Assembly: GCA_965140415.1 (NCBI GenBank)
Contig: OZ223209.1
Coordinates: 2,144,001-2,208,000, forward strand
Origin: Myxococcota bacterium
Lineage (GTDB): Bacteria; Myxococcota_A; SURF-8
Reading direction: 5' to 3'
Length of the DNA: 64,000 nucleotides
Positions within the stretch are counted from its first letter, which is position 1. Every line of letters starts with the position of its first letter. The position numbers and the translations under genes are program-made. The notes under the pieces were generated by a model that was not told the DNA's origin, did no database searches, and worked only from the letters and a program-made list of their open reading frames with translations. Shown here piece by piece: positions 1 through 64,000 of the stretch.

Positions 1-1461
1 ATCATTGTCTATCGCCTTATTCAGGAATACAGCCTTTAATTGTTCACCAAGTTTAGCATGTGAAAGAAGGTTTAAGTTGGTATAATATGTTGGATGAGTG
101 ATTTCAACATTGTCTATGGATTCCAGCAAACGATCTACAATCTTTTCTTTTTCATCGTCTGAAAATACTTTCGGATCAATTCGAATAAGGACATCAGGAT
201 TGTTGGCTATGATATCATTACGTAAATCAGGTAAAAAATTCGCTAACCATGTTGCAACGTGGCTTAATTGAGGAATAATTTTACCTGAATTGTGAAACAA
301 CAGACCTTGAAGTTGTTTGTTAGGAATTTTCTCTTCTTTGCAATGCCATGCTGCAAGAAATTCAGCGTATATCCTGTGTGACCAGACAAAGCGATTTTGT
401 CCAAAAGATGTGAACAGAGGAGTGTCAAGAACCTCTATGTATTGCCGAATTCTTTCCTCATTGTTCTCAACAATTTCTAGTTCAATAAGTTCATTGAGTG
501 AAAAATCGAAATCTTTTAATTGTTGGATATTATTACCAAGCGAAACAGTATTCTTACCTGAAAAAAGCATTATGGCTGCAATATTTGCAGCCATCTTCAT
601 TCTTTTTTCGGGTGAAACTTTCCCGGAATGTCCACTGCTAATTCTGCTATCATTCTGTTCTTTACAGAAGTTTATGATCTGACTTTCAAACAATTCCTGT
701 CGACTGTCGGGTATCTGGCCATTTATTTTGTAATGCTGAATCAAAGAAACTAACTTAAATGGTGTGTTTGCGAAAGCTATCGCATCTTTAGCTATGATTT
801 CGTCTAAAAACTTTATATCATCAAACCCTTCTTGCTTGGCAGCATGAAGCACATTTCTTGATTGGAGACTACCTAATTTGAATTTTGCGTATTGTTCAGG
901 ATCATCCAGTAATTCAGGAAAACTTTTATCAAAAATTGTAGGCCAGACCGCAGGACGACAAGCGATTCGTAAATAAAAGCGATTCCAGTCAATTTTATTA
1001 TTTCTCAGAAAATCGATTATAATCTGAGCGGCTTTATTCACATCAATCAATACTTCATCAAAACTATCTAGAAAAACATACAGAGAATGTGATCCATTGA
1101 CCCATTCGTTATAGTCTTGATTATCGAAAATTTCATTTTTCAGGTTTGTACGATCTTCAATTGAGTTAAGATCGATCAGTTTAATATAATCACCATTGTT
1201 TTTGTATATTGGTTCAATACGTTTGATTTCTTCTCTGATTGCATCTGTTTTTCCAGTTCCAGGTTCTCCAAGTAGTCCTAAAATCTTATAATGATTGATT
1301 TCTTGTATCGTTTTAAGCTTTGACTTAGCAGATTCAAACACACCAAATTCTGTTAGAAAACCACTGAAATTGTGTAAGTCAGATTCAAGATACTCAGACT
1401 TTCCTTCGTCTTCAATCCAATATCTTGTCCAATCATAATGCGTTTTGGTTATCATATCCAT
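1..1461 (-). CDS. STAND/NACHT-like P-loop NTPase, 5' part only (runs off the left edge)
   Basis: Manual translation from ATG at 1461 gives MDMITKTHYDWTRYW..., Walker A GEPGTGKT (about 1246-1269), Walker B-like LYVFLDSFDE and a downstream LRIACR motif. No stop seen in the parts I translated, so its absence from the ORF track is consistent with running off the edge. Confidence 0.8.
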   Translation of the reverse strand, partial: MDMITKTHYDWTRYWIEDEGKSEYLESDLHNFSGFLTEFGVFESAKSKLKTIQEINHYKILGLLGEPGTGKTDAIREEIKRIEPIYKNNGDYIKLIDLNSIEDRTNLKNEIFDNQDYNEWVNGSHSLYVFLDSFDEVLIDVNKAAQIIIDFLRNNKIDWNRFYLRIACRPAVWPTIFDKSFPELLDDPEQYAKFKLGSLQSRNVLHAAKQEGFDDIKFLDEIIAKDAIAFANTPFKLVSLIQHYKINGQIPDSRQELFESQIINFCKEQNDSRISSGHSGKVSPEKRMKMAANIAAIMLFSGKNTVSLGNNIQQLKDFDFSLNELIELEIVENNEERIRQYIEVLDTPLFTSFGQNRFVWSHRIYAEFLAAWHCKEEKIPNKQLQGLLFHNSGKIIPQLSHVATWLANFLPDLRNDIIANNPDVLIRIDPKVFSDDEKEKIVDRLLESIDNVEITHPTYYTNLNLLSHAKLGEQLKAVFLNKAIDND

Positions 1462-1529
1462 GCCCAACAATACATCACTTCATGAGAAAATATGTCTGTA
1501 TTTCAAATTCCACCCAGGAGATTTCCATG

Positions 1530-1610
1530 AATCATAACCCATGATGTTAAGGATTCCAAGATCGTTTTGATTTCCCAGAACGTTCTGGTTGGCCGTTCCA
1601 CAAAAACTGA
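1530..1610. repeat. Degenerate 81-bp direct repeat, copy 1 (copy 2 at 10565-10645); possible Sel1-repeat gene remnant
   Basis: Ungapped alignment to 10565-10645 gives about 62/81 identities by manual count; the minus strand reads ANQNVLGNQNDLGILNIMG. Confidence 0.7.
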
Positions 1611-1794
1611 TCAGGATTAATTGTAATTCAACAGTAATGGTTTAATAACAATCACTGGCAGCTGCATCTGTATAGAGTTATTTTACACTATAGTTAATAA
1701 AAAAACTCTTGACTTAGATAATGCTCCATACTAATTCTGATTAAGTATTCAGCCAATCCCTGCAATCCAGTTGATCCTTAACGAGGAGACTCAA

Positions 1795-4700
1795 ATGAAA
1801 TTCAAATACCAATTCCAAACCAATGCAATGTTACTTGTTGTTGTATTATTGGTGGTAACGGCTTGTAAAGTAACAATAGAAAAGCCAGATGGGGACACAT
1901 ATACCGCAGGTGAAGAAATACATTTCAAGGCAGAATACGATGGAACCGGCGAAATAAAATGGAAAAGCGAATATACTTCTCCTGAAGCAATAACACAGAC
2001 CATAGGTGATAGTGAATTTAAACAAGGGGTAAGAGAGACTGGCAAGGGATATCCCTGGGAATTCTATAAATCAGACCTTCCTATTGGGGTTCATAAAATT
2101 ACCGCATATAAAAACGATACAGACATGGCGGAAGTTACAATCACCATTCGCTCATTTTGTGATGTACCGGGGACTGATTGTTCTTCATTCGGTGATGGAT
2201 TATGCGTAGAAGGCGTTTGCAGTTATGAGGCTAATGCCTGTATCTCTAGATCATTACCTGATGGAACGAGTTGTGATGATGGTGATCCTGCTACCTATGG
2301 AGAACTATGTATAAGTGGAGAGTGCGCCGCTGAATATGGGATATTAAGTACTGACTTTCAGGATTTCGGTGTCGACTATATAAGCTCGGAAGCACGGAAA
2401 CCTTTTATTATGGATCAGGCAATATCGAAATTGAGTTTATATTCCGGAGAAATTATCGAAGATGAAAAGGAACTGCAATTAAAGGGGCGTGGAATAGATT
2501 TCTCAATTAAACGGTATTATCGTAGTGGTGTAATTCATAAGGAAAGCGCCGTTTTTGGAAATTGGGATGCAGAGTTTAACGAATATCTCATTTCATCTGA
2601 TCTTGGAAATGAAATGAGTTACTATAAGGGTACGGGCTTAATTTATGAGCTTAAGAAAGTCCAAAATCAACCTCGTACTTGGATTTCAACCAATGATGGA
2701 TTTTCAGGAATATTCCAGGAAAAATCAGGCGCTGTCTACAATGTGCCTAGTGGATGTACCGTTGCGTCTGTACGGCAATCTGGATTCGGGCAAATCGTAA
2801 ATGGTATCTGGTTACGGGAAGCAGATGGAACAAGGAAGTTCTTTATACCTACAGAAACCTATTATGGAGAACAACATAATGGAAATATTTATCGGTTAGC
2901 AAAAACAATCGATATAGATGGGAACGCAATATCTTATTATTACCAAAATGTGACAGATAGCGACAGAAAAAGGGTTTGGTGTATTGTAGATACGATGCTG
3001 CGTCCGATTTCTGTTGAATATGAAAATGAGTATTCAAGGAACATATCGAAAATCGAATACTTCGATGGGCGTACTGCCAAATATTTGTACAATGATAACG
3101 GTCAATTAGCTACTGTCCAACTTCAAGAACCCACAGACAATACTGGCCAGCAATTCTTTAATTACCTTGTCTATACTTATCATGTGAATGAGGCCAATAA
3201 TCCTTTGGCCAGCATTCAGACTAGTGATGATATTGAGGCGGGGCGAGAGGCTAGCCAAACCTTTGAATATGATGAAAACTACCGACTTTCCACCTGGAAC
3301 GTTAGAGATTCATATGAACAAGTTGGAACTTACACGTTGACCTATGAAAAAGCATACGTCTCAGATTTGCAAGACCGAGATGCTTTACACAATCAAACAA
3401 CACAAATAGATCCATCTGGAGTTACAACGACATTTAGGTTCAATAAAGATGGTCTTATGAGAGAAAGGCAAATTTTCGATGATTTGCATGTAGGTGCTAA
3501 TGATTCAGCCTTTTCCGTTACAGAAAGCGTTGAATTCCGGTACTTTTGGGACAATGAAGGCAATTTAGTAGAAGGTATAAAGCCGGAAGGGAACTCTGTT
3601 GTTTACGAATATACAAACGCCGCAGGAGTGTATAGTGAACAAGATCGGATAGATGAATATTGGATCCAGAATTGGCAAAAACGCTACCATATTCACAATA
3701 TTACACAGAAAACAGAGAAAGCAGGGCCGCGTGGAGATGGTTTTGGCGGTTATGCCACAGACAAAGTAACAAGATATTATTACGAACCCATTGCCAACAA
3801 GCTGTACAAAAAAGTGGATCCAATGGGCCAAGTGAGAAAAACAATATTCGATTATCAGGAGAGTTCCGAAGGAGACGTTCGCAACCATTTTGAAGATCCG
3901 ATTATTATGAATCAAACTCCAAGTGTTAGCCTGGTATTTCCTGAAAGCATGGAATTTGGTTTGGGAGATATTAACCACAATGATGAACTCGATCCAATGC
4001 GGGCTCATGCCATCAAGATTCAGATGGGCATTATTGAGCAGGATGATGGTTCCAGCCAAGATGTATCCAAGGAAATGGAATATGATTTCCATGGTCGCGT
4101 CATAAAAATGTACGATGAAATCGGGGTGCTTACCGAATATAGCTATGGCAAATTACCAATTAGCGATAATGCATCAACACTGGGGCAAGGGTATCTCGCT
4201 GAAGTATTGATCGACGCAAATTATCTTGAAAGAGCGCTACCTTTTGAGGCTCTACATGAAAGAACTTCATATGAAGTTAATGATTCAGGCATAGTTGTAA
4301 AAGAAGTCAAACCAGATGATTCTGTGAAACGGTATTATTTCAATTCTTGGACACTGAATAATAATTTATGTGTCTATGAATTCACACCGCTTACTGGAGG
4401 AAAAGGATTCTATTCCTATGAAAACTACGAATATTCTAGGATGGGTCGATTGGTACGTAGTTCCAAGTATGTAGGGGGAATCAACAGCCACGAAGTTGGG
4501 GATTATCTTGTAGCGAGTTATTCCTATGACAGCATGGGGCGAAAAACAAGACAATGTAAGTCGGTGACCGAAAGCATCAAGGCTTGCAATAATTATGAAT
4601 ATGATGCGCTTGGGAGAAAAATACAAACGGAAACACCGGAAGGTGTCGTAACGAACTACATCTATAACAGCTTTGGAAAACTGTACAAAACAGAACGTGG

Positions 4701-7700
4701 TTCAGGCAACAGCTTAATTCGTGTTATGCGCTACTATGACAGTAACGGCAACATGACTTCAAGACGAGAAGATGTAGATAACAACAACGACGGTATGCCT
4801 GATGGTCCAGTGTTTGTATTTGATGGATTTGATCGTTTAGTACAAAAACAGTTCGAAGATGGGACTGCATACCGCCGTCGATATAACAAATTGGATAAAA
4901 TGACGCTGGAAAGATATGTGTCGGATGACAATTCGAGTCTATCCCGAGTACGGTACGAGTATGATAGCTTTAGCCGCCGAACCAAAGTTTTAGCGGATGT
5001 ATATGATTTGGAGGGAGGAACCGGCTTGATCGACACGCTGGAATGGAAATACGGGTATGATGCAACAAGTCGAATTCTGCGTGAGGTTTCACCATCCGGC
5101 GATTATACAAGGTGTGATTATGATGGTGCGGGTCGCATAGCGGCTTGTTTTGACTCTGAAGGTAATCGAATCGAGTATTTCCGTAATGAAATTGGACGGG
5201 CCGAGGCAATTGAAATTACCAATATTACCGATCCGGAGGTTACGGAAGCTGAAACAAGAAGCTATCGCTGGGAATATTCGTACAATGCTTTGGGAAAAAT
5301 CACGGAACGCAGACGCGTCGATACCGCAGACAATGATAATTTCCTACTTGAAGAATATGAGTATGACAATCTAGGTAGATTAGAAACCTATACGAATGCA
5401 GACAGACATACCACTTTTTACTATCGCGATTTGCTTGGACATTTACTTCGAGTAAAGAAACCCGTCCTGGCTGATGAAAACAATCCCGATGGTTATGTCA
5501 TGATGTGTACGGATTACGATCTGGACGGTAACGTTGTTGCGAAATATCCGGATGGCAATATCGGTTGTGCTCCAGATCCAAATATCGAATACACCTATAC
5601 GGAAACTGGCCAGTTGTATGAAGCCATTTATCCGGATGGAAGTTTCACCAGAAGATCCTACAACAAGGGAAATCAGCTAGCTCAATTCATCGACCGGAAT
5701 GGATCCATTATATCCAACAGTTATGATGCTCGCGAACGATTAACAGGCAGATCTGTCACACGTGGTGTTAATGTTGTGGGTACGACCGAAGAATCATTCG
5801 TTTACGATGGATTAGGTTTTCTTACAAGGGCCATTACCAACAACGATCCCGAAACAAATGATGACGATGTGGTTGTTAATATGGAGTACGATTCTCTTGG
5901 TCGTCTCTTGCATGATAACGTGAATGGCGATGTAACAGCCTATGAATACTCGGGTGAGTTCATGAACCGGGTCACCTATCCTTCCGGTAGAGTACTGGAT
6001 CTTGGAAGGGATCAAAAAGGTAGGATAAAATCCCTACAATTCGCAGCGGAAATGAATCCTGTTGCACGTTTTGACTGGCTTGATGGTTCCTATTGGGCGG
6101 GGCAATTTGGAAACGGAACGGAAGATGCCGTAGACTATGACGAGTTTGGACGCCTCAATCGTCTCTCTGCGTGGGATGGTGAAGGATCTAGTCTTTTAGA
6201 TTTCAGCATTTTGCGAAACGGAATGAATCGCCCGACAGAACGGATCGACTATTTGCTTAGTACCTCGGAGCAATCTGTCGGTGACCAGTTCAATTTGGAT
6301 GAACTCAATCGAATCAGGGGCGTCAAACATAACATAGCGCTGGATACCCCTGCTGCCCTGCCGGAATGGGGAGAAGAGTATGGGTATGATGGAAGAAACA
6401 ACATTGTTGAACAGAATATCAATGGGGTTGAGTACGAATTTTCCGTAAACACCCTTGATCAATACATATCCCGGATCAATCGAAACACTGGGGAGCAAAT
6501 CTCCTACTCTTACGATGATGCAGGCAATCTGATAGGAAAACAGGGGGCGAGTGAGAATGAATTGTTCTCATTCAACTTCCGAAACCAAATCAACTATTAC
6601 TCAAAAACATCCGAGAACTTAGATGTCAAATACATCTATGATGCGTTAGGAAGAAAACGTTCCAGAATCGCTGCCTCTAACATGGGGAACGTTGATGAAA
6701 GCATTAGTGAAACCATCTATCGGTACCTGAAATGGGAAATTGTCGAAGAGGAAACGAATCGGGATGGCTCGTTTTCAGAGGGGCGTATCTTTATTCCTGG
6801 TACGAGCATTGACAGTGTCCTGCGTATGGACGTGCTGGATGGCAGTATGCTCGATCAAGAATATGAGAGCTATTACTATCACTATGATCAGAGTGGCAAT
6901 GTCCATTCTCTGACGGATCAATCCGGTGAGATCGTTGAAACCTATGACTACACAGCATATGGTTTAGCGACTCTGAATTTGACGCCCGGCAAGACTAGTC
7001 CCGGAAATAATATCATGTTCAAGGGTATGCGCTACGATCCGTACATGAGTTTGTATGATAGTCGCCTACGGTGGTACGATCCGAGCATAGGACGCTTCAC
7101 GTCGGTTGACCCCATTGGGATTTGGGGAGATACAAGCAACCATGGAAACGGATATGGTTTCTTAGGACTGAATACATACTATGGTTCCGATCCTTTTGGG
7201 CTAATGGGAAGCATTTATTCTGATGTGTGGTCTCCAGAAGACTGTAGAGAGAATCGAAATATACACGGAAGGATGGGAGCTGGTGAGAATGCAGGAGGAA
7301 CAGGAGGAGCAGCAGTTCCCGATGTGCTCATGATATTTATGTACAATAACTGTGGTCATAGAGATGACGCATCGACTGGAGATGAGAATATAGGGGATGG
7401 TGGATATACTGGGATTACAGAGGATGGTGCAGGTTATACTGGTGATGCAAGTGGTGATTATGATGAAGATAATGACGATAATGACGATAATGACGATGAT
7501 GATGATGATGATGATGAAAGTAACGATCCAGATGATGAGAACGAAGAATGCGAAGATGGTAACTGTCCAGATGAGGAATCAGAAGAAGCTGACGAGCAAG
7601 AAACCGATGGAGGGGAAGGCTATCCCGCTGATCCAACCGAAGAGAATGTCAGTAACTTTGATTTAGCAAAGTTAATGCGGGCGCTATTTGGCGAAAGTGA

Positions 7701-7971
7701 TGAAGAAGGAAGTTGGCAGGATGGAGAAATAAGCGATAGCGATGGGATTCGTGTTGATTTTCATGGTGTTATCAATCCCCCGAAATCGTCCGATGATGAA
7801 GATAGTGGGTTTTATTTCGAGGCCGATGACACAGGGCATGTGTGGATAATCTGGAACACGATGAATGAGGATGTTGGACCTTTTGATGATCTTACAACAG
7901 CTGAAAAGATCATTTTATCAGGCTTCAACGGTGGAGAGTTGGGGCCACGTCCCGAACTCATTTCAAATTAA
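1795..7971 (+). CDS. RHS/YD-repeat protein with lipoprotein signal, Ig-like and Cys-rich N-terminus and acidic C-terminal extension
   Basis: RBS GAGGAG before ATG 1795; lipobox VTAC; many YD/YDxxGR repeats; RHS core end RWYDPSIGRFTSVDPIG...DPFGL; D/E-rich tail. Confidence 0.92.
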   Translation: MKFKYQFQTNAMLLVVVLLVVTACKVTIEKPDGDTYTAGEEIHFKAEYDGTGEIKWKSEYTSPEAITQTIGDSEFKQGVRETGKGYPWEFYKSDLPIGVHKITAYKNDTDMAEVTITIRSFCDVPGTDCSSFGDGLCVEGVCSYEANACISRSLPDGTSCDDGDPATYGELCISGECAAEYGILSTDFQDFGVDYISSEARKPFIMDQAISKLSLYSGEIIEDEKELQLKGRGIDFSIKRYYRSGVIHKESAVFGNWDAEFNEYLISSDLGNEMSYYKGTGLIYELKKVQNQPRTWISTNDGFSGIFQEKSGAVYNVPSGCTVASVRQSGFGQIVNGIWLREADGTRKFFIPTETYYGEQHNGNIYRLAKTIDIDGNAISYYYQNVTDSDRKRVWCIVDTMLRPISVEYENEYSRNISKIEYFDGRTAKYLYNDNGQLATVQLQEPTDNTGQQFFNYLVYTYHVNEANNPLASIQTSDDIEAGREASQTFEYDENYRLSTWNVRDSYEQVGTYTLTYEKAYVSDLQDRDALHNQTTQIDPSGVTTTFRFNKDGLMRERQIFDDLHVGANDSAFSVTESVEFRYFWDNEGNLVEGIKPEGNSVVYEYTNAAGVYSEQDRIDEYWIQNWQKRYHIHNITQKTEKAGPRGDGFGGYATDKVTRYYYEPIANKLYKKVDPMGQVRKTIFDYQESSEGDVRNHFEDPIIMNQTPSVSLVFPESMEFGLGDINHNDELDPMRAHAIKIQMGIIEQDDGSSQDVSKEMEYDFHGRVIKMYDEIGVLTEYSYGKLPISDNASTLGQGYLAEVLIDANYLERALPFEALHERTSYEVNDSGIVVKEVKPDDSVKRYYFNSWTLNNNLCVYEFTPLTGGKGFYSYENYEYSRMGRLVRSSKYVGGINSHEVGDYLVASYSYDSMGRKTRQCKSVTESIKACNNYEYDALGRKIQTETPEGVVTNYIYNSFGKLYKTERGSGNSLIRVMRYYDSNGNMTSRREDVDNNNDGMPDGPVFVFDGFDRLVQKQFEDGTAYRRRYNKLDKMTLERYVSDDNSSLSRVRYEYDSFSRRTKVLADVYDLEGGTGLIDTLEWKYGYDATSRILREVSPSGDYTRCDYDGAGRIAACFDSEGNRIEYFRNEIGRAEAIEITNITDPEVTEAETRSYRWEYSYNALGKITERRRVDTADNDNFLLEEYEYDNLGRLETYTNADRHTTFYYRDLLGHLLRVKKPVLADENNPDGYVMMCTDYDLDGNVVAKYPDGNIGCAPDPNIEYTYTETGQLYEAIYPDGSFTRRSYNKGNQLAQFIDRNGSIISNSYDARERLTGRSVTRGVNVVGTTEESFVYDGLGFLTRAITNNDPETNDDDVVVNMEYDSLGRLLHDNVNGDVTAYEYSGEFMNRVTYPSGRVLDLGRDQKGRIKSLQFAAEMNPVARFDWLDGSYWAGQFGNGTEDAVDYDEFGRLNRLSAWDGEGSSLLDFSILRNGMNRPTERIDYLLSTSEQSVGDQFNLDELNRIRGVKHNIALDTPAALPEWGEEYGYDGRNNIVEQNINGVEYEFSVNTLDQYISRINRNTGEQISYSYDDAGNLIGKQGASENELFSFNFRNQINYYSKTSENLDVKYIYDALGRKRSRIAASNMGNVDESISETIYRYLKWEIVEEETNRDGSFSEGRIFIPGTSIDSVLRMDVLDGSMLDQEYESYYYHYDQSGNVHSLTDQSGEIVETYDYTAYGLATLNLTPGKTSPGNNIMFKGMRYDPYMSLYDSRLRWYDPSIGRFTSVDPIGIWGDTSNHGNGYGFLGLNTYYGSDPFGLMGSIYSDVWSPEDCRENRNIHGRMGAGENAGGTGGAAVPDVLMIFMYNNCGHRDDASTGDENIGDGGYTGITEDGAGYTGDASGDYDEDNDDNDDNDDDDDDDDESNDPDDENEECEDGNCPDEESEEADEQETDGGEGYPADPTEENVSNFDLAKLMRALFGESDEEGSWQDGEISDSDGIRVDFHGVINPPKSSDDEDSGFYFEADDTGHVWIIWNTMNEDVGPFDDLTTAEKIILSGFNGGELGPRPELISN
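7457..7520 (+). repeat. GAT/GAC/AAT low-complexity tract encoding poly-Asp/Asn in the RHS tail
   Basis: gatgatgatgat... run visible directly. Confidence 0.8.
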
Positions 7972-8079
7972 ATGGTGGCGCATGGTGAAACAATTAACTA
8001 TACTGCTGGTAGATTGACGCAGAAGAGGTGTGATACAAGGACTTGGAAATCGTGTCCATATTCCAAGAAGGTGATTTCA

Positions 8080-8970
8080 ATGAAAGCGTTTCTGATCCTG
8101 TGTTCCCTGTGGATTATGCTGTTTGCATCTGGTTGTCCGTCCTCCGATTCCGATCCTGTAAATGGTGATCAGGATATTTCTTCAACGGAAATGGATCGCG
8201 AGCAGGAACTCCAGCCGGGCGATAACGATACGGATCAACTCCCGGTCGATGGCGATTTGGACGTGGATGAACGTGATCAAGCTGATGAAGATCTCGATCT
8301 CATAGCCGATGGCGATCTGACCGAAACGGAGCAAGTGGAATTGGATGCGGATGTGTCTGTTGATGGTGATAAGATCGAATACGACCTCGATACGTCGGAA
8401 ATAGACTCCTCCGACTCGCTGGAACCTGATAGTGAGGGAGATGGAGACGGAGACGGAGACGGGGACACGGAGAGCATTGCCGATGGGGATTCAGAAGAAG
8501 TGGAAGACGATTCAGATCTTATGGAAACCGATTCGGAGGAGGAACTAGGGTGTATCCGCGGTGAAGAATGGTGTAGCTGTTTACCGAATGATGAATGTTT
8601 GGACGAGGAAAACATATGTAGGGATGGAATTTGTGAATACTGTGCTCCTGGTCATCATTATTGCCCTTGTCGTAGCGAATGGTGTCTTTATGACCGAATT
8701 TGCTACGAAGGTATTTGCTTAGATGAGAGCGAAATCGATGGCGATGAAGAAATCGTTTGTCCTGGAGGCATGAATTGTCCCTGCTATCCGGATGAGACCT
8801 GTCAGGAAGGGTTGGAGTGTCGATTGGGCACAATATGTCTGGAGGAGTGCTGGCCTGATCATCTTGGAACCTATGGCTGCATGTGTGCAGGAAATTTCTG
8901 TTACGATGTCGAAACTACCTGTGTAAACGACATCTGTATTCCCAAAGCCTGGGTGGATGGGGATCAATAA
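8080..8970 (+). CDS. Lipoprotein with acidic DGD-rich linker and Cys-rich C-terminal repeats
   Basis: Start reassigned to ATG 8080 (AAGGTG upstream); signal peptide ending FASGC; DGD motifs; repeated CxC-x4-C-x5-C-x4-C units. Confidence 0.8.
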   Translation: MKAFLILCSLWIMLFASGCPSSDSDPVNGDQDISSTEMDREQELQPGDNDTDQLPVDGDLDVDERDQADEDLDLIADGDLTETEQVELDADVSVDGDKIEYDLDTSEIDSSDSLEPDSEGDGDGDGDGDTESIADGDSEEVEDDSDLMETDSEEELGCIRGEEWCSCLPNDECLDEENICRDGICEYCAPGHHYCPCRSEWCLYDRICYEGICLDESEIDGDEEIVCPGGMNCPCYPDETCQEGLECRLGTICLEECWPDHLGTYGCMCAGNFCYDVETTCVNDICIPKAWVDGDQ

Positions 8971-10380
8971 ATGCCGGTGGACGAAACACACATGCAGGAG
9001 GAAAGCGCTTCTCTCCCTTCACCTAAACGCGGTTACTGGGCAGGATGGAAAACAATAAAGGAAACAAACCGCTCTCTCTGGTTGTTTATTCTATTGTTGT
9101 CTGTAAATGAGATCGCCGTTCAATCTATCAAGCAACTTTATCTAATACCGGAATTGAAGGGATTTAACTTATCTAGTCAGAGTTTACTTTCAGGAAATAT
9201 TCTCCTTTTTTTCAATCTGATTTTTATCGTAGCATTGGGAACAATCGCAGATTGGCTGGGTATACGGCGTGCTATGATAGTTGCCGTATCTGGATTATTA
9301 CTACTTCGGTCTACTTTACTCGCTTGTTGGTTAATCAGTGACCAAGAACTTTGGATGCTTTCATTCGAAACTATCTACTACCTTTCGATCCCATTTATGG
9401 CGTTGATCGTTATTGTAGAAAAGCAGGCAATCCGGAGATATACAACGCCAAGAAGTCGTCCTCAAGTATTGCCTATACAGTATGTGATTGTAGCCGTTCT
9501 TGGTGCGGGAGGAACCGTTGCAATAATTCCTGCTATTTCTTCAGCGACCGCTATTTGTAGTGTTTCGGCTAAGCTGGTCGTTGCTATCTTGGCAAATGCA
9601 ATTGTATTGATTCTATGCTATTTCTACTTAAGGGCTGAATTGCAGCTTAAGGTGGAGAATGGTCAAAGAAATGCAATACCCACAACAATTGCAAAAAGTC
9701 CGTTTGCCGGCTGGATCGAACTTCTTAAAAATGTAGATATTCATCGCGCATTCCTACTTACACTGATCACGATTCCTCTTGGAGGATATGCTATTGCTGG
9801 CAACACACTACTGAGCCAATATAGCCAGACGGGAGAATGGTTAACCGATCAACAAACGGGCCTGATTCTGGGCATCTATGGTGTGGGTTATATTGTTGCG
9901 TTGTTGTTTGTACCTGTAATGGGAAAGATTGATATTGGACGTATGATGCGTTGGTCAGCCCTATTGATCATCATTGGTTTACTAATACTGTTTATTCCAG
10001 TAGGCAATTCATCAAGTCTAAATACGAAAATGATTGTTGGCCTTGGCATTGTTGGAAGTGCTCATTTACTTCTCAGCATCCGCCTTTTCGAATATTGCAT
10101 TTCTGCTGTTGTCCCTGGCCGAGAAGGTAGTATGGCTTCAATTGTAGGTGTTGCTTGGCTGGCCAGTCCTGTTTTTCATTCCATTTTAGAGAACAGTATT
10201 GAGAATTCACAAAATGAGGAATGGCTGCAAACACTAATGCATTCAATTGGCGGATTCGGACCACCTATTCACATACTATGGCTTTTCATTTTGATTCCTG
10301 CACTAATTAGCGCGGCAATCATTTGGATATTCAGAAGTTGGTTCTTTGATAAACCTTCATGGGTAAAAAACTCAGTATAA
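8971..10380 (+). CDS. MFS transporter (possibly POT/peptide-like)
   Basis: About 12 hydrophobic segments; motif A-like GTIADWLGIRR. Confidence 0.75.
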   Translation: MPVDETHMQEESASLPSPKRGYWAGWKTIKETNRSLWLFILLLSVNEIAVQSIKQLYLIPELKGFNLSSQSLLSGNILLFFNLIFIVALGTIADWLGIRRAMIVAVSGLLLLRSTLLACWLISDQELWMLSFETIYYLSIPFMALIVIVEKQAIRRYTTPRSRPQVLPIQYVIVAVLGAGGTVAIIPAISSATAICSVSAKLVVAILANAIVLILCYFYLRAELQLKVENGQRNAIPTTIAKSPFAGWIELLKNVDIHRAFLLTLITIPLGGYAIAGNTLLSQYSQTGEWLTDQQTGLILGIYGVGYIVALLFVPVMGKIDIGRMMRWSALLIIIGLLILFIPVGNSSSLNTKMIVGLGIVGSAHLLLSIRLFEYCISAVVPGREGSMASIVGVAWLASPVFHSILENSIENSQNEEWLQTLMHSIGGFGPPIHILWLFILIPALISAAIIWIFRSWFFDKPSWVKNSV

Positions 10381-10564
10381 CCCATTTTCACCTTGAATAA
10401 TCAGCGACTACCCGTTATGCCGATGGTCACTGATTATATGAAATGGCTGTTTGAAACACAGGCAAGTTAGATTCGAATGTCATTCTGGTGAAACTGCCTA
10501 TGCAGTGAGTTCTACTTTAGAAGCGAATGAGTCTTTCCTGTTTTCAGGTCAGGAAATTTTCGAA

Positions 10565-10645
10565 AATCTTAACCCATGAGGTGAAGTATTCCAAGATTGT
10601 TTTGATTCCTCAGGACGCCCTGGCTGGTTGTTTCACGGCAGATGA
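10565..10645. repeat. Degenerate 81-bp direct repeat, copy 2; possible Sel1-like pseudogene fragment
   Basis: The minus strand reads ICRETTSQGVLRNQNNLGILHLMG-stop. Confidence 0.7.
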
Positions 10646-10893
10646 CACCCAACCCTCAGAAGCTTGTTAACGCGGCTCAGAGGCGAAGTTTGACAGCCTG
10701 GGGGTTATTTCTGATCTGGGTGACATCTGATTAGAGGGAAACCCATAGCAATTCAGCCTGTTAAAGTTTCATCTTGACCACAGCCTACTCAGGCCGGATA
10801 ATCCTCCCATCAAACTCACGGTTCTTTGAATCATTGTCCACATACTTTTTGGTGTTGTGCCTAAATATTTTCTCTCACAAGGTTCCCATTTTC

Positions 10894-10915
10894 CGTGGCA
10901 GATTCGTGGCAGGTT
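10894..10915 (+). repeat. Tandem 11-bp CGTGGCAG(A/G)TT repeats, putative integrase arm-type sites
   Basis: CGTGGCAGATT-CGTGGCAGGTT; the same motif recurs at 12416-12436. Confidence 0.5.
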
Positions 10916-11050
10916 TGCTGGAATTTAGATGATTTTAGACAAATTATTCCTATCACGAATCGACGACCAATTCTTGTAATTCTTATGTAATTACAAACAT
11001 CTAGCCGAAATTTCGGTCACATGTTAATTGTGCTAAAATATAGTCGATAA

Positions 11051-11108
11051 AGGTTCAGGGTCTAGTATTCGCAAGGATGTGGGGGTTCGAGTCCCCCCTT
11101 CGGCACCA
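11051..11108 (+). tRNA. 3' fragment of tRNA-Leu(CAG), att-type duplication, not a complete gene
   Basis: AGG-TTCAGGG-TCTAG anticodon arm, long variable arm, T-arm GGGGG-TTCGAGT-CCCCC, acceptor 3' strand CTTCGGC-A-CCA; no D-arm or 5' acceptor strand at the correct spacing. Confidence 0.85.
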
Positions 11109-11145
11109 TATAAAATCAGGCACTTACGTTAATTCGTAGGTGCCT
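11095..11145 (+). mobile_element. 51-bp att-like direct repeat, copy 1 (tRNA 3' end plus terminator)
   Basis: CCCCTTCGGCACCATATAAAATCAGGCACTTACGTTAATTCGTAGGTGCCT is identical to 12343-12393. Confidence 0.9.
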
Positions 11146-11150
11146 TTTTT
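11118..11150 (+). terminator. Intrinsic terminator after the tRNA 3' end
   Basis: AGGCACTTACG-TTAATT-CGTAGGTGCCT stem followed by a T-run. Confidence 0.8.
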
Positions 11151-11352
11151 GTGGGTGATCTTTAGGAGCGGGGCTGAAACGGGGTTGGAAAGTGGGTCTA
11201 AGATTAAAGACATCAATCAAAGATAATACCGCCTGCTAAACAACCCCCTACTTTCTTCAGGTTAATTACTTGAATTAATTTTCATAATGGCTATTGTAGA
11301 CGCACGAAACATCAGGAATTGATACTCATCGAGTAGTTGAGGAGGAAAACCC

Positions 11353-12312
11353 ATGGCCCGTAGCTTTATGTTATTATTGATGTTTGCAGTCCTTTCTTTA
11401 AGTTTTGTTGCTGGTTGTGACAGTAGCGATGATACCGACGGAGACACCACCGACGGAGACACCATCGACGGAGACTCCATTGACGGAGACTCCATTGACG
11501 GAGACACCATCGACGGAGACTCCATTGACGGAGACTCCATTGACGGAGACACCACTGACGGAGATACCATCGACGGAGACTCCACTGACGGAGATACCAT
11601 TGACGGAGACTCCATTGACGGAGACACCACTGACGGAGACACCATCGACGGAGACACCATTGACGGAGACTCCATTGACGGAGACACCACTGACGGAGAT
11701 ACCATCGACGGAGACTCCATTGACGGAGACACCACTGACGGAGATACCATCGACGGAGACTCCATTGATGGAGACTCCATTGACGGAGACACTCCCGATG
11801 GTGATGTAGATGGAGATGCTGCCGATGGCGATGTAGATGGGGAAGACGAAAATGAAGCAGACGTTGTCGTAGCTCCTGGTGAAAACTGCACAAACCCGAT
11901 CGTAATTGACGCGATTCCATACAATAACGCATCGAATGCAATCGTGAACTTTGTCAATGATATTGATTTCGCCAACAACGGCGAATCATGCACGGGTTAC
12001 TCCAATATCGGTTGGGACAAAGTGTTTTCCTATACCGCCACTTCAAATATTAACCTGACTGTTTCAATGACTTCCTACGGCTGGGACGGTGCTTTGTATA
12101 TGCTCAATACTTGTGTAGATGGAACTCAGGCCCAAGCAAACTGCCTATACGGAAGTGACAGCCATGGTGCAGACGTTGCAGAATGGATTGATTTCTCTGC
12201 TACGTCAGGAACTACGTACTATTTCGTAGTTGACATTGCCGCAGCAGAATACGCTCCTAGCGATCAAGGTTCTTTCCGTATGCAACTTCATGAAAATGCT
12301 GGCGGCAAGTAA
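11353..12312 (+). CDS. Lipoprotein with 24 DGD(T/S)x pentapeptide repeats and a C-terminal beta-sandwich (PPC-like) domain
   Basis: RBS GAGGAGG; lipobox VAGC; C-terminus ...DGALYMLNTC...SGTTYYFVVD. Confidence 0.85.
   Translation: MARSFMLLLMFAVLSLSFVAGCDSSDDTDGDTTDGDTIDGDSIDGDSIDGDTIDGDSIDGDSIDGDTTDGDTIDGDSTDGDTIDGDSIDGDTTDGDTIDGDTIDGDSIDGDTTDGDTIDGDSIDGDTTDGDTIDGDSIDGDSIDGDTPDGDVDGDAADGDVDGEDENEADVVVAPGENCTNPIVIDAIPYNNASNAIVNFVNDIDFANNGESCTGYSNIGWDKVFSYTATSNINLTVSMTSYGWDGALYMLNTCVDGTQAQANCLYGSDSHGADVAEWIDFSATSGTTYYFVVDIAAAEYAPSDQGSFRMQLHENAGGK
11437..11796 (+). repeat. 15-bp in-frame tandem repeat, 24 copies (GACGGAGAC-WCC-AYY)
   Basis: Counted directly from the DNA and the translation. Confidence 0.95.
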
Positions 12313-12342
12313 AATGTTCCTTTAAGCAGACCCGGAGCGATT

Positions 12343-12393
12343 CCCCTTCGGCACCATATAAAATCAGGCACTTACGTTAATTCGTAGGTGCCT
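12343..12393 (+). mobile_element. 51-bp att-like direct repeat, copy 2
   Basis: Identical to 11095-11145. Confidence 0.9.
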
Positions 12394-12513
12394 GTTTTGC
12401 GTTTGGGAACATCCCTGTGGCAATCCGTGGCAGATTTTAAGGTTCAGTTGTCCCGGCCAGATTGATGGGCAATGCGATTGCCCATTCTATGATGCTATAG
12501 GCACTATTATTCA

Positions 12514-12639
12514 ATTCTGTCCATCGAGTAATTAGGATGTGCCATGGTCTCACGGAATGGAAATTCCGGGAGGCCGTGTGTAACCTAATGAAAACACACA
12601 GCCTTCCACGATCTTCGATCGCTTAAGACTATGGCACAA
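12514..12639. repeat. REP/MITE-like dispersed palindromic element, family A (inverted copy at 45005-45130)
   Basis: Core TGTGCCATGG...CTATGGCACA with terminal inverted repeats; a close reverse-complement copy lies at about 45 kb. Confidence 0.85.
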
Positions 12640-12694
12640 CTTCTTGGAATCGGTGGCGAAAAATATCTAATACCTGATGTACTGTCAGTGAAAA

Positions 12695-13483
12695 TTATTG
12701 TCCGTCGCGCATGCACCTTACATAGTAAGGTTCAGTCTTGCCATACTCTCCCATGCTGCCGTTTCTGAAGGCCACAGCCCATGCTCGGTAGTCCAGGTTA
12801 GTTCTGGACGAAGACCAGAACCAGGAGCATGTTCCACCGATTTCTTCCGGCCAGTAACAGTCATCGGAAGGCCCGCCGTTTACAACGCATCCGCTACAGT
12901 CTTCACTCCAGCAAGTATTTACAACACAAATATCGCCAGAATCGACATTGCAAGCCGAGCATTCATCTTGTACGCCACATAATCCATCGGTTTCAGTTTC
13001 TGTGCATCCTCGAATTATCGTGCGAAGTTCACTAATGTTTGGCAGCCTCCAGTCCTCATGGCCATCAAGAGACAGATCCGCACAGTGTGCCTCGGCCTCC
13101 TCCAAACCCATTTCACCACCCGTAGGAAGCCATTGCCATGTGAACCCTGTGGATGTGTCAGTCCATGTTAAAGGAACCGTGTCAGAATCCCGCTCGACAT
13201 ATTCCAGATCTCCGTCGACAACTTCAGTGGTATCACCATCAACTGTTTCGATGTCTCCGTCGACAACTTCAGTGGTATCACCATCAACTGTTTCGATGTC
13301 TCCGTCGACAACTTCAGTGGTATCACCATCAACTGTTTCGATGTCTCCGTCGACAACTTCTGTGGTATCACCATCCGTACTGGTGTCTCCATCGGTGTCG
13401 TTACTACCATCATCACAGGCAGAAATCGCTAGTATCAGAGTCAGAACAAAAATGATCATAAGGAAAAGACGCAGGGGTTTCAT
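12695..13483 (-). CDS. DUF1566 (Lcl/C-type lectin-like) lipoprotein with DGD-repeat linker
   Basis: RBS GGAGG; lipobox ISAC; DTSTGFTWQ, DWRLPNISEL, FWSSS and YVRCMR motifs. Confidence 0.88.
   Translation of the reverse strand: MKPLRLFLMIIFVLTLILAISACDDGSNDTDGDTSTDGDTTEVVDGDIETVDGDTTEVVDGDIETVDGDTTEVVDGDIETVDGDTTEVVDGDLEYVERDSDTVPLTWTDTSTGFTWQWLPTGGEMGLEEAEAHCADLSLDGHEDWRLPNISELRTIIRGCTETETDGLCGVQDECSACNVDSGDICVVNTCWSEDCSGCVVNGGPSDDCYWPEEIGGTCSWFWSSSRTNLDYRAWAVAFRNGSMGEYGKTEPYYVRCMRDGQ
13209..13375. repeat. 45-bp in-frame tandem repeat, about 3.7 copies (DGDTTEVVDGDIETV)
   Basis: Units start at 13209, 13254, 13299 and 13344. Confidence 0.9.
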
Positions 13484-13570
13484 GATGTCCTCCAAAGAAC
13501 AGAATGTGCATTGATCGTTCTAGTGGGGATACAACTACCACGGCGGAGGTGGTTCTCCTAGAAAGTTCTG

Positions 13571-13953
13571 TCACCCACAAAACTGAAGTGCCAACAACGC
13601 CAGTTCCCGCACAGACGGGTCGTCATGATCAACGAGCTTTTGAGCAAGATCGGTAGCCTTTGGAACGAGTGGGTGATGTAAGGGTTGCACCTGAGTTCGT
13701 GCATGAACCACAGCTTTTAGATCAGCATAGACATCGATGGTCATCTGGATGGATGAATGACCGAGGGCGGCGGATGCAAAAGCCATCCCATGATTGATTA
13801 CCCAGTGGGTGCCGCAAATATGCCTGAGATCATGCAAACCAATTACTGGTAATTCTTCTCGTTTGCAGGTTCTTTTTATAGCCTGATGGATGTTCCTTTG
13901 GAATGCTGGATAGATGAATTCAGTAGGATCATTGCGTATATATTTTGTCGAGC
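13571..13953 (-). pseudogene. Tyrosine recombinase/integrase, C-terminal remnant
   Basis: HDLRH, LGHSS and catalytic Tyr in MTIDVY; the frame extends upstream (…HQAIKRTCKREELPVIGL) only to a TAG near 13955; the N-terminus and first catalytic Arg are missing. Confidence 0.85.
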
Positions 13954-14024
13954 GCTACAACCAACCAGGCACAGATCGTTCTCCGAAAATCGTACAGTTT
14001 TCGAAGGTATTTAACATGTTGGAC

Positions 14025-15878
14025 TTACAAGAACTTAATAGCCATATGGTCGGCGTGTTTTTCCCTGGCGCAGTCGGGACAAAGCAGGCGGGCCAGTTCA
14101 CGCTTGCGCTCGGCATCAACGACGCGTTTGATGTATTCCATCATGCGTTTAGTAGTGAACAACTTCCCACAACTGGAGCATTGCAGCAGTTCCAGCTTGG
14201 CCAGTGTCGCACCGCACTTGACGAGTTTGCGTGTATGGCCTTCGTCGACAATCTGTATTGCTCCAGTCGGACAGACGTTGGCACAGCTTCCGCAACCGAT
14301 GCAGCGATCCTGCGGGCGCAGCATGTCGGCGATGACTACCCGGTCGCCTCCTGCATCAACGAAACGCAAAGCGTCAACTTCGACTTTACTGCGACAGATA
14401 CGGGCGCACTCACCGCAACCGATGCACAGATCGCAGCGCAGGCAGCGACGAGCTTCATCGCGTGCGCGGTCTTCGTCCCATTCGCCTTCGATCTGCTCGA
14501 AACTTAGAATCCGTTCTTCAACCGGTAACAGCGGAATGGGAGTCGGTGGGATACGGACCTTGTCTTTGGCTTCCAATTTTACGGTTTCCACCTTTAGCCG
14601 AGGAGAAATGCGAGGTGGGCGGTCAGGAAGAGGTAAACTGCGAATGAAGCGGTCGATGGAAGTTGCCGCCCGTTTGCCAGCCGCGACAGCTTCGATTACC
14701 GTCGCCGGTCCGGTAACGGCGTCGCCACCGGCAAAAACATCCGGGATAGAGGTCTGTTGGTTGTAACGATTGATCACGGGATTACCCCATTTAGTCAATT
14801 CCATGATCTCCCCGGTATCGAGCCAGTCCATATCAGGGCCTTGTCCGATGGCGACAATCACACCATTCGTTTCGATGGTGAATTCCGAACCTTGCTTCGG
14901 AACCGGGCGTTGACGGCCTGATTGATCAGCCGCTCCCAATTCCGCTTTAAGACATTCGATCCCGGTTACGTTCACTCCGTCGCCAACCACTCGTGTTGGA
15001 ATGGTCAGGTAATGGATGTGAATGCCTTCTTCTTCGGCCTGCTCGATTTCCTCTTCGAGGGCGGGCATTTCCAGCCGTGTGCGGCGATAGAGCAGGTGGA
15101 CGTCCGTGCTGCCGAGCCGGATGGATGTGCGTGCAGCGTCGAATGCGCTGTTACCGCCACCTACAACGACGACTCGCTGGCCAAGTCGTTCGCGGTGGCC
15201 AATCTGCTGGCTTTTCAGAAATTCGGTGGCACTGACGACCTGCGAGTAGTCGCTTTCGCCATCCATGCGCATAACATTCGAACGGTGGGCGCCGGTTGCG
15301 ATGAAGATGGCTTGATATCCATCTTCCCGGAGGCTTTTCAATGTCACATCTCCACCGACAGGCGTATTGAGGCGGATTTTAACTCCATAGCTTTCAATGG
15401 TCCGGATTTCTTTTCGTAACACCTCGCGCGGCAGGCGGTAAGCTGGAATGCCAACGGCCATCATCCCTCCCGCCACCGGAAGCGCCTCGAACACCGTCAC
15501 GCTGTAATCCATCTGTGCCAGATAGCAAGCAGCTGTCAGACCAGCGGGACCGGAACCGATGATGGCCACTTTTCCCGTATGGCGTACCGGTGGATGGTAG
15601 ACCACTTCGCTTTCCATTTTCTCCACAGTCGAAGCAGCGAAGCCTTTCAATGCGCGAATCGAGATCGGCGCGTCCTGATATCCCTTTACGCAGGCAGACT
15701 CGCAGGGATGCGGACACACAAGACCGCACACCCAGGGAAAGGGGTTATCTTTGCGGATCAGGTCAACGGCCTCTCGATAACGACCGTGGGCGATCAGGGC
15801 AACGTAGCTTGGAACATCGATTCCAGCCGGACAAGCGGCCTGGCAGGGTGCGGGTGTGTTCGTATCGTTCGGGTTCAT
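14025..15878 (-). CDS. GltD/SudA-like FAD- and NAD(P)-dependent oxidoreductase with N-terminal Fe-S and C-terminal 4Fe-4S dicluster domains
   Basis: CQAACP...CGLVCPHPCESAC; GSGPAG; GGGNSA; FAGGD; CLRCDLCIGCGEC and CIGCGSCANVCP. Confidence 0.9.
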   Translation of the reverse strand: MNPNDTNTPAPCQAACPAGIDVPSYVALIAHGRYREAVDLIRKDNPFPWVCGLVCPHPCESACVKGYQDAPISIRALKGFAASTVEKMESEVVYHPPVRHTGKVAIIGSGPAGLTAACYLAQMDYSVTVFEALPVAGGMMAVGIPAYRLPREVLRKEIRTIESYGVKIRLNTPVGGDVTLKSLREDGYQAIFIATGAHRSNVMRMDGESDYSQVVSATEFLKSQQIGHRERLGQRVVVVGGGNSAFDAARTSIRLGSTDVHLLYRRTRLEMPALEEEIEQAEEEGIHIHYLTIPTRVVGDGVNVTGIECLKAELGAADQSGRQRPVPKQGSEFTIETNGVIVAIGQGPDMDWLDTGEIMELTKWGNPVINRYNQQTSIPDVFAGGDAVTGPATVIEAVAAGKRAATSIDRFIRSLPLPDRPPRISPRLKVETVKLEAKDKVRIPPTPIPLLPVEERILSFEQIEGEWDEDRARDEARRCLRCDLCIGCGECARICRSKVEVDALRFVDAGGDRVVIADMLRPQDRCIGCGSCANVCPTGAIQIVDEGHTRKLVKCGATLAKLELLQCSSCGKLFTTKRMMEYIKRVVDAERKRELARLLCPDCAREKHADHMAIKFL

Positions 15879-15890
15879 TTCACATCCCCA

Positions 15891-16355
15891 TTATTTTGCT
15901 TTGTTTTCGCCTGGTTTTTCGAATGTCAGGCAGCCTGTGACACAGTTTGCAACGCAAGCCGGTTCAAGACCTTGGTCGATGCGATCCTTGCAGAGATCGC
16001 ACTTGACGACTTTATGCTGTTTTTCGTCATACTGAGGTATACCCCAGGGACAGGCATGCATGCACAGTTTACAACCGATACAGGCATCGGATTCAACATA
16101 GACGATGCCGTCTTCCGGTCGTTTCCGCATGGCTCCGGAGGGACAGGCTGAGACACACCAAGCCTTTTCACAGTGTAGACAGGTCATGAAAATGAAGGCG
16201 ATTTTCGGAATACCTTCGTCCCATGTGGGACCGTGCTGGAAGATGCGGCAAAGCCTCGGACCTTCGCATAACTTCTTGTTCGCCTTGCAATGTATTTCAC
16301 AGGAGTAACAGCCGATACAGCCTTCGACATCCTGGTGAATATGATACTTTTTCAT
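15891..16355 (-). CDS. 4Fe-4S dicluster electron-transfer subunit (PsrB/DmsB-like)
   Basis: CIGCYSCEIHC, CLHCEKAWCVSACP, CIGCKLCMHACP and KCDLC...PACVANC. Confidence 0.92.
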   Translation of the reverse strand: MKKYHIHQDVEGCIGCYSCEIHCKANKKLCEGPRLCRIFQHGPTWDEGIPKIAFIFMTCLHCEKAWCVSACPSGAMRKRPEDGIVYVESDACIGCKLCMHACPWGIPQYDEKQHKVVKCDLCKDRIDQGLEPACVANCVTGCLTFEKPGENKAK

Positions 16356-16365
16356 CTTGTATCCT

Positions 16366-18456
16366 TTATAATGCGATCTTTCGTATTCGCACAAAGGTTT
16401 CCTGGTTGGCGATGCCGCCACCAACCGGATCAAAGTCGCTTAGTTTTCCTTTGCATAGACGCTGATCCGCCATGCCGCAGGTATAGGCTCGTTTGAGAAT
16501 CGGGACCGTACGGCCAAAACCATGGTAGGTGAAGACCGCGTCCGGATGAATGGCGTCGGTCACAAGAGCTTGAATCTTAAAACGTGTCGCTCCTCCCATG
16601 CAACTTACCAGAATCTCATCTCCGGAACGAATGTCCATTTCCGCAGCTTTTTCAGTGTTTATCCACAAGGAATTGTGCGGCATGACTTCGTGCAAATACT
16701 CATTGTTTTGTGTATGTGCATGAGCATGAATGGCATGACGACCGAATATCAGACGGAACGATTGCTCCTGAAGTATCTCTGGTTCCTGGTATGGCGGTAA
16801 GGACTCGAAACAGGCATCCTCCAGTTTTTTAGAATCGAATTCGATTTTACCGCTGGGGGTTTTATACTTTATGACGTTTTGATCCTGCACAATTGCATTG
16901 TCGGCCAAGAGAACGAAACCTGTCTTTTCGAAATCTTCAATGCATATACCTGTACCTTCCAGTTGGAAGCGCCACAAATCTTCGATGGTTTCGTACGGAA
17001 AGGCATCACCATGGCCAAGTCGTCTGGCGAGTTCTCTGAAAATCCACCATTCCGGTTTGCTGTCATGGACCGCCTCGATGACTTGTTGCCGTCGTATGAG
17101 CATCGGTTTCGCGCCCTTCTTGACCGCAATCGGAGAATCTTTTTCAAGATAAACCGAATTCGGAAGAATAACATCGGAATACCAAGTGGTTTCGCCATAC
17201 TTGGCATCGATGGAAACCAGCAGATCCAGTCGATCGAGCATGGTTAATTGTGCTTCACGGTCGGGGAAACAGACCAGGGGATCGTGCCTGTAAAAAATAT
17301 AGGCTTTCAAGGGATATGGCTGCCCGGTCATGATTGGGTTCTGGAAAAGCTGGAACAGACCTGGACCCGAATCGAAATGTTTGTATTTCCAACCGACACC
17401 GTCGGCGCGCTTATCAGCAGGGGAGGGCAAAGCATCGGCCAGGCTATTTAGTCCAGGGTATCCTGTATCCCCCATACCCTTGTTCAGGATCTGTCCGCCC
17501 TCAACCTCGATATTGCCCATCAGAACGTTCAGGATATGCAAGGCGCGACTGATGTAGAAGCTGTTGCGGTAGCGAGAAAACATCCAGCCTGGATGAAAAA
17601 TCACCCGCGGTCTTTGTCCGGCGATTTCACGGACGAACTCCCGAATCGATTCTGCTGGAACGCCGGTTTGTTTTTCAGCCCACTCCGCAGTGTAATTCTG
17701 TGTTGACTTCTCCAGAAAGGTTATTCCATCCGTGTATGCTTCGATGAACTCCGCGTCATAGGCTTTCTGCTCTATGATTTCCCGAATGATTGCCAATAGC
17801 AGGGCATAGTCGGTACCGGGGCGAACCATCCAGAAACGCGAAGCCTTGCTGGCGGTCACTGTCGCGCGAACGTCGATGTAGGTTAGCTTCATACCGTTTT
17901 TTATGGCATTCATCACCGTTCGTGCTTCACCTACCTGCAAAGATTCAAGCAGATTACGGCCCAGCAATACCAGGTGTTTGGCGTTCTTGATGTCGTATCC
18001 GAAACCCTTGCGGCCAAGTCCGTACACGGACTGGCTGGCATGATGGACGTTGATCCCGCAGGCCGCATCGTGGTTGGTGTAGTTGGGAGAACCCAACGCC
18101 TTCATGAAGGCTTTTGGTAAATCCTGAAAAGGGCCGCCCCGGCAACTGAAGAGGAGTGAGCGGCCGCCGTACTGCTCAATGATCTTTTGGAGTTTCTCAG
18201 CGGTGTAATCCAGGGCTTCGTCCCAGCCAACCCGTTTCCATTGACCGCTTCCGCGCTTTCCTTGACGGATCATCGGACCCTGCGGGCGTTCTTCCCGGTA
18301 GGTCATATTCGGACCGGCTGAACCTTTTCCACATAAGGCGCCCTTCAGAATATGGGGATTGCCCTCAACCCAGACAACGCGGCCATCCTCCACCTCGGCG
18401 CGGATCGGACAACGTACCGAACACATGCCACATAGCGTGTATATCGATTTTTTCAT
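16366..18456 (-). CDS. Molybdopterin (bis-MGD) oxidoreductase catalytic subunit, PsrA/PhsA-like, no Tat signal
   Basis: N-terminal CGMCSVRC...CGKG FS0 motif directly after the start; NHDAAC candidate Cys ligand; RPGTD, SDVILP and a C-terminal molydopterin dinucleotide-binding domain. Confidence 0.9.
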   Translation of the reverse strand: MKKSIYTLCGMCSVRCPIRAEVEDGRVVWVEGNPHILKGALCGKGSAGPNMTYREERPQGPMIRQGKRGSGQWKRVGWDEALDYTAEKLQKIIEQYGGRSLLFSCRGGPFQDLPKAFMKALGSPNYTNHDAACGINVHHASQSVYGLGRKGFGYDIKNAKHLVLLGRNLLESLQVGEARTVMNAIKNGMKLTYIDVRATVTASKASRFWMVRPGTDYALLLAIIREIIEQKAYDAEFIEAYTDGITFLEKSTQNYTAEWAEKQTGVPAESIREFVREIAGQRPRVIFHPGWMFSRYRNSFYISRALHILNVLMGNIEVEGGQILNKGMGDTGYPGLNSLADALPSPADKRADGVGWKYKHFDSGPGLFQLFQNPIMTGQPYPLKAYIFYRHDPLVCFPDREAQLTMLDRLDLLVSIDAKYGETTWYSDVILPNSVYLEKDSPIAVKKGAKPMLIRRQQVIEAVHDSKPEWWIFRELARRLGHGDAFPYETIEDLWRFQLEGTGICIEDFEKTGFVLLADNAIVQDQNVIKYKTPSGKIEFDSKKLEDACFESLPPYQEPEILQEQSFRLIFGRHAIHAHAHTQNNEYLHEVMPHNSLWINTEKAAEMDIRSGDEILVSCMGGATRFKIQALVTDAIHPDAVFTYHGFGRTVPILKRAYTCGMADQRLCKGKLSDFDPVGGGIANQETFVRIRKIAL

Positions 18457-18467
18457 CACTAACCTCT

Positions 18468-18977
18468 TCAGATTCGGCATTGCGTACGGCCGTATCCGCT
18501 TTTACCTAGTGACTTAATCGCGTTGGCGTACACGATGTAAAGTGCAATGTAGGTAATCACAAGCGGAGCAACATTACTCAATCCATTTTCGAAACCTGTC
18601 AACGGTAGCCGGATTCCGGTGAAGCGTGAATCGATCCAACCGGCGGCAAAAAACACGGGCCACAGGCTGGCGGCGCTGATGGAAATGCCCATGAAAAAAG
18701 CTTTTCCGAATGCCTCGTTAGCCAGTCCGTTGACGCCGGAACGATCATGGCGTGCTTCACCGTTTTTAAGCATGCCCAGGTATGTGTTTTCGAATTTCCG
18801 TGCATCCTGTACATGCTGATTTAGAAAAGCCCCGTTGGCATACATGGCGATTTTCACTGTTGACTGGCCCAGCAACAGGCTGACCAGCGCCAGGATGGCC
18901 GAGCCCAGCCAGAAAGCGGTGACAGGCTCGGCCAGCAGGCGAAACGGAAGGATAGCGATCGAATCCAGCGATGACAT
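18468..18977 (-). CDS. Small membrane protein of unknown function
   Basis: Three hydrophobic segments; lies in the operon between TauE and the Mo subunit. Confidence 0.7.
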   Translation of the reverse strand: MSSLDSIAILPFRLLAEPVTAFWLGSAILALVSLLLGQSTVKIAMYANGAFLNQHVQDARKFENTYLGMLKNGEARHDRSGVNGLANEAFGKAFFMGISISAASLWPVFFAAGWIDSRFTGIRLPLTGFENGLSNVAPLVITYIALYIVYANAIKSLGKSGYGRTQCRI

Positions 18978-19000
18978 GATCGACACTCTCCAGTTATGAA

Positions 19001-20359
19001 TCAGAACGGTGGAAGAATGCTGTAACCAAGGAAACCCTTGGTGCAATAGCGAATTCCGACGTAAAACGCGAGAATGATGAACAGACGCTTGAGCCAGATG
19101 TCCGGGATGTATTTCTGAGTACGAGGTCCGATCATCGATCCCACAAAAATGCCGATCAGCTCAACTCCGATCAAGCTCCAGGGAACGACGACACCCTTGC
19201 CGACAACATATGTAAAAATACTGACGATCATTCCAACAAGGACGGCAAGGGCGCTCGTTCCTGCAACCAGGAACATCGGAAGTCCGGCTACGCTGGTAAG
19301 GAAGGGAACCAGCAGAAACCCGCCTCCAACGCCGAGGAAACTGGCGATGGCAGCAATAAAGAAGCCGCCGATTGCAGGAATATAGGCTTTAAATGCGAAT
19401 TCGACGCCGAAAAACGTAAAGCGAATATGCTTATTGGGTAGAAAGAACATTAGCACAAGACCGAAGGCAACGATAGCGTAGCTGACGTATAAAGCGCCGC
19501 TGAAAAGATGCTCGCCCAGATTGCCGAATAATACACCAACCAGCACCAGAATCAGCGAGGCGAACATCATCCCGATGCTGCCTTCCAGCACCTGCACGCC
19601 TTCATTTACACTGTCATCGTTCTCATTTTTCTCTTTCTGAGCCTTTTCAAACGCTTCGGCTGCGGCTTTGGCGGCTTTCTGCTTTGCGCGGCCACGTTCC
19701 GTGGTTTGATAGAAAAGGTAGCAGCCGAGCACTAAAACGATTAAGCCGAAGAAGCCGAGATAATCTTTCAGGTTAACCTGTCCTGCGGTCAGTCGCGGTG
19801 CGAGATAGGAACCGGCTACCGAACCGACAGCCAGACTGACAGCGATCGGCAACACCAGTCGTTTCATTCTATAGTAATTGAAACTTGAAATTGCACCGCT
19901 AATTCCGACCAGCCATTGATTGCTGACTCGGATGCTGTCGGTCATCAATTTGTTTAGTGGGTTGCCGCTGCCGAAACTTTTGGCGTAGTCACCCAATCCG
20001 AAGATCGTGATATGTCCGACGCCTGCCATGATCCCTCCGAATGCTCCAACAGTGGAAAAAATCCAGCCGACCCAGATGGCCCATAAAAAACCTAAAAGAT
20101 AGGATGGACTTGGCGCGCCAGGGATACCGAACAGCCCGGGTTTTGCATCCGCTTTGATGACTTCCTGTGTTTTAGCGGCATGATTGGGGTCCGCAACGGC
20201 GCTGCTGATCGCAGCCTTGATCTGGTCTGGCATCTCGCTACGCAGCAGATTTGTGGCCTGCTCGCCGGTTTGGGCATGCAGGTCAAAGAAAGAACTGGTG
20301 GACAGCACCAGAACAGCTGTCAAGGCGACAAGTACAAGGATGTTTATGGTGTTTCTCAT
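19001..20359 (-). CDS. Sulfite exporter TauE/SafE family membrane protein with N-terminal extension
   Basis: STVGAFGGIMAG and FLGVGGGFLLVP repeated glycine motifs; AGTSAL. Confidence 0.88.
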   Translation of the reverse strand: MRNTINILVLVALTAVLVLSTSSFFDLHAQTGEQATNLLRSEMPDQIKAAISSAVADPNHAAKTQEVIKADAKPGLFGIPGAPSPSYLLGFLWAIWVGWIFSTVGAFGGIMAGVGHITIFGLGDYAKSFGSGNPLNKLMTDSIRVSNQWLVGISGAISSFNYYRMKRLVLPIAVSLAVGSVAGSYLAPRLTAGQVNLKDYLGFFGLIVLVLGCYLFYQTTERGRAKQKAAKAAAEAFEKAQKEKNENDDSVNEGVQVLEGSIGMMFASLILVLVGVLFGNLGEHLFSGALYVSYAIVAFGLVLMFFLPNKHIRFTFFGVEFAFKAYIPAIGGFFIAAIASFLGVGGGFLLVPFLTSVAGLPMFLVAGTSALAVLVGMIVSIFTYVVGKGVVVPWSLIGVELIGIFVGSMIGPRTQKYIPDIWLKRLFIILAFYVGIRYCTKGFLGYSILPPF

Positions 20360-20395
20360 GTTTTCTTCCTCTTGGGGGTTAGGGATGAATCTTTC

Positions 20396-21709
20396 TTACA
20401 GGCTAAACTGGAGTAGCAGCCGCAGTCGCATATCGCTCTGGGCATCCTTTGAAACATAGTCTTTCATGATCCAACTGGCATCGGTGGCGATCTTGACGTG
20501 ACGGCCAAACGGGTAGCAGTTGATTCCGAATGAAAGTTCATGCTCCACTTTCAGATCGCCGGCTCCTTTATAGCTGTCTGCTAATGTGGGATCGGCAGCA
20601 ACAATCGTCGCTGCGTTCGCTCGGGCATCATCGCGGAAGGTTTCGGTGGTGGTATTTCCGAAATAACGTACAGCGAATTCTAGGGGAATCGGTAACAGGT
20701 AACTTGCCTGTACGACGCCACCCAGAATGGCCAGGTCGATGTCGGAGTCCAGCCCGGATTCCATGTCATGATATGCGGTAAAGAAGGTGCCGAAGAAACT
20801 GAAGCCGTAGGCTTTCATCATGAATTCGAAAGCCGTGCGTGCTGCCGGGTCGCGAAACGCCTTGGGACGGAAGTCATAGGAAAATCCTAAACCAACGGAG
20901 AAACGAAAGTCGCGACGTTTCCAATCCGTTTCGGTAGTGACGTCGATCCCATTGAACAGGTATGCGTAATGGCCGATGATCTCCGGGTGAAACTCGTTGT
21001 ATGCATCCGCACCGCCCGACAACAACCCCGGCTCAAGCATTTTCTCTTTGCTGATCATCGTAATGCCCTTGGTGCAGTTTGATCGCCAGGGAATTCCGCC
21101 ATACACGCCGATTTCGTATTCGTGCGAGGTTTTCTTGCCGTAGCCGTTGTGTAGTGTCAGTCCGAGAGCTCGTTCGGTTCCGTAATAACGAGGTGCATTC
21201 GAGAAATCGACCAAAGCCTGATTTTTCCAGGAATTCATGCGCTTGCGGGAGAAACCAGGCTTATGGGCGCCCAAGCGGAGACGGGCTTGCTGGTGAAACT
21301 GGTAGTCCACAAACAAATCCATCAGGGTGATTTTTCCCGGAATGGTTTCCACCTGCAGTTTGTAGGTAAAGTCTTTACTGAATAGATGTCCGTTCAAACT
21401 GGTTTGGATGCGTTTGAAAGTAAATTTATGGTCGTGGTCTTGGCTTTTACCATTTTCTTCAGTAATATTCGTCCAATTGGAATCATATTGCAATTGGGCT
21501 GCAAAGCCGAGTTGTACCGAAGCCAACCCGTCCTCACTTTCAACCTTCAGCGGTTTTATTTTTTTCGGTTTTTCTGCTTTGACTGGAGCGGCTTGCGTTT
21601 CCTGTGCATTGGCCGGAACAGAAAATGCTATACTCAAAACAAACAGCAGCAGCACGGCGAATATGCGTGGATTGGTTAAAATTCCTAGAAAACATTTTAT
21701 TGAATTCAT
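20396..21709 (-). CDS. Outer-membrane porin (OprO/OprP-like anion porin fold)
   Basis: Signal peptide (ANA-Q), amphipathic beta-strands, LMDLFVDY...LRLGAHK segment, terminal LQFSL. Confidence 0.7.
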   Translation of the reverse strand: MNSIKCFLGILTNPRIFAVLLLFVLSIAFSVPANAQETQAAPVKAEKPKKIKPLKVESEDGLASVQLGFAAQLQYDSNWTNITEENGKSQDHDHKFTFKRIQTSLNGHLFSKDFTYKLQVETIPGKITLMDLFVDYQFHQQARLRLGAHKPGFSRKRMNSWKNQALVDFSNAPRYYGTERALGLTLHNGYGKKTSHEYEIGVYGGIPWRSNCTKGITMISKEKMLEPGLLSGGADAYNEFHPEIIGHYAYLFNGIDVTTETDWKRRDFRFSVGLGFSYDFRPKAFRDPAARTAFEFMMKAYGFSFFGTFFTAYHDMESGLDSDIDLAILGGVVQASYLLPIPLEFAVRYFGNTTTETFRDDARANAATIVAADPTLADSYKGAGDLKVEHELSFGINCYPFGRHVKIATDASWIMKDYVSKDAQSDMRLRLLLQFSL

Positions 21710-21732
21710 AATTGGTATCCTTTCCGCGACCT

Positions 21733-22140
21733 TTATGATGATTGTTTCAAGTGTTGGGTGTGCTCCGGTTTTGAAAGCAAACGCTCCACCGTAACCAGCA
21801 GTTGCTCTCGATCAAGAGGTTTTTGTAAAGTACTTAACTCACAGAGATCATTTAGCTTTTCTATTTCTTTTTTGCATCGTGTGCCCACCAGCAGCAGAAT
21901 AGGAAATTCATCCAGATGGTGTTTTAATAGCGAAGCGAATTGAGTGCAGCGCATTGTTTCCAGTTGAAAATCGATGATCAGTAGTTCACACCGCCCGGAT
22001 GCTTGGTTTAATGTGTCGATGGAGGCTTCCAAAGAATCCACTGCCAGAACCTGATACCCAGCGGATTGAAGGGATAAGGTCAACGAAACGCGGATGCTGC
22101 CTTGATGTTCCGCAACCAGAATGTAAGAATCGGTTTCCAT
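21733..22140 (-). CDS. Stand-alone response-regulator receiver protein (degenerate acidic pocket)
   Basis: ILVAEH, LLIID, LQKP. Confidence 0.65.
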   Translation of the reverse strand: METDSYILVAEHQGSIRVSLTLSLQSAGYQVLAVDSLEASIDTLNQASGRCELLIIDFQLETMRCTQFASLLKHHLDEFPILLLVGTRCKKEIEKLNDLCELSTLQKPLDREQLLVTVERLLSKPEHTQHLKQSS

Positions 22141-22190
22141 CTTGATCTCGCTTATGCGCAAAAGCGCCGTCAAAGTCGGTCGGTTACTAA

Positions 22191-22206
22191 AGCAATCCGA
22201 GTGCCA
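22191..22206 (-). promoter_or_regulatory. Sigma54 -24/-12 promoter
   Basis: The minus strand reads TGGCAC-TCGGA-TTGCT, matching TGGCAC-N5-TTGC, directly upstream of the operon. Confidence 0.88.
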
Positions 22207-22285
22207 GCTTTACAAGAAGATGGAAACAATTGTTATTACAATGAAATAGCTATGATCAGTTGAAAGGAAAACAATAGCCGGTCAG

Positions 22286-22391
22286 TGGAAACTTACTTTC
22301 CAGATTTTATCATGAAATGGAAATAGTGCTGCTTGTTCGATAGGTTAGGTTTTAACGAAAACTAGTTTCCACTTTGTAAACTAAGTTTCCG
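22286..22391. promoter_or_regulatory. Candidate upstream activator sites for the sigma54 activator
   Basis: TGGAAACTTACTTTCCA (22286-22302), CGAAAACTAGTTTCCA (22356-22371), TGTAAACTAAGTTTCCG (22375-22391). Confidence 0.55.
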
Positions 22392-23799
22392 GTTCCAGGT
22401 TTTTACGAAGGCGCTTGTTCAATGCCTGCCGAGTCATACCCAACACTTGGGCAGCTTTGCTTTTATTGCCTTCGCAACGCAGGAGCGCCTCTGTGATCAG
22501 TAAATCTTTAGCGGTTTCGATGGTGGGTAACGAGGCGGGGAAAACGATCTGGTTCTGTCTGTCCTTAAAACAGTTGGCAAGAAGATGCATGGATTCAAGG
22601 TCGCTTTGATCATGCTGTCCAAGGCGCTCGGAGAGGATCTCAAGCGAACCGCTGGCGCAGGCATCGAAAATCATGGCGCGTAATTCCCGAACGTTGCCAG
22701 GAAATGGATAGACAGCCATTGCTTGCAGTATCGGTTTGAAATCCAACACGTGCCAATCGGGATGGCTACCTGCAATTTCCCTTTGGAAAGCTTCGATCAA
22801 TAGTGGCAGATCGCAGATCCGTTCGCGCAAAGCAGGCAATGCAATGTTGTGTGTGTCCAGGCGATAGAATAAATCCCTTCGGAAGAGACCGTTTTTCATC
22901 AAGTCTGTCAGATCTCGATTCGTGGCGGCGATAATCCGGATATCCGCAGTTTTGGGCTTATCTTCTCCCAAGGGAAAATATTCTCCCTCCTGAACCAGCC
23001 TAAGCAATTTAACTTGCGAGGCAACTGATACATCCCCGATTTCATCCAGAAACAGGATTCCGCCGGAGGCTTTGGCCACCAGACCTTCGCGCATTTGCTC
23101 TGCACCAGTAAATGCTCCTTTGCGATGTCCAAACAGGCTGTCATCGAACATCTGTTCTGAAAGTCCGGCAATATTAACTGCGATAAATGGTCCCCGACTG
23201 TCTCCCGCTTTGTGAATGGCGCGTGCCATTAATTCTTTGCCGACGCCGGTTTCACCGGTAATCAAAACCGGTTCGAAAGAATCGGCGATCGCTTCCGCAT
23301 ACTGGAACAGAGAAAACATCAGGCTGTGACCGGTTACAATATCTGAGAACGCCTCCGGGTTTTCCAGTTCAGGTGACTTGATACGACTCTGCAATCGTTG
23401 CATCTGACGGTGTAGCTCGTGGGATCTAAGCACGCGCTCGACAGTATGCAACAGCCGATCTTGGCTGACCGGTTTTACCAGATAATCGTCCGCCCCGCGC
23501 TTCATGCATTCGACGGCGCTTTCCACCGTATCGTTGCCCGTAATGATAATGACTGAAATATCGGGAAATTCAGCTTTGATCTCCCCCAACAACTGTTCTC
23601 CAGAAGGATTCGGCATGGTCAGATCGAGCAAAACCAATGACGGCATCCAGTCGCGGATAATCGTCAGTGTTTCCCGACTCTGCTGGTTTGCTGTGAGATT
23701 CGCATAACCGTCCATGCGCAAGGTCATTTCGTAACTACGTAAAATCTGGACCTCGTCATCTACCAGAAGAATCGGAAGGCTTTTCTGCTGTCGATTCAT
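22381..23799 (-). CDS. Sigma54-dependent NtrC-family response regulator
   Basis: Receiver domain (VDDE, LLD, KP), GETGVGKE, GAFTGA, FLDEIG, RDLFYRL, C-terminal Fis HTH. Confidence 0.95.
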   Translation of the reverse strand: MNRQQKSLPILLVDDEVQILRSYEMTLRMDGYANLTANQQSRETLTIIRDWMPSLVLLDLTMPNPSGEQLLGEIKAEFPDISVIIITGNDTVESAVECMKRGADDYLVKPVSQDRLLHTVERVLRSHELHRQMQRLQSRIKSPELENPEAFSDIVTGHSLMFSLFQYAEAIADSFEPVLITGETGVGKELMARAIHKAGDSRGPFIAVNIAGLSEQMFDDSLFGHRKGAFTGAEQMREGLVAKASGGILFLDEIGDVSVASQVKLLRLVQEGEYFPLGEDKPKTADIRIIAATNRDLTDLMKNGLFRRDLFYRLDTHNIALPALRERICDLPLLIEAFQREIAGSHPDWHVLDFKPILQAMAVYPFPGNVRELRAMIFDACASGSLEILSERLGQHDQSDLESMHLLANCFKDRQNQIVFPASLPTIETAKDLLITEALLRCEGNKSKAAQVLGMTRQALNKRLRKNLEPET

Positions 23800-26390
23800 T
23801 GGTTTTCCTCATTCAGAAATGATCGCTCATCAATAGGCAAAAAGATTGATACCGTGGTTCCTTCTCCTGGAACGGAATCGAACAGCAATAGGCCTTCATG
23901 GTCTTTGATGATCCCATCCGAAATCGATAGTCCCAGGCCCGTACCGCCATTTTCGCGTTTGGTGGTAAAGAAAGGATCTTTGATCCGGCCCATGCTTTCC
24001 TCTTCGATGCCGATTCCTTCATCCCGTATCATCAACCGAACCTGCTTGTGTTCGCCTTGTAGATACTCGGTTGTGATGCTAATCGCCTTTTCCGGGTCGG
24101 GCAAGGCGTCGCAGGCGTTCAAAATCAGATTGACAATGACCTGCTCGATACGCTGGAAATTGCCTTTAAATGTCGGTAAGGGGTCGGCCAGATCCAGTTG
24201 CAGATGTTGCGTCGACTTTTTCAATCGATTGTTTGTCAATGTGATGGCGGAGCGGACGACTTCATTAAGATTCACATTCTGGTCCATCGAGGAGATATCC
24301 TGCCTGGCAAAATCCTTTAAGTTGGTAACGATTCCCTTGATACGTTCCGCGCCTTTGCCGATGTCTTCCAACAAGGTGGGCACCCAGTCCCGACAGGCGG
24401 CGTAGCTCATCTTGCCGATTTCGAAATCCCCGTTTTCCTCGAATTGGCGATCCAGATAGGGTTGCACGCCTTTCCAGATCTCCAGAATGATCGGTGTATT
24501 CAACATGATGAAGCTATTTGGATTGCTGATTTCGTGTGCCATACCTGCTACCAGGGTTCCTAAAGATGCCAGTTTGTCAGCTTGAATAAGCTGCTTTTGT
24601 CGTATTTCCGCAGACTTTTCCAGCTCTTTGCGGCGTGTGATATCGCGCTCGATAACCGCTGCTCCATGTTGACCGCCAACTTTTGGCCGAATGGGAGAAA
24701 CCAATAGAGAAACCGGGAAAATTCGCCCTTCTTTTGACTTGCGTAGTGTTTCGTAATTTCGAAAGGGTAGTCCATTTCGGATCGCCTGGTGGATGTTATC
24801 CAATTCTTCTTCCAGGCTTTCTTCAAGCAGCATACCGAGCGGTTGGCCGATGACCTCATGTTGACGATATCCGTACAAACGTTCTGCACCCAGATTCCAG
24901 GTTAGAATACGGCATTCGTGATCTACAGCAAGAATGGCATCGTTGGAGGATTCAACGATTGCGATCAGCAGGCGTTGTGCTTCCTCTATGCGACTACGTT
25001 CTTCGATAGCAATCTCGACCTTGTCGACGATCGATTGTACGGCGCGGGTGGCATCGGTGATGGAGTTCACTTCGTAGGTGCTGTCTTTAAAATCTCCTGT
25101 TTTATGGTCAATGGAATTGGAATCGGTTCCGTCGCTGGATGTGAGTAGCGTATTCACCTGTTTCTGTAGATGCGCCAACTCTTGCATAATGCCGGAGAAT
25201 GAGTTTTGCAAACGGCTGACGAACTCGTTGAACAGTCCAGCCAACTCGCCGATTTCATCCGTACTGGACGTAGTCAAGCGGCTGTTCAAATCGCCTTTTT
25301 CATATGCGATGTCATGTAGTCGTCCCATCATTTCCTGTAAAGGATTGGTGATGCGATGCCCGATCCACATCAGCGAAGCCGCCAGCAACAGAATCAAGGC
25401 GGATGTTACTCCAGCCACAGACGATCGGAATTGTCGCGTACTGGCCGCAGCCCCCGATTCATCCGTGATTAGTTCCACGACGCCTATTGGTTTGCCACTG
25501 AAATCAATGACGGGAAAGAATGTGTGGTATTCTTGCTCCATCCAGTACGAAATAAATCCCAGACTGCCATCGTCCAAATATCGTGAAACGAGATCGGAGG
25601 CTTGGGTGGAAGGATCGCTGGCGGCCACCAGAATAAAGGCGTTGCTGCCTCCCTTAACCAAAGGATGTTGCTGTCGGTCATTGAATGCGGTCGTGATATC
25701 CGAGTACTTGGCATCCATAAATAAAGCGAAACGGGTATTGGCAGGATCGAGTACGTTGTGAAGAACGCGATCGTAGGAATACAGGATTTCAACAGAGCCG
25801 ACGTGCCGGTTATCCTCTAACCGGATTGGAACGATACCACGAATGGTAAAGCCACCTCTGCCCAGTTCAATGCCTTTAACAGGTTGATTTTCCCGATTGG
25901 TCTTAACGACAGTCTGCCGGAACTTATTCAAATCGTCGGACATATCGACCCAACGCCCCTCTCGCAGAGCCTGCCGTTCTCTCCAAACACGTAACAAGCT
26001 GCGGTTATTGGGCAGATGAAAATGCGCCTGAAGTTGAGAGGAACCCGAATACTCGGCAAATGCCGAAAGGTAGGGGGCTAATTTTCGCCGAAGATCTTCA
26101 CGGGCCTGTTGTACTGTCGAGTCGAAGGGGTTGTCGATGTTGGCGTTTCCGATGCGGTTAAAAATCGTTCTCACTTCAGGCAAAGTTGAAAGGATGCTGG
26201 AAACCTGCAGTGCGTGTTCGGCCAGCAAGTCTGTTTCGCGATCGATGGCAACGATCAAATTCTCATGACGGAGCTTGATACCTTGATTGATCGTATTCTG
26301 AAAAATCGCCGTGGCGATAAGGTAGATGATCAAGCCCAAACCGATCATGCCTAGAATAGCAGGTATCAGAAACTTGTTTCTCATGCTCAT
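23796..26390 (-). CDS. Sensor histidine kinase (dCache-like, HAMP, PAS, HisKA, HATPase)
   Basis: AHEISNP H-box, NLILNACDA, DEGIGI, PFFTTK, GTGLGL; PAS WNLGAERLYGY. Confidence 0.93.
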   Translation of the reverse strand: MSMRNKFLIPAILGMIGLGLIIYLIATAIFQNTINQGIKLRHENLIVAIDRETDLLAEHALQVSSILSTLPEVRTIFNRIGNANIDNPFDSTVQQAREDLRRKLAPYLSAFAEYSGSSQLQAHFHLPNNRSLLRVWRERQALREGRWVDMSDDLNKFRQTVVKTNRENQPVKGIELGRGGFTIRGIVPIRLEDNRHVGSVEILYSYDRVLHNVLDPANTRFALFMDAKYSDITTAFNDRQQHPLVKGGSNAFILVAASDPSTQASDLVSRYLDDGSLGFISYWMEQEYHTFFPVIDFSGKPIGVVELITDESGAAASTRQFRSSVAGVTSALILLLAASLMWIGHRITNPLQEMMGRLHDIAYEKGDLNSRLTTSSTDEIGELAGLFNEFVSRLQNSFSGIMQELAHLQKQVNTLLTSSDGTDSNSIDHKTGDFKDSTYEVNSITDATRAVQSIVDKVEIAIEERSRIEEAQRLLIAIVESSNDAILAVDHECRILTWNLGAERLYGYRQHEVIGQPLGMLLEESLEEELDNIHQAIRNGLPFRNYETLRKSKEGRIFPVSLLVSPIRPKVGGQHGAAVIERDITRRKELEKSAEIRQKQLIQADKLASLGTLVAGMAHEISNPNSFIMLNTPIILEIWKGVQPYLDRQFEENGDFEIGKMSYAACRDWVPTLLEDIGKGAERIKGIVTNLKDFARQDISSMDQNVNLNEVVRSAITLTNNRLKKSTQHLQLDLADPLPTFKGNFQRIEQVIVNLILNACDALPDPEKAISITTEYLQGEHKQVRLMIRDEGIGIEEESMGRIKDPFFTTKRENGGTGLGLSISDGIIKDHEGLLLFDSVPGEGTTVSIFLPIDERSFLNEENQ

Positions 26391-26476
26391 TAACAAACCG
26401 CCTGCCGTACTTATAAACAGGAATTTCGACCTCGTTTCAGTGATATTACCCGAAAATCAGCCAAACGGCAATTTGC

Positions 26477-26678
26477 ATAGCAGAGGATGTGGCGAGTCGC
26501 GCTGCGTACCGAGGGGTCGGCCCATGGCGCAACGACAGAAGATACCACCTGAAAGCGGCCATTAATAACGGCCTGTTACGTCATTATGGACTTATGAGCC
26601 TGCTTGATGAACATCGTCGACTTGCGAGTTTAACGTGAACCGACGTATACGGAACCGTACGTACGGTGGTGTGAGAGG
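26477..26678 (+). mobile_element. Group II intron 3' remnant (end of the intron-encoded protein plus domain V)
   Basis: ...AAYRGVGPWRN...HLKAAI...YGLMSLLDEHRRLASLT-stop (26638), then GAACCGACGTATACGGAACCGTACGTACGGTGGTGTGAGAGG; domain VI is absent. Confidence 0.85.
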
Positions 26679-27223
26679 TTACGACGTATCGGATCTGCGC
26701 TGTTGGGCGCATTCCCACGCGGATATGAACTGCTTCTGGTCGTCGGAAGATGCTGACAGCATCGAACAGATGGACAACGGCGACTGGCTGGTCAGCATCG
26801 TGACGAACAGGGCCGGTAATTTCCGCGCCCGGCTGGACCTGTACGCACCCTGGCGAATCACGGTCGATCAGATCAAGATCGGTTTCCTGGCCAGCGTGGA
26901 GCGCGATGAGGTGTTGGAAAAGGAGTTGCGCGACAAGGTACACGCGCCCACCACACCTTGGGGACTGGTCTGGCCGGATGAAGAATTCGGTCTCGACTTC
27001 GGTCTGGATCGCCGCTTCAGCGAGCATTCCGGAGACATGCGACCCGATGACGACATCCTCACCGAACTGCAACGGGTCGGCCTGAATCCCGATCAGGCGG
27101 CGAAGTTGCTCGAAGCCGTCGAAGACTGGCAGGGCGACCTGGACGAGTTTTGGGGCATTCTGGATGGCATCCTCGGTGGTGATGGTCGGGCGGTGGATCT
27201 CTGGTCGGTGCTGCAGGTACTGG
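26679..27223 (+). pseudogene. N-truncated JAB/MPN-like domain fragment
   Basis: WAHSHADMNCFWSSED resembles the JAMM HSH...SxxD motif; no native start; the 3' end runs into the IS. Confidence 0.6.
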
Positions 27224-28724
27224 GGGAGTGGGCCATTTTTAAAGTGCGCTCATGCCGCCTTTCTTATGGAATCAAAGACAGCTTCGGCGAACTTGGCTGG
27301 TCCCACCGATGATCTCAAGGCCCGCAAAGTCGCCATGCGTTGCGCGTTTTTCTTAGACCACATCATTCCAGACAATTTCATCCGCTTCTGCAAGACCGTT
27401 TTGTGTGAGCTTTCGATAGATCCACTGCCTATAGGCCAGCCTCGCTTTAGAAACTCCCGGTAGTTCAGGCGATTCCGATTCGACTCCAGATAGTCCAGAA
27501 ACTTCCTGAAAGTCAACGCTCGATTCTTGTCGATCTTCTTTCGCGGTCGATACGGAATATGCTCTTTCACAAGATCGAAAACCGCGTCTTTTTCCTTCCA
27601 GATCAGCCGATGCGTCAGGGCGTTCATGAAGCATGATGCCGCATCGCTATCCTCGCCATAAGCCTGATCCGCCGCAGCCTCTCCGTGTTCCACTACATGA
27701 TAAAAATCAAGCAGCTCAAGAGCTTGAGGACACAAACGATCCTTCATCTTCCAGATCCACGGCGCACCATCTGCAATCCAGAATACCTCCCGCTTTCTCA
27801 ATCTGGCGAAGCCCGGAGACTCCCTCAACTGAGATTCAAAACGATCCTTGTCTCCGGTCTCGGCAAAATAAACACGTTCGGTTTTGCCTATTGCCTGTAC
27901 GCTCATCAGCTTGGTTTCATGCCAGCCATCCGTATGCCGGATCATCGAACCGTCGACCTGAATCATGATCGGAGAATGTTCACGCTTCGTTCCGACAGGC
28001 AACTCGATCACCGGGCATGGGCGTTCACGATCCGCAAACGGTGCACTCTTGCGTTCGAAAACATGCTTGAGTTTGGTGGCTGACAAACGGATTCCGTGGT
28101 GCAGTTCCAGTCGTTCGCGGGACGCCTCGAAGGTATCGGTCACCACGAAATCCAATACCTGTTTCAAGACATCCCGCGAGAGATTGTCTTCGTCGAATCC
28201 CATTTCGATGTCCCGCGGATAAAAACCATGGCCGCAACGGCAGACGTGGTAATTGCGAAAGACAGCAACCTCGCCGAAGCGGGTTACAATCGTCCGTTTC
28301 ACTCCATATTTCTTCACCCACGCATTCATGCCGCATTTCGGACAGGCAACAGCCGCTGCCTTGCCCTCGGGATCCGACCACTTGCGGGAAAGCCTTACAC
28401 ATGCCTGCCGATGATAATCCAGAAGCTCGTCAACTTCCTCATCGTAGCTATCCTCGTAACCGGCGCGATCCATATCGTCTGTTTTTCGCCCCATCGTGTC
28501 CTCCTTCCAAATTCAGGCTTACACGATTGAACAAATCACACACTAAATTAATTCCCGCCCGACCTCAATCGTCTGTCCCTCCGTCGTCCACCCGTCCGGC
28601 GCTCGGGTCGCTCTCCAGCGGAGCCCTATCCTCCGGGCGGGGATGGCCAGTGTACCACGAAAAAGATGATTGGAAAGGCAACTTGTGCTACGATTCAAAC
28701 AGTCGAGCCGCATGGCTCATTCTC
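27224..28724 (-). mobile_element. ISKra4/ISLre2-like insertion sequence, tentative ends
   Basis: Imperfect terminal IRs GGGAGTGGGCCAT and GAGAATGAGCCAT (10/13); no target duplication seen. Confidence 0.5.
27250..28494 (-). CDS. ISKra4-family (UPF0236-like) DDE transposase
   Basis: CPKC...CRC zinc ribbon, QVDG, IADGAPWIW, LLDFYH, PIGSGSIESSHK...RMKLSGMMWS. Confidence 0.9.
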   Translation of the reverse strand: MGRKTDDMDRAGYEDSYDEEVDELLDYHRQACVRLSRKWSDPEGKAAAVACPKCGMNAWVKKYGVKRTIVTRFGEVAVFRNYHVCRCGHGFYPRDIEMGFDEDNLSRDVLKQVLDFVVTDTFEASRERLELHHGIRLSATKLKHVFERKSAPFADRERPCPVIELPVGTKREHSPIMIQVDGSMIRHTDGWHETKLMSVQAIGKTERVYFAETGDKDRFESQLRESPGFARLRKREVFWIADGAPWIWKMKDRLCPQALELLDFYHVVEHGEAAADQAYGEDSDAASCFMNALTHRLIWKEKDAVFDLVKEHIPYRPRKKIDKNRALTFRKFLDYLESNRNRLNYREFLKRGWPIGSGSIESSHKTVLQKRMKLSGMMWSKKNAQRMATLRALRSSVGPAKFAEAVFDSIRKAA

Positions 28725-28984
28725 AACCCGGATTCTAACTCGTCAAGTGGTCCATACAACGGGGAGCAAAGCACCGATCCTGAGTTTTCAATTCTTCCTC
28801 ACCTGATAAACTCTCAAGTGGGGAGCTTAGAAAAATCCTTGCGTGTTCAAGGAAAACATGTAAGAATTATGCGCTTCTAGAGCCGATCTCGTAAAAAGAA
28901 GGTCGTAGGCCAACGGCAAAACGGGTGCGAGATGGGTCTTGCCGATTTTTTCAAAGTAGCGGATTGATTGCAGGAGGAAGAAGG

Positions 28985-30244
28985 GTGTTTGCCAAGCATA
29001 CCATCGTCGTCATCGTTGTAGCTTTATTCTGTGGATTGTTTCTATGGTCGGGTTCCGCACAAGCGGCCAAGCCGTTGGGCAAGTTGTTGTATCTGCCGAT
29101 TGTAGCCGGGCCCAACGTCGATAGTGACGACCTGGAAAAGATCGACCAGATTCTTAGCGAACGCATGAAGAAATTCATCAAGTTCGACGTTTACACTCTC
29201 AACGGTTTCGAAGACAAATACGGTCGGAAGAAAGCCCGTAGATTGATGCAGTGCGGCGTGGATCTCGGTTGCATCGATAAGCGCTTGCGTCGTGCGGACT
29301 ATCAACTGGTCGTCCTTGGAGAAGCCAAAAAGCATGGTAAAAGTCGCATCAAGGTTTCCTTTAAAGTTTACAATCTGCTCGACGGAAAAGTGAAGAAAGA
29401 CGAAACGTTCAAAGTTTCCGTACGCAAATTTGCAGATAATCCGTATGCCCGGAAATGGACGATCGCATTATTGACGCCTCCGGAAAGCCTGCTGTCCAAG
29501 GAAGAGGAACCGGAGCCGGAACTGTTCGAAGATGAAGAAGAACCGGAACCGGAGCCGAAACATGTGCGCAAACCGGAGCGCAAGAGTCGCAAAAAGTCTC
29601 GCAGCAGCAGACTGGCCAGCGAAAAGTCGGTGCGTTCGGGAATCAAGGCGGCGTATCTCTCCTTCGTCAGTGGGGACATTAACGAAGCCATCGGAAAAAT
29701 CAAGGATGTCACCCAGCGTCGCTGTGGTTGCGATGCCGACGGAAAAGCCTTTGGCATGAAAGCGATGATGGAAGCGTTTGCCGTTGCCGATGCCAAGGTG
29801 GACAAAGCCATGAAGCAGGGCGACAGTCGCACGATTATCGGCAACTTGGAAGAGATGCGCACCCTGGAAGGGGAGTTGCAGGAAGAAGGTCAACGCCTGG
29901 GTGTGGAAAAGAAAAGCCGTTACGCCGATGAGATGAACAGCAAGTTCGCCAAAGGCTATGCGCTTCAGGGCAAAGGCCAGATGAAACAACAGAATTACCT
30001 GGACGCCCGCGATAGCTTCAATAAGGCGCTGGAGTACGATCCGAACGATGCCGAGGCGAAGGAATTGCTGGCCAAGATTCCGCAGCAGGCCAAGCAACTC
30101 TACATGCAGGCGACATACATGGCGGATTACGCACCGGAAGAAGCGAAAAAGAAGCTTGAACAGGTGTTGGAATTGGTTTCCCAGGACGATCCGCTCTACG
30201 AAGACGCACAGGAGAAACTACAGGACATCGAAGATATGGAGTAG
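28985..30244 (+). CDS. Exported protein with N-terminal alpha/beta domain and C-terminal TPR
   Basis: Signal peptide (AQA), E/P-rich linker, ALEYDPND TPR; GTG start after GGAGG. Confidence 0.7.
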   Translation: MFAKHTIVVIVVALFCGLFLWSGSAQAAKPLGKLLYLPIVAGPNVDSDDLEKIDQILSERMKKFIKFDVYTLNGFEDKYGRKKARRLMQCGVDLGCIDKRLRRADYQLVVLGEAKKHGKSRIKVSFKVYNLLDGKVKKDETFKVSVRKFADNPYARKWTIALLTPPESLLSKEEEPEPELFEDEEEPEPEPKHVRKPERKSRKKSRSSRLASEKSVRSGIKAAYLSFVSGDINEAIGKIKDVTQRRCGCDADGKAFGMKAMMEAFAVADAKVDKAMKQGDSRTIIGNLEEMRTLEGELQEEGQRLGVEKKSRYADEMNSKFAKGYALQGKGQMKQQNYLDARDSFNKALEYDPNDAEAKELLAKIPQQAKQLYMQATYMADYAPEEAKKKLEQVLELVSQDDPLYEDAQEKLQDIEDME

Positions 30245-30295
30245 GTGCCTCCGGCAAGCGGAAGCTATCGACCGACAAAGGCAAAGGAGAGGGAT

Positions 30296-33200
30296 GTGCC
30301 CGGCAAGTATACGTGGACCGACCTCGGACGGCTTTGGGTACGAAATGCGGCGTGCTTGTTGCTTATGTGCTGCCTGTGGCTATCCTGTGGTGTTTCAGAG
30401 AGTTTCGCGAATTCATCCCAGGCTGCTACATTGGGGGTCGTCGATTTGCTCCCTCATCGCGATACTGTGTCAAAATTGGCGTTGGTTGATTTTCACAGCT
30501 TGCAGCACAACCAGGATTACAGTCGCGGTGTTCTGACTCTGATCGAGAATCGCCTTCTGGCTCACCCTGGCTTTGCCAAGAAATTGGAGTTATTACCGTA
30601 TTCGGAACTGCTGGATGCGTTACGAGCCGAAAACAAAACGGAATCCGTATCTCCATTGGATCTACCCTGGTTGACGCGTTTGATTGCCACGGATTGTCTG
30701 ATCTTTGTCGACGAACGCTTCAATGGGCGCGACTGGTACTGGCATGTACGAATCTATAGTGGTCGGTCCGGCGCTTTCTTGCATGCATTCGATGTTTCCC
30801 TGCATGAAACCCACATGATGTGGACAATCGATGAGTTTGTGGAGGGACTGCTAGCTGCTGTCTGCTATAAGAAAGTTCCTTCCAAGCCGCAAGTCCGAAC
30901 TGCCATTCAAGTGTTGCCCGGCAGCCTGGAGAGATTGGGAAAAATCGCATTGGATTGCAGTCGGGAGCGTTGTTTGCAGCGTCTGCCGGAGTTTAAATGG
31001 ATTCACGAACGGAATCCTGCCTTATTGCAACTATTGCTAAATAAGCCGAGCTATATTACTGCGCTATCAAATGAGACCGAAAGTCCGGTTGAGATGGCGC
31101 GTATCAATCTGCTGGAAGACAAGCCGATTGAAGTGTCGATCAAGCTGGAAAACAAGTTGGCCCAGGTTCGTTCAAGAGAGGAGAGGATTCGTTTCCTGTC
31201 ATTGATTGGCCGAGCGGCGGTGTTGCAGGGGCGACGGGAAAAGGCGGAAGAGGTCTATCTCGAATTGAAAAAGCTTTCTCCCAGGCACCCGGATCTTGCA
31301 TTGGGCTTCGCATGGTTGCAGGAAGCCGCCAAAAATTACGAAGAAGCCGTCCGTGCCTATCAGGATATTTTGCGTCGCGATCCGGATCAACTGGAAGCTG
31401 CGGAGCATCTGGTAAACGTTTATTGGGAACAGAAGAATAACGACGCGGCCTGGCAGGCGAAAGTGCAGGTCGCAAAGATTCTCTGGAACCGTGGGGATTA
31501 TCTGCGCAGCAATGTGCTGTGGATGGAATTGATCGACCATGCGTTTACAGTCGAATGGTTGCCCTATTTGCGCATCGAGTTACTTTCTTCCGTGGATCGA
31601 AAAAACTTGGCGACGATTCTGAATCAGCAAGGGATCGGCAAAGGCGGAAACGAAAAGGAAATCTTCTATCATCTGGCAAGGCTCAAATTGCAGTCCGGTG
31701 AGCAGGAGGAAGGTGGGCGCGTGTTGCAAGGTGTTTTGCAAATGGCGCCGGACGATCCGGCTCTGTTGATGTTGTCACTGGAACACCATCTATACAATTT
31801 GAATGACTTGGTCGCTGCACAGCGCATTCTGGATCAAATGCCTTCTCGTATCCGTCCGCCGATGATGGCGGCCTATGTGGCGGAGAAGCTCAATCGTTTT
31901 GCCGAGGCGGAACGCATTTTGGCGAAAGCGACATTCGATAAGGCTTTCGACTTTGAAGTTCTACTTTATCGGGGACGCTTGCTTGCTCTGGCGGGAGAAT
32001 GGAAAAAATCCTTGCGTGTTTTTATGCGTGCGAAAGATGTTGATCCAACCCGTGAGGAAGTGTATAGGCAACTTGAGGAAATTTACAGGCAGCAGAAAAA
32101 CGAGTCGGAAGAGAAGCAGGCTTTAGGCATGGTCTGGTCGCTTTCCGGCAAATCGATGGATCTTTCCGACGTTTCCGACCATGTGTTTTACAGCGAGTAC
32201 AATCGGTTGATCTTGCCTCATCCGATCGTTCATCTCCAGGGCAAAAAGGTGCTGCCTTTGCAGCAGGTGTTGTTGCTGGACGGCATGCCTTCACCGGTAC
32301 CCGCTACGGATTGGGAAAAGGCGATGAGTTATCTGCGTCCCTATCTTCCTCGCAAGAACCAGCAAATTTACGAGGAAGTCAAAAACGCGTTACGCCATCG
32401 TTTCGAGGTGATCGAGGATGTGGCCATTCAACAGGAACTGTGGAATCGCCTAGAGGAAACGGATGGGGAAGTCGGCAGGGCGTTTACGCGGAGTCAGTTA
32501 TTGGAGTTGGCCAGTCGAGCCAGAGTGGATGCCGTGTTTGCCGTCGTGTCGAATGAAATGGGAGAAGAGAGCACCGGGATCGTGAATATCAATACTTCCC
32601 TGTATTCCTTTGATAGCGACGGAAATACGATATACGGAAGCCGAGTACATAAACAAACTCCTTATCTTGCCATATACCGTTTCAATTCGAACTTGTTGGC
32701 ATCTCCGCTAATCGCGATGCTTTTCCTTTTGTTTTTATATTTGCGATTTACACGCATGACACGGCATTGGAGCAAGCCGTTGGAAAAGGCCCGTTTTCTG
32801 GTAAAACAGGGAAATCTTCAGAAAGCGGCAATGCTATTGGAAAAGTATGGGTATTACGAAGATCACCTGGAGTTGCAGGGGCATTTGTACGCGCGCTACG
32901 GCGAGTATCAGAAAGCGCTGGAAGCGTTTTATCGTGCCAAGGATTTTGAAAATGCCGTATTGGTATTGCGAAGCTGTCCCGACAACGAGGAAACCAGCAA
33001 CATGGCGGCGGAAGTGTTTTTTCAATTGAAGCAGTTCGGTCGTGCGGAAGCTTATTACAAGAAAACGAAAAACCTGCTCGGGTTGGCCAAAGTGTATCAG
33101 GCTACCGGACAGACCAATAGGGCCGGGCGTGTATTGGGGCAATACTATTTCGAGGCGAACAATCCCCAGGCTGCGATCGAAGAATACCGCAAAATCAGTG

Positions 33201-33331
33201 ACTTCGAACGTGCGGCGACCGTATTGTTTTATTACGGCAAATATCAACCGGCTGCCGGATTGTTCCGCAAGGCGGGCAACGATCAGATGGTGCGCAAATG
33301 TATGGCGCGCTTGAAGGGGCAGAAAAAATAA
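30296..33331 (+). CDS. Large membrane-anchored TPR-repeat protein
   Basis: N-terminal hydrophobic segment, multiple TPR units, one TM near the C-terminal fifth, then helical repeats. Confidence 0.75.
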   Translation: MPGKYTWTDLGRLWVRNAACLLLMCCLWLSCGVSESFANSSQAATLGVVDLLPHRDTVSKLALVDFHSLQHNQDYSRGVLTLIENRLLAHPGFAKKLELLPYSELLDALRAENKTESVSPLDLPWLTRLIATDCLIFVDERFNGRDWYWHVRIYSGRSGAFLHAFDVSLHETHMMWTIDEFVEGLLAAVCYKKVPSKPQVRTAIQVLPGSLERLGKIALDCSRERCLQRLPEFKWIHERNPALLQLLLNKPSYITALSNETESPVEMARINLLEDKPIEVSIKLENKLAQVRSREERIRFLSLIGRAAVLQGRREKAEEVYLELKKLSPRHPDLALGFAWLQEAAKNYEEAVRAYQDILRRDPDQLEAAEHLVNVYWEQKNNDAAWQAKVQVAKILWNRGDYLRSNVLWMELIDHAFTVEWLPYLRIELLSSVDRKNLATILNQQGIGKGGNEKEIFYHLARLKLQSGEQEEGGRVLQGVLQMAPDDPALLMLSLEHHLYNLNDLVAAQRILDQMPSRIRPPMMAAYVAEKLNRFAEAERILAKATFDKAFDFEVLLYRGRLLALAGEWKKSLRVFMRAKDVDPTREEVYRQLEEIYRQQKNESEEKQALGMVWSLSGKSMDLSDVSDHVFYSEYNRLILPHPIVHLQGKKVLPLQQVLLLDGMPSPVPATDWEKAMSYLRPYLPRKNQQIYEEVKNALRHRFEVIEDVAIQQELWNRLEETDGEVGRAFTRSQLLELASRARVDAVFAVVSNEMGEESTGIVNINTSLYSFDSDGNTIYGSRVHKQTPYLAIYRFNSNLLASPLIAMLFLLFLYLRFTRMTRHWSKPLEKARFLVKQGNLQKAAMLLEKYGYYEDHLELQGHLYARYGEYQKALEAFYRAKDFENAVLVLRSCPDNEETSNMAAEVFFQLKQFGRAEAYYKKTKNLLGLAKVYQATGQTNRAGRVLGQYYFEANNPQAAIEEYRKISDFERAATVLFYYGKYQPAAGLFRKAGNDQMVRKCMARLKGQKK

Positions 33332-33339
33332 GGTTCGGC

Positions 33340-34140
33340 ATGAAAGTCGCTTGTGTTCAGTTTTCCCCGCGACATGGGCGGGTTCAGCAGAATCGCGAAC
33401 GAATGGCGGCGCTGTGGCCTGCCGATGCTCAACTGGTCGTTTTTCCTGAACTCGCTACCACCGGATACCTGCATACCTCCACACAAACATTATTGCCTCT
33501 GGCGGAGCAGCCGAACGGTCCAACCGCGCAATTTATTTGCGAGCAATGCAAGAAGACAGGCAGTCTGGCGGTATATGGCTTCGCCGAACGGGAAGGGGAG
33601 CGAATCTATAACAGCAGTGCGCTTGTCGGTCCGGACGGATTGATCGGCGTGTATCGCAAGGTGCACCTGTTTGCCAACGAAGCGAACTTGTTTTCTCCCG
33701 GAGAGCGGGAATGGCCGGTCTTCGAAGTGAACGGCGTTCGCCTGGGAATGATGATCTGCTTTGACTGGATCGTGCCGGAGGCGGCGCGGGTGCTGGCGTT
33801 AAAGGGAGCGGACATTCTGTGTCATCCAAGTAATCTGGTGTTGACGTACTGTCAGGATGCCATGCGCACCCGCTGCTTGGAAAACGCTGTGTTTGCCTTG
33901 ACTTGCAATCGGATCGGTTCCGAGTCCGTGGGACGGGACACGCTGACTTTCACCGGGCAAAGCCAGATCGTATCACCCTTGGGTGAGCGATTGGCCCAGG
34001 CTGCGCAAGCGGAAGAGGAAGTCATTTGTGTGGAGATCGATCCGGAACGTTCTCGGAATAAATTCATTACCGAAACCAATCACTTATTCGAGCAGCGACG
34101 ACCCGAGCTGTATCGAAAGCTCTATGAGACGAAGACATGA
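33340..34140 (+). CDS. Nitrilase-related carbon-nitrogen hydrolase
   Basis: FPEL, YRKVHL and ICFD catalytic E-K-C triad. Confidence 0.93.
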   Translation: MKVACVQFSPRHGRVQQNRERMAALWPADAQLVVFPELATTGYLHTSTQTLLPLAEQPNGPTAQFICEQCKKTGSLAVYGFAEREGERIYNSSALVGPDGLIGVYRKVHLFANEANLFSPGEREWPVFEVNGVRLGMMICFDWIVPEAARVLALKGADILCHPSNLVLTYCQDAMRTRCLENAVFALTCNRIGSESVGRDTLTFTGQSQIVSPLGERLAQAAQAEEEVICVEIDPERSRNKFITETNHLFEQRRPELYRKLYETKT

Positions 34141-34604
34141 CGGACAAGCGGACCTACCGTCGCAATGTGGCGGCGTTTATCATCGACGGCAAAGGAAAGG
34201 TGCTGGCTTGTGAACGGCGGGACCGTCCCGGAGCCTGGCAACTGCCTCAAGGTGGTGTGGAAACCGGCGAGAGTGACGAAGTCGCCCTGTTTCGTGAAAT
34301 TCAGGAAGAAATCGGCTGCGGCGATCTGGAACTGATAGCGCTTTCACAAACATGCTATCGCTACGACTTTCCAGATTGGCTGAGCAATACACCCATTGCG
34401 CAGGCTTTTCGCGGGCAGGAACAACGATTTGGCGTGTTGCGTTTTCTGCCCGGTGGTTGCCCGGATATCACGCAGGCGGATCATGAGTTCCGAGACTTTG
34501 CCTGGATGGAACCGCAGTCGCTGATTGACCAGCTAGTCGAATTCAAGCGGAAGGCTTGTCAGGCGGCGTATGAAGAGTTGCGAATGGCTATCGAAGTGAC
34601 TTGA
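34137..34604 (+). CDS. rppH: RNA pyrophosphohydrolase (NUDIX)
   Basis: YRRNV, WQLPQGG...REIQEEIG Nudix box, RGQEQ, VEFKR. Confidence 0.85.
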   Translation: MTDKRTYRRNVAAFIIDGKGKVLACERRDRPGAWQLPQGGVETGESDEVALFREIQEEIGCGDLELIALSQTCYRYDFPDWLSNTPIAQAFRGQEQRFGVLRFLPGGCPDITQADHEFRDFAWMEPQSLIDQLVEFKRKACQAAYEELRMAIEVT

Positions 34605-34723
34605 AGTGCTGGTAGATCGACCTGCTTGGGCTTAAGCTGCCGCGTAGTGTTCATTGTGCCTATACGATGCATCATGCTGTGATGAATCGAACCATAACCC
34701 GGATGACTGCTAGGAGATTGATC

Positions 34724-35230
34724 ATGAGTTTGCCTCCATTGAACATCGATGAAATCCTGCAAATGGCGGAAAAGATCGAAACAAACGGGGCTGCGTTTTA
34801 TCGTCGCGCCGCAGAGCACATGCAGGAACCGGATGCCGTGCGATTGCTTACCGGATTGGCAGAAATGGAGGATGGACACGAGGCGCTGTTCAAGAAGATG
34901 CGCCAGCAAGTCGCAAAGGATTTTGCGGTGCAGGGTTACGATCCCGATAATGAGGCCATGCTGTATTTGCAAGCCCTGGCCGACGGTCACATCTTCAAGC
35001 GCGACGAAAAGCCAGAGGAAACCTTTTCCGGATTGGAAACGGTGGAAGAAGTTTTCGAGCAGGCGATCGAGCGCGAAAAAGATGCGATCGTTTTCTTTTT
35101 AGGTTTGAAGGATGTGACTCCGAGCGAGTGGGGCAAGCAGCAACTGGAAGCGATCATCCAGGAGGAAAAGGGGCATGTCAGCCTGCTGAGTCGGGCGCTG
35201 AGCAGTTATAAAGAAAACCTGCCGGAGTAG
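34724..35230 (+). CDS. Ferritin-like (rubrerythrin-family) diiron protein
   Basis: E...FY...EDGH and E...EEKGH motifs. Confidence 0.88.
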   Translation: MSLPPLNIDEILQMAEKIETNGAAFYRRAAEHMQEPDAVRLLTGLAEMEDGHEALFKKMRQQVAKDFAVQGYDPDNEAMLYLQALADGHIFKRDEKPEETFSGLETVEEVFEQAIEREKDAIVFFLGLKDVTPSEWGKQQLEAIIQEEKGHVSLLSRALSSYKENLPE

Positions 35231-35267
35231 CTGAGGGGATACTTGTATTTGGAAATATGGAGAAAAG

Positions 35268-35777
35268 ATGAACGATCTCAACGAACTGAAAAATGCACTG
35301 CGCCAGGCGATTCAGGCGGAAAACGAAGGCCATTACTTTTACAAAATGGCGGCTGCCAGCACCAGCGACGAGCAGGGGAAAAAGGTCTTTGCTGAATTGG
35401 CGGAAGACGAACTGGGCCACGCCACATATCTGAAACTCAATTACGATTCAATCGAAAAGACCGGATCGCTGGACGCGGATGCGAGCCTGGGTAATGCTCC
35501 GGTTTTCGACAGCGTCAACCCGATCTTTTCGGAGAAACTATTGGCGCGCATCAAAGATGCTCACTACGAAATGACGGCGCTTTCGGTGGCGATTCAATTG
35601 GAGCAGTCTGCCCAGACTTTCTATCGTCAGCAGGCCGAAAAGACCGAAGATGCTGCGCTTAAGCGTTTCTTCAATGAACTGGCCGATTGGGAATCGAAGC
35701 ACTATCATGCTCTGTTAAAGCAGCAAACCGCCTTGAAAGAGCAGTACTGGCAGGCGAATCGTTTCTCTCCGATGTAA
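35268..35777 (+). CDS. Ferritin-like (rubrerythrin-family) diiron protein
   Basis: E...FY...ELGH and E...FY...ESKH motifs. Confidence 0.88.
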   Translation: MNDLNELKNALRQAIQAENEGHYFYKMAAASTSDEQGKKVFAELAEDELGHATYLKLNYDSIEKTGSLDADASLGNAPVFDSVNPIFSEKLLARIKDAHYEMTALSVAIQLEQSAQTFYRQQAEKTEDAALKRFFNELADWESKHYHALLKQQTALKEQYWQANRFSPM

Positions 35778-35863
35778 GATCCTTGTCGCAAAACAGTCGG
35801 TGTCATTTCTTGTGGGCGTAAACGGAATTAGACCTTGTATTATTTGAAATGTGCCACATTCAA

Positions 35864-35902
35864 GGGTGCCACGGTCTTTCGCCCATAAGGCGAATGGCCG
35901 TG
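35864..35902. repeat. REP-like hairpin between convergent genes
   Basis: GGGTGC-CACGGTC-TTTCGCC-CATAA-GGCGAAT-GGCCGTG. Confidence 0.5.
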
Positions 35903-35990
35903 CAATTTGGAGAATTCCAGGCCATCGATTCGTACCGAATCGAAGACCCGGCCACCCATTACCAATAGCGCAACTCAACTAATAGTGACT

Positions 35991-36449
35991 CTAATCTCTA
36001 TATTCGCGAACCAACGCGCTCATCACGTCATCCAGTTTTGAAAGAATGCGCGAGCGGTCCTTCTGTGCCATCGGGGCGGGCCCGCCCGTCATCACTCCCA
36101 GGTTGCGCAGGTGCTCGTTTACCTGGCGCGACGCCAACGCCGAACCGATGGACTCCTCCGTAAATTCGCGTCCTTTGCTGCCCAGTACGCGCGCTCCATT
36201 CTTCAAGCAACGACTGGCCAGCGGAATATCCGCCGTGACCACCAAATCTCCTGTTTCAGCACGCTCGGCGATCCAGTCGTCCGCTTCATCGAAATGTTGT
36301 CCCACCACCACTGCTTCGATAAGGGGGGAGGCCGGTACGTTCAAATATTTGTTTGCAACCACGAAGACCTTCAGTTGGTAACGCGCGGCGACCTTGTAAA
36401 CTTGTTCTTTCACCGGGCAGCCGTCGGCGTCGATATAGACTGTCAGCAT
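35991..36449 (-). CDS. YaiI/YqxD family protein (DUF188)
   Basis: [22 protein letters not shown]. Confidence 0.92.
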
Positions 36450-36490
36450 ACGTTTGAACTCCTTGATGCTTCGTGAGGTTTCGTGTCGGA

Positions 36491-37309
36491 CTATTTCAGT
36501 CCGCGAGGCAGCGGGCGACGATGCGCGTCGGGGCGTTTTGTCGCTCCCTTGACCTTGACCAGAATCGGCAGAAAAATGTCCTTAACCGTGGCGTCCGTGG
36601 TGCGAACAATCAAGCGGCCACTCAAGTTTCCCTGGATGTTTGCAGGTACCGAAATCTTGAAAGAAAGCGTGGTTTCGGCGTTGGGCTGCAAGGTTTTCCG
36701 CTTGATATCGGCTACGATCTCCGGGCGCGAACTCTCCAAACTCGTGAGCGTGAATTTGCGCTTGCTGTTGTTTTTCAGCCGAACCGTTGCCTCCATGGTC
36801 TGTCCTGCCTTGGGGCATTCCAGCAGCAGCAGACGCGGTTCGAAATCCAGTTCCACGATCACGACGGATTTTAAAATCAAGGTGACTTTGGGGTTCTTCG
36901 GATCGTTGCTGCGCACGACAATCGGTTTTTCCAATTTGCCGCGTTTGTTCGTTGTATCGAAGCGCACCTTGACGGCGTCCTTGCCGCCGGGAGGAATGCG
37001 CGTTTGACCGACGGTGGCGGCGGTGCAGCCGCAGGATGACTCGATCTTCCAGATCTGCAAGTCGCTTGTTCCCTTGTTGTGAAAAACAAACGAAGCTTCC
37101 ACGGCTTGCCCCTGAACCAGTTTCCCGAAGTCGTGTTCGCTGCGCTCGAAGACAATCTTCGGGGCTTGCGCCGCTGTTTCCGTGGTCTCACTCTCCGTCG
37201 CTTGGGTGCTTGTCTGCCAGAAAACGGCAAGCAGTGCAGCCAGTGTAATGAGCACGGGTTGTATTATTCGCTTCATATCGCAGGTTTTCGTGTTTGAGCA
37301 GCGCTTCAT
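36491..37309 (-). CDS. DUF1573 domain exported protein
   Basis: HDFG, SSCGCT and IPPG motifs; signal peptide; GAGGAG RBS. Confidence 0.88.
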
Positions 37310-37317
37310 CTTGCTCC

Positions 37318-39174
37318 TCATGGTTGAAGCCTTTGCAGATCCCATACCATCAATGTACCATCTCCGCCGCCACTGGCGAGATAACGACTGTCTGCGGAAA
37401 ATGCCAGGGTACGTACTGTACCGTTATGGCCGTGCAGAGCCGTAACTTGTGAACCATCCGCCACTGACCAGAGCGCGATACCGCCCTGGGTGCAGCTCGG
37501 CCCTTCCGATGCGTTGCAGCCCGCCGTGGCAATCCAGGCTCCATCGGGTGACACGGCGACATCGTTGATTTCCTCTGCGTGCGCGGTGAGGTTCAATGTG
37601 CGCTGACCTTGCGAGATCGTATAGACCCGCAGTGCGCCGCTATTGTCCAGTCGCGCCGCAAAGGCCAGGCGATCGGCGTCGTTTACGAAGGCCACGGATG
37701 GCACCAGTTCGTTGGTATCGGATACCACACCGGCAAAGGAGCCGCCTGCCTGCCACAGCTTGATTTCGCCTTCGTCGCAGTATCCCCAACGAGTGTGCTT
37801 GCAACCACCGCTGGCGAAGAACGCGCCTCCCGCAGCAACGGAAAGTCCACGCAGACCTTCAGAGTGGGCATCCAGCGATGCCACTTCGCTTGTTGTTTCC
37901 AGGTTGCGGATTTCGATGCGTCCTGCATCATCTCCGCTGACCAGCGCATTGCTTTCATTGACAACGGCCAGGGCTCGAACGGCTTCGCTATGATCGCCCA
38001 TACTGCCTGCGGGAGTCCAGTTGGACAGGTTCCACAGTTTGATCGGCAGATCCGTCCCCGTTCCCTTTTCACCAGCGCTGATCAGTTTGTCGCCTGCCGG
38101 GGTCAATGCGAGCGCATAAACCCGACCGGCATGACCTAGAATGTCATGCAAAAGCTGGCCATCGGAGAGTTGCCAGACTTTCACCTTGGCGTCATGCCCG
38201 GCGCTGTACAGGCGTTCTCCGTTTGGATCGAAGATGATATCGTTGATTTGATCGTCGTGGCCGACCATGCGTAAAAGTGCGCCGCCTATGTGGCAGCGAC
38301 TGTCGATGCAGACGTTCCAGGTGTCCGCGCTGCCATCCTCGCATTCTCCGAAATTTCCGGTATCGCAGGGAATCACGCATTCTCCCGACTGGCACGACCC
38401 GTTTCCGTTGCTGCATCGCGTGCCATCCGGCAGTACGGTCCATTGCTCTTGACTCAAGGTCGTGTAGCACAGACTGCACGCGTCTATCGGGTTCGGGTCC
38501 AGGTGGCTGTAGCACTGACCATCGATCAAGCAGCGATTTTCCACCACCGGGTGAATGCACTGATGCTCGGCATTGCAGACATCCTGTGTGCAGTCCAGTT
38601 CATCACGACCGATCAGGCAGGTGTCGCCTTCGTTCAACCAGACGCCATCCAGGCAGCAGGCTCCGGTATTGCATGCCCATTCGCTTTGTTCAGTCGTATC
38701 TGTTGCGTCGGATTCCATTTCCAGTTCGGATTCAAACGATTCCTGCTCTTCTTGTTCCATCTCAGGATCGATATCACCGTCGATTGTATCCGGATCCGCA
38801 TCTGCTTCCTGATCGCCATCGGGAGGTATGGAATCGTTGTCGCCATCAGGGGAGTGTTCATCTTCGATGTCTTCGGAAGTCTCGGTTTCAAGGTCCAGAT
38901 CGCCGTCTGAAGGCTCGATACAGGCTCCTTCCCGGCAGATCAGGCCTTCTTTGGAGCAATCCTGTTCACGCGCCCAAATACCGCTTTCGCAACGCATCAC
39001 CCAGTCATCCTGGCAATCCAGAGCATCTTGAATGCAGGCGTTTGGTACGTCGCTTGTTTCGTAATCGCCATCTGTATGAATGCTGCCGCTGCTCGATTCG
39101 CAACCGAAACACCCCAGCAAACCGGCGATAGTCAACCAAGCCAGGCATAAGGCGTTTGCCGTGTCGATTTTCAT
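37318..39174 (-). CDS. Lipoprotein with Cys-rich repeats, DGD acidic linker and C-terminal WD40 propeller
   Basis: LLGC lipobox; about seven GH...W(D/N/Q) repeats. Confidence 0.88.
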   Translation of the reverse strand: MKIDTANALCLAWLTIAGLLGCFGCESSSGSIHTDGDYETSDVPNACIQDALDCQDDWVMRCESGIWAREQDCSKEGLICREGACIEPSDGDLDLETETSEDIEDEHSPDGDNDSIPPDGDQEADADPDTIDGDIDPEMEQEEQESFESELEMESDATDTTEQSEWACNTGACCLDGVWLNEGDTCLIGRDELDCTQDVCNAEHQCIHPVVENRCLIDGQCYSHLDPNPIDACSLCYTTLSQEQWTVLPDGTRCSNGNGSCQSGECVIPCDTGNFGECEDGSADTWNVCIDSRCHIGGALLRMVGHDDQINDIIFDPNGERLYSAGHDAKVKVWQLSDGQLLHDILGHAGRVYALALTPAGDKLISAGEKGTGTDLPIKLWNLSNWTPAGSMGDHSEAVRALAVVNESNALVSGDDAGRIEIRNLETTSEVASLDAHSEGLRGLSVAAGGAFFASGGCKHTRWGYCDEGEIKLWQAGGSFAGVVSDTNELVPSVAFVNDADRLAFAARLDNSGALRVYTISQGQRTLNLTAHAEEINDVAVSPDGAWIATAGCNASEGPSCTQGGIALWSVADGSQVTALHGHNGTVRTLAFSADSRYLASGGGDGTLMVWDLQRLQP

Positions 39175-39357
39175 AGCGGGTACATCTCCTTACAGCTTGA
39201 AATACGATGCGTATTCGTTCGTGAAATATACGGAATCGCTCGGACAATATGGAATCCTAGCATGACGGACTTCTTTCTGACAAGAGTCTTTCCTTCCTGA
39301 AATTAAAGGCGATTTTTTCCCACTTTCTTTTCTGTATTCATAGTATAGGAAAATATG

Positions 39358-39386
39358 TTGATTTTTCCGTCCCGCTAAAGTAGGTT
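39358..39386 (+). promoter_or_regulatory. Candidate sigma70 promoter
   Basis: TTGATT-N17-TAGGTT upstream of the PPIase gene. Confidence 0.4.
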
Positions 39387-39444
39387 AATCGGCCAATATG
39401 GTGAAACCCCTTACGAGTGGGCAATCGTCCGAAGGAGTGTTACG

Positions 39445-40992
39445 ATGAATATGCAGTGGATGCGGGAACGGTCCAGTTCGTTCTTGATCGCAATTTTGTT
39501 CGGTATCATTATCGTGGTTTTCGCATTGCAGTTCGGTCCCGGTTCCAAGGGCTGCACCAGCGATCTAGCCATCGCGGGTAAAGTCAATGGTCAAGTGGTG
39601 ACGAGCGGTGAGTGGAGTTTCTACTACAACCAGCTCTTCAGCAATTACCAGCGTTTCGATCCGAACTTCAACAACCAGAAGGCCGAAGAATACAACCTGA
39701 AGCAGAAAGCCTTCGACCAGGTGGTGGACAGCGTCCTGCTGGCTCAAACCGGTGAAGAACTGGGCTTGGCGGTCGGCGACAAGGAAGCTGGGCGCGATAT
39801 CGTTACATCGGGAGCCTTCAAAGACGAGAGCGGCGCGTTCGATCGCGATCTGTATCGTCGCATGGTCAACTACTATTACAAGATGAGCGTGAATCGCTAC
39901 GAAGACAAGCACAAGGAAGACATGGCCGGTGATCGTATTCGTTCGTTATTGCGTAACGGCCCCATGGTTTCGGAGAATTACGCCTTCGATCAGTGGAAAC
40001 TCGAAAACGAGAAAATCACGTTGGATTTCGTCAAGTTCAACAGCGCGGACTACAAAAGTGACGTCGCCCCGACCGAAGAGGAAATCAAAGCCTACGTCGA
40101 AAAAGAAGACGAGAAAATCAGCAACTATTTCAACAACAACAAATCCGAGTTCGAAAAACCGGAACAGGTCCATGCTCGTCATATCCTGATCAAAACCTCC
40201 GATGATATGAGCCAGCAGCAGCTTGCGCAGGCCAAAAAGAAAATCGATGAGATCGCCGAGAAAGCCAAAGCGGAGCCGGATGATTTTGCCAAACTGGCAG
40301 AGGAATACTCCGAAGGCCCCACCAAGACCAAGGGCGGTGATTTGGGAATGTTCAGCCGTGGGCGTATGGTCAAGGAATTTGAAGACGCCGCCTTTGCGTT
40401 GGAAGTCGGGCAGATTTCCGATCCGGTCAAGAGCAAGTTCGGTTGGCACGTGATCAAGGTTGAAGAGAAGACGACGGAAGAAAAGCGTACGCTGGATCAG
40501 GTGACGAACGAAATCGCCGCGAAATTGATCGAGCAGGAAAACACCAAGGAACAAACCAAAAAAGCCGCGCAGGATTTCTGGGCGCAGGCCAGCGGTGGTA
40601 AAAGCTTTGAAGACATCATCGCCGAGATGGGTGAAGACACGAAGTTGAAAGTGGAGCAGAGCGGTGAATTCGCGCGCACCAGCGGCACTTACATTCCATT
40701 GATCGGCTCCAGCGAAGAACTGTTCGAAGCGTCCTGGAAACTGACCGAGGAAAAACCGTTGCCCGGCCAGGTCTTCGAAGTCTTCGACAACTTTTTCGTC
40801 GTCAAACTTAAAGAACACAAAATTCCCACTCGGGAAGACTTCATCGCCGTGCGCGACCAGGAAATGGGCCGCATGCAGAGTGGCTTGGCCAATCAGGCTT
40901 TTTCCGGCTGGCTCAAGCAAACGCGCGAACAGGCGGACATCGTCACGTCATTGAACGCCAAGCTCTTCCAGGAACAGGACAACAACTTCTAG
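39445..40992 (+). CDS. PpiD/SurA-family periplasmic chaperone with parvulin PPIase domain
   Basis: N-terminal membrane anchor; HARHILI, GGDLG, SKFGWHVI. Confidence 0.92.
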   Translation: MNMQWMRERSSSFLIAILFGIIIVVFALQFGPGSKGCTSDLAIAGKVNGQVVTSGEWSFYYNQLFSNYQRFDPNFNNQKAEEYNLKQKAFDQVVDSVLLAQTGEELGLAVGDKEAGRDIVTSGAFKDESGAFDRDLYRRMVNYYYKMSVNRYEDKHKEDMAGDRIRSLLRNGPMVSENYAFDQWKLENEKITLDFVKFNSADYKSDVAPTEEEIKAYVEKEDEKISNYFNNNKSEFEKPEQVHARHILIKTSDDMSQQQLAQAKKKIDEIAEKAKAEPDDFAKLAEEYSEGPTKTKGGDLGMFSRGRMVKEFEDAAFALEVGQISDPVKSKFGWHVIKVEEKTTEEKRTLDQVTNEIAAKLIEQENTKEQTKKAAQDFWAQASGGKSFEDIIAEMGEDTKLKVEQSGEFARTSGTYIPLIGSSEELFEASWKLTEEKPLPGQVFEVFDNFFVVKLKEHKIPTREDFIAVRDQEMGRMQSGLANQAFSGWLKQTREQADIVTSLNAKLFQEQDNNF

Positions 40993-41019
40993 TTTCGGCA
41001 GATTACAGATCGATGCTTA

Positions 41020-41054
41020 TGCGACCCGCGAGGATGACTTCGCGGGTCGTTTTC
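41020..41054 (+). terminator. Intrinsic terminator
   Basis: GCGACCCGCGAGG-ATGA-CTTCGCGGGTCGT followed by TTT. Confidence 0.8.
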
Positions 41055-41158
41055 GTATATGCACGCTTGTTCATAAAAAGAGGATGGGGAACCGGGCAGG
41101 TTCCCCAAAATGAGGGAATGGAAATGTGACGTTCCAAGCCGGAACGTGTTACTCGCTG

Positions 41159-42298
41159 CTAGCGAAGCAGGAGTGGATAAACCGCCTGGGCCGACAGATG
41201 ATTCTGAGCGACCAGAGCGAGTGTCGGTGTTTCCAATAACCCGTTTTGCAGATCCGACACAAAGTCGGTTGCTTGGGCGCTGGATTCGATTGACGTTCCG
41301 AAAGAAGTGTCCAATGACGCCGGAGCGTTCATGTCGGCGGCGTAGCGATCCAGTAATTGCTGAATCGATTCACGAACCTGGCTGACCACGCCTTTGGCCT
41401 GTTCCAGGCTTTCTGTTACTGCCTGTGTATCTCCTTCAACAACGTTCTGTGCGAAATCGTTCCCCAAAAGAGCGGCAAAGGACAAATCCGGCAGAGCCAG
41501 AGCCACGCGTTCCCGTTCTCCATTTTCTGCCGGAACGGAAAAGACCGCCGCCGTATCCTGAATCGTGTAGATCCGGCTGGCGTCGTTTACCGAACCTGCT
41601 CTCAAGTTGTCCAGGGAAAAGCGCTCGTCAACCCGAATGCGCAAGCCCAGTTCGTCGAAATTCAAATCGGCCTGCTCGCCGCGTTCCAACGCGATGGCCT
41701 CTGAAACATCCAGGGTCTGTTGCTGTTTGCCGTTGGTTAGCGTAATTTGCGCCGGATTTTCGGATAATTCGCTGACGTACCAGATCGTGCCGGCCTGAGA
41801 GTTGGCGACATCGATTTCCAAAACGCCGTTTTGCGGAACGATATCCACGGGATAGTACGGCCCAAGACGATTGACGCCGAATTCGCCATCGATCAGGTTG
41901 CGATCGTTGAAGCGGGTGGTGGCGACGATATGGTTGATTTCCTGACCCAGTTGTTCGATTTCGAATTGAATGTTCGCTACATTTTCCGTATCGCCAGAAA
42001 CTCCAACCGATTGTGCAAGGTCAGTGAGGCGGTTCAGAATCAGATCGATGCGAGTGGAAGACATATCCGCCATTTGCAGGGCACTGACGTCCGAGATCGA
42101 GGAGCGACTTTCCAATTGAACGCGAGCGGCTTCTGCACGATTGCGAATCTGATTCGCTAACCGCAGAATATCTTGAGAAGGTTCAACCGCTTTGCTGCTG
42201 GAAGTTTTGTCGTTTTTCGCCGAGCGCGTTTGACCTAAATCAAGCGAGTAATTCCGAAGCTGAGATTCTGTGATGTTGGAATTGCTGGTAATGCTCAT
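41159..42298 (-). CDS. Divergent flagellin-like protein
   Basis: ALQMAD...ILNRLTDLAQS...IQFEIEQLGQEINHIVATTRFNDRNLIDG and C-terminal ALVAQNHLSAQAVYPLL. Confidence 0.75.
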   Translation of the reverse strand: MSITSNSNITESQLRNYSLDLGQTRSAKNDKTSSSKAVEPSQDILRLANQIRNRAEAARVQLESRSSISDVSALQMADMSSTRIDLILNRLTDLAQSVGVSGDTENVANIQFEIEQLGQEINHIVATTRFNDRNLIDGEFGVNRLGPYYPVDIVPQNGVLEIDVANSQAGTIWYVSELSENPAQITLTNGKQQQTLDVSEAIALERGEQADLNFDELGLRIRVDERFSLDNLRAGSVNDASRIYTIQDTAAVFSVPAENGERERVALALPDLSFAALLGNDFAQNVVEGDTQAVTESLEQAKGVVSQVRESIQQLLDRYAADMNAPASLDTSFGTSIESSAQATDFVSDLQNGLLETPTLALVAQNHLSAQAVYPLLLR

Positions 42299-42349
42299 TG
42301 GTCCTTGCTCCAAAAGTCCGCGAAAAAAAATCTCGCTCTCTATATCTTG

Positions 42350-42376
42350 TATTCGGTTTCTATCGAGTGGAGTTTA
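42350..42376 (-). promoter_or_regulatory. Candidate sigma28 (FliA) promoter
   Basis: Minus strand TAAA-N15-ACCGAATA versus consensus TAAA-N15-GCCGATAA. Confidence 0.55.
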
Positions 42377-42926
42377 GAGGAAAAATTTTGTAACCACTTG
42401 AAATAACTAGGAAAAATATTCTCACACTAGGAAAATAATTCCTAGTGCGGCTTCGATTTGGTTGAAACTCAGCCAAAAAGCGGATGAATCAACTCGTTTA
42501 AACAGAGTGGGCTAGGAAAAAAATGCCGGTTATAAAAATGCGAGAAGAGCATTTTTTTTGTAGTTTTCTGGGTGATTTTTATTAATGAGGCGTTTCTCTT
42601 GCTGGATGACTTCTCGATAAATGCAACACGCAGCATAAACTGCAAATCGGCTGTGCCGCAAAGATCCGAAGACGCACACTAGATCCACACAAAAAGACCG
42701 TAAACGACCAGTGAAAGTTGTCATAAACAGCGCCGAACTCCGAAAATTCGTTTACGCGCGGAGTAAAATTCGATTTTTAACCGATTTTCACCTATCGGTA
42801 GTGTCTGTTTACGTGTCAATAGCGGTCGGATTGTGGTCGTCTACGGTAAGGTAGTGGCAAAGGGAGCTTTTTGCGGCAAATTCGCTGTCCGGCAGATCGT
42901 GTAATTTCAGTCGAATTGTTTCACGC

Positions 42927-43008
42927 AAGTAAAAGGACTTTCACTTTTCAAATATAAAAGTAAAAGATCCTTTACTTTTCTGCTGAGGTAGTTAAGAATA
43001 CTTTACTA
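42927..43008. promoter_or_regulatory. Three 20-bp imperfect palindromes at a 31-bp period, candidate operators
   Basis: AAGTAAAAGGACTTTCACTT (42927), AAGTAAAAGATCCTTTACTT (42958), TAGTTAAGAATACTTTACTA (42989). Confidence 0.6.
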
Positions 43009-43019
43009 ATGGAGGTCGC

Positions 43020-44189
43020 ATGAAACGGGTGACCGGAAAATATGAAGAAAGCAGCGTGGCGGGTGAGACGGTAAAGGCGTTCGTTCCCCATCCCTTGCCT
43101 CCGCAAGATCCGTCCTTTTCCCTGGATGAAAACCTGATCGAACTCCTGCACCAAGCCGAACATCATCTGGATCGCCTGGAGTTGGCCGGAGAGATGGTGC
43201 CGTCCATGGAATGGTTCATCTATGGTTTCGTCCGCAAGGAAGCGGTTATTTCTTCTCAGATCGAAGGGACGCAGGCCACGTTGATCGATCTTCTGACTTA
43301 CGAGGCCACGGATCGAACGGGTGAGACGCTCAAAGCCGATGTCGAGGAAATCTGCAACTATATCAACGCCTTGAAGTACGCTCGCGAGGAGCTGAGCCGA
43401 AAAAACGGATTGCCGTTGTCCATGCGTTTGCTCACGGAAGCTCACAAGCACCTGATGCAAGGAGCACGTGGCGGTGACAAACAACCCGGTGAAATTCGTC
43501 GCAGCCAGAACTGGATCGGCGGTACGCGCCCCGGAAACGCGGTGTATGTGCCGCCGCCCTCACAGTTGATTACCGAATTGCTCGGTGCTTTGGAAACGTA
43601 CATCCATATCGACGATCCCCTGCCGCCGCTCGTGCGTGCCGGTTTGATCCACGTGCAGTTCGAGACGATCCACCCTTTCTTGGACGGCAACGGCAGACTC
43701 GGACGATTATTGATCATCCTGCTCCTCGAGCATTGGGGACAACTTTCCCAACCCTTGCTTTACTTGAGCCTGTTTTTCAAACGACACCGCGCCGAATACT
43801 ATCGCCTGCTCAACCGTGTCCGAACCCATGGCGATTGGGAAGCCTGGATCGCCTTTTTCCTTGAAGGTGTGGCCGTGATTGCGAAAGAAGCGGCGGATGT
43901 AGCGAAGGATCTCTTCGATCTAGTTTCTCGCGACCGGGAAAAATTGCTGGCACTGCCGAATGCGACAGTCATGGGCTTGCGGCTGTTCGAGCAGTTGCCT
44001 ATGAGTCCGATTCTTACGGCGGCCAATGTGGTGGAGCGATTGAAAACGACCAAGCCAACCGCCATGAAAGCGATCAACCTGCTGGTCGAAGCGAATATTC
44101 TATCCGAAGTCACAGGGAAAAAGCGGGATCAGACCTTCGGCTACTCGGCCTATCTGGATCGCCTACGCATCGGCACGGACATCGAGTAA
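43020..44189 (+). CDS. Fic family protein with C-terminal HTH
   Basis: SSQIEG inhibitory motif; HPFLDGNGRLGR Fic motif. Confidence 0.95.
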   Translation: MKRVTGKYEESSVAGETVKAFVPHPLPPQDPSFSLDENLIELLHQAEHHLDRLELAGEMVPSMEWFIYGFVRKEAVISSQIEGTQATLIDLLTYEATDRTGETLKADVEEICNYINALKYAREELSRKNGLPLSMRLLTEAHKHLMQGARGGDKQPGEIRRSQNWIGGTRPGNAVYVPPPSQLITELLGALETYIHIDDPLPPLVRAGLIHVQFETIHPFLDGNGRLGRLLIILLLEHWGQLSQPLLYLSLFFKRHRAEYYRLLNRVRTHGDWEAWIAFFLEGVAVIAKEAADVAKDLFDLVSRDREKLLALPNATVMGLRLFEQLPMSPILTAANVVERLKTTKPTAMKAINLLVEANILSEVTGKKRDQTFGYSAYLDRLRIGTDIE

Positions 44190-44317
44190 ATGAGAAATAG
44201 GCTAGGTTTGCGTTTCTAGATCCGGTAATGCCCGTTTATCAAGAGCCGTATGTTAGGTTTTCTTTTACTTCGTCTCGATCAATTCGCTTTTGAAAGGAAA
44301 CCCCAAAAACGGACCGA

Positions 44318-44860
44318 TCAGAGAAAGCGATTTACACGCTCGAATGGAATGTGATCGCCGATATCTCTGCCGTAATACATATCGCCGATATGGCCTGTCT
44401 CGTCGATCAGAAAATCTGCGGGGATGCGAGTAAGGGTGCCGTCTGGAATGCCGGGCAGAAAGCCCTTTGTGAGCGCCTTCGCCAGTCTCAAGAGTAAAGC
44501 CGGGCGCATCATCGCAGTAACGCTGTCATTCACGCCATAGAGATCGTAAACCGCTTCGGCGGGATCGGCCAGTAGTGGAAAAGGGGGATTCTGGCGACCG
44601 ACGTATTGGCCGATCTTTTCAACCGGGCTTTGAAACACGGCCACAATTCGAAGTCCTTTGGATTTCCACACATCGAAGTGGTCGATCATTTCTTGAATTC
44701 TCAAATTGCATAATGGACAGGCGGAGTATCGGAAAAAGGAAAGCCACAGTTTGCTGCCTCTACGGTCGGCAAGACGAAAGCTGGAACCGTTGTATGTATC
44801 AAGTGAAAAGTGCGGCGCTTCCTGACCGATTTTCATGACAGTGCGTTTCCGGGCTCTCAT
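44318..44860 (-). CDS. AhpC/TSA-family redoxin
   Basis: IGQEAPHFSL, RYSACPLC, PADFLID. Confidence 0.85.
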   Translation of the reverse strand: MRARKRTVMKIGQEAPHFSLDTYNGSSFRLADRRGSKLWLSFFRYSACPLCNLRIQEMIDHFDVWKSKGLRIVAVFQSPVEKIGQYVGRQNPPFPLLADPAEAVYDLYGVNDSVTAMMRPALLLRLAKALTKGFLPGIPDGTLTRIPADFLIDETGHIGDMYYGRDIGDHIPFERVNRFL

Positions 44861-45004
44861 TATTATTACCCCTTACCGTATTTTGAATAAGCCTCTACTC
44901 TGCAAAGAGACGAAGCCTAGAGAAAACATTCCGGAAAAGAGATTGGAGGTTGAAGGAAACGACAGGCTGGATATTCGTCATATTTAGCTACTAATCTGAA
45001 GGAT

Positions 45005-45130
45005 TTGTGCCATAGTCTTACGCGATCGAAGATCGTGGAAGGCTGTGTGTTTTCTTGTGGTTACACACGGCCTCCCGGAATTTTCATTCCGTGAGACCAT
45101 GGCACACCCGGATTACTCGATGGATAGAAA
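45005..45130. repeat. REP/MITE-like element, family A, copy 2
   Basis: Reverse complement of 12514-12639 with few mismatches. Confidence 0.85.
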
Positions 45131-45174
45131 TGAGTAATATCTCCTTTAGGTTGTTGATGTTGCTTGGAGAACCG

Positions 45175-46020
45175 TTATTCGATTGCTTCGATTGCTTCAG
45201 CAACTTCTCGGATCAGCTCCGGCGGTGTCGATGCACTGCCCGTCAGGCCGATTTCCGAAAGATCCTCGAACCAACCGACATCGATTTCAGCAAGGCAGGA
45301 AACACGTTGCACCTGAGTGATTTGACTGGCCAGATCGACCAGAGAGTTGCAGTTGGAACTGGTTTCGTCGCCCACAACGAGGACCAGCGGCACCTGTTTT
45401 GCCAGTTCGATAAGCGCTTGCTGGCGCTTGCGAGATGAGTCGCAGATCGTGTTCCGAATAACGGCATCCGGTCGGATTTCAACAAGTTTTCTGGTGATTT
45501 CATCGAAATCGGAAAGCATCATCGTTGACTGAGAAAACAGGGAAATGGAAGCCGATTCCGTGATCCATGTTTTCAGAGCGTTGATATCGCTTGGATATTG
45601 TACGATTTCGATTTCGTCGCGGTTGTCTTTGAGTCCCTGGGCTTCGGGATGTTCCGCTTTGCCGAAAAGCAGAACGCGCCCTCCTTGAGAGAGCGCGTGA
45701 TCCATTTTCTGTTTGATGGTCTGAACCATGGGGCAGGTTGCGTCTATTATGTGTTCGCTGCGGGCAGAGAGTGCATCTTTCTCGGTGCTCGTCACACCAT
45801 GCGCACGCAGGATAACGCTGCCGGAAAGGGAGCCATCCGGCAAGTCGGAAAGGATGCCTTCCTCTTCTAACAGCTTGATTACACGCTGGTTATGGACTAG
45901 ATTGCCGTACAGATAAACGGGGCGTCCCATTGCGCGTTGCTGGCGCGCCAGTTCGATGGCGCGCAACACACCAAAGCAGAATCCTGCTTCTTCGGCGATA
46001 CGAACTCGGATGCGCCCCAT
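45175..46020 (-). CDS. ispH: 4-hydroxy-3-methylbut-2-enyl diphosphate reductase
   Basis: GFCFGV, VHN, RAHG, DATCP, HPE, NTIC, SSN. Confidence 0.95.
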   Translation of the reverse strand: MGRIRVRIAEEAGFCFGVLRAIELARQQRAMGRPVYLYGNLVHNQRVIKLLEEEGILSDLPDGSLSGSVILRAHGVTSTEKDALSARSEHIIDATCPMVQTIKQKMDHALSQGGRVLLFGKAEHPEAQGLKDNRDEIEIVQYPSDINALKTWITESASISLFSQSTMMLSDFDEITRKLVEIRPDAVIRNTICDSSRKRQQALIELAKQVPLVLVVGDETSSNCNSLVDLASQITQVQRVSCLAEIDVGWFEDLSEIGLTGSASTPPELIREVAEAIEAIE

Positions 46021-46032
46021 CCGCAGCCTGCC

Positions 46033-48453
46033 TTACTTGGCCACGATATTGACCAGTTTGTTCGGAACGACGATCACCTTTCGCACCGTTGCGGTCAGGT
46101 ATTTCTTGACCTTTTCGTTTTCCAGGGCCAGCTTTTCCAACTCGTCCTTGGCTGTATCGCGAGCAACGGTCAATTCGCCGCGTAGTTTGCCGTTGACCTG
46201 CACGACGACCGTGATGGTATTGTCGATCAGCAAAGCGTCTTCGTAGCTTGGCCAAGGCTGGTTGTGTACGCTCTCCGAAGCGTCCGTATGACCCAGCGCC
46301 GCCCAAAGTTCCTCCGCCACGAACGGCAGGAAGGGGGCTGCCAAAACCACATAGGTTTCAAGCAGTTCACGGCTTCTGGCGTCGGCGGCGCGCATGTCGT
46401 TCAACAGCGTCATCAGTTGTGCGATGGCGGTATTGTAGGAAAGCGATTCGATATCCTCGCCGACCTTTTTGATGGTACGGTGCAACTGTCGCAGCACCGC
46501 GTCCGGGCAAACGTCGTTCGTTCCCTGATCGATGAAACCGAACAGCCGTTCGACGTAGCGACGGCAACCGGTAATGCCCTGGTCGTCGAAATCGCCGCCC
46601 AGCGTAAAGGGACCGATGAACATCAGGTACAGGCGGAAGGTATCCGCACCGTAACGTCCGATGAAGTCGTCCGGGTTGATGACGTTGCCCTTGCTCTTGC
46701 TCATCTTGCCGCCGTCTTTGGTGATGATGCCGTGTGCGCGGAAGGACTTGCAAGGTTCTTCGAAGTGCAGATAACCCAGATCATGCAACACCATGGTGAT
46801 AAAGCGGAAATAGAGCAGATGCCCGAAGCTGTGTTCTTTACCGCCGATGTACATATCCACCGGCAGCCACTTCTGGGTGATTTCCTTGTTCAAAAACTCC
46901 GTGTCGTGGCCGATGCTGGGATAGCGCAGGTAGTACCAGGCGCTGTCCAGGAAATTGTCGCTGACATCCGTTTCCCGGCGAGCGGGACTGCCGCATTTCG
47001 GGCAGGTCGTCTGAACCCAGTTGTCGTTGCGGGCCAAGGGGCTTTTTCCGCTGCCATCCGGGATATAGTCGTCCGATTCGGGGAGCAGGACCGGAAGCTG
47101 ATCTTCCGGAACCGGGACGTCGCCGCATTTTTCGCAGTTGACGATCGGAATGGGCGGTCCCCAGTAGCGCTGGCGGCTGATGCACCAGTCGCGCAGACGG
47201 TAATTGATGCTGCCCTTGCCGGTGCCTTTTTCTTCCAGCCAGGCGGTGACTTTTTCGATGGATTCCGAACCGGGGGTGCCGGTGAAATCGCCGGAGTTGA
47301 TCATCTGGCCGGGACCGCTATAGGCTTCGCCCAAATCACCCTGGGCCTTGCCGTCGGGAGCGATGACCTCGATTATCGGGATATTCATGACTTTGGCGAA
47401 TTCGTAGTCGCGCTGGTCGTGCGCGGGAACGGCCATAATCGCGCCGGTGCCATAGTCCATCAGAACGTAATCGGCGATGTAAATCGGCACCTGTTCGCCG
47501 TTCACGGGATTGATCGCATAGCCTCCGGTGAAGACGCCGGTTTTTTCCTTAACCAGTTCCGAACGTTCGAAATGGGATTTCTTCTTGGCTTTTTCCTGAT
47601 AGTCGTGCACCGCCTGTTTCTGCTCGTCGGTGGTGATTTTCTCGACCAATGGATGCTCGGGAGCGAAGACCATGTAGGTGACACCCCACAGGGTATCGGG
47701 GCGTGTCGTGAAGATCTGAAAGGCTTCGCTGCTTGTTTCCAGTGTAAACGTAACCGTTGCGCCCAGGCTCTTGCCGATTTTCGTGCGTTGCACGTTGGTG
47801 ACGATATCCGGCCAGTCGATGCTGTCCAGGTTGTTCAGCAGTCGCTCTGCGTAATCGGTGATTTTGAAGAACCACTGCGAGAGTTCCCGCTGCTCTACCT
47901 TCACATCGCCGTGACGTTCGCAGAAGCCGTCTTCCACCTGGCTGTCGGCGAGAACGGTTTTGCATTCCGGGCACCAGTTGACCGGGGCCGTTCGTTTTTC
48001 GGCCAGACCGTTTTTGTACAGTTGCAGAAAGATCCACTGGGTCCAGCGGTAATACTCGGGCGAGGTGGTATCCAGCGAGTGGGTCCAGTCGAACATGTTT
48101 CCCAGTTTTTTCAACTGGTTTTCGCGGAAATTCTCGACGTTCTCTTTGGTCAGTTGCGCCGGATGCTTGCCAACTTTCAGCGCGAAGTTTTCCGAGTGGA
48201 TGCCGAAAGCGTCGAAGCCCATCGGCTCGAAAACCGAATAGCCGTTAAGGCGCTTGTAGCGGCCATAAATGTCCGATCCGATAAAGGCAAAGCAATTTCC
48301 AACGTGCAGACCTTCCGCCGAAGGGTAGGGGAACATCATCAGATTGTAAAACGGGTTGGGGGCGTCGGTCAGGTCCAGATTGTAATCGCCACGTTCTTCC
48401 CAGATTTGTCGCCATTTCGCTTCGATTGCCGTTGGATCGTATGTCTTACTCAT
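46033..48453 (-). CDS. leuS: Leucine--tRNA ligase
   Basis: MFPYPS..LHVGN (HIGH), FTTRPDT, GTGAIMAVPAHDQRD, SRQRYWG, KMSKS. Confidence 0.98.
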   Translation of the reverse strand: MSKTYDPTAIEAKWRQIWEERGDYNLDLTDAPNPFYNLMMFPYPSAEGLHVGNCFAFIGSDIYGRYKRLNGYSVFEPMGFDAFGIHSENFALKVGKHPAQLTKENVENFRENQLKKLGNMFDWTHSLDTTSPEYYRWTQWIFLQLYKNGLAEKRTAPVNWCPECKTVLADSQVEDGFCERHGDVKVEQRELSQWFFKITDYAERLLNNLDSIDWPDIVTNVQRTKIGKSLGATVTFTLETSSEAFQIFTTRPDTLWGVTYMVFAPEHPLVEKITTDEQKQAVHDYQEKAKKKSHFERSELVKEKTGVFTGGYAINPVNGEQVPIYIADYVLMDYGTGAIMAVPAHDQRDYEFAKVMNIPIIEVIAPDGKAQGDLGEAYSGPGQMINSGDFTGTPGSESIEKVTAWLEEKGTGKGSINYRLRDWCISRQRYWGPPIPIVNCEKCGDVPVPEDQLPVLLPESDDYIPDGSGKSPLARNDNWVQTTCPKCGSPARRETDVSDNFLDSAWYYLRYPSIGHDTEFLNKEITQKWLPVDMYIGGKEHSFGHLLYFRFITMVLHDLGYLHFEEPCKSFRAHGIITKDGGKMSKSKGNVINPDDFIGRYGADTFRLYLMFIGPFTLGGDFDDQGITGCRRYVERLFGFIDQGTNDVCPDAVLRQLHRTIKKVGEDIESLSYNTAIAQLMTLLNDMRAADARSRELLETYVVLAAPFLPFVAEELWAALGHTDASESVHNQPWPSYEDALLIDNTITVVVQVNGKLRGELTVARDTAKDELEKLALENEKVKKYLTATVRKVIVVPNKLVNIVAK

Positions 48454-48672
48454 CGTTTTTCTCGATTTCTAAAGGGTCAACTGTTCAAATACCTGGAATT
48501 TCCCAATAAGATTTGGCAGGATAATGCATGTCGAATGGACAGGCAAGGGAAAAGTAACCCCTGTAAACAGGCTGCATATTCCCTGCTGATAGCCTGTTAT
48601 GGATGTGGTTATGTAAGTGATACTCAATTGCTTTGGATGCCTTTGGGCATCCATTGAAAAACAAGGAATTTC

Positions 48673-49815
48673 ATGAGTTTTTCATACGAATACGAAACCG
48701 GGCCGATTCGTCCACCTTCCGAGGCGTCGAGTTTACTGGTGCGGGTCAGTCGAAATTGCACCTACAATCGGTGTCGCTTCTGTACCAGCTATCATGGGCA
48801 ACGTTTCGAAAAACGCGCCGTACAGGAGGTCAAAGACGATATCGATCGCATGGCGGCGATTGCCGAACTGTTGTTGCAGCAAGCACAACTGGATGGCGGA
48901 CGCATGACGCAACAGGTGCTGGAAGCCGTCGCCCGAAAAGGCGTTGGCACGCATTTAAGCTATCAGATTGCGCTTTTCCTGGTGGGGGGTGGGCAGAACG
49001 TCTTTTTGCAGGACGCCAACAGCTTGGCTTTGCCTGCGGAAGATCTTGTGGCGGTGTTAGAGCATCTCTATCTGCGTTTTCCAAACGTGAAACGTGTAAC
49101 CAGCTATGCCCGCTCGCGAACGCTGGCCCAGCGCGGTGCACAGGCGCTTACGGAAATTCGAAAGGCCGGGTTAACGCGTGTGCATGTTGGGCTGGAATCC
49201 GGCTCCGACGAGGTGTTAGCGTTTATCCGCAAAGGGGTGACAGCCGAAGGGCATATCGCCGGAGGGCAGGCGGCCAAGCAAGCCGGGCTGGAATTGTCGG
49301 AATATGTCATGCCCGGTGTGGGCGGGGGTGAGTTAAGCGAACGGCACGCCATCGAGACTGCCAGGGTGCTGACCGCCATCGATCCGCATTTCATTCGCCT
49401 GCGCAGCTTCTATCCGTTGCCGGGTAGCGAACTGGCCGACGAACTGAAGCAGGGAAGCTTTGTGCTGCTGGATGAAGAAGGGCTCGTTCATGAAATCCGG
49501 CGCATGACCGAAGCGCTGGGCGATATTCACAGTACGCTGGCAAGCGATCACGACCGGAATTTGCTGATGGAAGTCGAAGGCACTTTTCCCCGGGATCGCG
49601 ACTACATGCTGGGTGTCATCGACCGCTATTTGCAGATGCCGGAAGAGGAGCGCCTGCTTTTTCGTATTGGCAGACGGCTGGGGCATTTCCGCTTATTGGA
49701 CGACTTGCAGGATCAGCGGGCACATCAGGCCGCTGAGGAGGCCGTGGACGAACTGACTCGCCGCTTTGGAGATGCCGAAGCCGGACTCTATCGCATCATT
49801 CAGGTGCAGATGTAG
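48673..49815 (+). CDS. Radical SAM protein
   Basis: IRPPSEA, CTYNRCRFC, GLESG. Confidence 0.9.
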   Translation: MSFSYEYETGPIRPPSEASSLLVRVSRNCTYNRCRFCTSYHGQRFEKRAVQEVKDDIDRMAAIAELLLQQAQLDGGRMTQQVLEAVARKGVGTHLSYQIALFLVGGGQNVFLQDANSLALPAEDLVAVLEHLYLRFPNVKRVTSYARSRTLAQRGAQALTEIRKAGLTRVHVGLESGSDEVLAFIRKGVTAEGHIAGGQAAKQAGLELSEYVMPGVGGGELSERHAIETARVLTAIDPHFIRLRSFYPLPGSELADELKQGSFVLLDEEGLVHEIRRMTEALGDIHSTLASDHDRNLLMEVEGTFPRDRDYMLGVIDRYLQMPEEERLLFRIGRRLGHFRLLDDLQDQRAHQAAEEAVDELTRRFGDAEAGLYRIIQVQM

Positions 49816-49872
49816 CAGATGTAATAGTGGTCACTGCTAGTTGAGTTGTGTTATTGGAAGTGGGTGCCCGGT

Positions 49873-49961
49873 GGGTGGCATGGGCGAACCGCAGGTTGCC
49901 CATGAGCCAAAACAAGAACACGGGCAAGCTCCATTCCATTCCGCTTTGCCACGTGGCACCC
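49873..49961. repeat. REP-like palindromic element, family B, copy 1
   Basis: 89 bp GGGTGGCATGGGC...GCCCATG...CACGGGCAAGC...GTGGCACCC; roughly 80% identical to 58711-58799 by eye. Confidence 0.8.
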
Positions 49962-50010
49962 TTGGTTATGACGTATTTCAAAGAATACTTATTTCTAACA
50001 GCCAGGCAGA

Positions 50011-50580
50011 CTATGCGCGGGTGTCCACGGAATTGGCTTTGCGAATAAACATCAGGTTGATCAGGTTGATCAGGACGTGAGCGACAATCGGTGCGGCCAG
50101 GGTTCCGGTTTGCTCGAAATACCAACCCAACAAGCCGCCCAGCGCCAGTGCGGAGATCGTCCAGGGAATGTACTGTTTGGATGGTCCGATATGCAATAAA
50201 CCGAAAAGCAGCGTGGTGGCGACCCAGCCGATGGCGGGTTGCATCGCGCCCCGGAAAAACGCCTCTTCGGCGATGCCGGAAAAGAAGGCAATGACTAAAA
50301 TATCCACGATGGTGATGCGTCCCAATAGACGCCCGAAATCCCGTTCCAGATTACGCGACCATTGAAAGTAAGCCACACTAAGCCGCGAAAGCACCACAAC
50401 GGCAATCGCCGTTGCCAGCCCCAGAGCCACTCCTCGAATAATATCCGTTTCCGAAATACGCCCGAGCCATTCGGGATGAACGAAGACCATCGAATCGCCG
50501 CGAAGCCACGCCCAGCCCATGGCCGCCGCCATCAGCGCGCCATAGAAGAAGACGACCAGTCCGAGGTTGATTCGTTGCAT
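50011..50580 (-). CDS. CPBP/Abi family intramembrane metalloprotease
   Basis: EEAFFRG, FGLLH, HVLIN. Confidence 0.92.
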   Translation of the reverse strand: MQRINLGLVVFFYGALMAAAMGWAWLRGDSMVFVHPEWLGRISETDIIRGVALGLATAIAVVVLSRLSVAYFQWSRNLERDFGRLLGRITIVDILVIAFFSGIAEEAFFRGAMQPAIGWVATTLLFGLLHIGPSKQYIPWTISALALGGLLGWYFEQTGTLAAPIVAHVLINLINLMFIRKANSVDTRA

Positions 50581-50588
50581 GATTTAGC

Positions 50589-52334
50589 CTAGAAGCGCAG
50601 TTCTCCCTGCGTCCGGAAACCGTCCGGGATTTGTAGTGATTGAATCTTTAGATCCTTGATAAAGGCGATTTTCCCTGCGGCCTGGGTTTTCCAAACCTGA
50701 TACTGCTGGTGTAATTGTGTGTTGGGGGAATCCGCAGGCGGCTTCAAGTTTTCCATCGTCTGACCCAGGCGTTGGAAGTCAAGAGCCATATCTCCGGCAA
50801 CTTTGCCGTTGCTTGCCAGGTTCAATTTGCCGGCAGGGTCCAGCACATGATTGATCGCGTCCGTACCGACGGCAACCATGAAGGCTTTACCGATGATACC
50901 CAACTGAACGGGAACGCCGTCGAGGTTCAGGTTCAGGAAATTGTCTCCTGTCGCGGTAGTGATTTCTCCTGCCACTTTGCCCTGTTTCGTCAACATGTCT
51001 TTAAGGGTTTGCAGCAGGTGTTTCGTGCGCGGCACATCTTTGATTCCCGCCATCAAAACCAATTTCGCCAAACCTACCATGTCATTGTCTGTCACGGTGG
51101 AAGCCTGGGTAATGGCAGGCGGCATGGGATTCAAGCCATAGAAAAGCACCGCCATTTCGCCATTGGCGTTCTGAATGAAATCCTTTTCCAGATCCAGCTT
51201 GGTCTGGGTCATCACGTCCTGTTTCCAGGTGGCGAATTGCTTTTTAAAGCGCGGACTGATGGTAAACAGGTGCTTTTTGATGGCATTGAAGTTCACGGTG
51301 CCGTACAGCGTTCCGATCGGATCGGATTTGAGTTTCAGCGCGCTCATGACCGTCGGACCCGAGCGCTGGAAAAAGCCTTTGAATTTGGCGATCTTTTTCT
51401 TATTGCCGATCAGTTCATGTACGAAGGAAACGCCCTGCGGCTTGATGGATACGGCAAAGATCTGACCGCCGAAGCCTTCTGCCATGCCAACGATATCTTC
51501 CAGCATATCCACGTAGGGAGTATTGGCGGAATCGCCCAACTGCTGGCGCAGTTCGGATTGGGCGCGGCGCGCATTCTGTTTGAGATCCTTCACGTAACGC
51601 TTGTAGTTGTTGTAACTGACCAGCGAGGTTTGATTGTCCAGGCGTCCCAGCATTTTGATGAACATGCGGTCGGAGGCCAGACTTTTTGCCTTTTTCAGTT
51701 TCACAACGGAATTCAGGTGCTTGTCGAACTGAGCCGAGTCCTTCGGCTGCCCCATCAGGTAAATCAGTTGATCCTGGATAACGTAGGCCAGATCCACTGC
51801 GCCGGTGCAAAGGCCGTCCTGGCTGAAACCATGGACCGTCAGTTCTCCTACTTTGCGATCCGGGCAGGCTTTGGACTGGGCCATCTGTTCCACCAGATTT
51901 TTCAAGGTGGCCTGCGTTTTTTCGACGTTGGCCGCCCGAGCGACGATCATCGGGACGGAGTCCTGGGAGAGGGAAAAGGCCACACCACCAAAGTCCAGAT
52001 CGAAACCGGCATCGGAGAGTTCTTTTGCGGAAAGCGGGTTGAAGCCCAGACCGCCGCGCAAGGAAAAGATAAATTGTTCGTATCGAAATTCGGGATCGAC
52101 GCTTTTGTATTTTTGCAGAATGGCATCCACCGAAGTGATGGTTTGCCGCAGATCAGCCATGATAACCGAGAAAGAAGCCGCTGCGGGAACATGTCCTGCC
52201 AACTTGGTGTAGGCGGCTTTTTCCTGTTTGGAAATACTTCCGGCACTAGCTGGAGAAACCGAACAGGTCAGCAAAATGAGTAGGAACCATACTGAGAAGC
52301 GGTGAATTTTACGTGTTGAAAATCCGGCGTACAT
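50589..52334 (-). CDS. Exported hypothetical protein
   Basis: Long ORF with signal peptide (ASA); no motif I can name confidently. Confidence 0.7.
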   Translation of the reverse strand: MYAGFSTRKIHRFSVWFLLILLTCSVSPASAGSISKQEKAAYTKLAGHVPAAASFSVIMADLRQTITSVDAILQKYKSVDPEFRYEQFIFSLRGGLGFNPLSAKELSDAGFDLDFGGVAFSLSQDSVPMIVARAANVEKTQATLKNLVEQMAQSKACPDRKVGELTVHGFSQDGLCTGAVDLAYVIQDQLIYLMGQPKDSAQFDKHLNSVVKLKKAKSLASDRMFIKMLGRLDNQTSLVSYNNYKRYVKDLKQNARRAQSELRQQLGDSANTPYVDMLEDIVGMAEGFGGQIFAVSIKPQGVSFVHELIGNKKKIAKFKGFFQRSGPTVMSALKLKSDPIGTLYGTVNFNAIKKHLFTISPRFKKQFATWKQDVMTQTKLDLEKDFIQNANGEMAVLFYGLNPMPPAITQASTVTDNDMVGLAKLVLMAGIKDVPRTKHLLQTLKDMLTKQGKVAGEITTATGDNFLNLNLDGVPVQLGIIGKAFMVAVGTDAINHVLDPAGKLNLASNGKVAGDMALDFQRLGQTMENLKPPADSPNTQLHQQYQVWKTQAAGKIAFIKDLKIQSLQIPDGFRTQGELRF

Positions 52335-52354
52335 ACAATCCTCCGAAAGTCGTT

Positions 52355-53839
52355 CTAATACTCCGTACAGCCTCGGCACAGAGAGGTGAATTCGTCTAGC
52401 GCCCGGCGTTTTTCTTCGCCATCCAGAAATCGTATAATTGATCCGTTATCGGACGACCCGTCCATCCGAACCGGTTTGAAGTCGTAACCGGCGATCCCCA
52501 TTTTGGTTAAGGAGACCGAAAAGATCAAGCTTTCTTTTCCTTTCTCCGAGGATGTGGAATTCAAATTTCCGGCGGAGAACAGGATCAATTTGTTCTTCTG
52601 TTCTACAATTGGTTGAATTTCTTCAGGATGTTGACCCAGAACCAGGGACGCATTGGCTTGCAGCGCAAGATCCGCAGCGCGTCGCTGAATGAATGTGGGG
52701 CAAGCTTCTTCGGATTGTGGCCAGTGCAGCATAACGATGACGTAGTCCGTAACTGCTTGAAGTTGCTTGATATCTTTCTGGATGCGCTTTTCGTAGTTTA
52801 AAAACGAAATCGTGGTCACATCGTTGGTCGCCATGCCAACGGCTTCTTTTACTGCGGTCGTCCAGGATCGGCTTTGCTCCTCGACCAGGGAATAGCCGAT
52901 GAATCCCAGTCGAATGCCCTTTGTTTCAATGGCAACCGCCGCCGCTTTCGCTGCATTAGCTATAGTAGGCCGAAGGTAACGAATCTTGTGCGCCGACAAT
53001 TCCCGGCGAAAGGCGTCGATCGTGCTGCGGCTGCTTTCCCAGAATTCGGGGGAGAGCAGAACCAGCAGGTCATATCCCATAAACTCCAGTAATTTCGCAC
53101 TTCCAGCAGCGGCCACTTCCCCGCCGGACTGTCGCCCGGAAATCGCACCGATTAATAAATCCGTGCCGGCCAGCTTCGTTTTCAGGTTCTGTTTTCTAGA
53201 ATCGCTTTTATAGCGGTCGACAATTATGGCACCAGTATAGGAGAGCACGAGATTCTGCGCCGATGTGCCCTTCAGTTGGTTATCCGACATCAAGAGCCGG
53301 GGTTGATCGCCTCCCGCGTTCGGTTGCGCCCGATAGGTGATGAAAAGAGACTGAATCACCTGTTTTTTTCCGATTGTGTTCTCGGTGTAACGCAAATTCA
53401 CACGGCTGTGTTCGGAGGTCCAGACCATGTCGGAATAGGAACGCTGGGAAAAGGGCGACTCGATGGGACGTTCGCCGTTTTCCAGTTGCCCGGCTGCGCC
53501 GAATTGCTGGTTCAATGCGGAGAATACTCGCGAAAACAGTTCTTTATCCGGGCGCTTGAAGTCGATTTCGACTTCGTAAAGATGATTGGATTTGAAACTG
53601 TAATAAACACGTGCAGGCGCTTGGAGAACGGGTTGATCCTTGCAGAAGCGGGCGATACGGGTACGCTGGAAGGCGTCCAATCCACTGTAGCTGCGCACCA
53701 GTCCGCGTTCGGTGCTCGACAGCACCCGGTAAGAGACTCCCCAGGGGTAGGGATCTTTAAACGACCAGCCCCACGCAACATTCGTTGCGCATAGCAGAAG
53801 AAGCAGTAAAATCCATTGAAAATAGCGCTTGCTCATCAT
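52355..53839 (-). CDS. CapA-family (metallophosphatase-fold) protein with N-terminal extension, apparently degenerate
   Basis: DYVIVMLHW, LVLGQHP..IQP and FSAGN resemble CapA motifs; signal peptide. Confidence 0.7.
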   Translation of the reverse strand: MMSKRYFQWILLLLLLCATNVAWGWSFKDPYPWGVSYRVLSSTERGLVRSYSGLDAFQRTRIARFCKDQPVLQAPARVYYSFKSNHLYEVEIDFKRPDKELFSRVFSALNQQFGAAGQLENGERPIESPFSQRSYSDMVWTSEHSRVNLRYTENTIGKKQVIQSLFITYRAQPNAGGDQPRLLMSDNQLKGTSAQNLVLSYTGAIIVDRYKSDSRKQNLKTKLAGTDLLIGAISGRQSGGEVAAAGSAKLLEFMGYDLLVLLSPEFWESSRSTIDAFRRELSAHKIRYLRPTIANAAKAAAVAIETKGIRLGFIGYSLVEEQSRSWTTAVKEAVGMATNDVTTISFLNYEKRIQKDIKQLQAVTDYVIVMLHWPQSEEACPTFIQRRAADLALQANASLVLGQHPEEIQPIVEQKNKLILFSAGNLNSTSSEKGKESLIFSVSLTKMGIAGYDFKPVRMDGSSDNGSIIRFLDGEEKRRALDEFTSLCRGCTEY

Positions 53840-53931
53840 CCACGCTTTTGATATGACAAAACCTGTGATTCATCCCACCATTGGGTGTCGGTGATAGCCA
53901 AATTGTATACCACATTCCCGATCGATATGAA

Positions 53932-55602
53932 ATGAGAACCCGTACTTTTTTCCTTTGCGTTGCAATTATCCTGTGTTTGTCCGGCGCTTTCGCTTATGCG
54001 AATGAGCGCACGGTTGTCAACGAAGATGTGGCGCAAGAACAGATTCGCCTGCTTTATTCCAGCCGCTTGAGCTTCGACGACAAGGGCGTACCTCTAGTTG
54101 GTGTGGGTTTGATGGATGGGCTGGACAAGCTTGAAATCACGGCGGAAGCGGACCTGCAAGCCACCGTATACAATCACAAAACGCGAAAGGTTTCCATCGG
54201 GGCGAGCGGTATATTGACGCTGCGTTTACGGGAATCGGCACCGGGGCGCACCGTTGATCACGTGGTGGTGGATTCGATCGCCCAGCGGGACCGGGAGGAG
54301 CTGACGGATCTCGTTCAGATCTGGAAGAACCAGGGCGTGCCGACTACGATTCTGCGTATCGGCTCGATTCTTTCCCTGCAAGGGGAGATCGTCAACAACG
54401 TGCGTTTTCTGCTGGTCGCCGGGACGTACTACGATGAGAAAAGCGCGACTGCGCACCGCGACCGCCTGAACGGACGATTCGACACCAAAGCGTATCTTTT
54501 CCGACAAATCGAGACCATGCCATCCGGCGTGATCGAGGTGCTGGATGCCGAAGGGCGGCTGTTGGTCGAAAGTCGCAATCTGCTGCGATTAACCAGAACC
54601 GGGCAGGGGCCGATCTTCGTACCCAATTGTACTCACAACCAGGGTTTTCATAATGAAGGCGTTTCCAATCGCTCTTTTTCCGGCAGTTTGTACGTGACTC
54701 TGGATCGAAACGGAAAACTGGCGCTGGGAAACGCGATTACGATTGAAGAAGTCTTAAAGGGCACCGTGCCCAGCGAAATCTTTCCTTCCGCGCCGATGGA
54801 TGCCTTGAAGGCCCAGGCGGTTGCGGCGCGCGGGCAATTGCTGGCGAAACTGGGAGTAAGGCATCTGGCCGATCCTTTCCACATCTGCGCGAGTCAGCAT
54901 TGTCAGGTGTACCATGGCGCCAACGGCCACACTGCCAGGACGGACCAGGCTGTCGAGCAGACGCGCGGGCAGTTCTTGTTCGGTGGGGAAGGGTTGGTGG
55001 ATACCGTTTACAGCGCCAGTTCCGGCGGGTATACGGAGAATAACGAGTCGGTCTGGCCGCAGATCGCCAATCCGAACCTGCGCGGCAAGCTGGACGGTCC
55101 CGAGGATCGCCGATTCTCCAAGGGGATTACGGAAAGCAATTTGGATGCTTTCCTGGATTCTCCGCCGGTCGTGTACTCCAGCGGCTCGGGATACAACCAG
55201 GAAGCGTTTCGCTGGACGCGCTCCTATAGCGCCGCGCAGATTTCTTCTCTTGTCAACCGAAGCTACAATCTGGGTCGCATTCTGGAATTGAAACCATTAC
55301 GTCGTGGCGTTTCGGGGCGCGTGAACGAGTTGGAAATCATCGGCAGCGAGAAGTCTCAGGTGGTTCATGGCGAGTTGCGCATCCGGCGCTTGCTCGGCGA
55401 TCTGCGCTCCTCGCTGATCCGCATCCGCATTCACTACGGCGAAAACGGCGAGCCGCGCCGGTTCATCATCGACGGTGCAGGCTTTGGGCATGGCGTGGGA
55501 TTGTGCCAGACCGGCGCGATAGGCCGGGCGCTGGTCGGTCAGAGCTACGAAACAATTCTGAAACACTATTACGGCAACAGCCGGTTGAAAACGCTGTACT
55601 AA
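53932..55602 (+). CDS. SpoIID/LytB lytic transglycosylase domain protein
   Basis: VPSEI, ALKAQAVAAR, CQVYHG, GFGHGVGLCQTGA, ILKHYY. Confidence 0.93.
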   Translation: MRTRTFFLCVAIILCLSGAFAYANERTVVNEDVAQEQIRLLYSSRLSFDDKGVPLVGVGLMDGLDKLEITAEADLQATVYNHKTRKVSIGASGILTLRLRESAPGRTVDHVVVDSIAQRDREELTDLVQIWKNQGVPTTILRIGSILSLQGEIVNNVRFLLVAGTYYDEKSATAHRDRLNGRFDTKAYLFRQIETMPSGVIEVLDAEGRLLVESRNLLRLTRTGQGPIFVPNCTHNQGFHNEGVSNRSFSGSLYVTLDRNGKLALGNAITIEEVLKGTVPSEIFPSAPMDALKAQAVAARGQLLAKLGVRHLADPFHICASQHCQVYHGANGHTARTDQAVEQTRGQFLFGGEGLVDTVYSASSGGYTENNESVWPQIANPNLRGKLDGPEDRRFSKGITESNLDAFLDSPPVVYSSGSGYNQEAFRWTRSYSAAQISSLVNRSYNLGRILELKPLRRGVSGRVNELEIIGSEKSQVVHGELRIRRLLGDLRSSLIRIRIHYGENGEPRRFIIDGAGFGHGVGLCQTGAIGRALVGQSYETILKHYYGNSRLKTLY

Positions 55603-55613
55603 GGGATAAAGTC

Positions 55614-56477
55614 ATGGACATTGCATTGGATTGCCTGCCCTGTTTTTTAAAGCAGACCATTTCATTGACCAAACGCTTACAACTTTCCCCGGAAAACGCC
55701 AAGGTCACGCTGCGGCGCGTGCTTGGTGAACTGGAGCAGTTCGAGTCGCACGCGGTGACGACAACCATGGCTCGCAGGTTGAATCTCATTATCCGGGAGC
55801 AGTCGGGTTTACCCGATCCGTATGCGGAAGAAAAGCAGCGCGTCAATGCCTGGATGATGCAGATCGTGCAAGATCTGAAAGCCAAGGACGACGGCTGGCG
55901 GGATTTTCATCGGGCGGCGCGCTTGGCGGTAGCCGGAAACGTCATCGATCTGGGCGCGTTTCCCGATCTGAACCGGGAACGTATTCTGCAAACCTTGCAG
56001 GATGTTTCCGGCGCGGTGTTCGTGCGCGACGACAGCGCGTTGTTGCAGGAGAAAGTTCAACAGGCAAAGCGGATTCTGTACATCGGCGACAATGCCGGGG
56101 AAATCGTCTTCGACAAGCTGTTTATCTCGCTCTTTCCAGAAGGTAAAACCACCTTTGCCGTCCGTGGTGGTCCCGTGCTGAACGACGCCACCCGCAAGGA
56201 TGCTGCGCAGGTGCAGATGGAGGACGTTGCCACGATAATCGATACCGGCGCGGAGCTGCCCGGAGTCGTATTGGAGGAATCCTCGCAGGAATTCCAAACC
56301 GCCTTCAACGAGGCCGATTTGATTATTTCGAAAGGGCAGGGGAACTACGAATCGCTTCATGATGTTTCGAATCGCCCCATTGTGTACATGCTGATGGCCA
56401 AGTGCGCGCGGGTCGCCGGGGAATTCGACTGTCCCATTGCAAGTTATCTGATTACCGCCACACGCGCCGAAGGATGA
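55614..56477 (+). CDS. DUF89/ARMT1-like damage-control phosphatase
   Basis: DCLPC, GNVID, DNAGE, LNDAT, KGQGNYESL. Confidence 0.93.
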   Translation: MDIALDCLPCFLKQTISLTKRLQLSPENAKVTLRRVLGELEQFESHAVTTTMARRLNLIIREQSGLPDPYAEEKQRVNAWMMQIVQDLKAKDDGWRDFHRAARLAVAGNVIDLGAFPDLNRERILQTLQDVSGAVFVRDDSALLQEKVQQAKRILYIGDNAGEIVFDKLFISLFPEGKTTFAVRGGPVLNDATRKDAAQVQMEDVATIIDTGAELPGVVLEESSQEFQTAFNEADLIISKGQGNYESLHDVSNRPIVYMLMAKCARVAGEFDCPIASYLITATRAEG

Positions 56478-56491
56478 TGCTATAGGTGGGT

Positions 56492-57271
56492 TCAGGGTTT
56501 CAACGCTCGGGTGGCGAAAAAGCTGGGGCAGTGGTTATCCATGGGTTCCTCGGAATTGCGCGCACCCCAGTAGTCCTCGTAAAAGCCGATCAGGTGAAAT
56601 CCGGCGGCCAGTTGCCCGCCGAGTTGGGTTTCCAGCGTATGACTGAATTCCACCGGTGAATCCTTGCCGAACCAGCGAATGCGGTCCTCTTCCGAAATGC
56701 TGGTAAGATCCGAATAGGGTTGCTGATGCCGTAATTGCAGCACGCCTTTTCTGCGCTGGTCTTCATCGAACAGGAAGGTGATCGGGTAGGCCATTCCCGC
56801 AATCAAGCTGCCGCCATGGCGCAGCACGCGGAAGGCTTCTTTCCAGACCGGCAGGACATCCGCCGCAAAACAGTTGCTCACCGGATGAACGATGAAGTCG
56901 AAACTCTCATCTTTAAAGGCCGACAAATCCGCCATGTCGCCCTGTACGCAGCGAATGTCCAGCCTGTCCCGTTTAGACACCATGCGATCCCGATCCAGTT
57001 GGCTGGGGCAATTGTCGAAGACCGTCACTCGCGCTCCGGCGGCTGCCAGTATCGGTCCCTGCTGACCGCCGCCCGAAGCCAGGCAGAGCACGTTGCTGCC
57101 TTTCAATTCGGGGTACCAGTCCTTCGGGACTTTTTTCACAGGAGTCAACACCAGCGACCAGTCGCCGTTTCTGGCGGCGGCGATCTGTTCCGAAGTCACG
57201 GGAATGGTCCAGGGATTGCCTTGCTCGACTTCCAGGTTCCAGGCGTTGCGATTGTGTTCGAGAATGTCCAT
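56492..57271 (-). CDS. Class I SAM-dependent methyltransferase
   Basis: VLCLASGGGQQ, GDM, FD, RVLRHGG. Confidence 0.92.
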   Translation of the reverse strand: MDILEHNRNAWNLEVEQGNPWTIPVTSEQIAAARNGDWSLVLTPVKKVPKDWYPELKGSNVLCLASGGGQQGPILAAAGARVTVFDNCPSQLDRDRMVSKRDRLDIRCVQGDMADLSAFKDESFDFIVHPVSNCFAADVLPVWKEAFRVLRHGGSLIAGMAYPITFLFDEDQRRKGVLQLRHQQPYSDLTSISEEDRIRWFGKDSPVEFSHTLETQLGGQLAAGFHLIGFYEDYWGARNSEEPMDNHCPSFFATRALKP

Positions 57272-57815
57272 TATATTCTGCCTTTATGCTTCGAGGCTCA
57301 TTATTCTGCAAGAGGGCGCTTGAAGCGCTTGTAAATTTCTCCGGCCATCATGCTGGAGCGTTCGATCATTTCATCAGGAAAGATTGTCTTGTTTATCCTA
57401 TCCGAAAGGCGTGATGAGCCAAGCTTTTTTTAGACGTGTAGCGAAAGGTGAAAGGAAGGCAGGTCAACCGACCGAGTCTGCCTATTATCGAGTACGAAGT
57501 GGATGCCTTGAATCGTCGTAGTGGCAGGTTCGAGGATGGGGTTGCCCGCTCCGATGGAGCGTGGCCCCCGCCATGTTCTGCATGTTTTGGTCGGGTCTCC
57601 TGACCCGACACCTATCCTTCTACTGGAGAATGAACCTCGTCTTGTTACACATGTTTCCCGCATTCAGCATTCAGTTTCAACTAGACTTCTCCATCCCTGT
57701 CTGATAGAATTTCACAAAATTACAAACAATGTCAGGTAAAGCGTTGCGGTGCATGCAAGTGGGGTTGTATAGCATGCTGGTTATACTTCCATCCAAAATG
57801 AAGGAGAAGGATGAC

Positions 57816-58634
57816 ATGCGATTTCAAGCGATGATTTTAAGCGCAGGGATTCTGGTTTTGCTGATCTTGTCCGCCTGTTCCAGTGACTCCGATGCAGGAA
57901 ATATCGCGAAGGAATTGGCGGATCGGTTGACTGACGCTCTGGATTTCGATGGTGGCGATGTCGTTGATGAACTGCCTCCCGATGAACATGCCGGGGATAA
58001 TGCCTATCCGCAGATGCAGGCTGTTTCTGGTCCAAACTCCCTTGCGGAAGGTGCCTCTTTTGTTTTAACGCTCACTGGCGCGTCTGACGCAACGGAAATG
58101 ATTTCCGGTGCCGCACTTTACGTTGAACCGGCGGACAAGCATATCCGAGTCGAGAAAAGCGCCGGTGCAGACGGAGTGCTGGAACTGACGGCGACGTTTA
58201 CCGGAGGCTCCGAATTGCAGGGAGAAGAGTTCAGTATTAAGTGTGCCTTGCTGGATGCGGATGGCTTGGCGGGAAACTACCTGGTATGGGAAACCAGCGT
58301 GCCCAAGGAAAACAATGAAGAGAGTTACAACTGCGAAGAAAACGGATTCGATTGTACGGATGAACGCGCCGATCAAGTGAACGCAGAGTTTGAAAATGCC
58401 TTCAATGTCTGTGAACCGGGATGTGCGGATCAGCCAGATGCCTGTGTCTGCGCGTGCTATACGGATTATTTCGATGCGGTGACGCAAGTGGAACACGAAG
58501 AGTGTTTTGGTTGCTTGCGCTATGCAGAAGGTATTTCGGATACGCCGGAAACTGCACGTCAGGAAGCTGCCGAGGGCTGGGTAGGGCTCCAAGACGTTGT
58601 GGATGTTGTTTGTCAGGAGGAAGCCGCCCGCTGA
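57816..58634 (+). CDS. Hypothetical lipoprotein with Cys-rich C-terminus
   Basis: AAGGAG RBS region; lipobox LSAC followed by SSDSD. Confidence 0.75.
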   Translation: MRFQAMILSAGILVLLILSACSSDSDAGNIAKELADRLTDALDFDGGDVVDELPPDEHAGDNAYPQMQAVSGPNSLAEGASFVLTLTGASDATEMISGAALYVEPADKHIRVEKSAGADGVLELTATFTGGSELQGEEFSIKCALLDADGLAGNYLVWETSVPKENNEESYNCEENGFDCTDERADQVNAEFENAFNVCEPGCADQPDACVCACYTDYFDAVTQVEHEECFGCLRYAEGISDTPETARQEAAEGWVGLQDVVDVVCQEEAAR

Positions 58635-58710
58635 TAGTGTAACCCTGATTTGGGTTTATGGGGGGGACGACGGGTGGCCTTGACAAGCCGTGACCGTTGA
58701 AAACACGAAT

Positions 58711-58799
58711 GTGTGGCATGGGCTAAGCGCAGCTTGCCCATGGGCTTTAATATGAACACGGACAAGCTCCATTTCACTCCGCTTTGACACGTACCACCC
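58711..58799. repeat. REP-like palindromic element, family B, copy 2
   Basis: Same-strand homologue of 49873-49961. Confidence 0.8.
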
Positions 58800-58857
58800 A
58801 TTTTTTCAGGTCGCCCTTCACCTAACCTAAAATCAGGTACCCCGGCTTTCTCAGATT

Positions 58858-58907
58858 CACAAGTGGTCACAACCGGCCACAAGTAACCACAACTAGCCAC
58901 AACCAAC
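58858..58907. repeat. Five CACAA motifs at an exact 10-bp period
   Basis: CACAAgtggt CACAAccggc CACAAgtaac CACAActagc CACAAccaac. Confidence 0.75.
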
Positions 58908-59159
58908 CGGTGACACACAGTAAAAAACCGGAATTGACATGGCAAACGCGCAGATGGGCCTGTCGGCCAGCTTTGAACCGTTTATTTACGAATGATGCTG
59001 AAATCCAAGTGGTCATCTACGGTCATTTAGTGTGGTTTTCGTACGTGTGGTGCCACTTCGTGTAACAGCCGGGCTGCTCGGGTGATTTTTCCCGACAATT
59101 CACATTAGACGGCGGACGCGCTGCATCCGACCTGTGGGTGGCTTAACCTTACGAAAAGA

Positions 59160-59768
59160 TTAGAAATAGTAGTGGATGGCCATGCCGCCTAGCAGGTTGT
59201 CTCCGCTGATACCGACAGCAAAACCCTGTTGGAACCGCACGGTAATGCCCAAATCCGCACTGATGGCGAAGTTGTCCATCAAAAAGATTTCGGGAGACAG
59301 ACCCAGCCCAACGGCGATTCCGAAGTTGGAGTTGTACGGTCCTTCCGGATGGTCCAGCGTGGCGCTTTGCTTTTGGATATGCAAAGTCAGAAATAGGCCG
59401 AAGTTGGCGTTTTCGGTTTTGGCGAAGTTGTAAATGCCTTTCAGATCCAGCGCGAAAGCCCAGAAACCGGAAGTGTCTTCGACGTCGGAATCGATGGTAG
59501 CTTCGGCATTGGCATACATGAAACCGATCACACCGGCGATGGCCCAGTCGTTATTGATCCAGTATTTCAGCGAAATACCCAGCTGCGGCGATTTCTTGCT
59601 GTTCGGAGTTGAGTCCACGCTTCCGATTCCGAGCGTTTCAGCACTAAGGGTATTATCAAGACCCAATCCGAAACGACCGGCGACATCCTTTGCCTGAGCG
59701 GCGGAAGTCCAAAGCAGGCTGAGTCCCAAAACAAGCAGGACAATAGATACACGATGGCTTCTGTACAT
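59160..59768 (-). CDS. Small outer-membrane beta-barrel protein
   Basis: Signal peptide (AQA-K), alternating hydrophobic strands, terminal HYYF. Confidence 0.75.
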   Translation of the reverse strand: MYRSHRVSIVLLVLGLSLLWTSAAQAKDVAGRFGLGLDNTLSAETLGIGSVDSTPNSKKSPQLGISLKYWINNDWAIAGVIGFMYANAEATIDSDVEDTSGFWAFALDLKGIYNFAKTENANFGLFLTLHIQKQSATLDHPEGPYNSNFGIAVGLGLSPEIFLMDNFAISADLGITVRFQQGFAVGISGDNLLGGMAIHYYF

Positions 59769-60091
59769 GCGGTTCCTCGCTACGCAAATGTCCGAATTCC
59801 ACAAGATCCGGGGGACTATAGCCCACTGCCGGGACCGAAGTAAAGAATTTTCCTGTAGGTCTTTTTCATAACAAGAAAGAATGGGAAACATTCATTGATT
59901 TTCTTGATCCGAACCCGTATAGTCTTCAACCAATCGGATACGGGACGAATCGGGAGGCTCTTTGCCCGGTTCGAGTGACAGTTCATGTGGGCATCTGCGA
60001 TCTCAAGGTGGTGTGCCCCGCATCGCAGCTTGGCGTCGGATTCCGGCGCGGGGTACGAGCGAAGGTTCTCGTACAAAATGGAGGAAGAAGC

Positions 60092-60733
60092 ATGTCGAAT
60101 TCGAATGGTACAGACCGTGGAAAAGCGTGTACGATCTGGTTTACCGGATTAAGCGGCGCAGGTAAAACGACGTCCAGCTCGATTGTGGTGGACTATATCC
60201 GCTCGTTGGGATTGAAGATCGAACACTTAGACGGTGATGTGATTCGAACGAATCTGAGTAAAGGATTGGGATTTTCGAAGGAAGACCGGGACACCAACAT
60301 TCTGCGCATCGGCTGGGTCTGCGAAGTGCTTACGCGCAACGGCGTTTTCGCCTGTGCCTCGGCCATTTCGCCATATAAATCTATCCGCCAGCAAATTCGC
60401 AGTAAAATCGGTGACTTCGTGATGGTGCACTGCGATGCGCCCTTGGATGTTTTGGAAGCTCGCGATGTAAAGGGCTTATATAAGAAGGCGCGTGCCGGAG
60501 AAATCAAAAACTTCACCGGGGTCAACGATCCTTATGAAAAGCCGGAAACACCGGAAGTGCTGGTGTGTTCGGATGGCTCGGAAACTCCCGAGCAGAGCGC
60601 CGCCAAGGTGATTCGTACTCTGGAACTATTGGGATACATTCCCGCCGTGCGTGGAAAAGATCCGGTAAACGAAAAAATGGAACGCGAAATCCGCGACCGG
60701 CTGGAACAGCTTGGAAAGAAAACGGTATTATAG
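60092..60733 (+). CDS. cysC: Adenylyl-sulfate kinase
   Basis: WFTGLSGAGKTT, LDGD, LGFSKEDR, RDVKGLY, FTGVNDPYE. Confidence 0.96.
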   Translation: MSNSNGTDRGKACTIWFTGLSGAGKTTSSSIVVDYIRSLGLKIEHLDGDVIRTNLSKGLGFSKEDRDTNILRIGWVCEVLTRNGVFACASAISPYKSIRQQIRSKIGDFVMVHCDAPLDVLEARDVKGLYKKARAGEIKNFTGVNDPYEKPETPEVLVCSDGSETPEQSAAKVIRTLELLGYIPAVRGKDPVNEKMEREIRDRLEQLGKKTVL

Positions 60734-60734
60734 C

Positions 60735-61595
60735 ATGATCGATCTGCATGCACATACAACCGCCTCCGACGGTACCTGTACGCCAACCGAACTGGTGCAG
60801 GTCGCCCATCAGGCCGGACTTAAAGCCGTCGCCGTGACCGATCATGATACCGTAGACGGCGTAGCTGAAGCGATGGCCGAAGGCAAGCGGCTGGGCGTGG
60901 AAGTCGTTCCGGCGGTCGAGATCAGCATCGATTATAAAGGCCCGAAGGTCAACGGGCGTTCCGGCTGGATGCACTTACTGGTGTACGATCTGCAACTCGA
61001 TGGCCCGCTGGCTAGGGAATTGCGGGAATTGCAACTATGGCGCGCGCAGCGCAACGATCGTATCATCGCCAAGTTGAACGAACTCGGACTGGCCATCACG
61101 CTGGAGGATGTGCGGGCGGTTTCTGGCGGCGGGCAGATCGGGCGGCCTCACTTCGCCACGGCGATGCTGGAGAAGGGCTATATCAAAGAACGCCAGGAAG
61201 CGTTTGACAAGTACCTTGCCAAGGGTGCGCCCGCCTATGAAGACAAGCGCCGTTTGAGCATTGAAGATTCGCTCAAGAAAGCGCGTGCTGAAGGTGCGAC
61301 TCCGGTGCTTGCCCATCCTTTTTCGTTGGGGCTGGATGAAGCCGGACTAAAACAGCAGCTTTCACAATGGAAAGCCCTCGGCCTGCAAGGAGTGGAAGTC
61401 ATTTATCCCGAGCAGGATGCGGCGTTTCGCTCCGAACTGTCCCGGGTGGCCGTCGAACTGGAACTGATTCAAACCGGTGGTTCCGATTTCCATGGGGACA
61501 ACAAGCCCACAATTCAATTGGGGAGCGGTATCGACGGCAACGTTCAGGTGCCCGACGGTGTGCTGGATTCGTTGAGAATCTGTAAAGGTTTATAG
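60735..61595 (+). CDS. PHP domain metal-dependent phosphoesterase (YciV/TrpH-like)
   Basis: DLHAHTTASDG, TDHD, AHP, GGSDFHG. Confidence 0.93.
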   Translation: MIDLHAHTTASDGTCTPTELVQVAHQAGLKAVAVTDHDTVDGVAEAMAEGKRLGVEVVPAVEISIDYKGPKVNGRSGWMHLLVYDLQLDGPLARELRELQLWRAQRNDRIIAKLNELGLAITLEDVRAVSGGGQIGRPHFATAMLEKGYIKERQEAFDKYLAKGAPAYEDKRRLSIEDSLKKARAEGATPVLAHPFSLGLDEAGLKQQLSQWKALGLQGVEVIYPEQDAAFRSELSRVAVELELIQTGGSDFHGDNKPTIQLGSGIDGNVQVPDGVLDSLRICKGL

Positions 61596-61615
61596 CGCAC
61601 CACGAAGCTACGAAA

Positions 61616-61659
61616 AACAAACAGCGCGATTCCTGACTGTTCGGGAACGCGCCGTTTGT
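61616..61659. terminator. Probable bidirectional terminator between convergent genes
   Basis: ACAAACAGCGCGATTCCTGA...TCGGGAACGCGCCGTTTGT imperfect inverted repeat. Confidence 0.55.
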
Positions 61660-61678
61660 AACTTTATGGGTTTTGCTC

Positions 61679-62602
61679 TTACCAGTTGGTGTCTTCTTCG
61701 TAGTTGAATTCGATCAGGAAATCGCCGATCAGTTCCTTGTACAGATCTTTCAGTTCCTCATCGAACTGATTTTTCCAGTCTCCAGCAATGCCTTTGCGGA
61801 AGAAGCTCTTGTCGTTTTCCTGACCCTGCTTGCGTCCGCCGCTGATGCGTTTGAAGCTGTTCTTTTCGATGATATCGTTGATGGTTTGCACCGAGCTGTC
61901 CAACTCGAAATGCTGCGCCACTTCGGTCATCACGCCCGAACCGTCGGAAAGCATCTGTTCGTATGAAATTTCCAGGCATAAATCCGGGTCTTGGTTTTCT
62001 CGCCAGGATCGCACCCAGGCGACGAAGCCCAGCAGTGTGCGCTCGGCGAATTTCTTTAGTCCTTCTTTCAGATCCAGTTTGCTGTACAGCAGGTATTCGG
62101 GATGCCAGGGGGTCTGGCGCACGTAGAAATAATGGCTGATGGCTACATCGCGCAAATCGCGGAAAAGCACCACGTGCCGGATGTTGTTGGCTTTTAGAAC
62201 GTTGACGTTCTGCATGGAGCCGTGAATGTGCATGCGGGTGCAAATCAGCGCCTTGTTGAAATGCCGGAACAGATCGTCGGGCAGGTCGTAGTCGTGGCTG
62301 CCGCCCAGCGCCAGGGCGTGAATCGACTCGCCCGGAAAAAGCACTTCCTTGAAACCCGGATAGCAAAGCAGCATTTTCTTAAGCCAGGTCGTGCCGCTTT
62401 TCGGTAATCCGGCGACGAACAGGATGTTTTGCGGATAGCGGCCCCCGTACTTTTTGTAGCCTTGTCGTGCGTCATGAAGTTGCATGAGGTAGCGCGGATA
62501 GATCGACACCTGCTTGGCCAATCGCGCTTGGGTGGGATTGAGATGTTTGCGAGTCAGTTCTTCAAGCTGCTTCGTGCCGAATTCGAACGAGGCGATGCGC
62601 AT
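61679..62602 (-). CDS. PAPS-dependent sulfotransferase
   Basis: PKSGTTW 5'-PSB loop, RDLRDVAIS 3'-PB motif, FRKGIAGDWK. Confidence 0.93.
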   Translation of the reverse strand: MRIASFEFGTKQLEELTRKHLNPTQARLAKQVSIYPRYLMQLHDARQGYKKYGGRYPQNILFVAGLPKSGTTWLKKMLLCYPGFKEVLFPGESIHALALGGSHDYDLPDDLFRHFNKALICTRMHIHGSMQNVNVLKANNIRHVVLFRDLRDVAISHYFYVRQTPWHPEYLLYSKLDLKEGLKKFAERTLLGFVAWVRSWRENQDPDLCLEISYEQMLSDGSGVMTEVAQHFELDSSVQTINDIIEKNSFKRISGGRKQGQENDKSFFRKGIAGDWKNQFDEELKDLYKELIGDFLIEFNYEEDTNW

Positions 62603-62840
62603 GGGGTCACCCTCTTTCACCTAAATGTTAGTTCGAGCTTTGTGTTGACGATCCTTTTTGCGAATCGATGTTGCCCCTTTAAAAAGATAAAGCTCGGAAA
62701 ACAGGCCATTCCTACACGATACCGTGACATAGGTCAACTGAAATATCCGTATTGCAGCAAGTCGGAACGGATTAAAAACGTTGCATGAATTCGAGTTATG
62801 ACAAGCTGAAAATGTTCGGTGGGGTTGTTGGACTGTAGAT

Positions 62841-63746
62841 TTACAAAAACAGCAAAGCCACGCCGCCGACTGCCACAAAGGAGCCGATTACCGCCCGCAG
62901 GCTGACGTTCTCCTTAAAAATCAGAATGGCGGGTGGAATCATCAAGATCGGTACGATGGACATGATGGTCGCGGCGATTCCGGCTTCGGTATATTTGACG
63001 GCGGTCAAAGACATCGACACTCCCAGGAAGGGACCGAAAAAGGCACCGGCTCCCGTGCGTGTCATGGCGGGACGATCTTTCAATGCCGCCCAGACTCGCG
63101 GCCACCAGCCGATCACGGTGAACAGAACGGTGAATCCAATGATTCCGGCGATAATGCGGATTTGCGTCGCGGCGAAGGGATTGTTCTGGCCCATGCCGAC
63201 TTTACTGAAAACCAGTCCGATGGCCTGCCCTGTCGCACCGGCAAACGCCAGCAATAGACCAAGTGTCAGCGTTTTTCGGTCCATCGTTTGTCCTGCCGGT
63301 TTTCGCTCGAATACCACCCAGGCCACGCCGGAAATCGTGATGGCCATGCCGAGCAGGTCTTTGCCGGTCAGTTGCTCATCGAGCAAGATCCAGCCTGCGA
63401 TGGCGGAAATGGGTGGAACCAGACACATGACCAGCATGGAGAGCCGGGAGCCGATCAGGATGAAGGCTCTAAACAGGCTCAAGTCGCCGATTAAAAACCC
63501 GGCAACACCTGAGAGCGCCAGCCAGCCCCAGGCATGAGCGTCCAGATTCAGCGGCAGGGCATGTCCGCAGAAGAAAGTGCAGAACAGGGTCAATAATGCA
63601 AAGCCGATCCACAAGCGGATCAGGTTGACGGTTAATGAACCGATGCGCTTGCCGGCGGATTCGAAGGACATGGCGCTACCGACCCATAGAAAAGCCGTTG
63701 CCAGTGCTGCCAGTTCTCCCAGGTTCTCCATAATTGTTTGCTCCAC
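62841..63746 (-). CDS. DMT/EamA family transporter
   Basis: Two EamA-like repeats, about 10 TM segments. Confidence 0.9.
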   Translation of the reverse strand: MEQTIMENLGELAALATAFLWVGSAMSFESAGKRIGSLTVNLIRLWIGFALLTLFCTFFCGHALPLNLDAHAWGWLALSGVAGFLIGDLSLFRAFILIGSRLSMLVMCLVPPISAIAGWILLDEQLTGKDLLGMAITISGVAWVVFERKPAGQTMDRKTLTLGLLLAFAGATGQAIGLVFSKVGMGQNNPFAATQIRIIAGIIGFTVLFTVIGWWPRVWAALKDRPAMTRTGAGAFFGPFLGVSMSLTAVKYTEAGIAATIMSIVPILMIPPAILIFKENVSLRAVIGSFVAVGGVALLFL

Positions 63747-64000
63747 TATGAATAGACGTCTTACACGGCCGGCTTTGAGCCTTCACCGGTTATCGAAGGG
63801 AGAGTGTACGCCGGTTTTTTAGAAAGGCAAACGCTTCTATTTCGTTTTTAGGATTTCCAAGGCGGAAAATTCGGATTGATGCCTGGTTCGCGTGTTTGGA
63901 GTTATCTATGAAACTGTGCTATGCTTATATTCGGATGGATTGGATTTGTTTGTAGATGAAAAGGAGAGACGCGTGAGCGCAAGAGAACGCCAGGATATCC

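Follow-up and report, generated by a model that had tools for sequence, protein, structure and literature searches.

A leaderless PhsA/PsrA-like molybdoenzyme encoded with anion transport genes and a predicted NADPH module in a sulfate-reducing member of the Myxococcota

Introduction

Where would a PhsA/PsrA-like molybdoenzyme that possesses neither an export leader nor a membrane anchor obtain its electrons, and what would it reduce? An operon within the 64-kb stretch of Myxococcota DNA analyzed here (hereafter the window) poses both questions. The premise of the initial annotation that known enzymes of this type are exported by the Tat system holds only in part, given that cytoplasmic, anchor-less PhsAB have already been described from genomes and proteomes in two reports (PMC9751629, PMC13490349). 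According to the former, no functional analysis of PhsAB exists. In the latter, a cytoplasmic PhsAB-like pair of D. thermophilus ranks among the proteins most increased during thiosulfate disproportionation, and a TauE and its co-occurring membrane protein are likewise up. The PhsA proteins of Desulfolithobacter are of low abundance, and phsAB mutants of D. alaskensis G20 display merely mild thiosulfate defects. The D. thermophilus data bear on the present operon indirectly: that pair belongs to the other subfamily, from which the flavoprotein described below is absent.

Results

Seven genes, all on the minus strand, make up the operon, with intergenic gaps of at most 36 nt (23, 36, 23, 11, 10, and 12 nt from the receiver gene to the flavoprotein gene); the genes and coordinates of the initial annotation are confirmed. 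The catalytic subunit (16366..18456, minus strand, alternative start 18480; 696 aa), a leaderless PhsA/PsrA-like Mo-bisPGD protein present in one copy in the genome, matches the Pfam families Molybdop_Fe4S4, Molybdopterin, and Molydop_binding (45.5, 135.5, and 50.2 bits, respectively). Its reading frame is maximal, with an in-frame TAA stop 8 codons upstream of the ATG at 18480, the first Cys motif begins at residue 9, and PsrA of T. thermophilus aligns to it only from PsrA residue 38 onward. Given this stop and this motif, an upstream leader is impossible, and the absence of a Tat leader noted earlier stands.

The lack of a membrane-anchor partner was likewise borne out. A Pfam search of the operon found no NrfD or cytochrome b gene, and the five NrfD matches in the whole genome all lie outside the 64-kb window, the nearest some 125 kb away. 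A hydropathy scan of the Mo subunit, the FeS subunit, the flavoprotein, and the receiver protein revealed no membrane segments. Leaderless, devoid of membrane segments, and with no NrfD gene nearby, the enzyme appears to be cytoplasmic and soluble.

The initial annotation had placed the Mo subunit with PhsA and PsrA rather than with formate or nitrate enzymes, and both model scores and trees agree. The subunit scores 547 bits on the NCBIfam PhsA model versus 236 bits on the next best, the formate dehydrogenase alpha model, although the former value falls short of the PhsA cut-off of 694. Its best solved relative is PsrA (2vpw, E 1.4e-109). Cys133 aligns with PsrA Cys173, so that the position of the Cys ligand is kept, whereas PsrA His145 and Arg332, which we take to line the active site, are replaced in the alignment by Arg106 and Phe293. 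In a careful IQ-TREE analysis of 40 rows, the subunit falls inside a leaderless clade (support 100/100) that is sister to a Tat-bearing clade (support for the union, 100/99), three of whose four members exceed the PhsA cut-off, at 998-1058 bits; formate and nitrate enzymes stand apart in the trees. A larger tree of 79 rows places it in a 24-row subfamily (support 100), of which 13 rows are linked to a flavoprotein and 10 to Nuo genes, the one other row having just 690 bp of downstream flank.

The second subunit (15891..16355, minus strand; 154 aa) is a PhsB/PsrB-like ferredoxin with four Cys groups and no signal peptide (Pfam Fer4_11, 87.4 bits). Its 16 cluster cysteines are invariant across 17 sequences, and its matches among solved structures include PsrB (2vpw_B, 1.4e-19) and the FeS subunit of an aldehyde oxidoreductase (8c0z_C).

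The last gene (14025..15878, minus strand) encodes an iron-sulfur flavoprotein of the GltD/NfnB/DsrL type (Pfam Fer4_20, 73.2; Pyr_redox_2, 132.6; Fer4_7, 46.8 bits). A 2x[4Fe-4S] domain is followed by FAD and NADP(H) sites (GSGPAG at 108, GGGNSA at 240), a linker, a C-terminal 2x[4Fe-4S] domain, and a Cys4 tail. The four tail cysteines (C567, C570, C600, and C603) and the YRR motif formed by Y264, R265, and R266 are invariant in all 26 aligned sequences. The best solved relatives are NfnB-type proteins, namely 9bov_A (3e-128), 9n5u_A (named NfnA), 8oh5_C, and NfnI 5jca_L (5e-92). PMC7596348 associates YRR, in DsrL-2 and NfnB, with activity confined to NADP(H). The protein shares the DsrL architecture together with an NADP(H)-linked motif, which refines its earlier label as GltD-like.

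Structure prediction suggests that the flavoprotein docks on the FeS subunit. Three runs gave ipSAE values of 0.67, 0.69, and 0.68 (median 0.68), versus 0.00 for the best control, with at least 93% of contacts common to the runs and partner pLDDT of at least 86. The predicted contact involves flavoprotein residues 494-617, comprising the C-terminal ferredoxin domain and the Cys4 tail. For calibration, 116 of 157 solved complexes scored at least 0.68, compared with 2 of 215 mismatched pairs. The score is the model's own confidence, and as our own alignments were used, this calibration is approximate.

Gene neighborhoods point the same way. A survey of 79 genome loci found the Mo-FeS-flavoprotein trio in 13. 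In 41 metagenome loci the FeS and flavoprotein genes are neighbors; 29 of these loci extend more than 2.3 kb upstream, and every one of the 29 carries the Mo gene (directly upstream in 27, downstream in 2). Prediction and synteny together support the interaction of flavoprotein and enzyme proposed at the outset. In five database clusters (P0234, P0397, P0398, P0401, and P0402; 28 sequences), the FeS subunit and flavoprotein are joined in one polypeptide at the level of gene calls; read on DNA, none of 42 metagenome loci with both matches contains such a fusion.

The genes upstream of the enzyme encode putative transport functions. The OprO/P-like outer-membrane porin (20396..21709, minus strand) matches Porin_O_P over residues 74-174, in its N-terminal part only (26.6 bits, cut-off 20.9), and begins with a hydrophobic, signal-peptide-like stretch in the hydropathy scan. 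The TauE/SafE (TSUP) family anion permease (19001..20359, minus strand; 452 aa) scores 81.4 bits on Pfam TauE (cut-off 32.6), and its hydropathy profile shows a charged central loop besides a hydrophobic N-terminal leader. Of 79 genome loci, 41 have a TauE gene no more than 6 kb from the Mo gene, as do 18 of the 23 metagenome loci with enough flank.

Between the permease and the Mo subunit is encoded a small three-helix membrane protein (18468..18977, minus strand) that matched no Pfam or NCBIfam family. A protein-atlas feature comparison links it to DUF106/EMC3_TMCO1 clusters (0.85-0.87). The best Foldseek match of its AlphaFold2 model (pLDDT 81.9) is 7tut_8, from a multipass-translocon entry (E 0.054, TM 0.53), with TMCO1-translocon, EMC, and Get1/Get2 entries ranking lower; we treat a possible TMCO1/EMC3/DUF106-like fold as a lead only. 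Every locus in which this protein was found also contains TauE. It adjoins TauE in L043 and in 11 metagenome loci, and in those loci that were read the two genes lie on the strand opposite to the enzyme genes; the small protein is therefore considered the partner of TauE and not of the enzyme.

The operon begins with a single-domain response-regulator receiver (21733..22140, minus strand; Response_reg, 38.8 bits), of which orthologues occur in the relatives L001 and L080 (49-55% identity). Approximately 50 nt upstream of its start lies a sigma-54 -24/-12 promoter (TGGCAC-N5-TTGC, TGGCACTCGGATTGC; 22192..22206, minus strand), the sole zero-mismatch match within the window; sites with 0-1 mismatch precede the corresponding operons in L001, L080, L081, L043, L074, and L013. 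Directly upstream of the operon, an NtrC-type sigma-54 activator with REC, AAA+, and Fis-type HTH domains (22381..23799, minus strand; Sigma54_activat, 192.9; Response_reg, 82.9; HTH_8, 37.2 bits) is kept in L001, L080, and L081 at 54-74% identity. It is accompanied by a sensor histidine kinase (23796..26396, minus strand) with a periplasmic dCache_3 domain, HAMP, PAS, HisKA, and HATPase_c (59.6, 48.5, 56.8, and 76.9 bits for dCache_3, HAMP, PAS, and HATPase_c), whose orthologues adjoin the operon in the same three loci. Intergenic repeats read from the sequence (GGAAACT.AGTTT, GGAAAGTAAGTTTCC; 22290..22395, minus strand) are candidate binding sites for the activator. The full set of nine genes is kept in L001 and L080, and L081 retains eight, lacking the receiver; porin orthologues in these three loci are 51-71% identical.

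The host is a dissimilatory sulfate reducer, its genome encoding dsrA (580.9 bits) and aprA (900.7 bits), each above cut-off.

Discussion

These analyses support the earlier reading of a soluble three-subunit NAD(P)H-linked enzyme, as the checks on leader, anchor, grouping, and docking all leave it intact. We interpret the locus, with a probability of roughly 55%, as an inducible operon by which a sulfate reducer takes up and reduces a sulfur oxyanion from outside the cell, most likely thiosulfate; the substrate, the inducer, and the directions of transport and catalysis are what we infer. The dCache kinase would sense the compound outside the cell and activate the NtrC-type regulator, which would open the sigma-54 promoter. 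The OprO/P-like porin would then admit the anion to the periplasm, from which TauE, together with the small TMCO1-like protein, would carry it across the inner membrane. Because TauE-family members have been named as exporters, this inward direction is tentative. In the cytoplasm, the soluble three-subunit enzyme would reduce the anion, with electrons passing from NADPH to the FAD of the flavoprotein, its C-terminal ferredoxin domain, the four clusters of the PhsB-like subunit, the FS0 cluster, and finally the Cys-ligated Mo-bisPGD of the PhsA-like subunit. Thiosulfate would yield sulfide and sulfite, and the latter would be reduced by the cell's own DsrAB. With standard potentials of approximately -402 mV for the thiosulfate couple and -320 mV for NADPH, this transfer runs about 80 mV uphill unless sulfite and sulfide stay low.

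Judged by standard potentials, polysulfide reduction by NADPH would be a downhill process, and there is a smaller but appreciable chance that the same NADPH-linked machine acts on polysulfide or elemental sulfur, tetrathionate, selenite, or another chalcogen oxyanion. The score below the PhsA cut-off is consistent with this, as is the listing of PsrA, PhsA, and SrrA as one lineage (PMC10100899). The substrate ranges of Psr and Phs are, according to PMC13047784, not readable from sequence. A cytoplasmic polysulfide reductase that uses NAD(P)H, contains no molybdenum, and acts on thiosulfate as well is reported from Thermotoga (PMC9431562). However, the closest clade with Tat leaders is recognized by the PhsA equivalog model, the proteomic induction seen in the relative (PMC13490349) was by thiosulfate, and a phosphate/oxyanion-type porin with a TauE permease suits a small soluble oxyanion. 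A different role for the flavoprotein, as a DsrL-2-type NADPH:DsrAB oxidoreductase that feeds sulfite reduction while PhsAB draws on another carrier, is unlikely. The DsrL domain order, the YRR motif, and dsrAB in the organism agree with the criteria of PMC7596348, and thiosulfate cleavage would supply sulfite. Nevertheless, some 700 kb separate the flavoprotein gene from dsrAB, its synteny with the Mo and FeS genes extends to the genome and metagenome loci counted above, the complex model places the C-terminal domain of the flavoprotein on the FeS subunit, gene calls join these two proteins, and the DsrL description consulted makes no mention of a Cys4 tail.

We consider it rather improbable that the flavoprotein is an NfnB-like bifurcating or confurcating site at which NADPH and ferredoxin drive a low-potential reduction or two acceptors are coupled. 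The NfnB-type structural relatives, the position of the thiosulfate couple below NADPH, and the NuoF-like genes next to the flavoprotein in L037, L049, L064, and L078 (with a NuoE-like gene as well in L037) argue for such a site. Against it, Pfam searches of the window operon turned up neither a ferredoxin gene nor a second subunit resembling NuoE/F or NfnA, and the same fold performs simple electron transfer in GltD and DsrL. Even less probable is an oxidative enzyme resembling a soluble SoeAB, in which sulfite or another reduced sulfur compound would be oxidized, NADP+ reduced, and the product exported by way of the permease and the porin. The TauE/SafE family takes its name from sulfite and sulfoacetate export, and cytoplasmic SoeA-type enzymes occur in the wider MopB family (PMC10100899); the same source, however, places SoeA and bSreA in a lineage separate from PsrA/PhsA/SrrA. 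Moreover, the Mo subunit groups with PhsA in trees that held no named SoeA sequence, the outward-sensing kinase and inducible porin suit uptake, and the sulfate-reducing host carries reductive machinery.

What is new in this operon is the NADPH module, the anchor-less PhsAB core having been published before. If true, this module would answer where anchor-less enzymes of this kind get their electrons.

Organization and control region of the operon

All seven genes are read in tandem from the minus strand and span positions 14025 to 22140, with gaps of 23, 36, 23, 11, 10, and 12 nt. The first encodes a receiver protein (Pfam, 38.8 bits), the second a putative OprO/P-type porin, and the third a TauE/SafE permease (PF01925; 81.4 bits, gathering score 32.6). 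The porin assignment rests on a match to Porin_O_P (PF07396) of 26.6 bits against a cut-off of 20.9, which covers the N-terminal part only (profile positions 6-112 of 370). These are followed by a small membrane protein of 169 aa with no family in Pfam (18468-18977) and by the molybdenum (Mo) subunit (16366-18456), in which Pfam recognizes the Fe4S4, catalytic, and dinucleotide-binding domains of molybdopterin oxidoreductases. The iron-sulfur (FeS) subunit (15891-16355) is a four-cluster ferredoxin (Fer4_11), and the final gene (14025-15878) encodes a flavoprotein in which a pyridine-nucleotide-disulfide oxidoreductase fold is flanked by a two-cluster domain of the GltD type and, at the C-terminus, by a two-cluster ferredoxin domain.

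The direct upstream neighbors of the operon encode, by Pfam, an NtrC-type sigma-54 activator and a dCache_3-HAMP-PAS histidine kinase. Between the activator and receiver genes, on the correct strand, lies an exact sigma-54 site, TGGCAC-N5-TTGC, the sole zero-mismatch match in the window, with repeated GGAAAC...GTTT motifs upstream of it. Two related loci from species genomes, L001 (Mo identity 85%) and L080 (81%), keep all nine genes, from the kinase to the flavoprotein, and a third, L081 (64%), lacks the receiver only. Sigma-54 sites with 0-1 mismatch occur 5' of the corresponding operons in these three loci and in L043, L074, and L013. A simple scan revealed no terminator-like site just 3' of the flavoprotein gene, and no NCBIfam name that specifies a ligand was obtained for the kinase, TauE, or porin. 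The GC content of the operon, 0.515 vs 0.502 in the rest of the window, does not set it apart.

Several other features of the window were recorded. An RHS-repeat ORF of 2066 aa (Pfam, 103.4 bits) and, after it, two ORFs of no clear family occupy 1771-7971. A minus-strand gene with an Lcl C-terminal domain lies at 12695-13514; the opposite strand there holds a spurious ORF with a repeated SPSTTSVVSPSTVSM unit, and the underlying DNA is thus tandemly repetitive. At 59975-62620, APS kinase and sulfotransferase genes lie near each other, a proximity that points to PAPS-using sulfation, a function separate from that of the operon.

A leaderless, PhsA-like Mo subunit

The Mo reading frame is not extendable, as a TAA lies 8 codons 5' of the first in-frame ATG, and the likelier start is the ATG at 18456, which is preceded by GAAGAGG and falls 11 nt past the stop of the small membrane protein gene. 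The encoded subunit has no Tat leader: an RR motif was not found and the FS0 Cys motif begins at residue 9, while the alignment of Thermus PsrA to the Mo subunit begins at PsrA residue 38. A hydropathy scan of the Mo, FeS, flavoprotein, and receiver proteins detected no membrane segment, and Pfam identified no gene for an NrfD-type anchor (C subunit) in the operon. Genome-wide, on one contig of 5.98 Mb, there are five NrfD-family matches, none of them in the window or within 100 kb and the nearest approximately 125 kb away. The PhsA-like gene is present in this genome as a single copy.

NCBIfam ranks PhsA (NF012032) first for the Mo subunit at 547.3 bits, under the 694-bit equivalog cut-off, with Fdh-alpha next at 236. 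The closest solved structure is T. thermophilus PsrA (2vpw, E 1.4e-109), ahead of acetylene hydratase (2e-54) and, after it, formate dehydrogenases. In domain terms the protein consists of an N-terminal FS0 Cys motif and the Pfam Molybdopterin and Molydop_binding domains, and the FS0 cysteines C9, C12, C16, and C42 are invariant across 21 sequences. Cys133 aligns to residue 173 of 2vpw_A, the PsrA cysteine that serves as Mo ligand; two further positions, which line the PsrA active site, are both altered in the Mo subunit alignment.

An exhaustive homologue search over cluster representatives returned 12,694 matches at E <= 1e-3, and a tree was computed from the 94 of 113 candidate ids with lengths of 640-830 aa. 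FastTree places the Mo subunit inside a 21-row clade without the RR motif (support 100) whose sister (99) comprises four Tat-bearing rows; three of these score 998-1058 bits against the PhsA model and the fourth 656. IQ-TREE recovered the same topology from 40 rows, with supports of 100 and 99 in a quick run and 100/100 and 100/99 in a careful run. Given that the leaderless clade is sister to a PhsA-model-positive clade, the Mo subunit clusters with enzymes of the thiosulfate reductase type, away from those acting on formate or nitrate.

A DsrL-like flavoprotein and its predicted contact with the FeS subunit

The flavoprotein is built from an N-terminal 2x[4Fe-4S] domain, an FAD domain with an embedded NAD(P) domain, a linker, and a C-terminal 2x[4Fe-4S] domain, with GSGPAG (FAD) at residue 108, GGGNSA (NAD(P)) at 240, CxxCxxCxxxC motifs at 485 and 526, and four more cysteines at 567, 570, 600, and 603. 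These four tail cysteines and Y264-R265-R266 are invariant in an alignment of 26 relatives. Its top solved relatives are of the NfnB type, namely 9bov_A (E 3e-128), 9n5u_A (named NfnA), 8oh5_C, and the NfnI chain 5jca_L, with GltD following. The domain order is exactly that of DsrL as set out in PMC7596348, which also reports that the YRR motif holds the 2'-phosphate in NfnB and that DsrL-2, which bears this motif, is active with NADP(H) only. Because YRR-containing DsrL-2 uses only this nucleotide, we predict from the sequence that the window flavoprotein uses NADPH. By architecture, we regard DsrL as its closest described relative. The flavoprotein gene lies approximately 700 kb from dsrAB in a PhsAB-like, not a dsr, neighborhood, and none of the four flavoprotein paralogues found in the genome is at the dsr locus.

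Across three runs, complex models of the FeS subunit with the flavoprotein scored 0.67, 0.69, and 0.68, against 0.00 for every one of three controls; the input consisted of our own alignments of 17 and 26 rows, for which the score calibration is only rough. Of 157 solved complexes, 116 attain the mark used for this score, as do 2 of 215 mismatched pairs. At least 93% of the contacts are common to the runs, and the partner pLDDT is at least 86. At the modeled interface, FeS residues ~93-108 meet flavoprotein residues 494-617, a stretch made up of the C-terminal ferredoxin domain plus the Cys4 tail. The models support a predicted binding of the FeS subunit to the flavoprotein.

Among longer relatives of the FeS subunit, the best are five database protein clusters (P0397, P0398, P0401, P0402, and P0234; 28 member sequences) of 880-902 aa that contain both parts, their PhsB-like portion being 53-63% identical to the window FeS subunit. 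A metagenome scan with P0402 yielded 80 loci, 42 of which hold FeS and flavoprotein parts. Not one of these 42 encodes a fusion on DNA; the two parts occupy separate ORFs in every case, and the five fused database proteins are therefore unverified gene calls. In nine of the 42 the ORFs share a frame with one stop between them, which was TAG in all six junctions inspected. The two genes are adjacent in 41 of the 42 loci. Where more than 2.3 kb of upstream sequence is available (29 of these 41), a PhsA-like gene lies directly upstream in 27 and downstream in 2; where more than 5.5 kb is available (23 loci), a TauE gene is found in 18 and a small membrane protein gene in 11.

The small membrane protein

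Of the three hydrophobic helices in the small membrane protein, the first is followed by a long charged helix. An Atlas search led to DUF106/EMC3_TMCO1-like clusters (0.85-0.87, a lead only). The AlphaFold2 model (pLDDT 81.9) found as its best Foldseek match chain 7tut_8 of the multipass-translocon entry (E 0.054, TM 0.53), with TMCO1-translocon, EMC, and Get1/Get2 entries among the lower matches. The protein is a candidate bacterial representative of the TMCO1/EMC3/Get1/DUF106 (Oxa1-superfamily) fold. Two sequence types occur across loci.

The protein belongs with TauE, not with the enzyme. In the loci inspected among L043 and 11 metagenome loci, the small protein and TauE genes lie on the strand opposite the enzyme genes, and PMC13490349 places the D. 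thermophilus counterpart with TauE at a locus separate from PhsAB. A role as enzyme anchor was considered and ruled out, as the protein has no NrfD similarity and is TauE-adjacent in L043 and the 11 metagenome loci.

Relatives, gene neighborhoods, and distribution

Of the 8,000 candidates scored in a word-index search with the Mo subunit, 2,819 were matches. The top 120 share 52-100% identity and are nearly all ~700 aa long; names among them include Dissulfurimicrobium, Desulfurivibrio, Thiovibrio, Desulfobulbaceae, and Thermodesulfobacteriaceae. Species genomes, scanned for the Mo gene, provided 79 loci, which were compared with the window proteins and with proteins of representative loci. 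The FeS gene lies 3' of the Mo gene in nearly all of them. Within 6 kb of the Mo gene, a flavoprotein of the window's type occurs in 13 loci and a TauE gene in 41, and the leaderless PhsA-like/FeS pair has nuo genes inside the same distance in 13 (L055, L024, L039, L045, L047, L048, L053, L056, L057, L059, L060, L066, and L067).

In the 79-row Mo tree, from which L021 was left out because its match is a 451-aa segment only, two subfamilies split at a support of 100. The window's subfamily of 24 rows contains 13 flavoprotein-linked rows, 10 Nuo-linked rows, and one (L035) with only 690 bp of downstream flank; the 55 rows of the other are TauE-linked, without either partner, or have flanks too short to judge. 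The ten Nuo-linked rows come together in a single clade (100) next to those with the flavoprotein. At L055:10001-19659, the PhsA-like/FeS pair sits directly 5' of nuoA-B-C-D-H-I-J-K-L without intervening nuoEFG. PMC9751629 numbers Desulfolithobacter PhsA-1/PhsB-1 as GF1_30490/30500 and reports the Nuo subunits GF1_30510/30520 as detected solely under thiosulfate disproportionation. Together, the Nuo-linked loci and clade, the Desulfolithobacter gene numbering, and the Nuo detection suggest that PhsAB may be the electron module of a complex I lacking NuoEFG.

Variant clusters were also seen. L037:5666-14838 and likewise L049, L064, and L078 encode Mo and FeS subunits, a longer GltD-like protein (717 aa in L037, with ORFs reaching ~1050 aa in other variant clusters), and a NuoF-like gene, and L037 further holds a NuoE-like gene and a 2Fe-2S/GCV_H protein. 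These four clusters resemble bifurcating NfnB-type modules. At L058:10001-17643, two tandem Mo-FeS pairs precede a single gene for a 741-aa GltD-like flavoprotein.

Among 301 sampled genomes of the window's phylum, the Mo gene is present in four (E <= 1e-150), all in the window's order, and it was found in none of five other genomes of the window's family. Most Mo relatives are labeled Desulfobulbia or Thermodesulfobacteriota; the L001 record is labeled Myxococcota. This distribution may reflect horizontal transfer, for which GC content carries no signal.

Comparison with described enzymes

Published PhsAB-like proteins (D. thermophilus DITHS69_2028/2027 and Desulfolithobacter PhsA-1/-2) share with the window a leaderless A subunit, a four-cluster B subunit, and the lack of PhsC. 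They probably belong to the same family, the window Mo subunit being 52-58% identical to the Dissulfurimicrobium, Desulfurivibrio, and Thiovibrio relatives of the published examples, and they too have TauE and the small membrane protein nearby or co-regulated. The window enzyme, however, falls in a sister subfamily (split 100) distinguished by a third gene, the DsrL/GltD-like putative NADPH flavoprotein, whereas the published PhsAB, in the reports consulted, come without a proposed electron-input subunit. The porin gene also separates the window operon from these systems, as does its host, which represents a phylum other than theirs, one in which the gene is rare.

The D. thermophilus PhsAB-like enzyme, described in PMC13490349 as cytoplasmic and without Tat leader or PhsC, is there among the proteins most increased under thiosulfate disproportionation, and TauE and the co-occurring membrane protein are likewise increased. 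PMC9751629 describes PhsAB without a C subunit and states that no functional analysis of PhsAB exists. PMC13047784 credits Desulfobulbaceae with PsrAB alone, PMC10100899 still presents PsrA and PhsA as periplasmic, and PMC4215793 records mild thiosulfate fitness defects for phsAB of strain G20. A search by title and selected text, in a library lacking most subscription journals, found no printed PhsAB-flavoprotein enzyme. The D. dismutans 'FdhA + HydB + HydG' cluster was considered as a possible printed example; its named subunit types are different.

With PhsABC/PsrABC (Salmonella; Thermus thermophilus 2vpw), the window enzyme has in common the catalytic fold, the FS0 motif, the position of the Cys ligand, and a four-cluster B subunit. 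It differs in its PhsA-model score (547 vs the 694 cut-off) and in lacking both the Tat leader and an NrfD-type C subunit, and hence a quinol link; its electrons are instead predicted to come from NADPH. DsrL-2, and also NfnB/GltD, match the window flavoprotein in the two-cluster N-terminus, FAD/NAD(P) region, linker, C-terminal two-cluster ferredoxin, and YRR motif. Unlike DsrL, the window protein is encoded with PhsAB-like rather than dsr genes and ends in an extra invariant Cys4 tail, which together with the ferredoxin domain forms the contact to FeS in the model.

AorABC (8c0z) is organized similarly, with a cytoplasmic catalytic pterin subunit, a four-cluster ferredoxin, and an FAD/NAD(P) subunit, and the window FeS subunit matches 8c0z_C (E 7.8e-18). 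Its catalytic family is AOR, in contrast to MopB/DMSOR in the window, and the substrates differ. No 8c0z chain appears among the flavoprotein's PDB matches at E <= 1e-20, and the AOR flavoprotein is of another type. The polysulfide/thiosulfate reductase of Thermotoga maritima is a flavoprotein that is not known to contain a molybdenum cofactor. This NAD(P)H-dependent enzyme shares the proposed reaction type, cytoplasmic and driven by pyridine nucleotides, with no homology of catalytic subunits implied. It is likened to archaeal NAD(P)H-dependent enzymes in the abstract of PMC9431562.

Discussion

The window's genome encodes dsrA (580.9 bits) and aprA above their cut-offs, with a dsrB-like match adjoining dsrA, and the organism is therefore a dissimilatory sulfate or sulfite reducer. 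In the mechanism that we propose, thiosulfate would be taken up inducibly and cleaved reductively in the cytoplasm at the expense of NADPH, and the resulting sulfite would then be reduced by Dsr. The standard potential of the thiosulfate couple is approximately -402 mV and that of NADPH approximately -320 mV, which makes the NADPH-driven step uphill unless the products are kept low. Two alternatives are therefore plausible: the true substrate may be polysulfide or another anion in place of thiosulfate, or ferredoxin may assist NADPH in thiosulfate reduction.

A broader and distinctly tentative reading, which we think improbable, treats the leaderless PhsAB as a modular catalytic head that acts on a sulfur couple of very low potential. 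It would be served by three alternative electron modules: the DsrL-like NADPH flavoprotein of the window, a flavoprotein with NuoE/F-like genes akin to bifurcating modules, and a complex I lacking NuoEFG. The same reading holds the window enzyme to be the first molybdenum-dependent NADPH:thiosulfate oxidoreductase and the operon to have come to this lineage by horizontal transfer. Were all of this true, a sulfate reducer outside the Desulfobulbia would respire thiosulfate without the proton-motive-force cost of PhsABC.

Proteomic studies of sulfur disproportionators (PMC13490349 and PMC9751629) leave open the electron source of PhsAB and the entry of thiosulfate. For one branch of the family, the operon offers a concrete, testable answer to both. 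Electrons would be supplied by a dedicated NADPH flavoprotein predicted to dock on PhsB, and entry would be provided by a dedicated porin, a TauE permease, and its small membrane partner under a sigma-54 two-component switch. Comprising three soluble proteins within a compact module, the enzyme is a good target for expression and assay. In the sister branch linked to complex I, this energetic difficulty may have been solved in a second way. If the proposed function is confirmed, the turnover of thiosulfate and polysulfide in anoxic sediments could be partly cytoplasmic and linked to pyridine nucleotides, and gene surveys based upon PhsC/PsrC would miss it.
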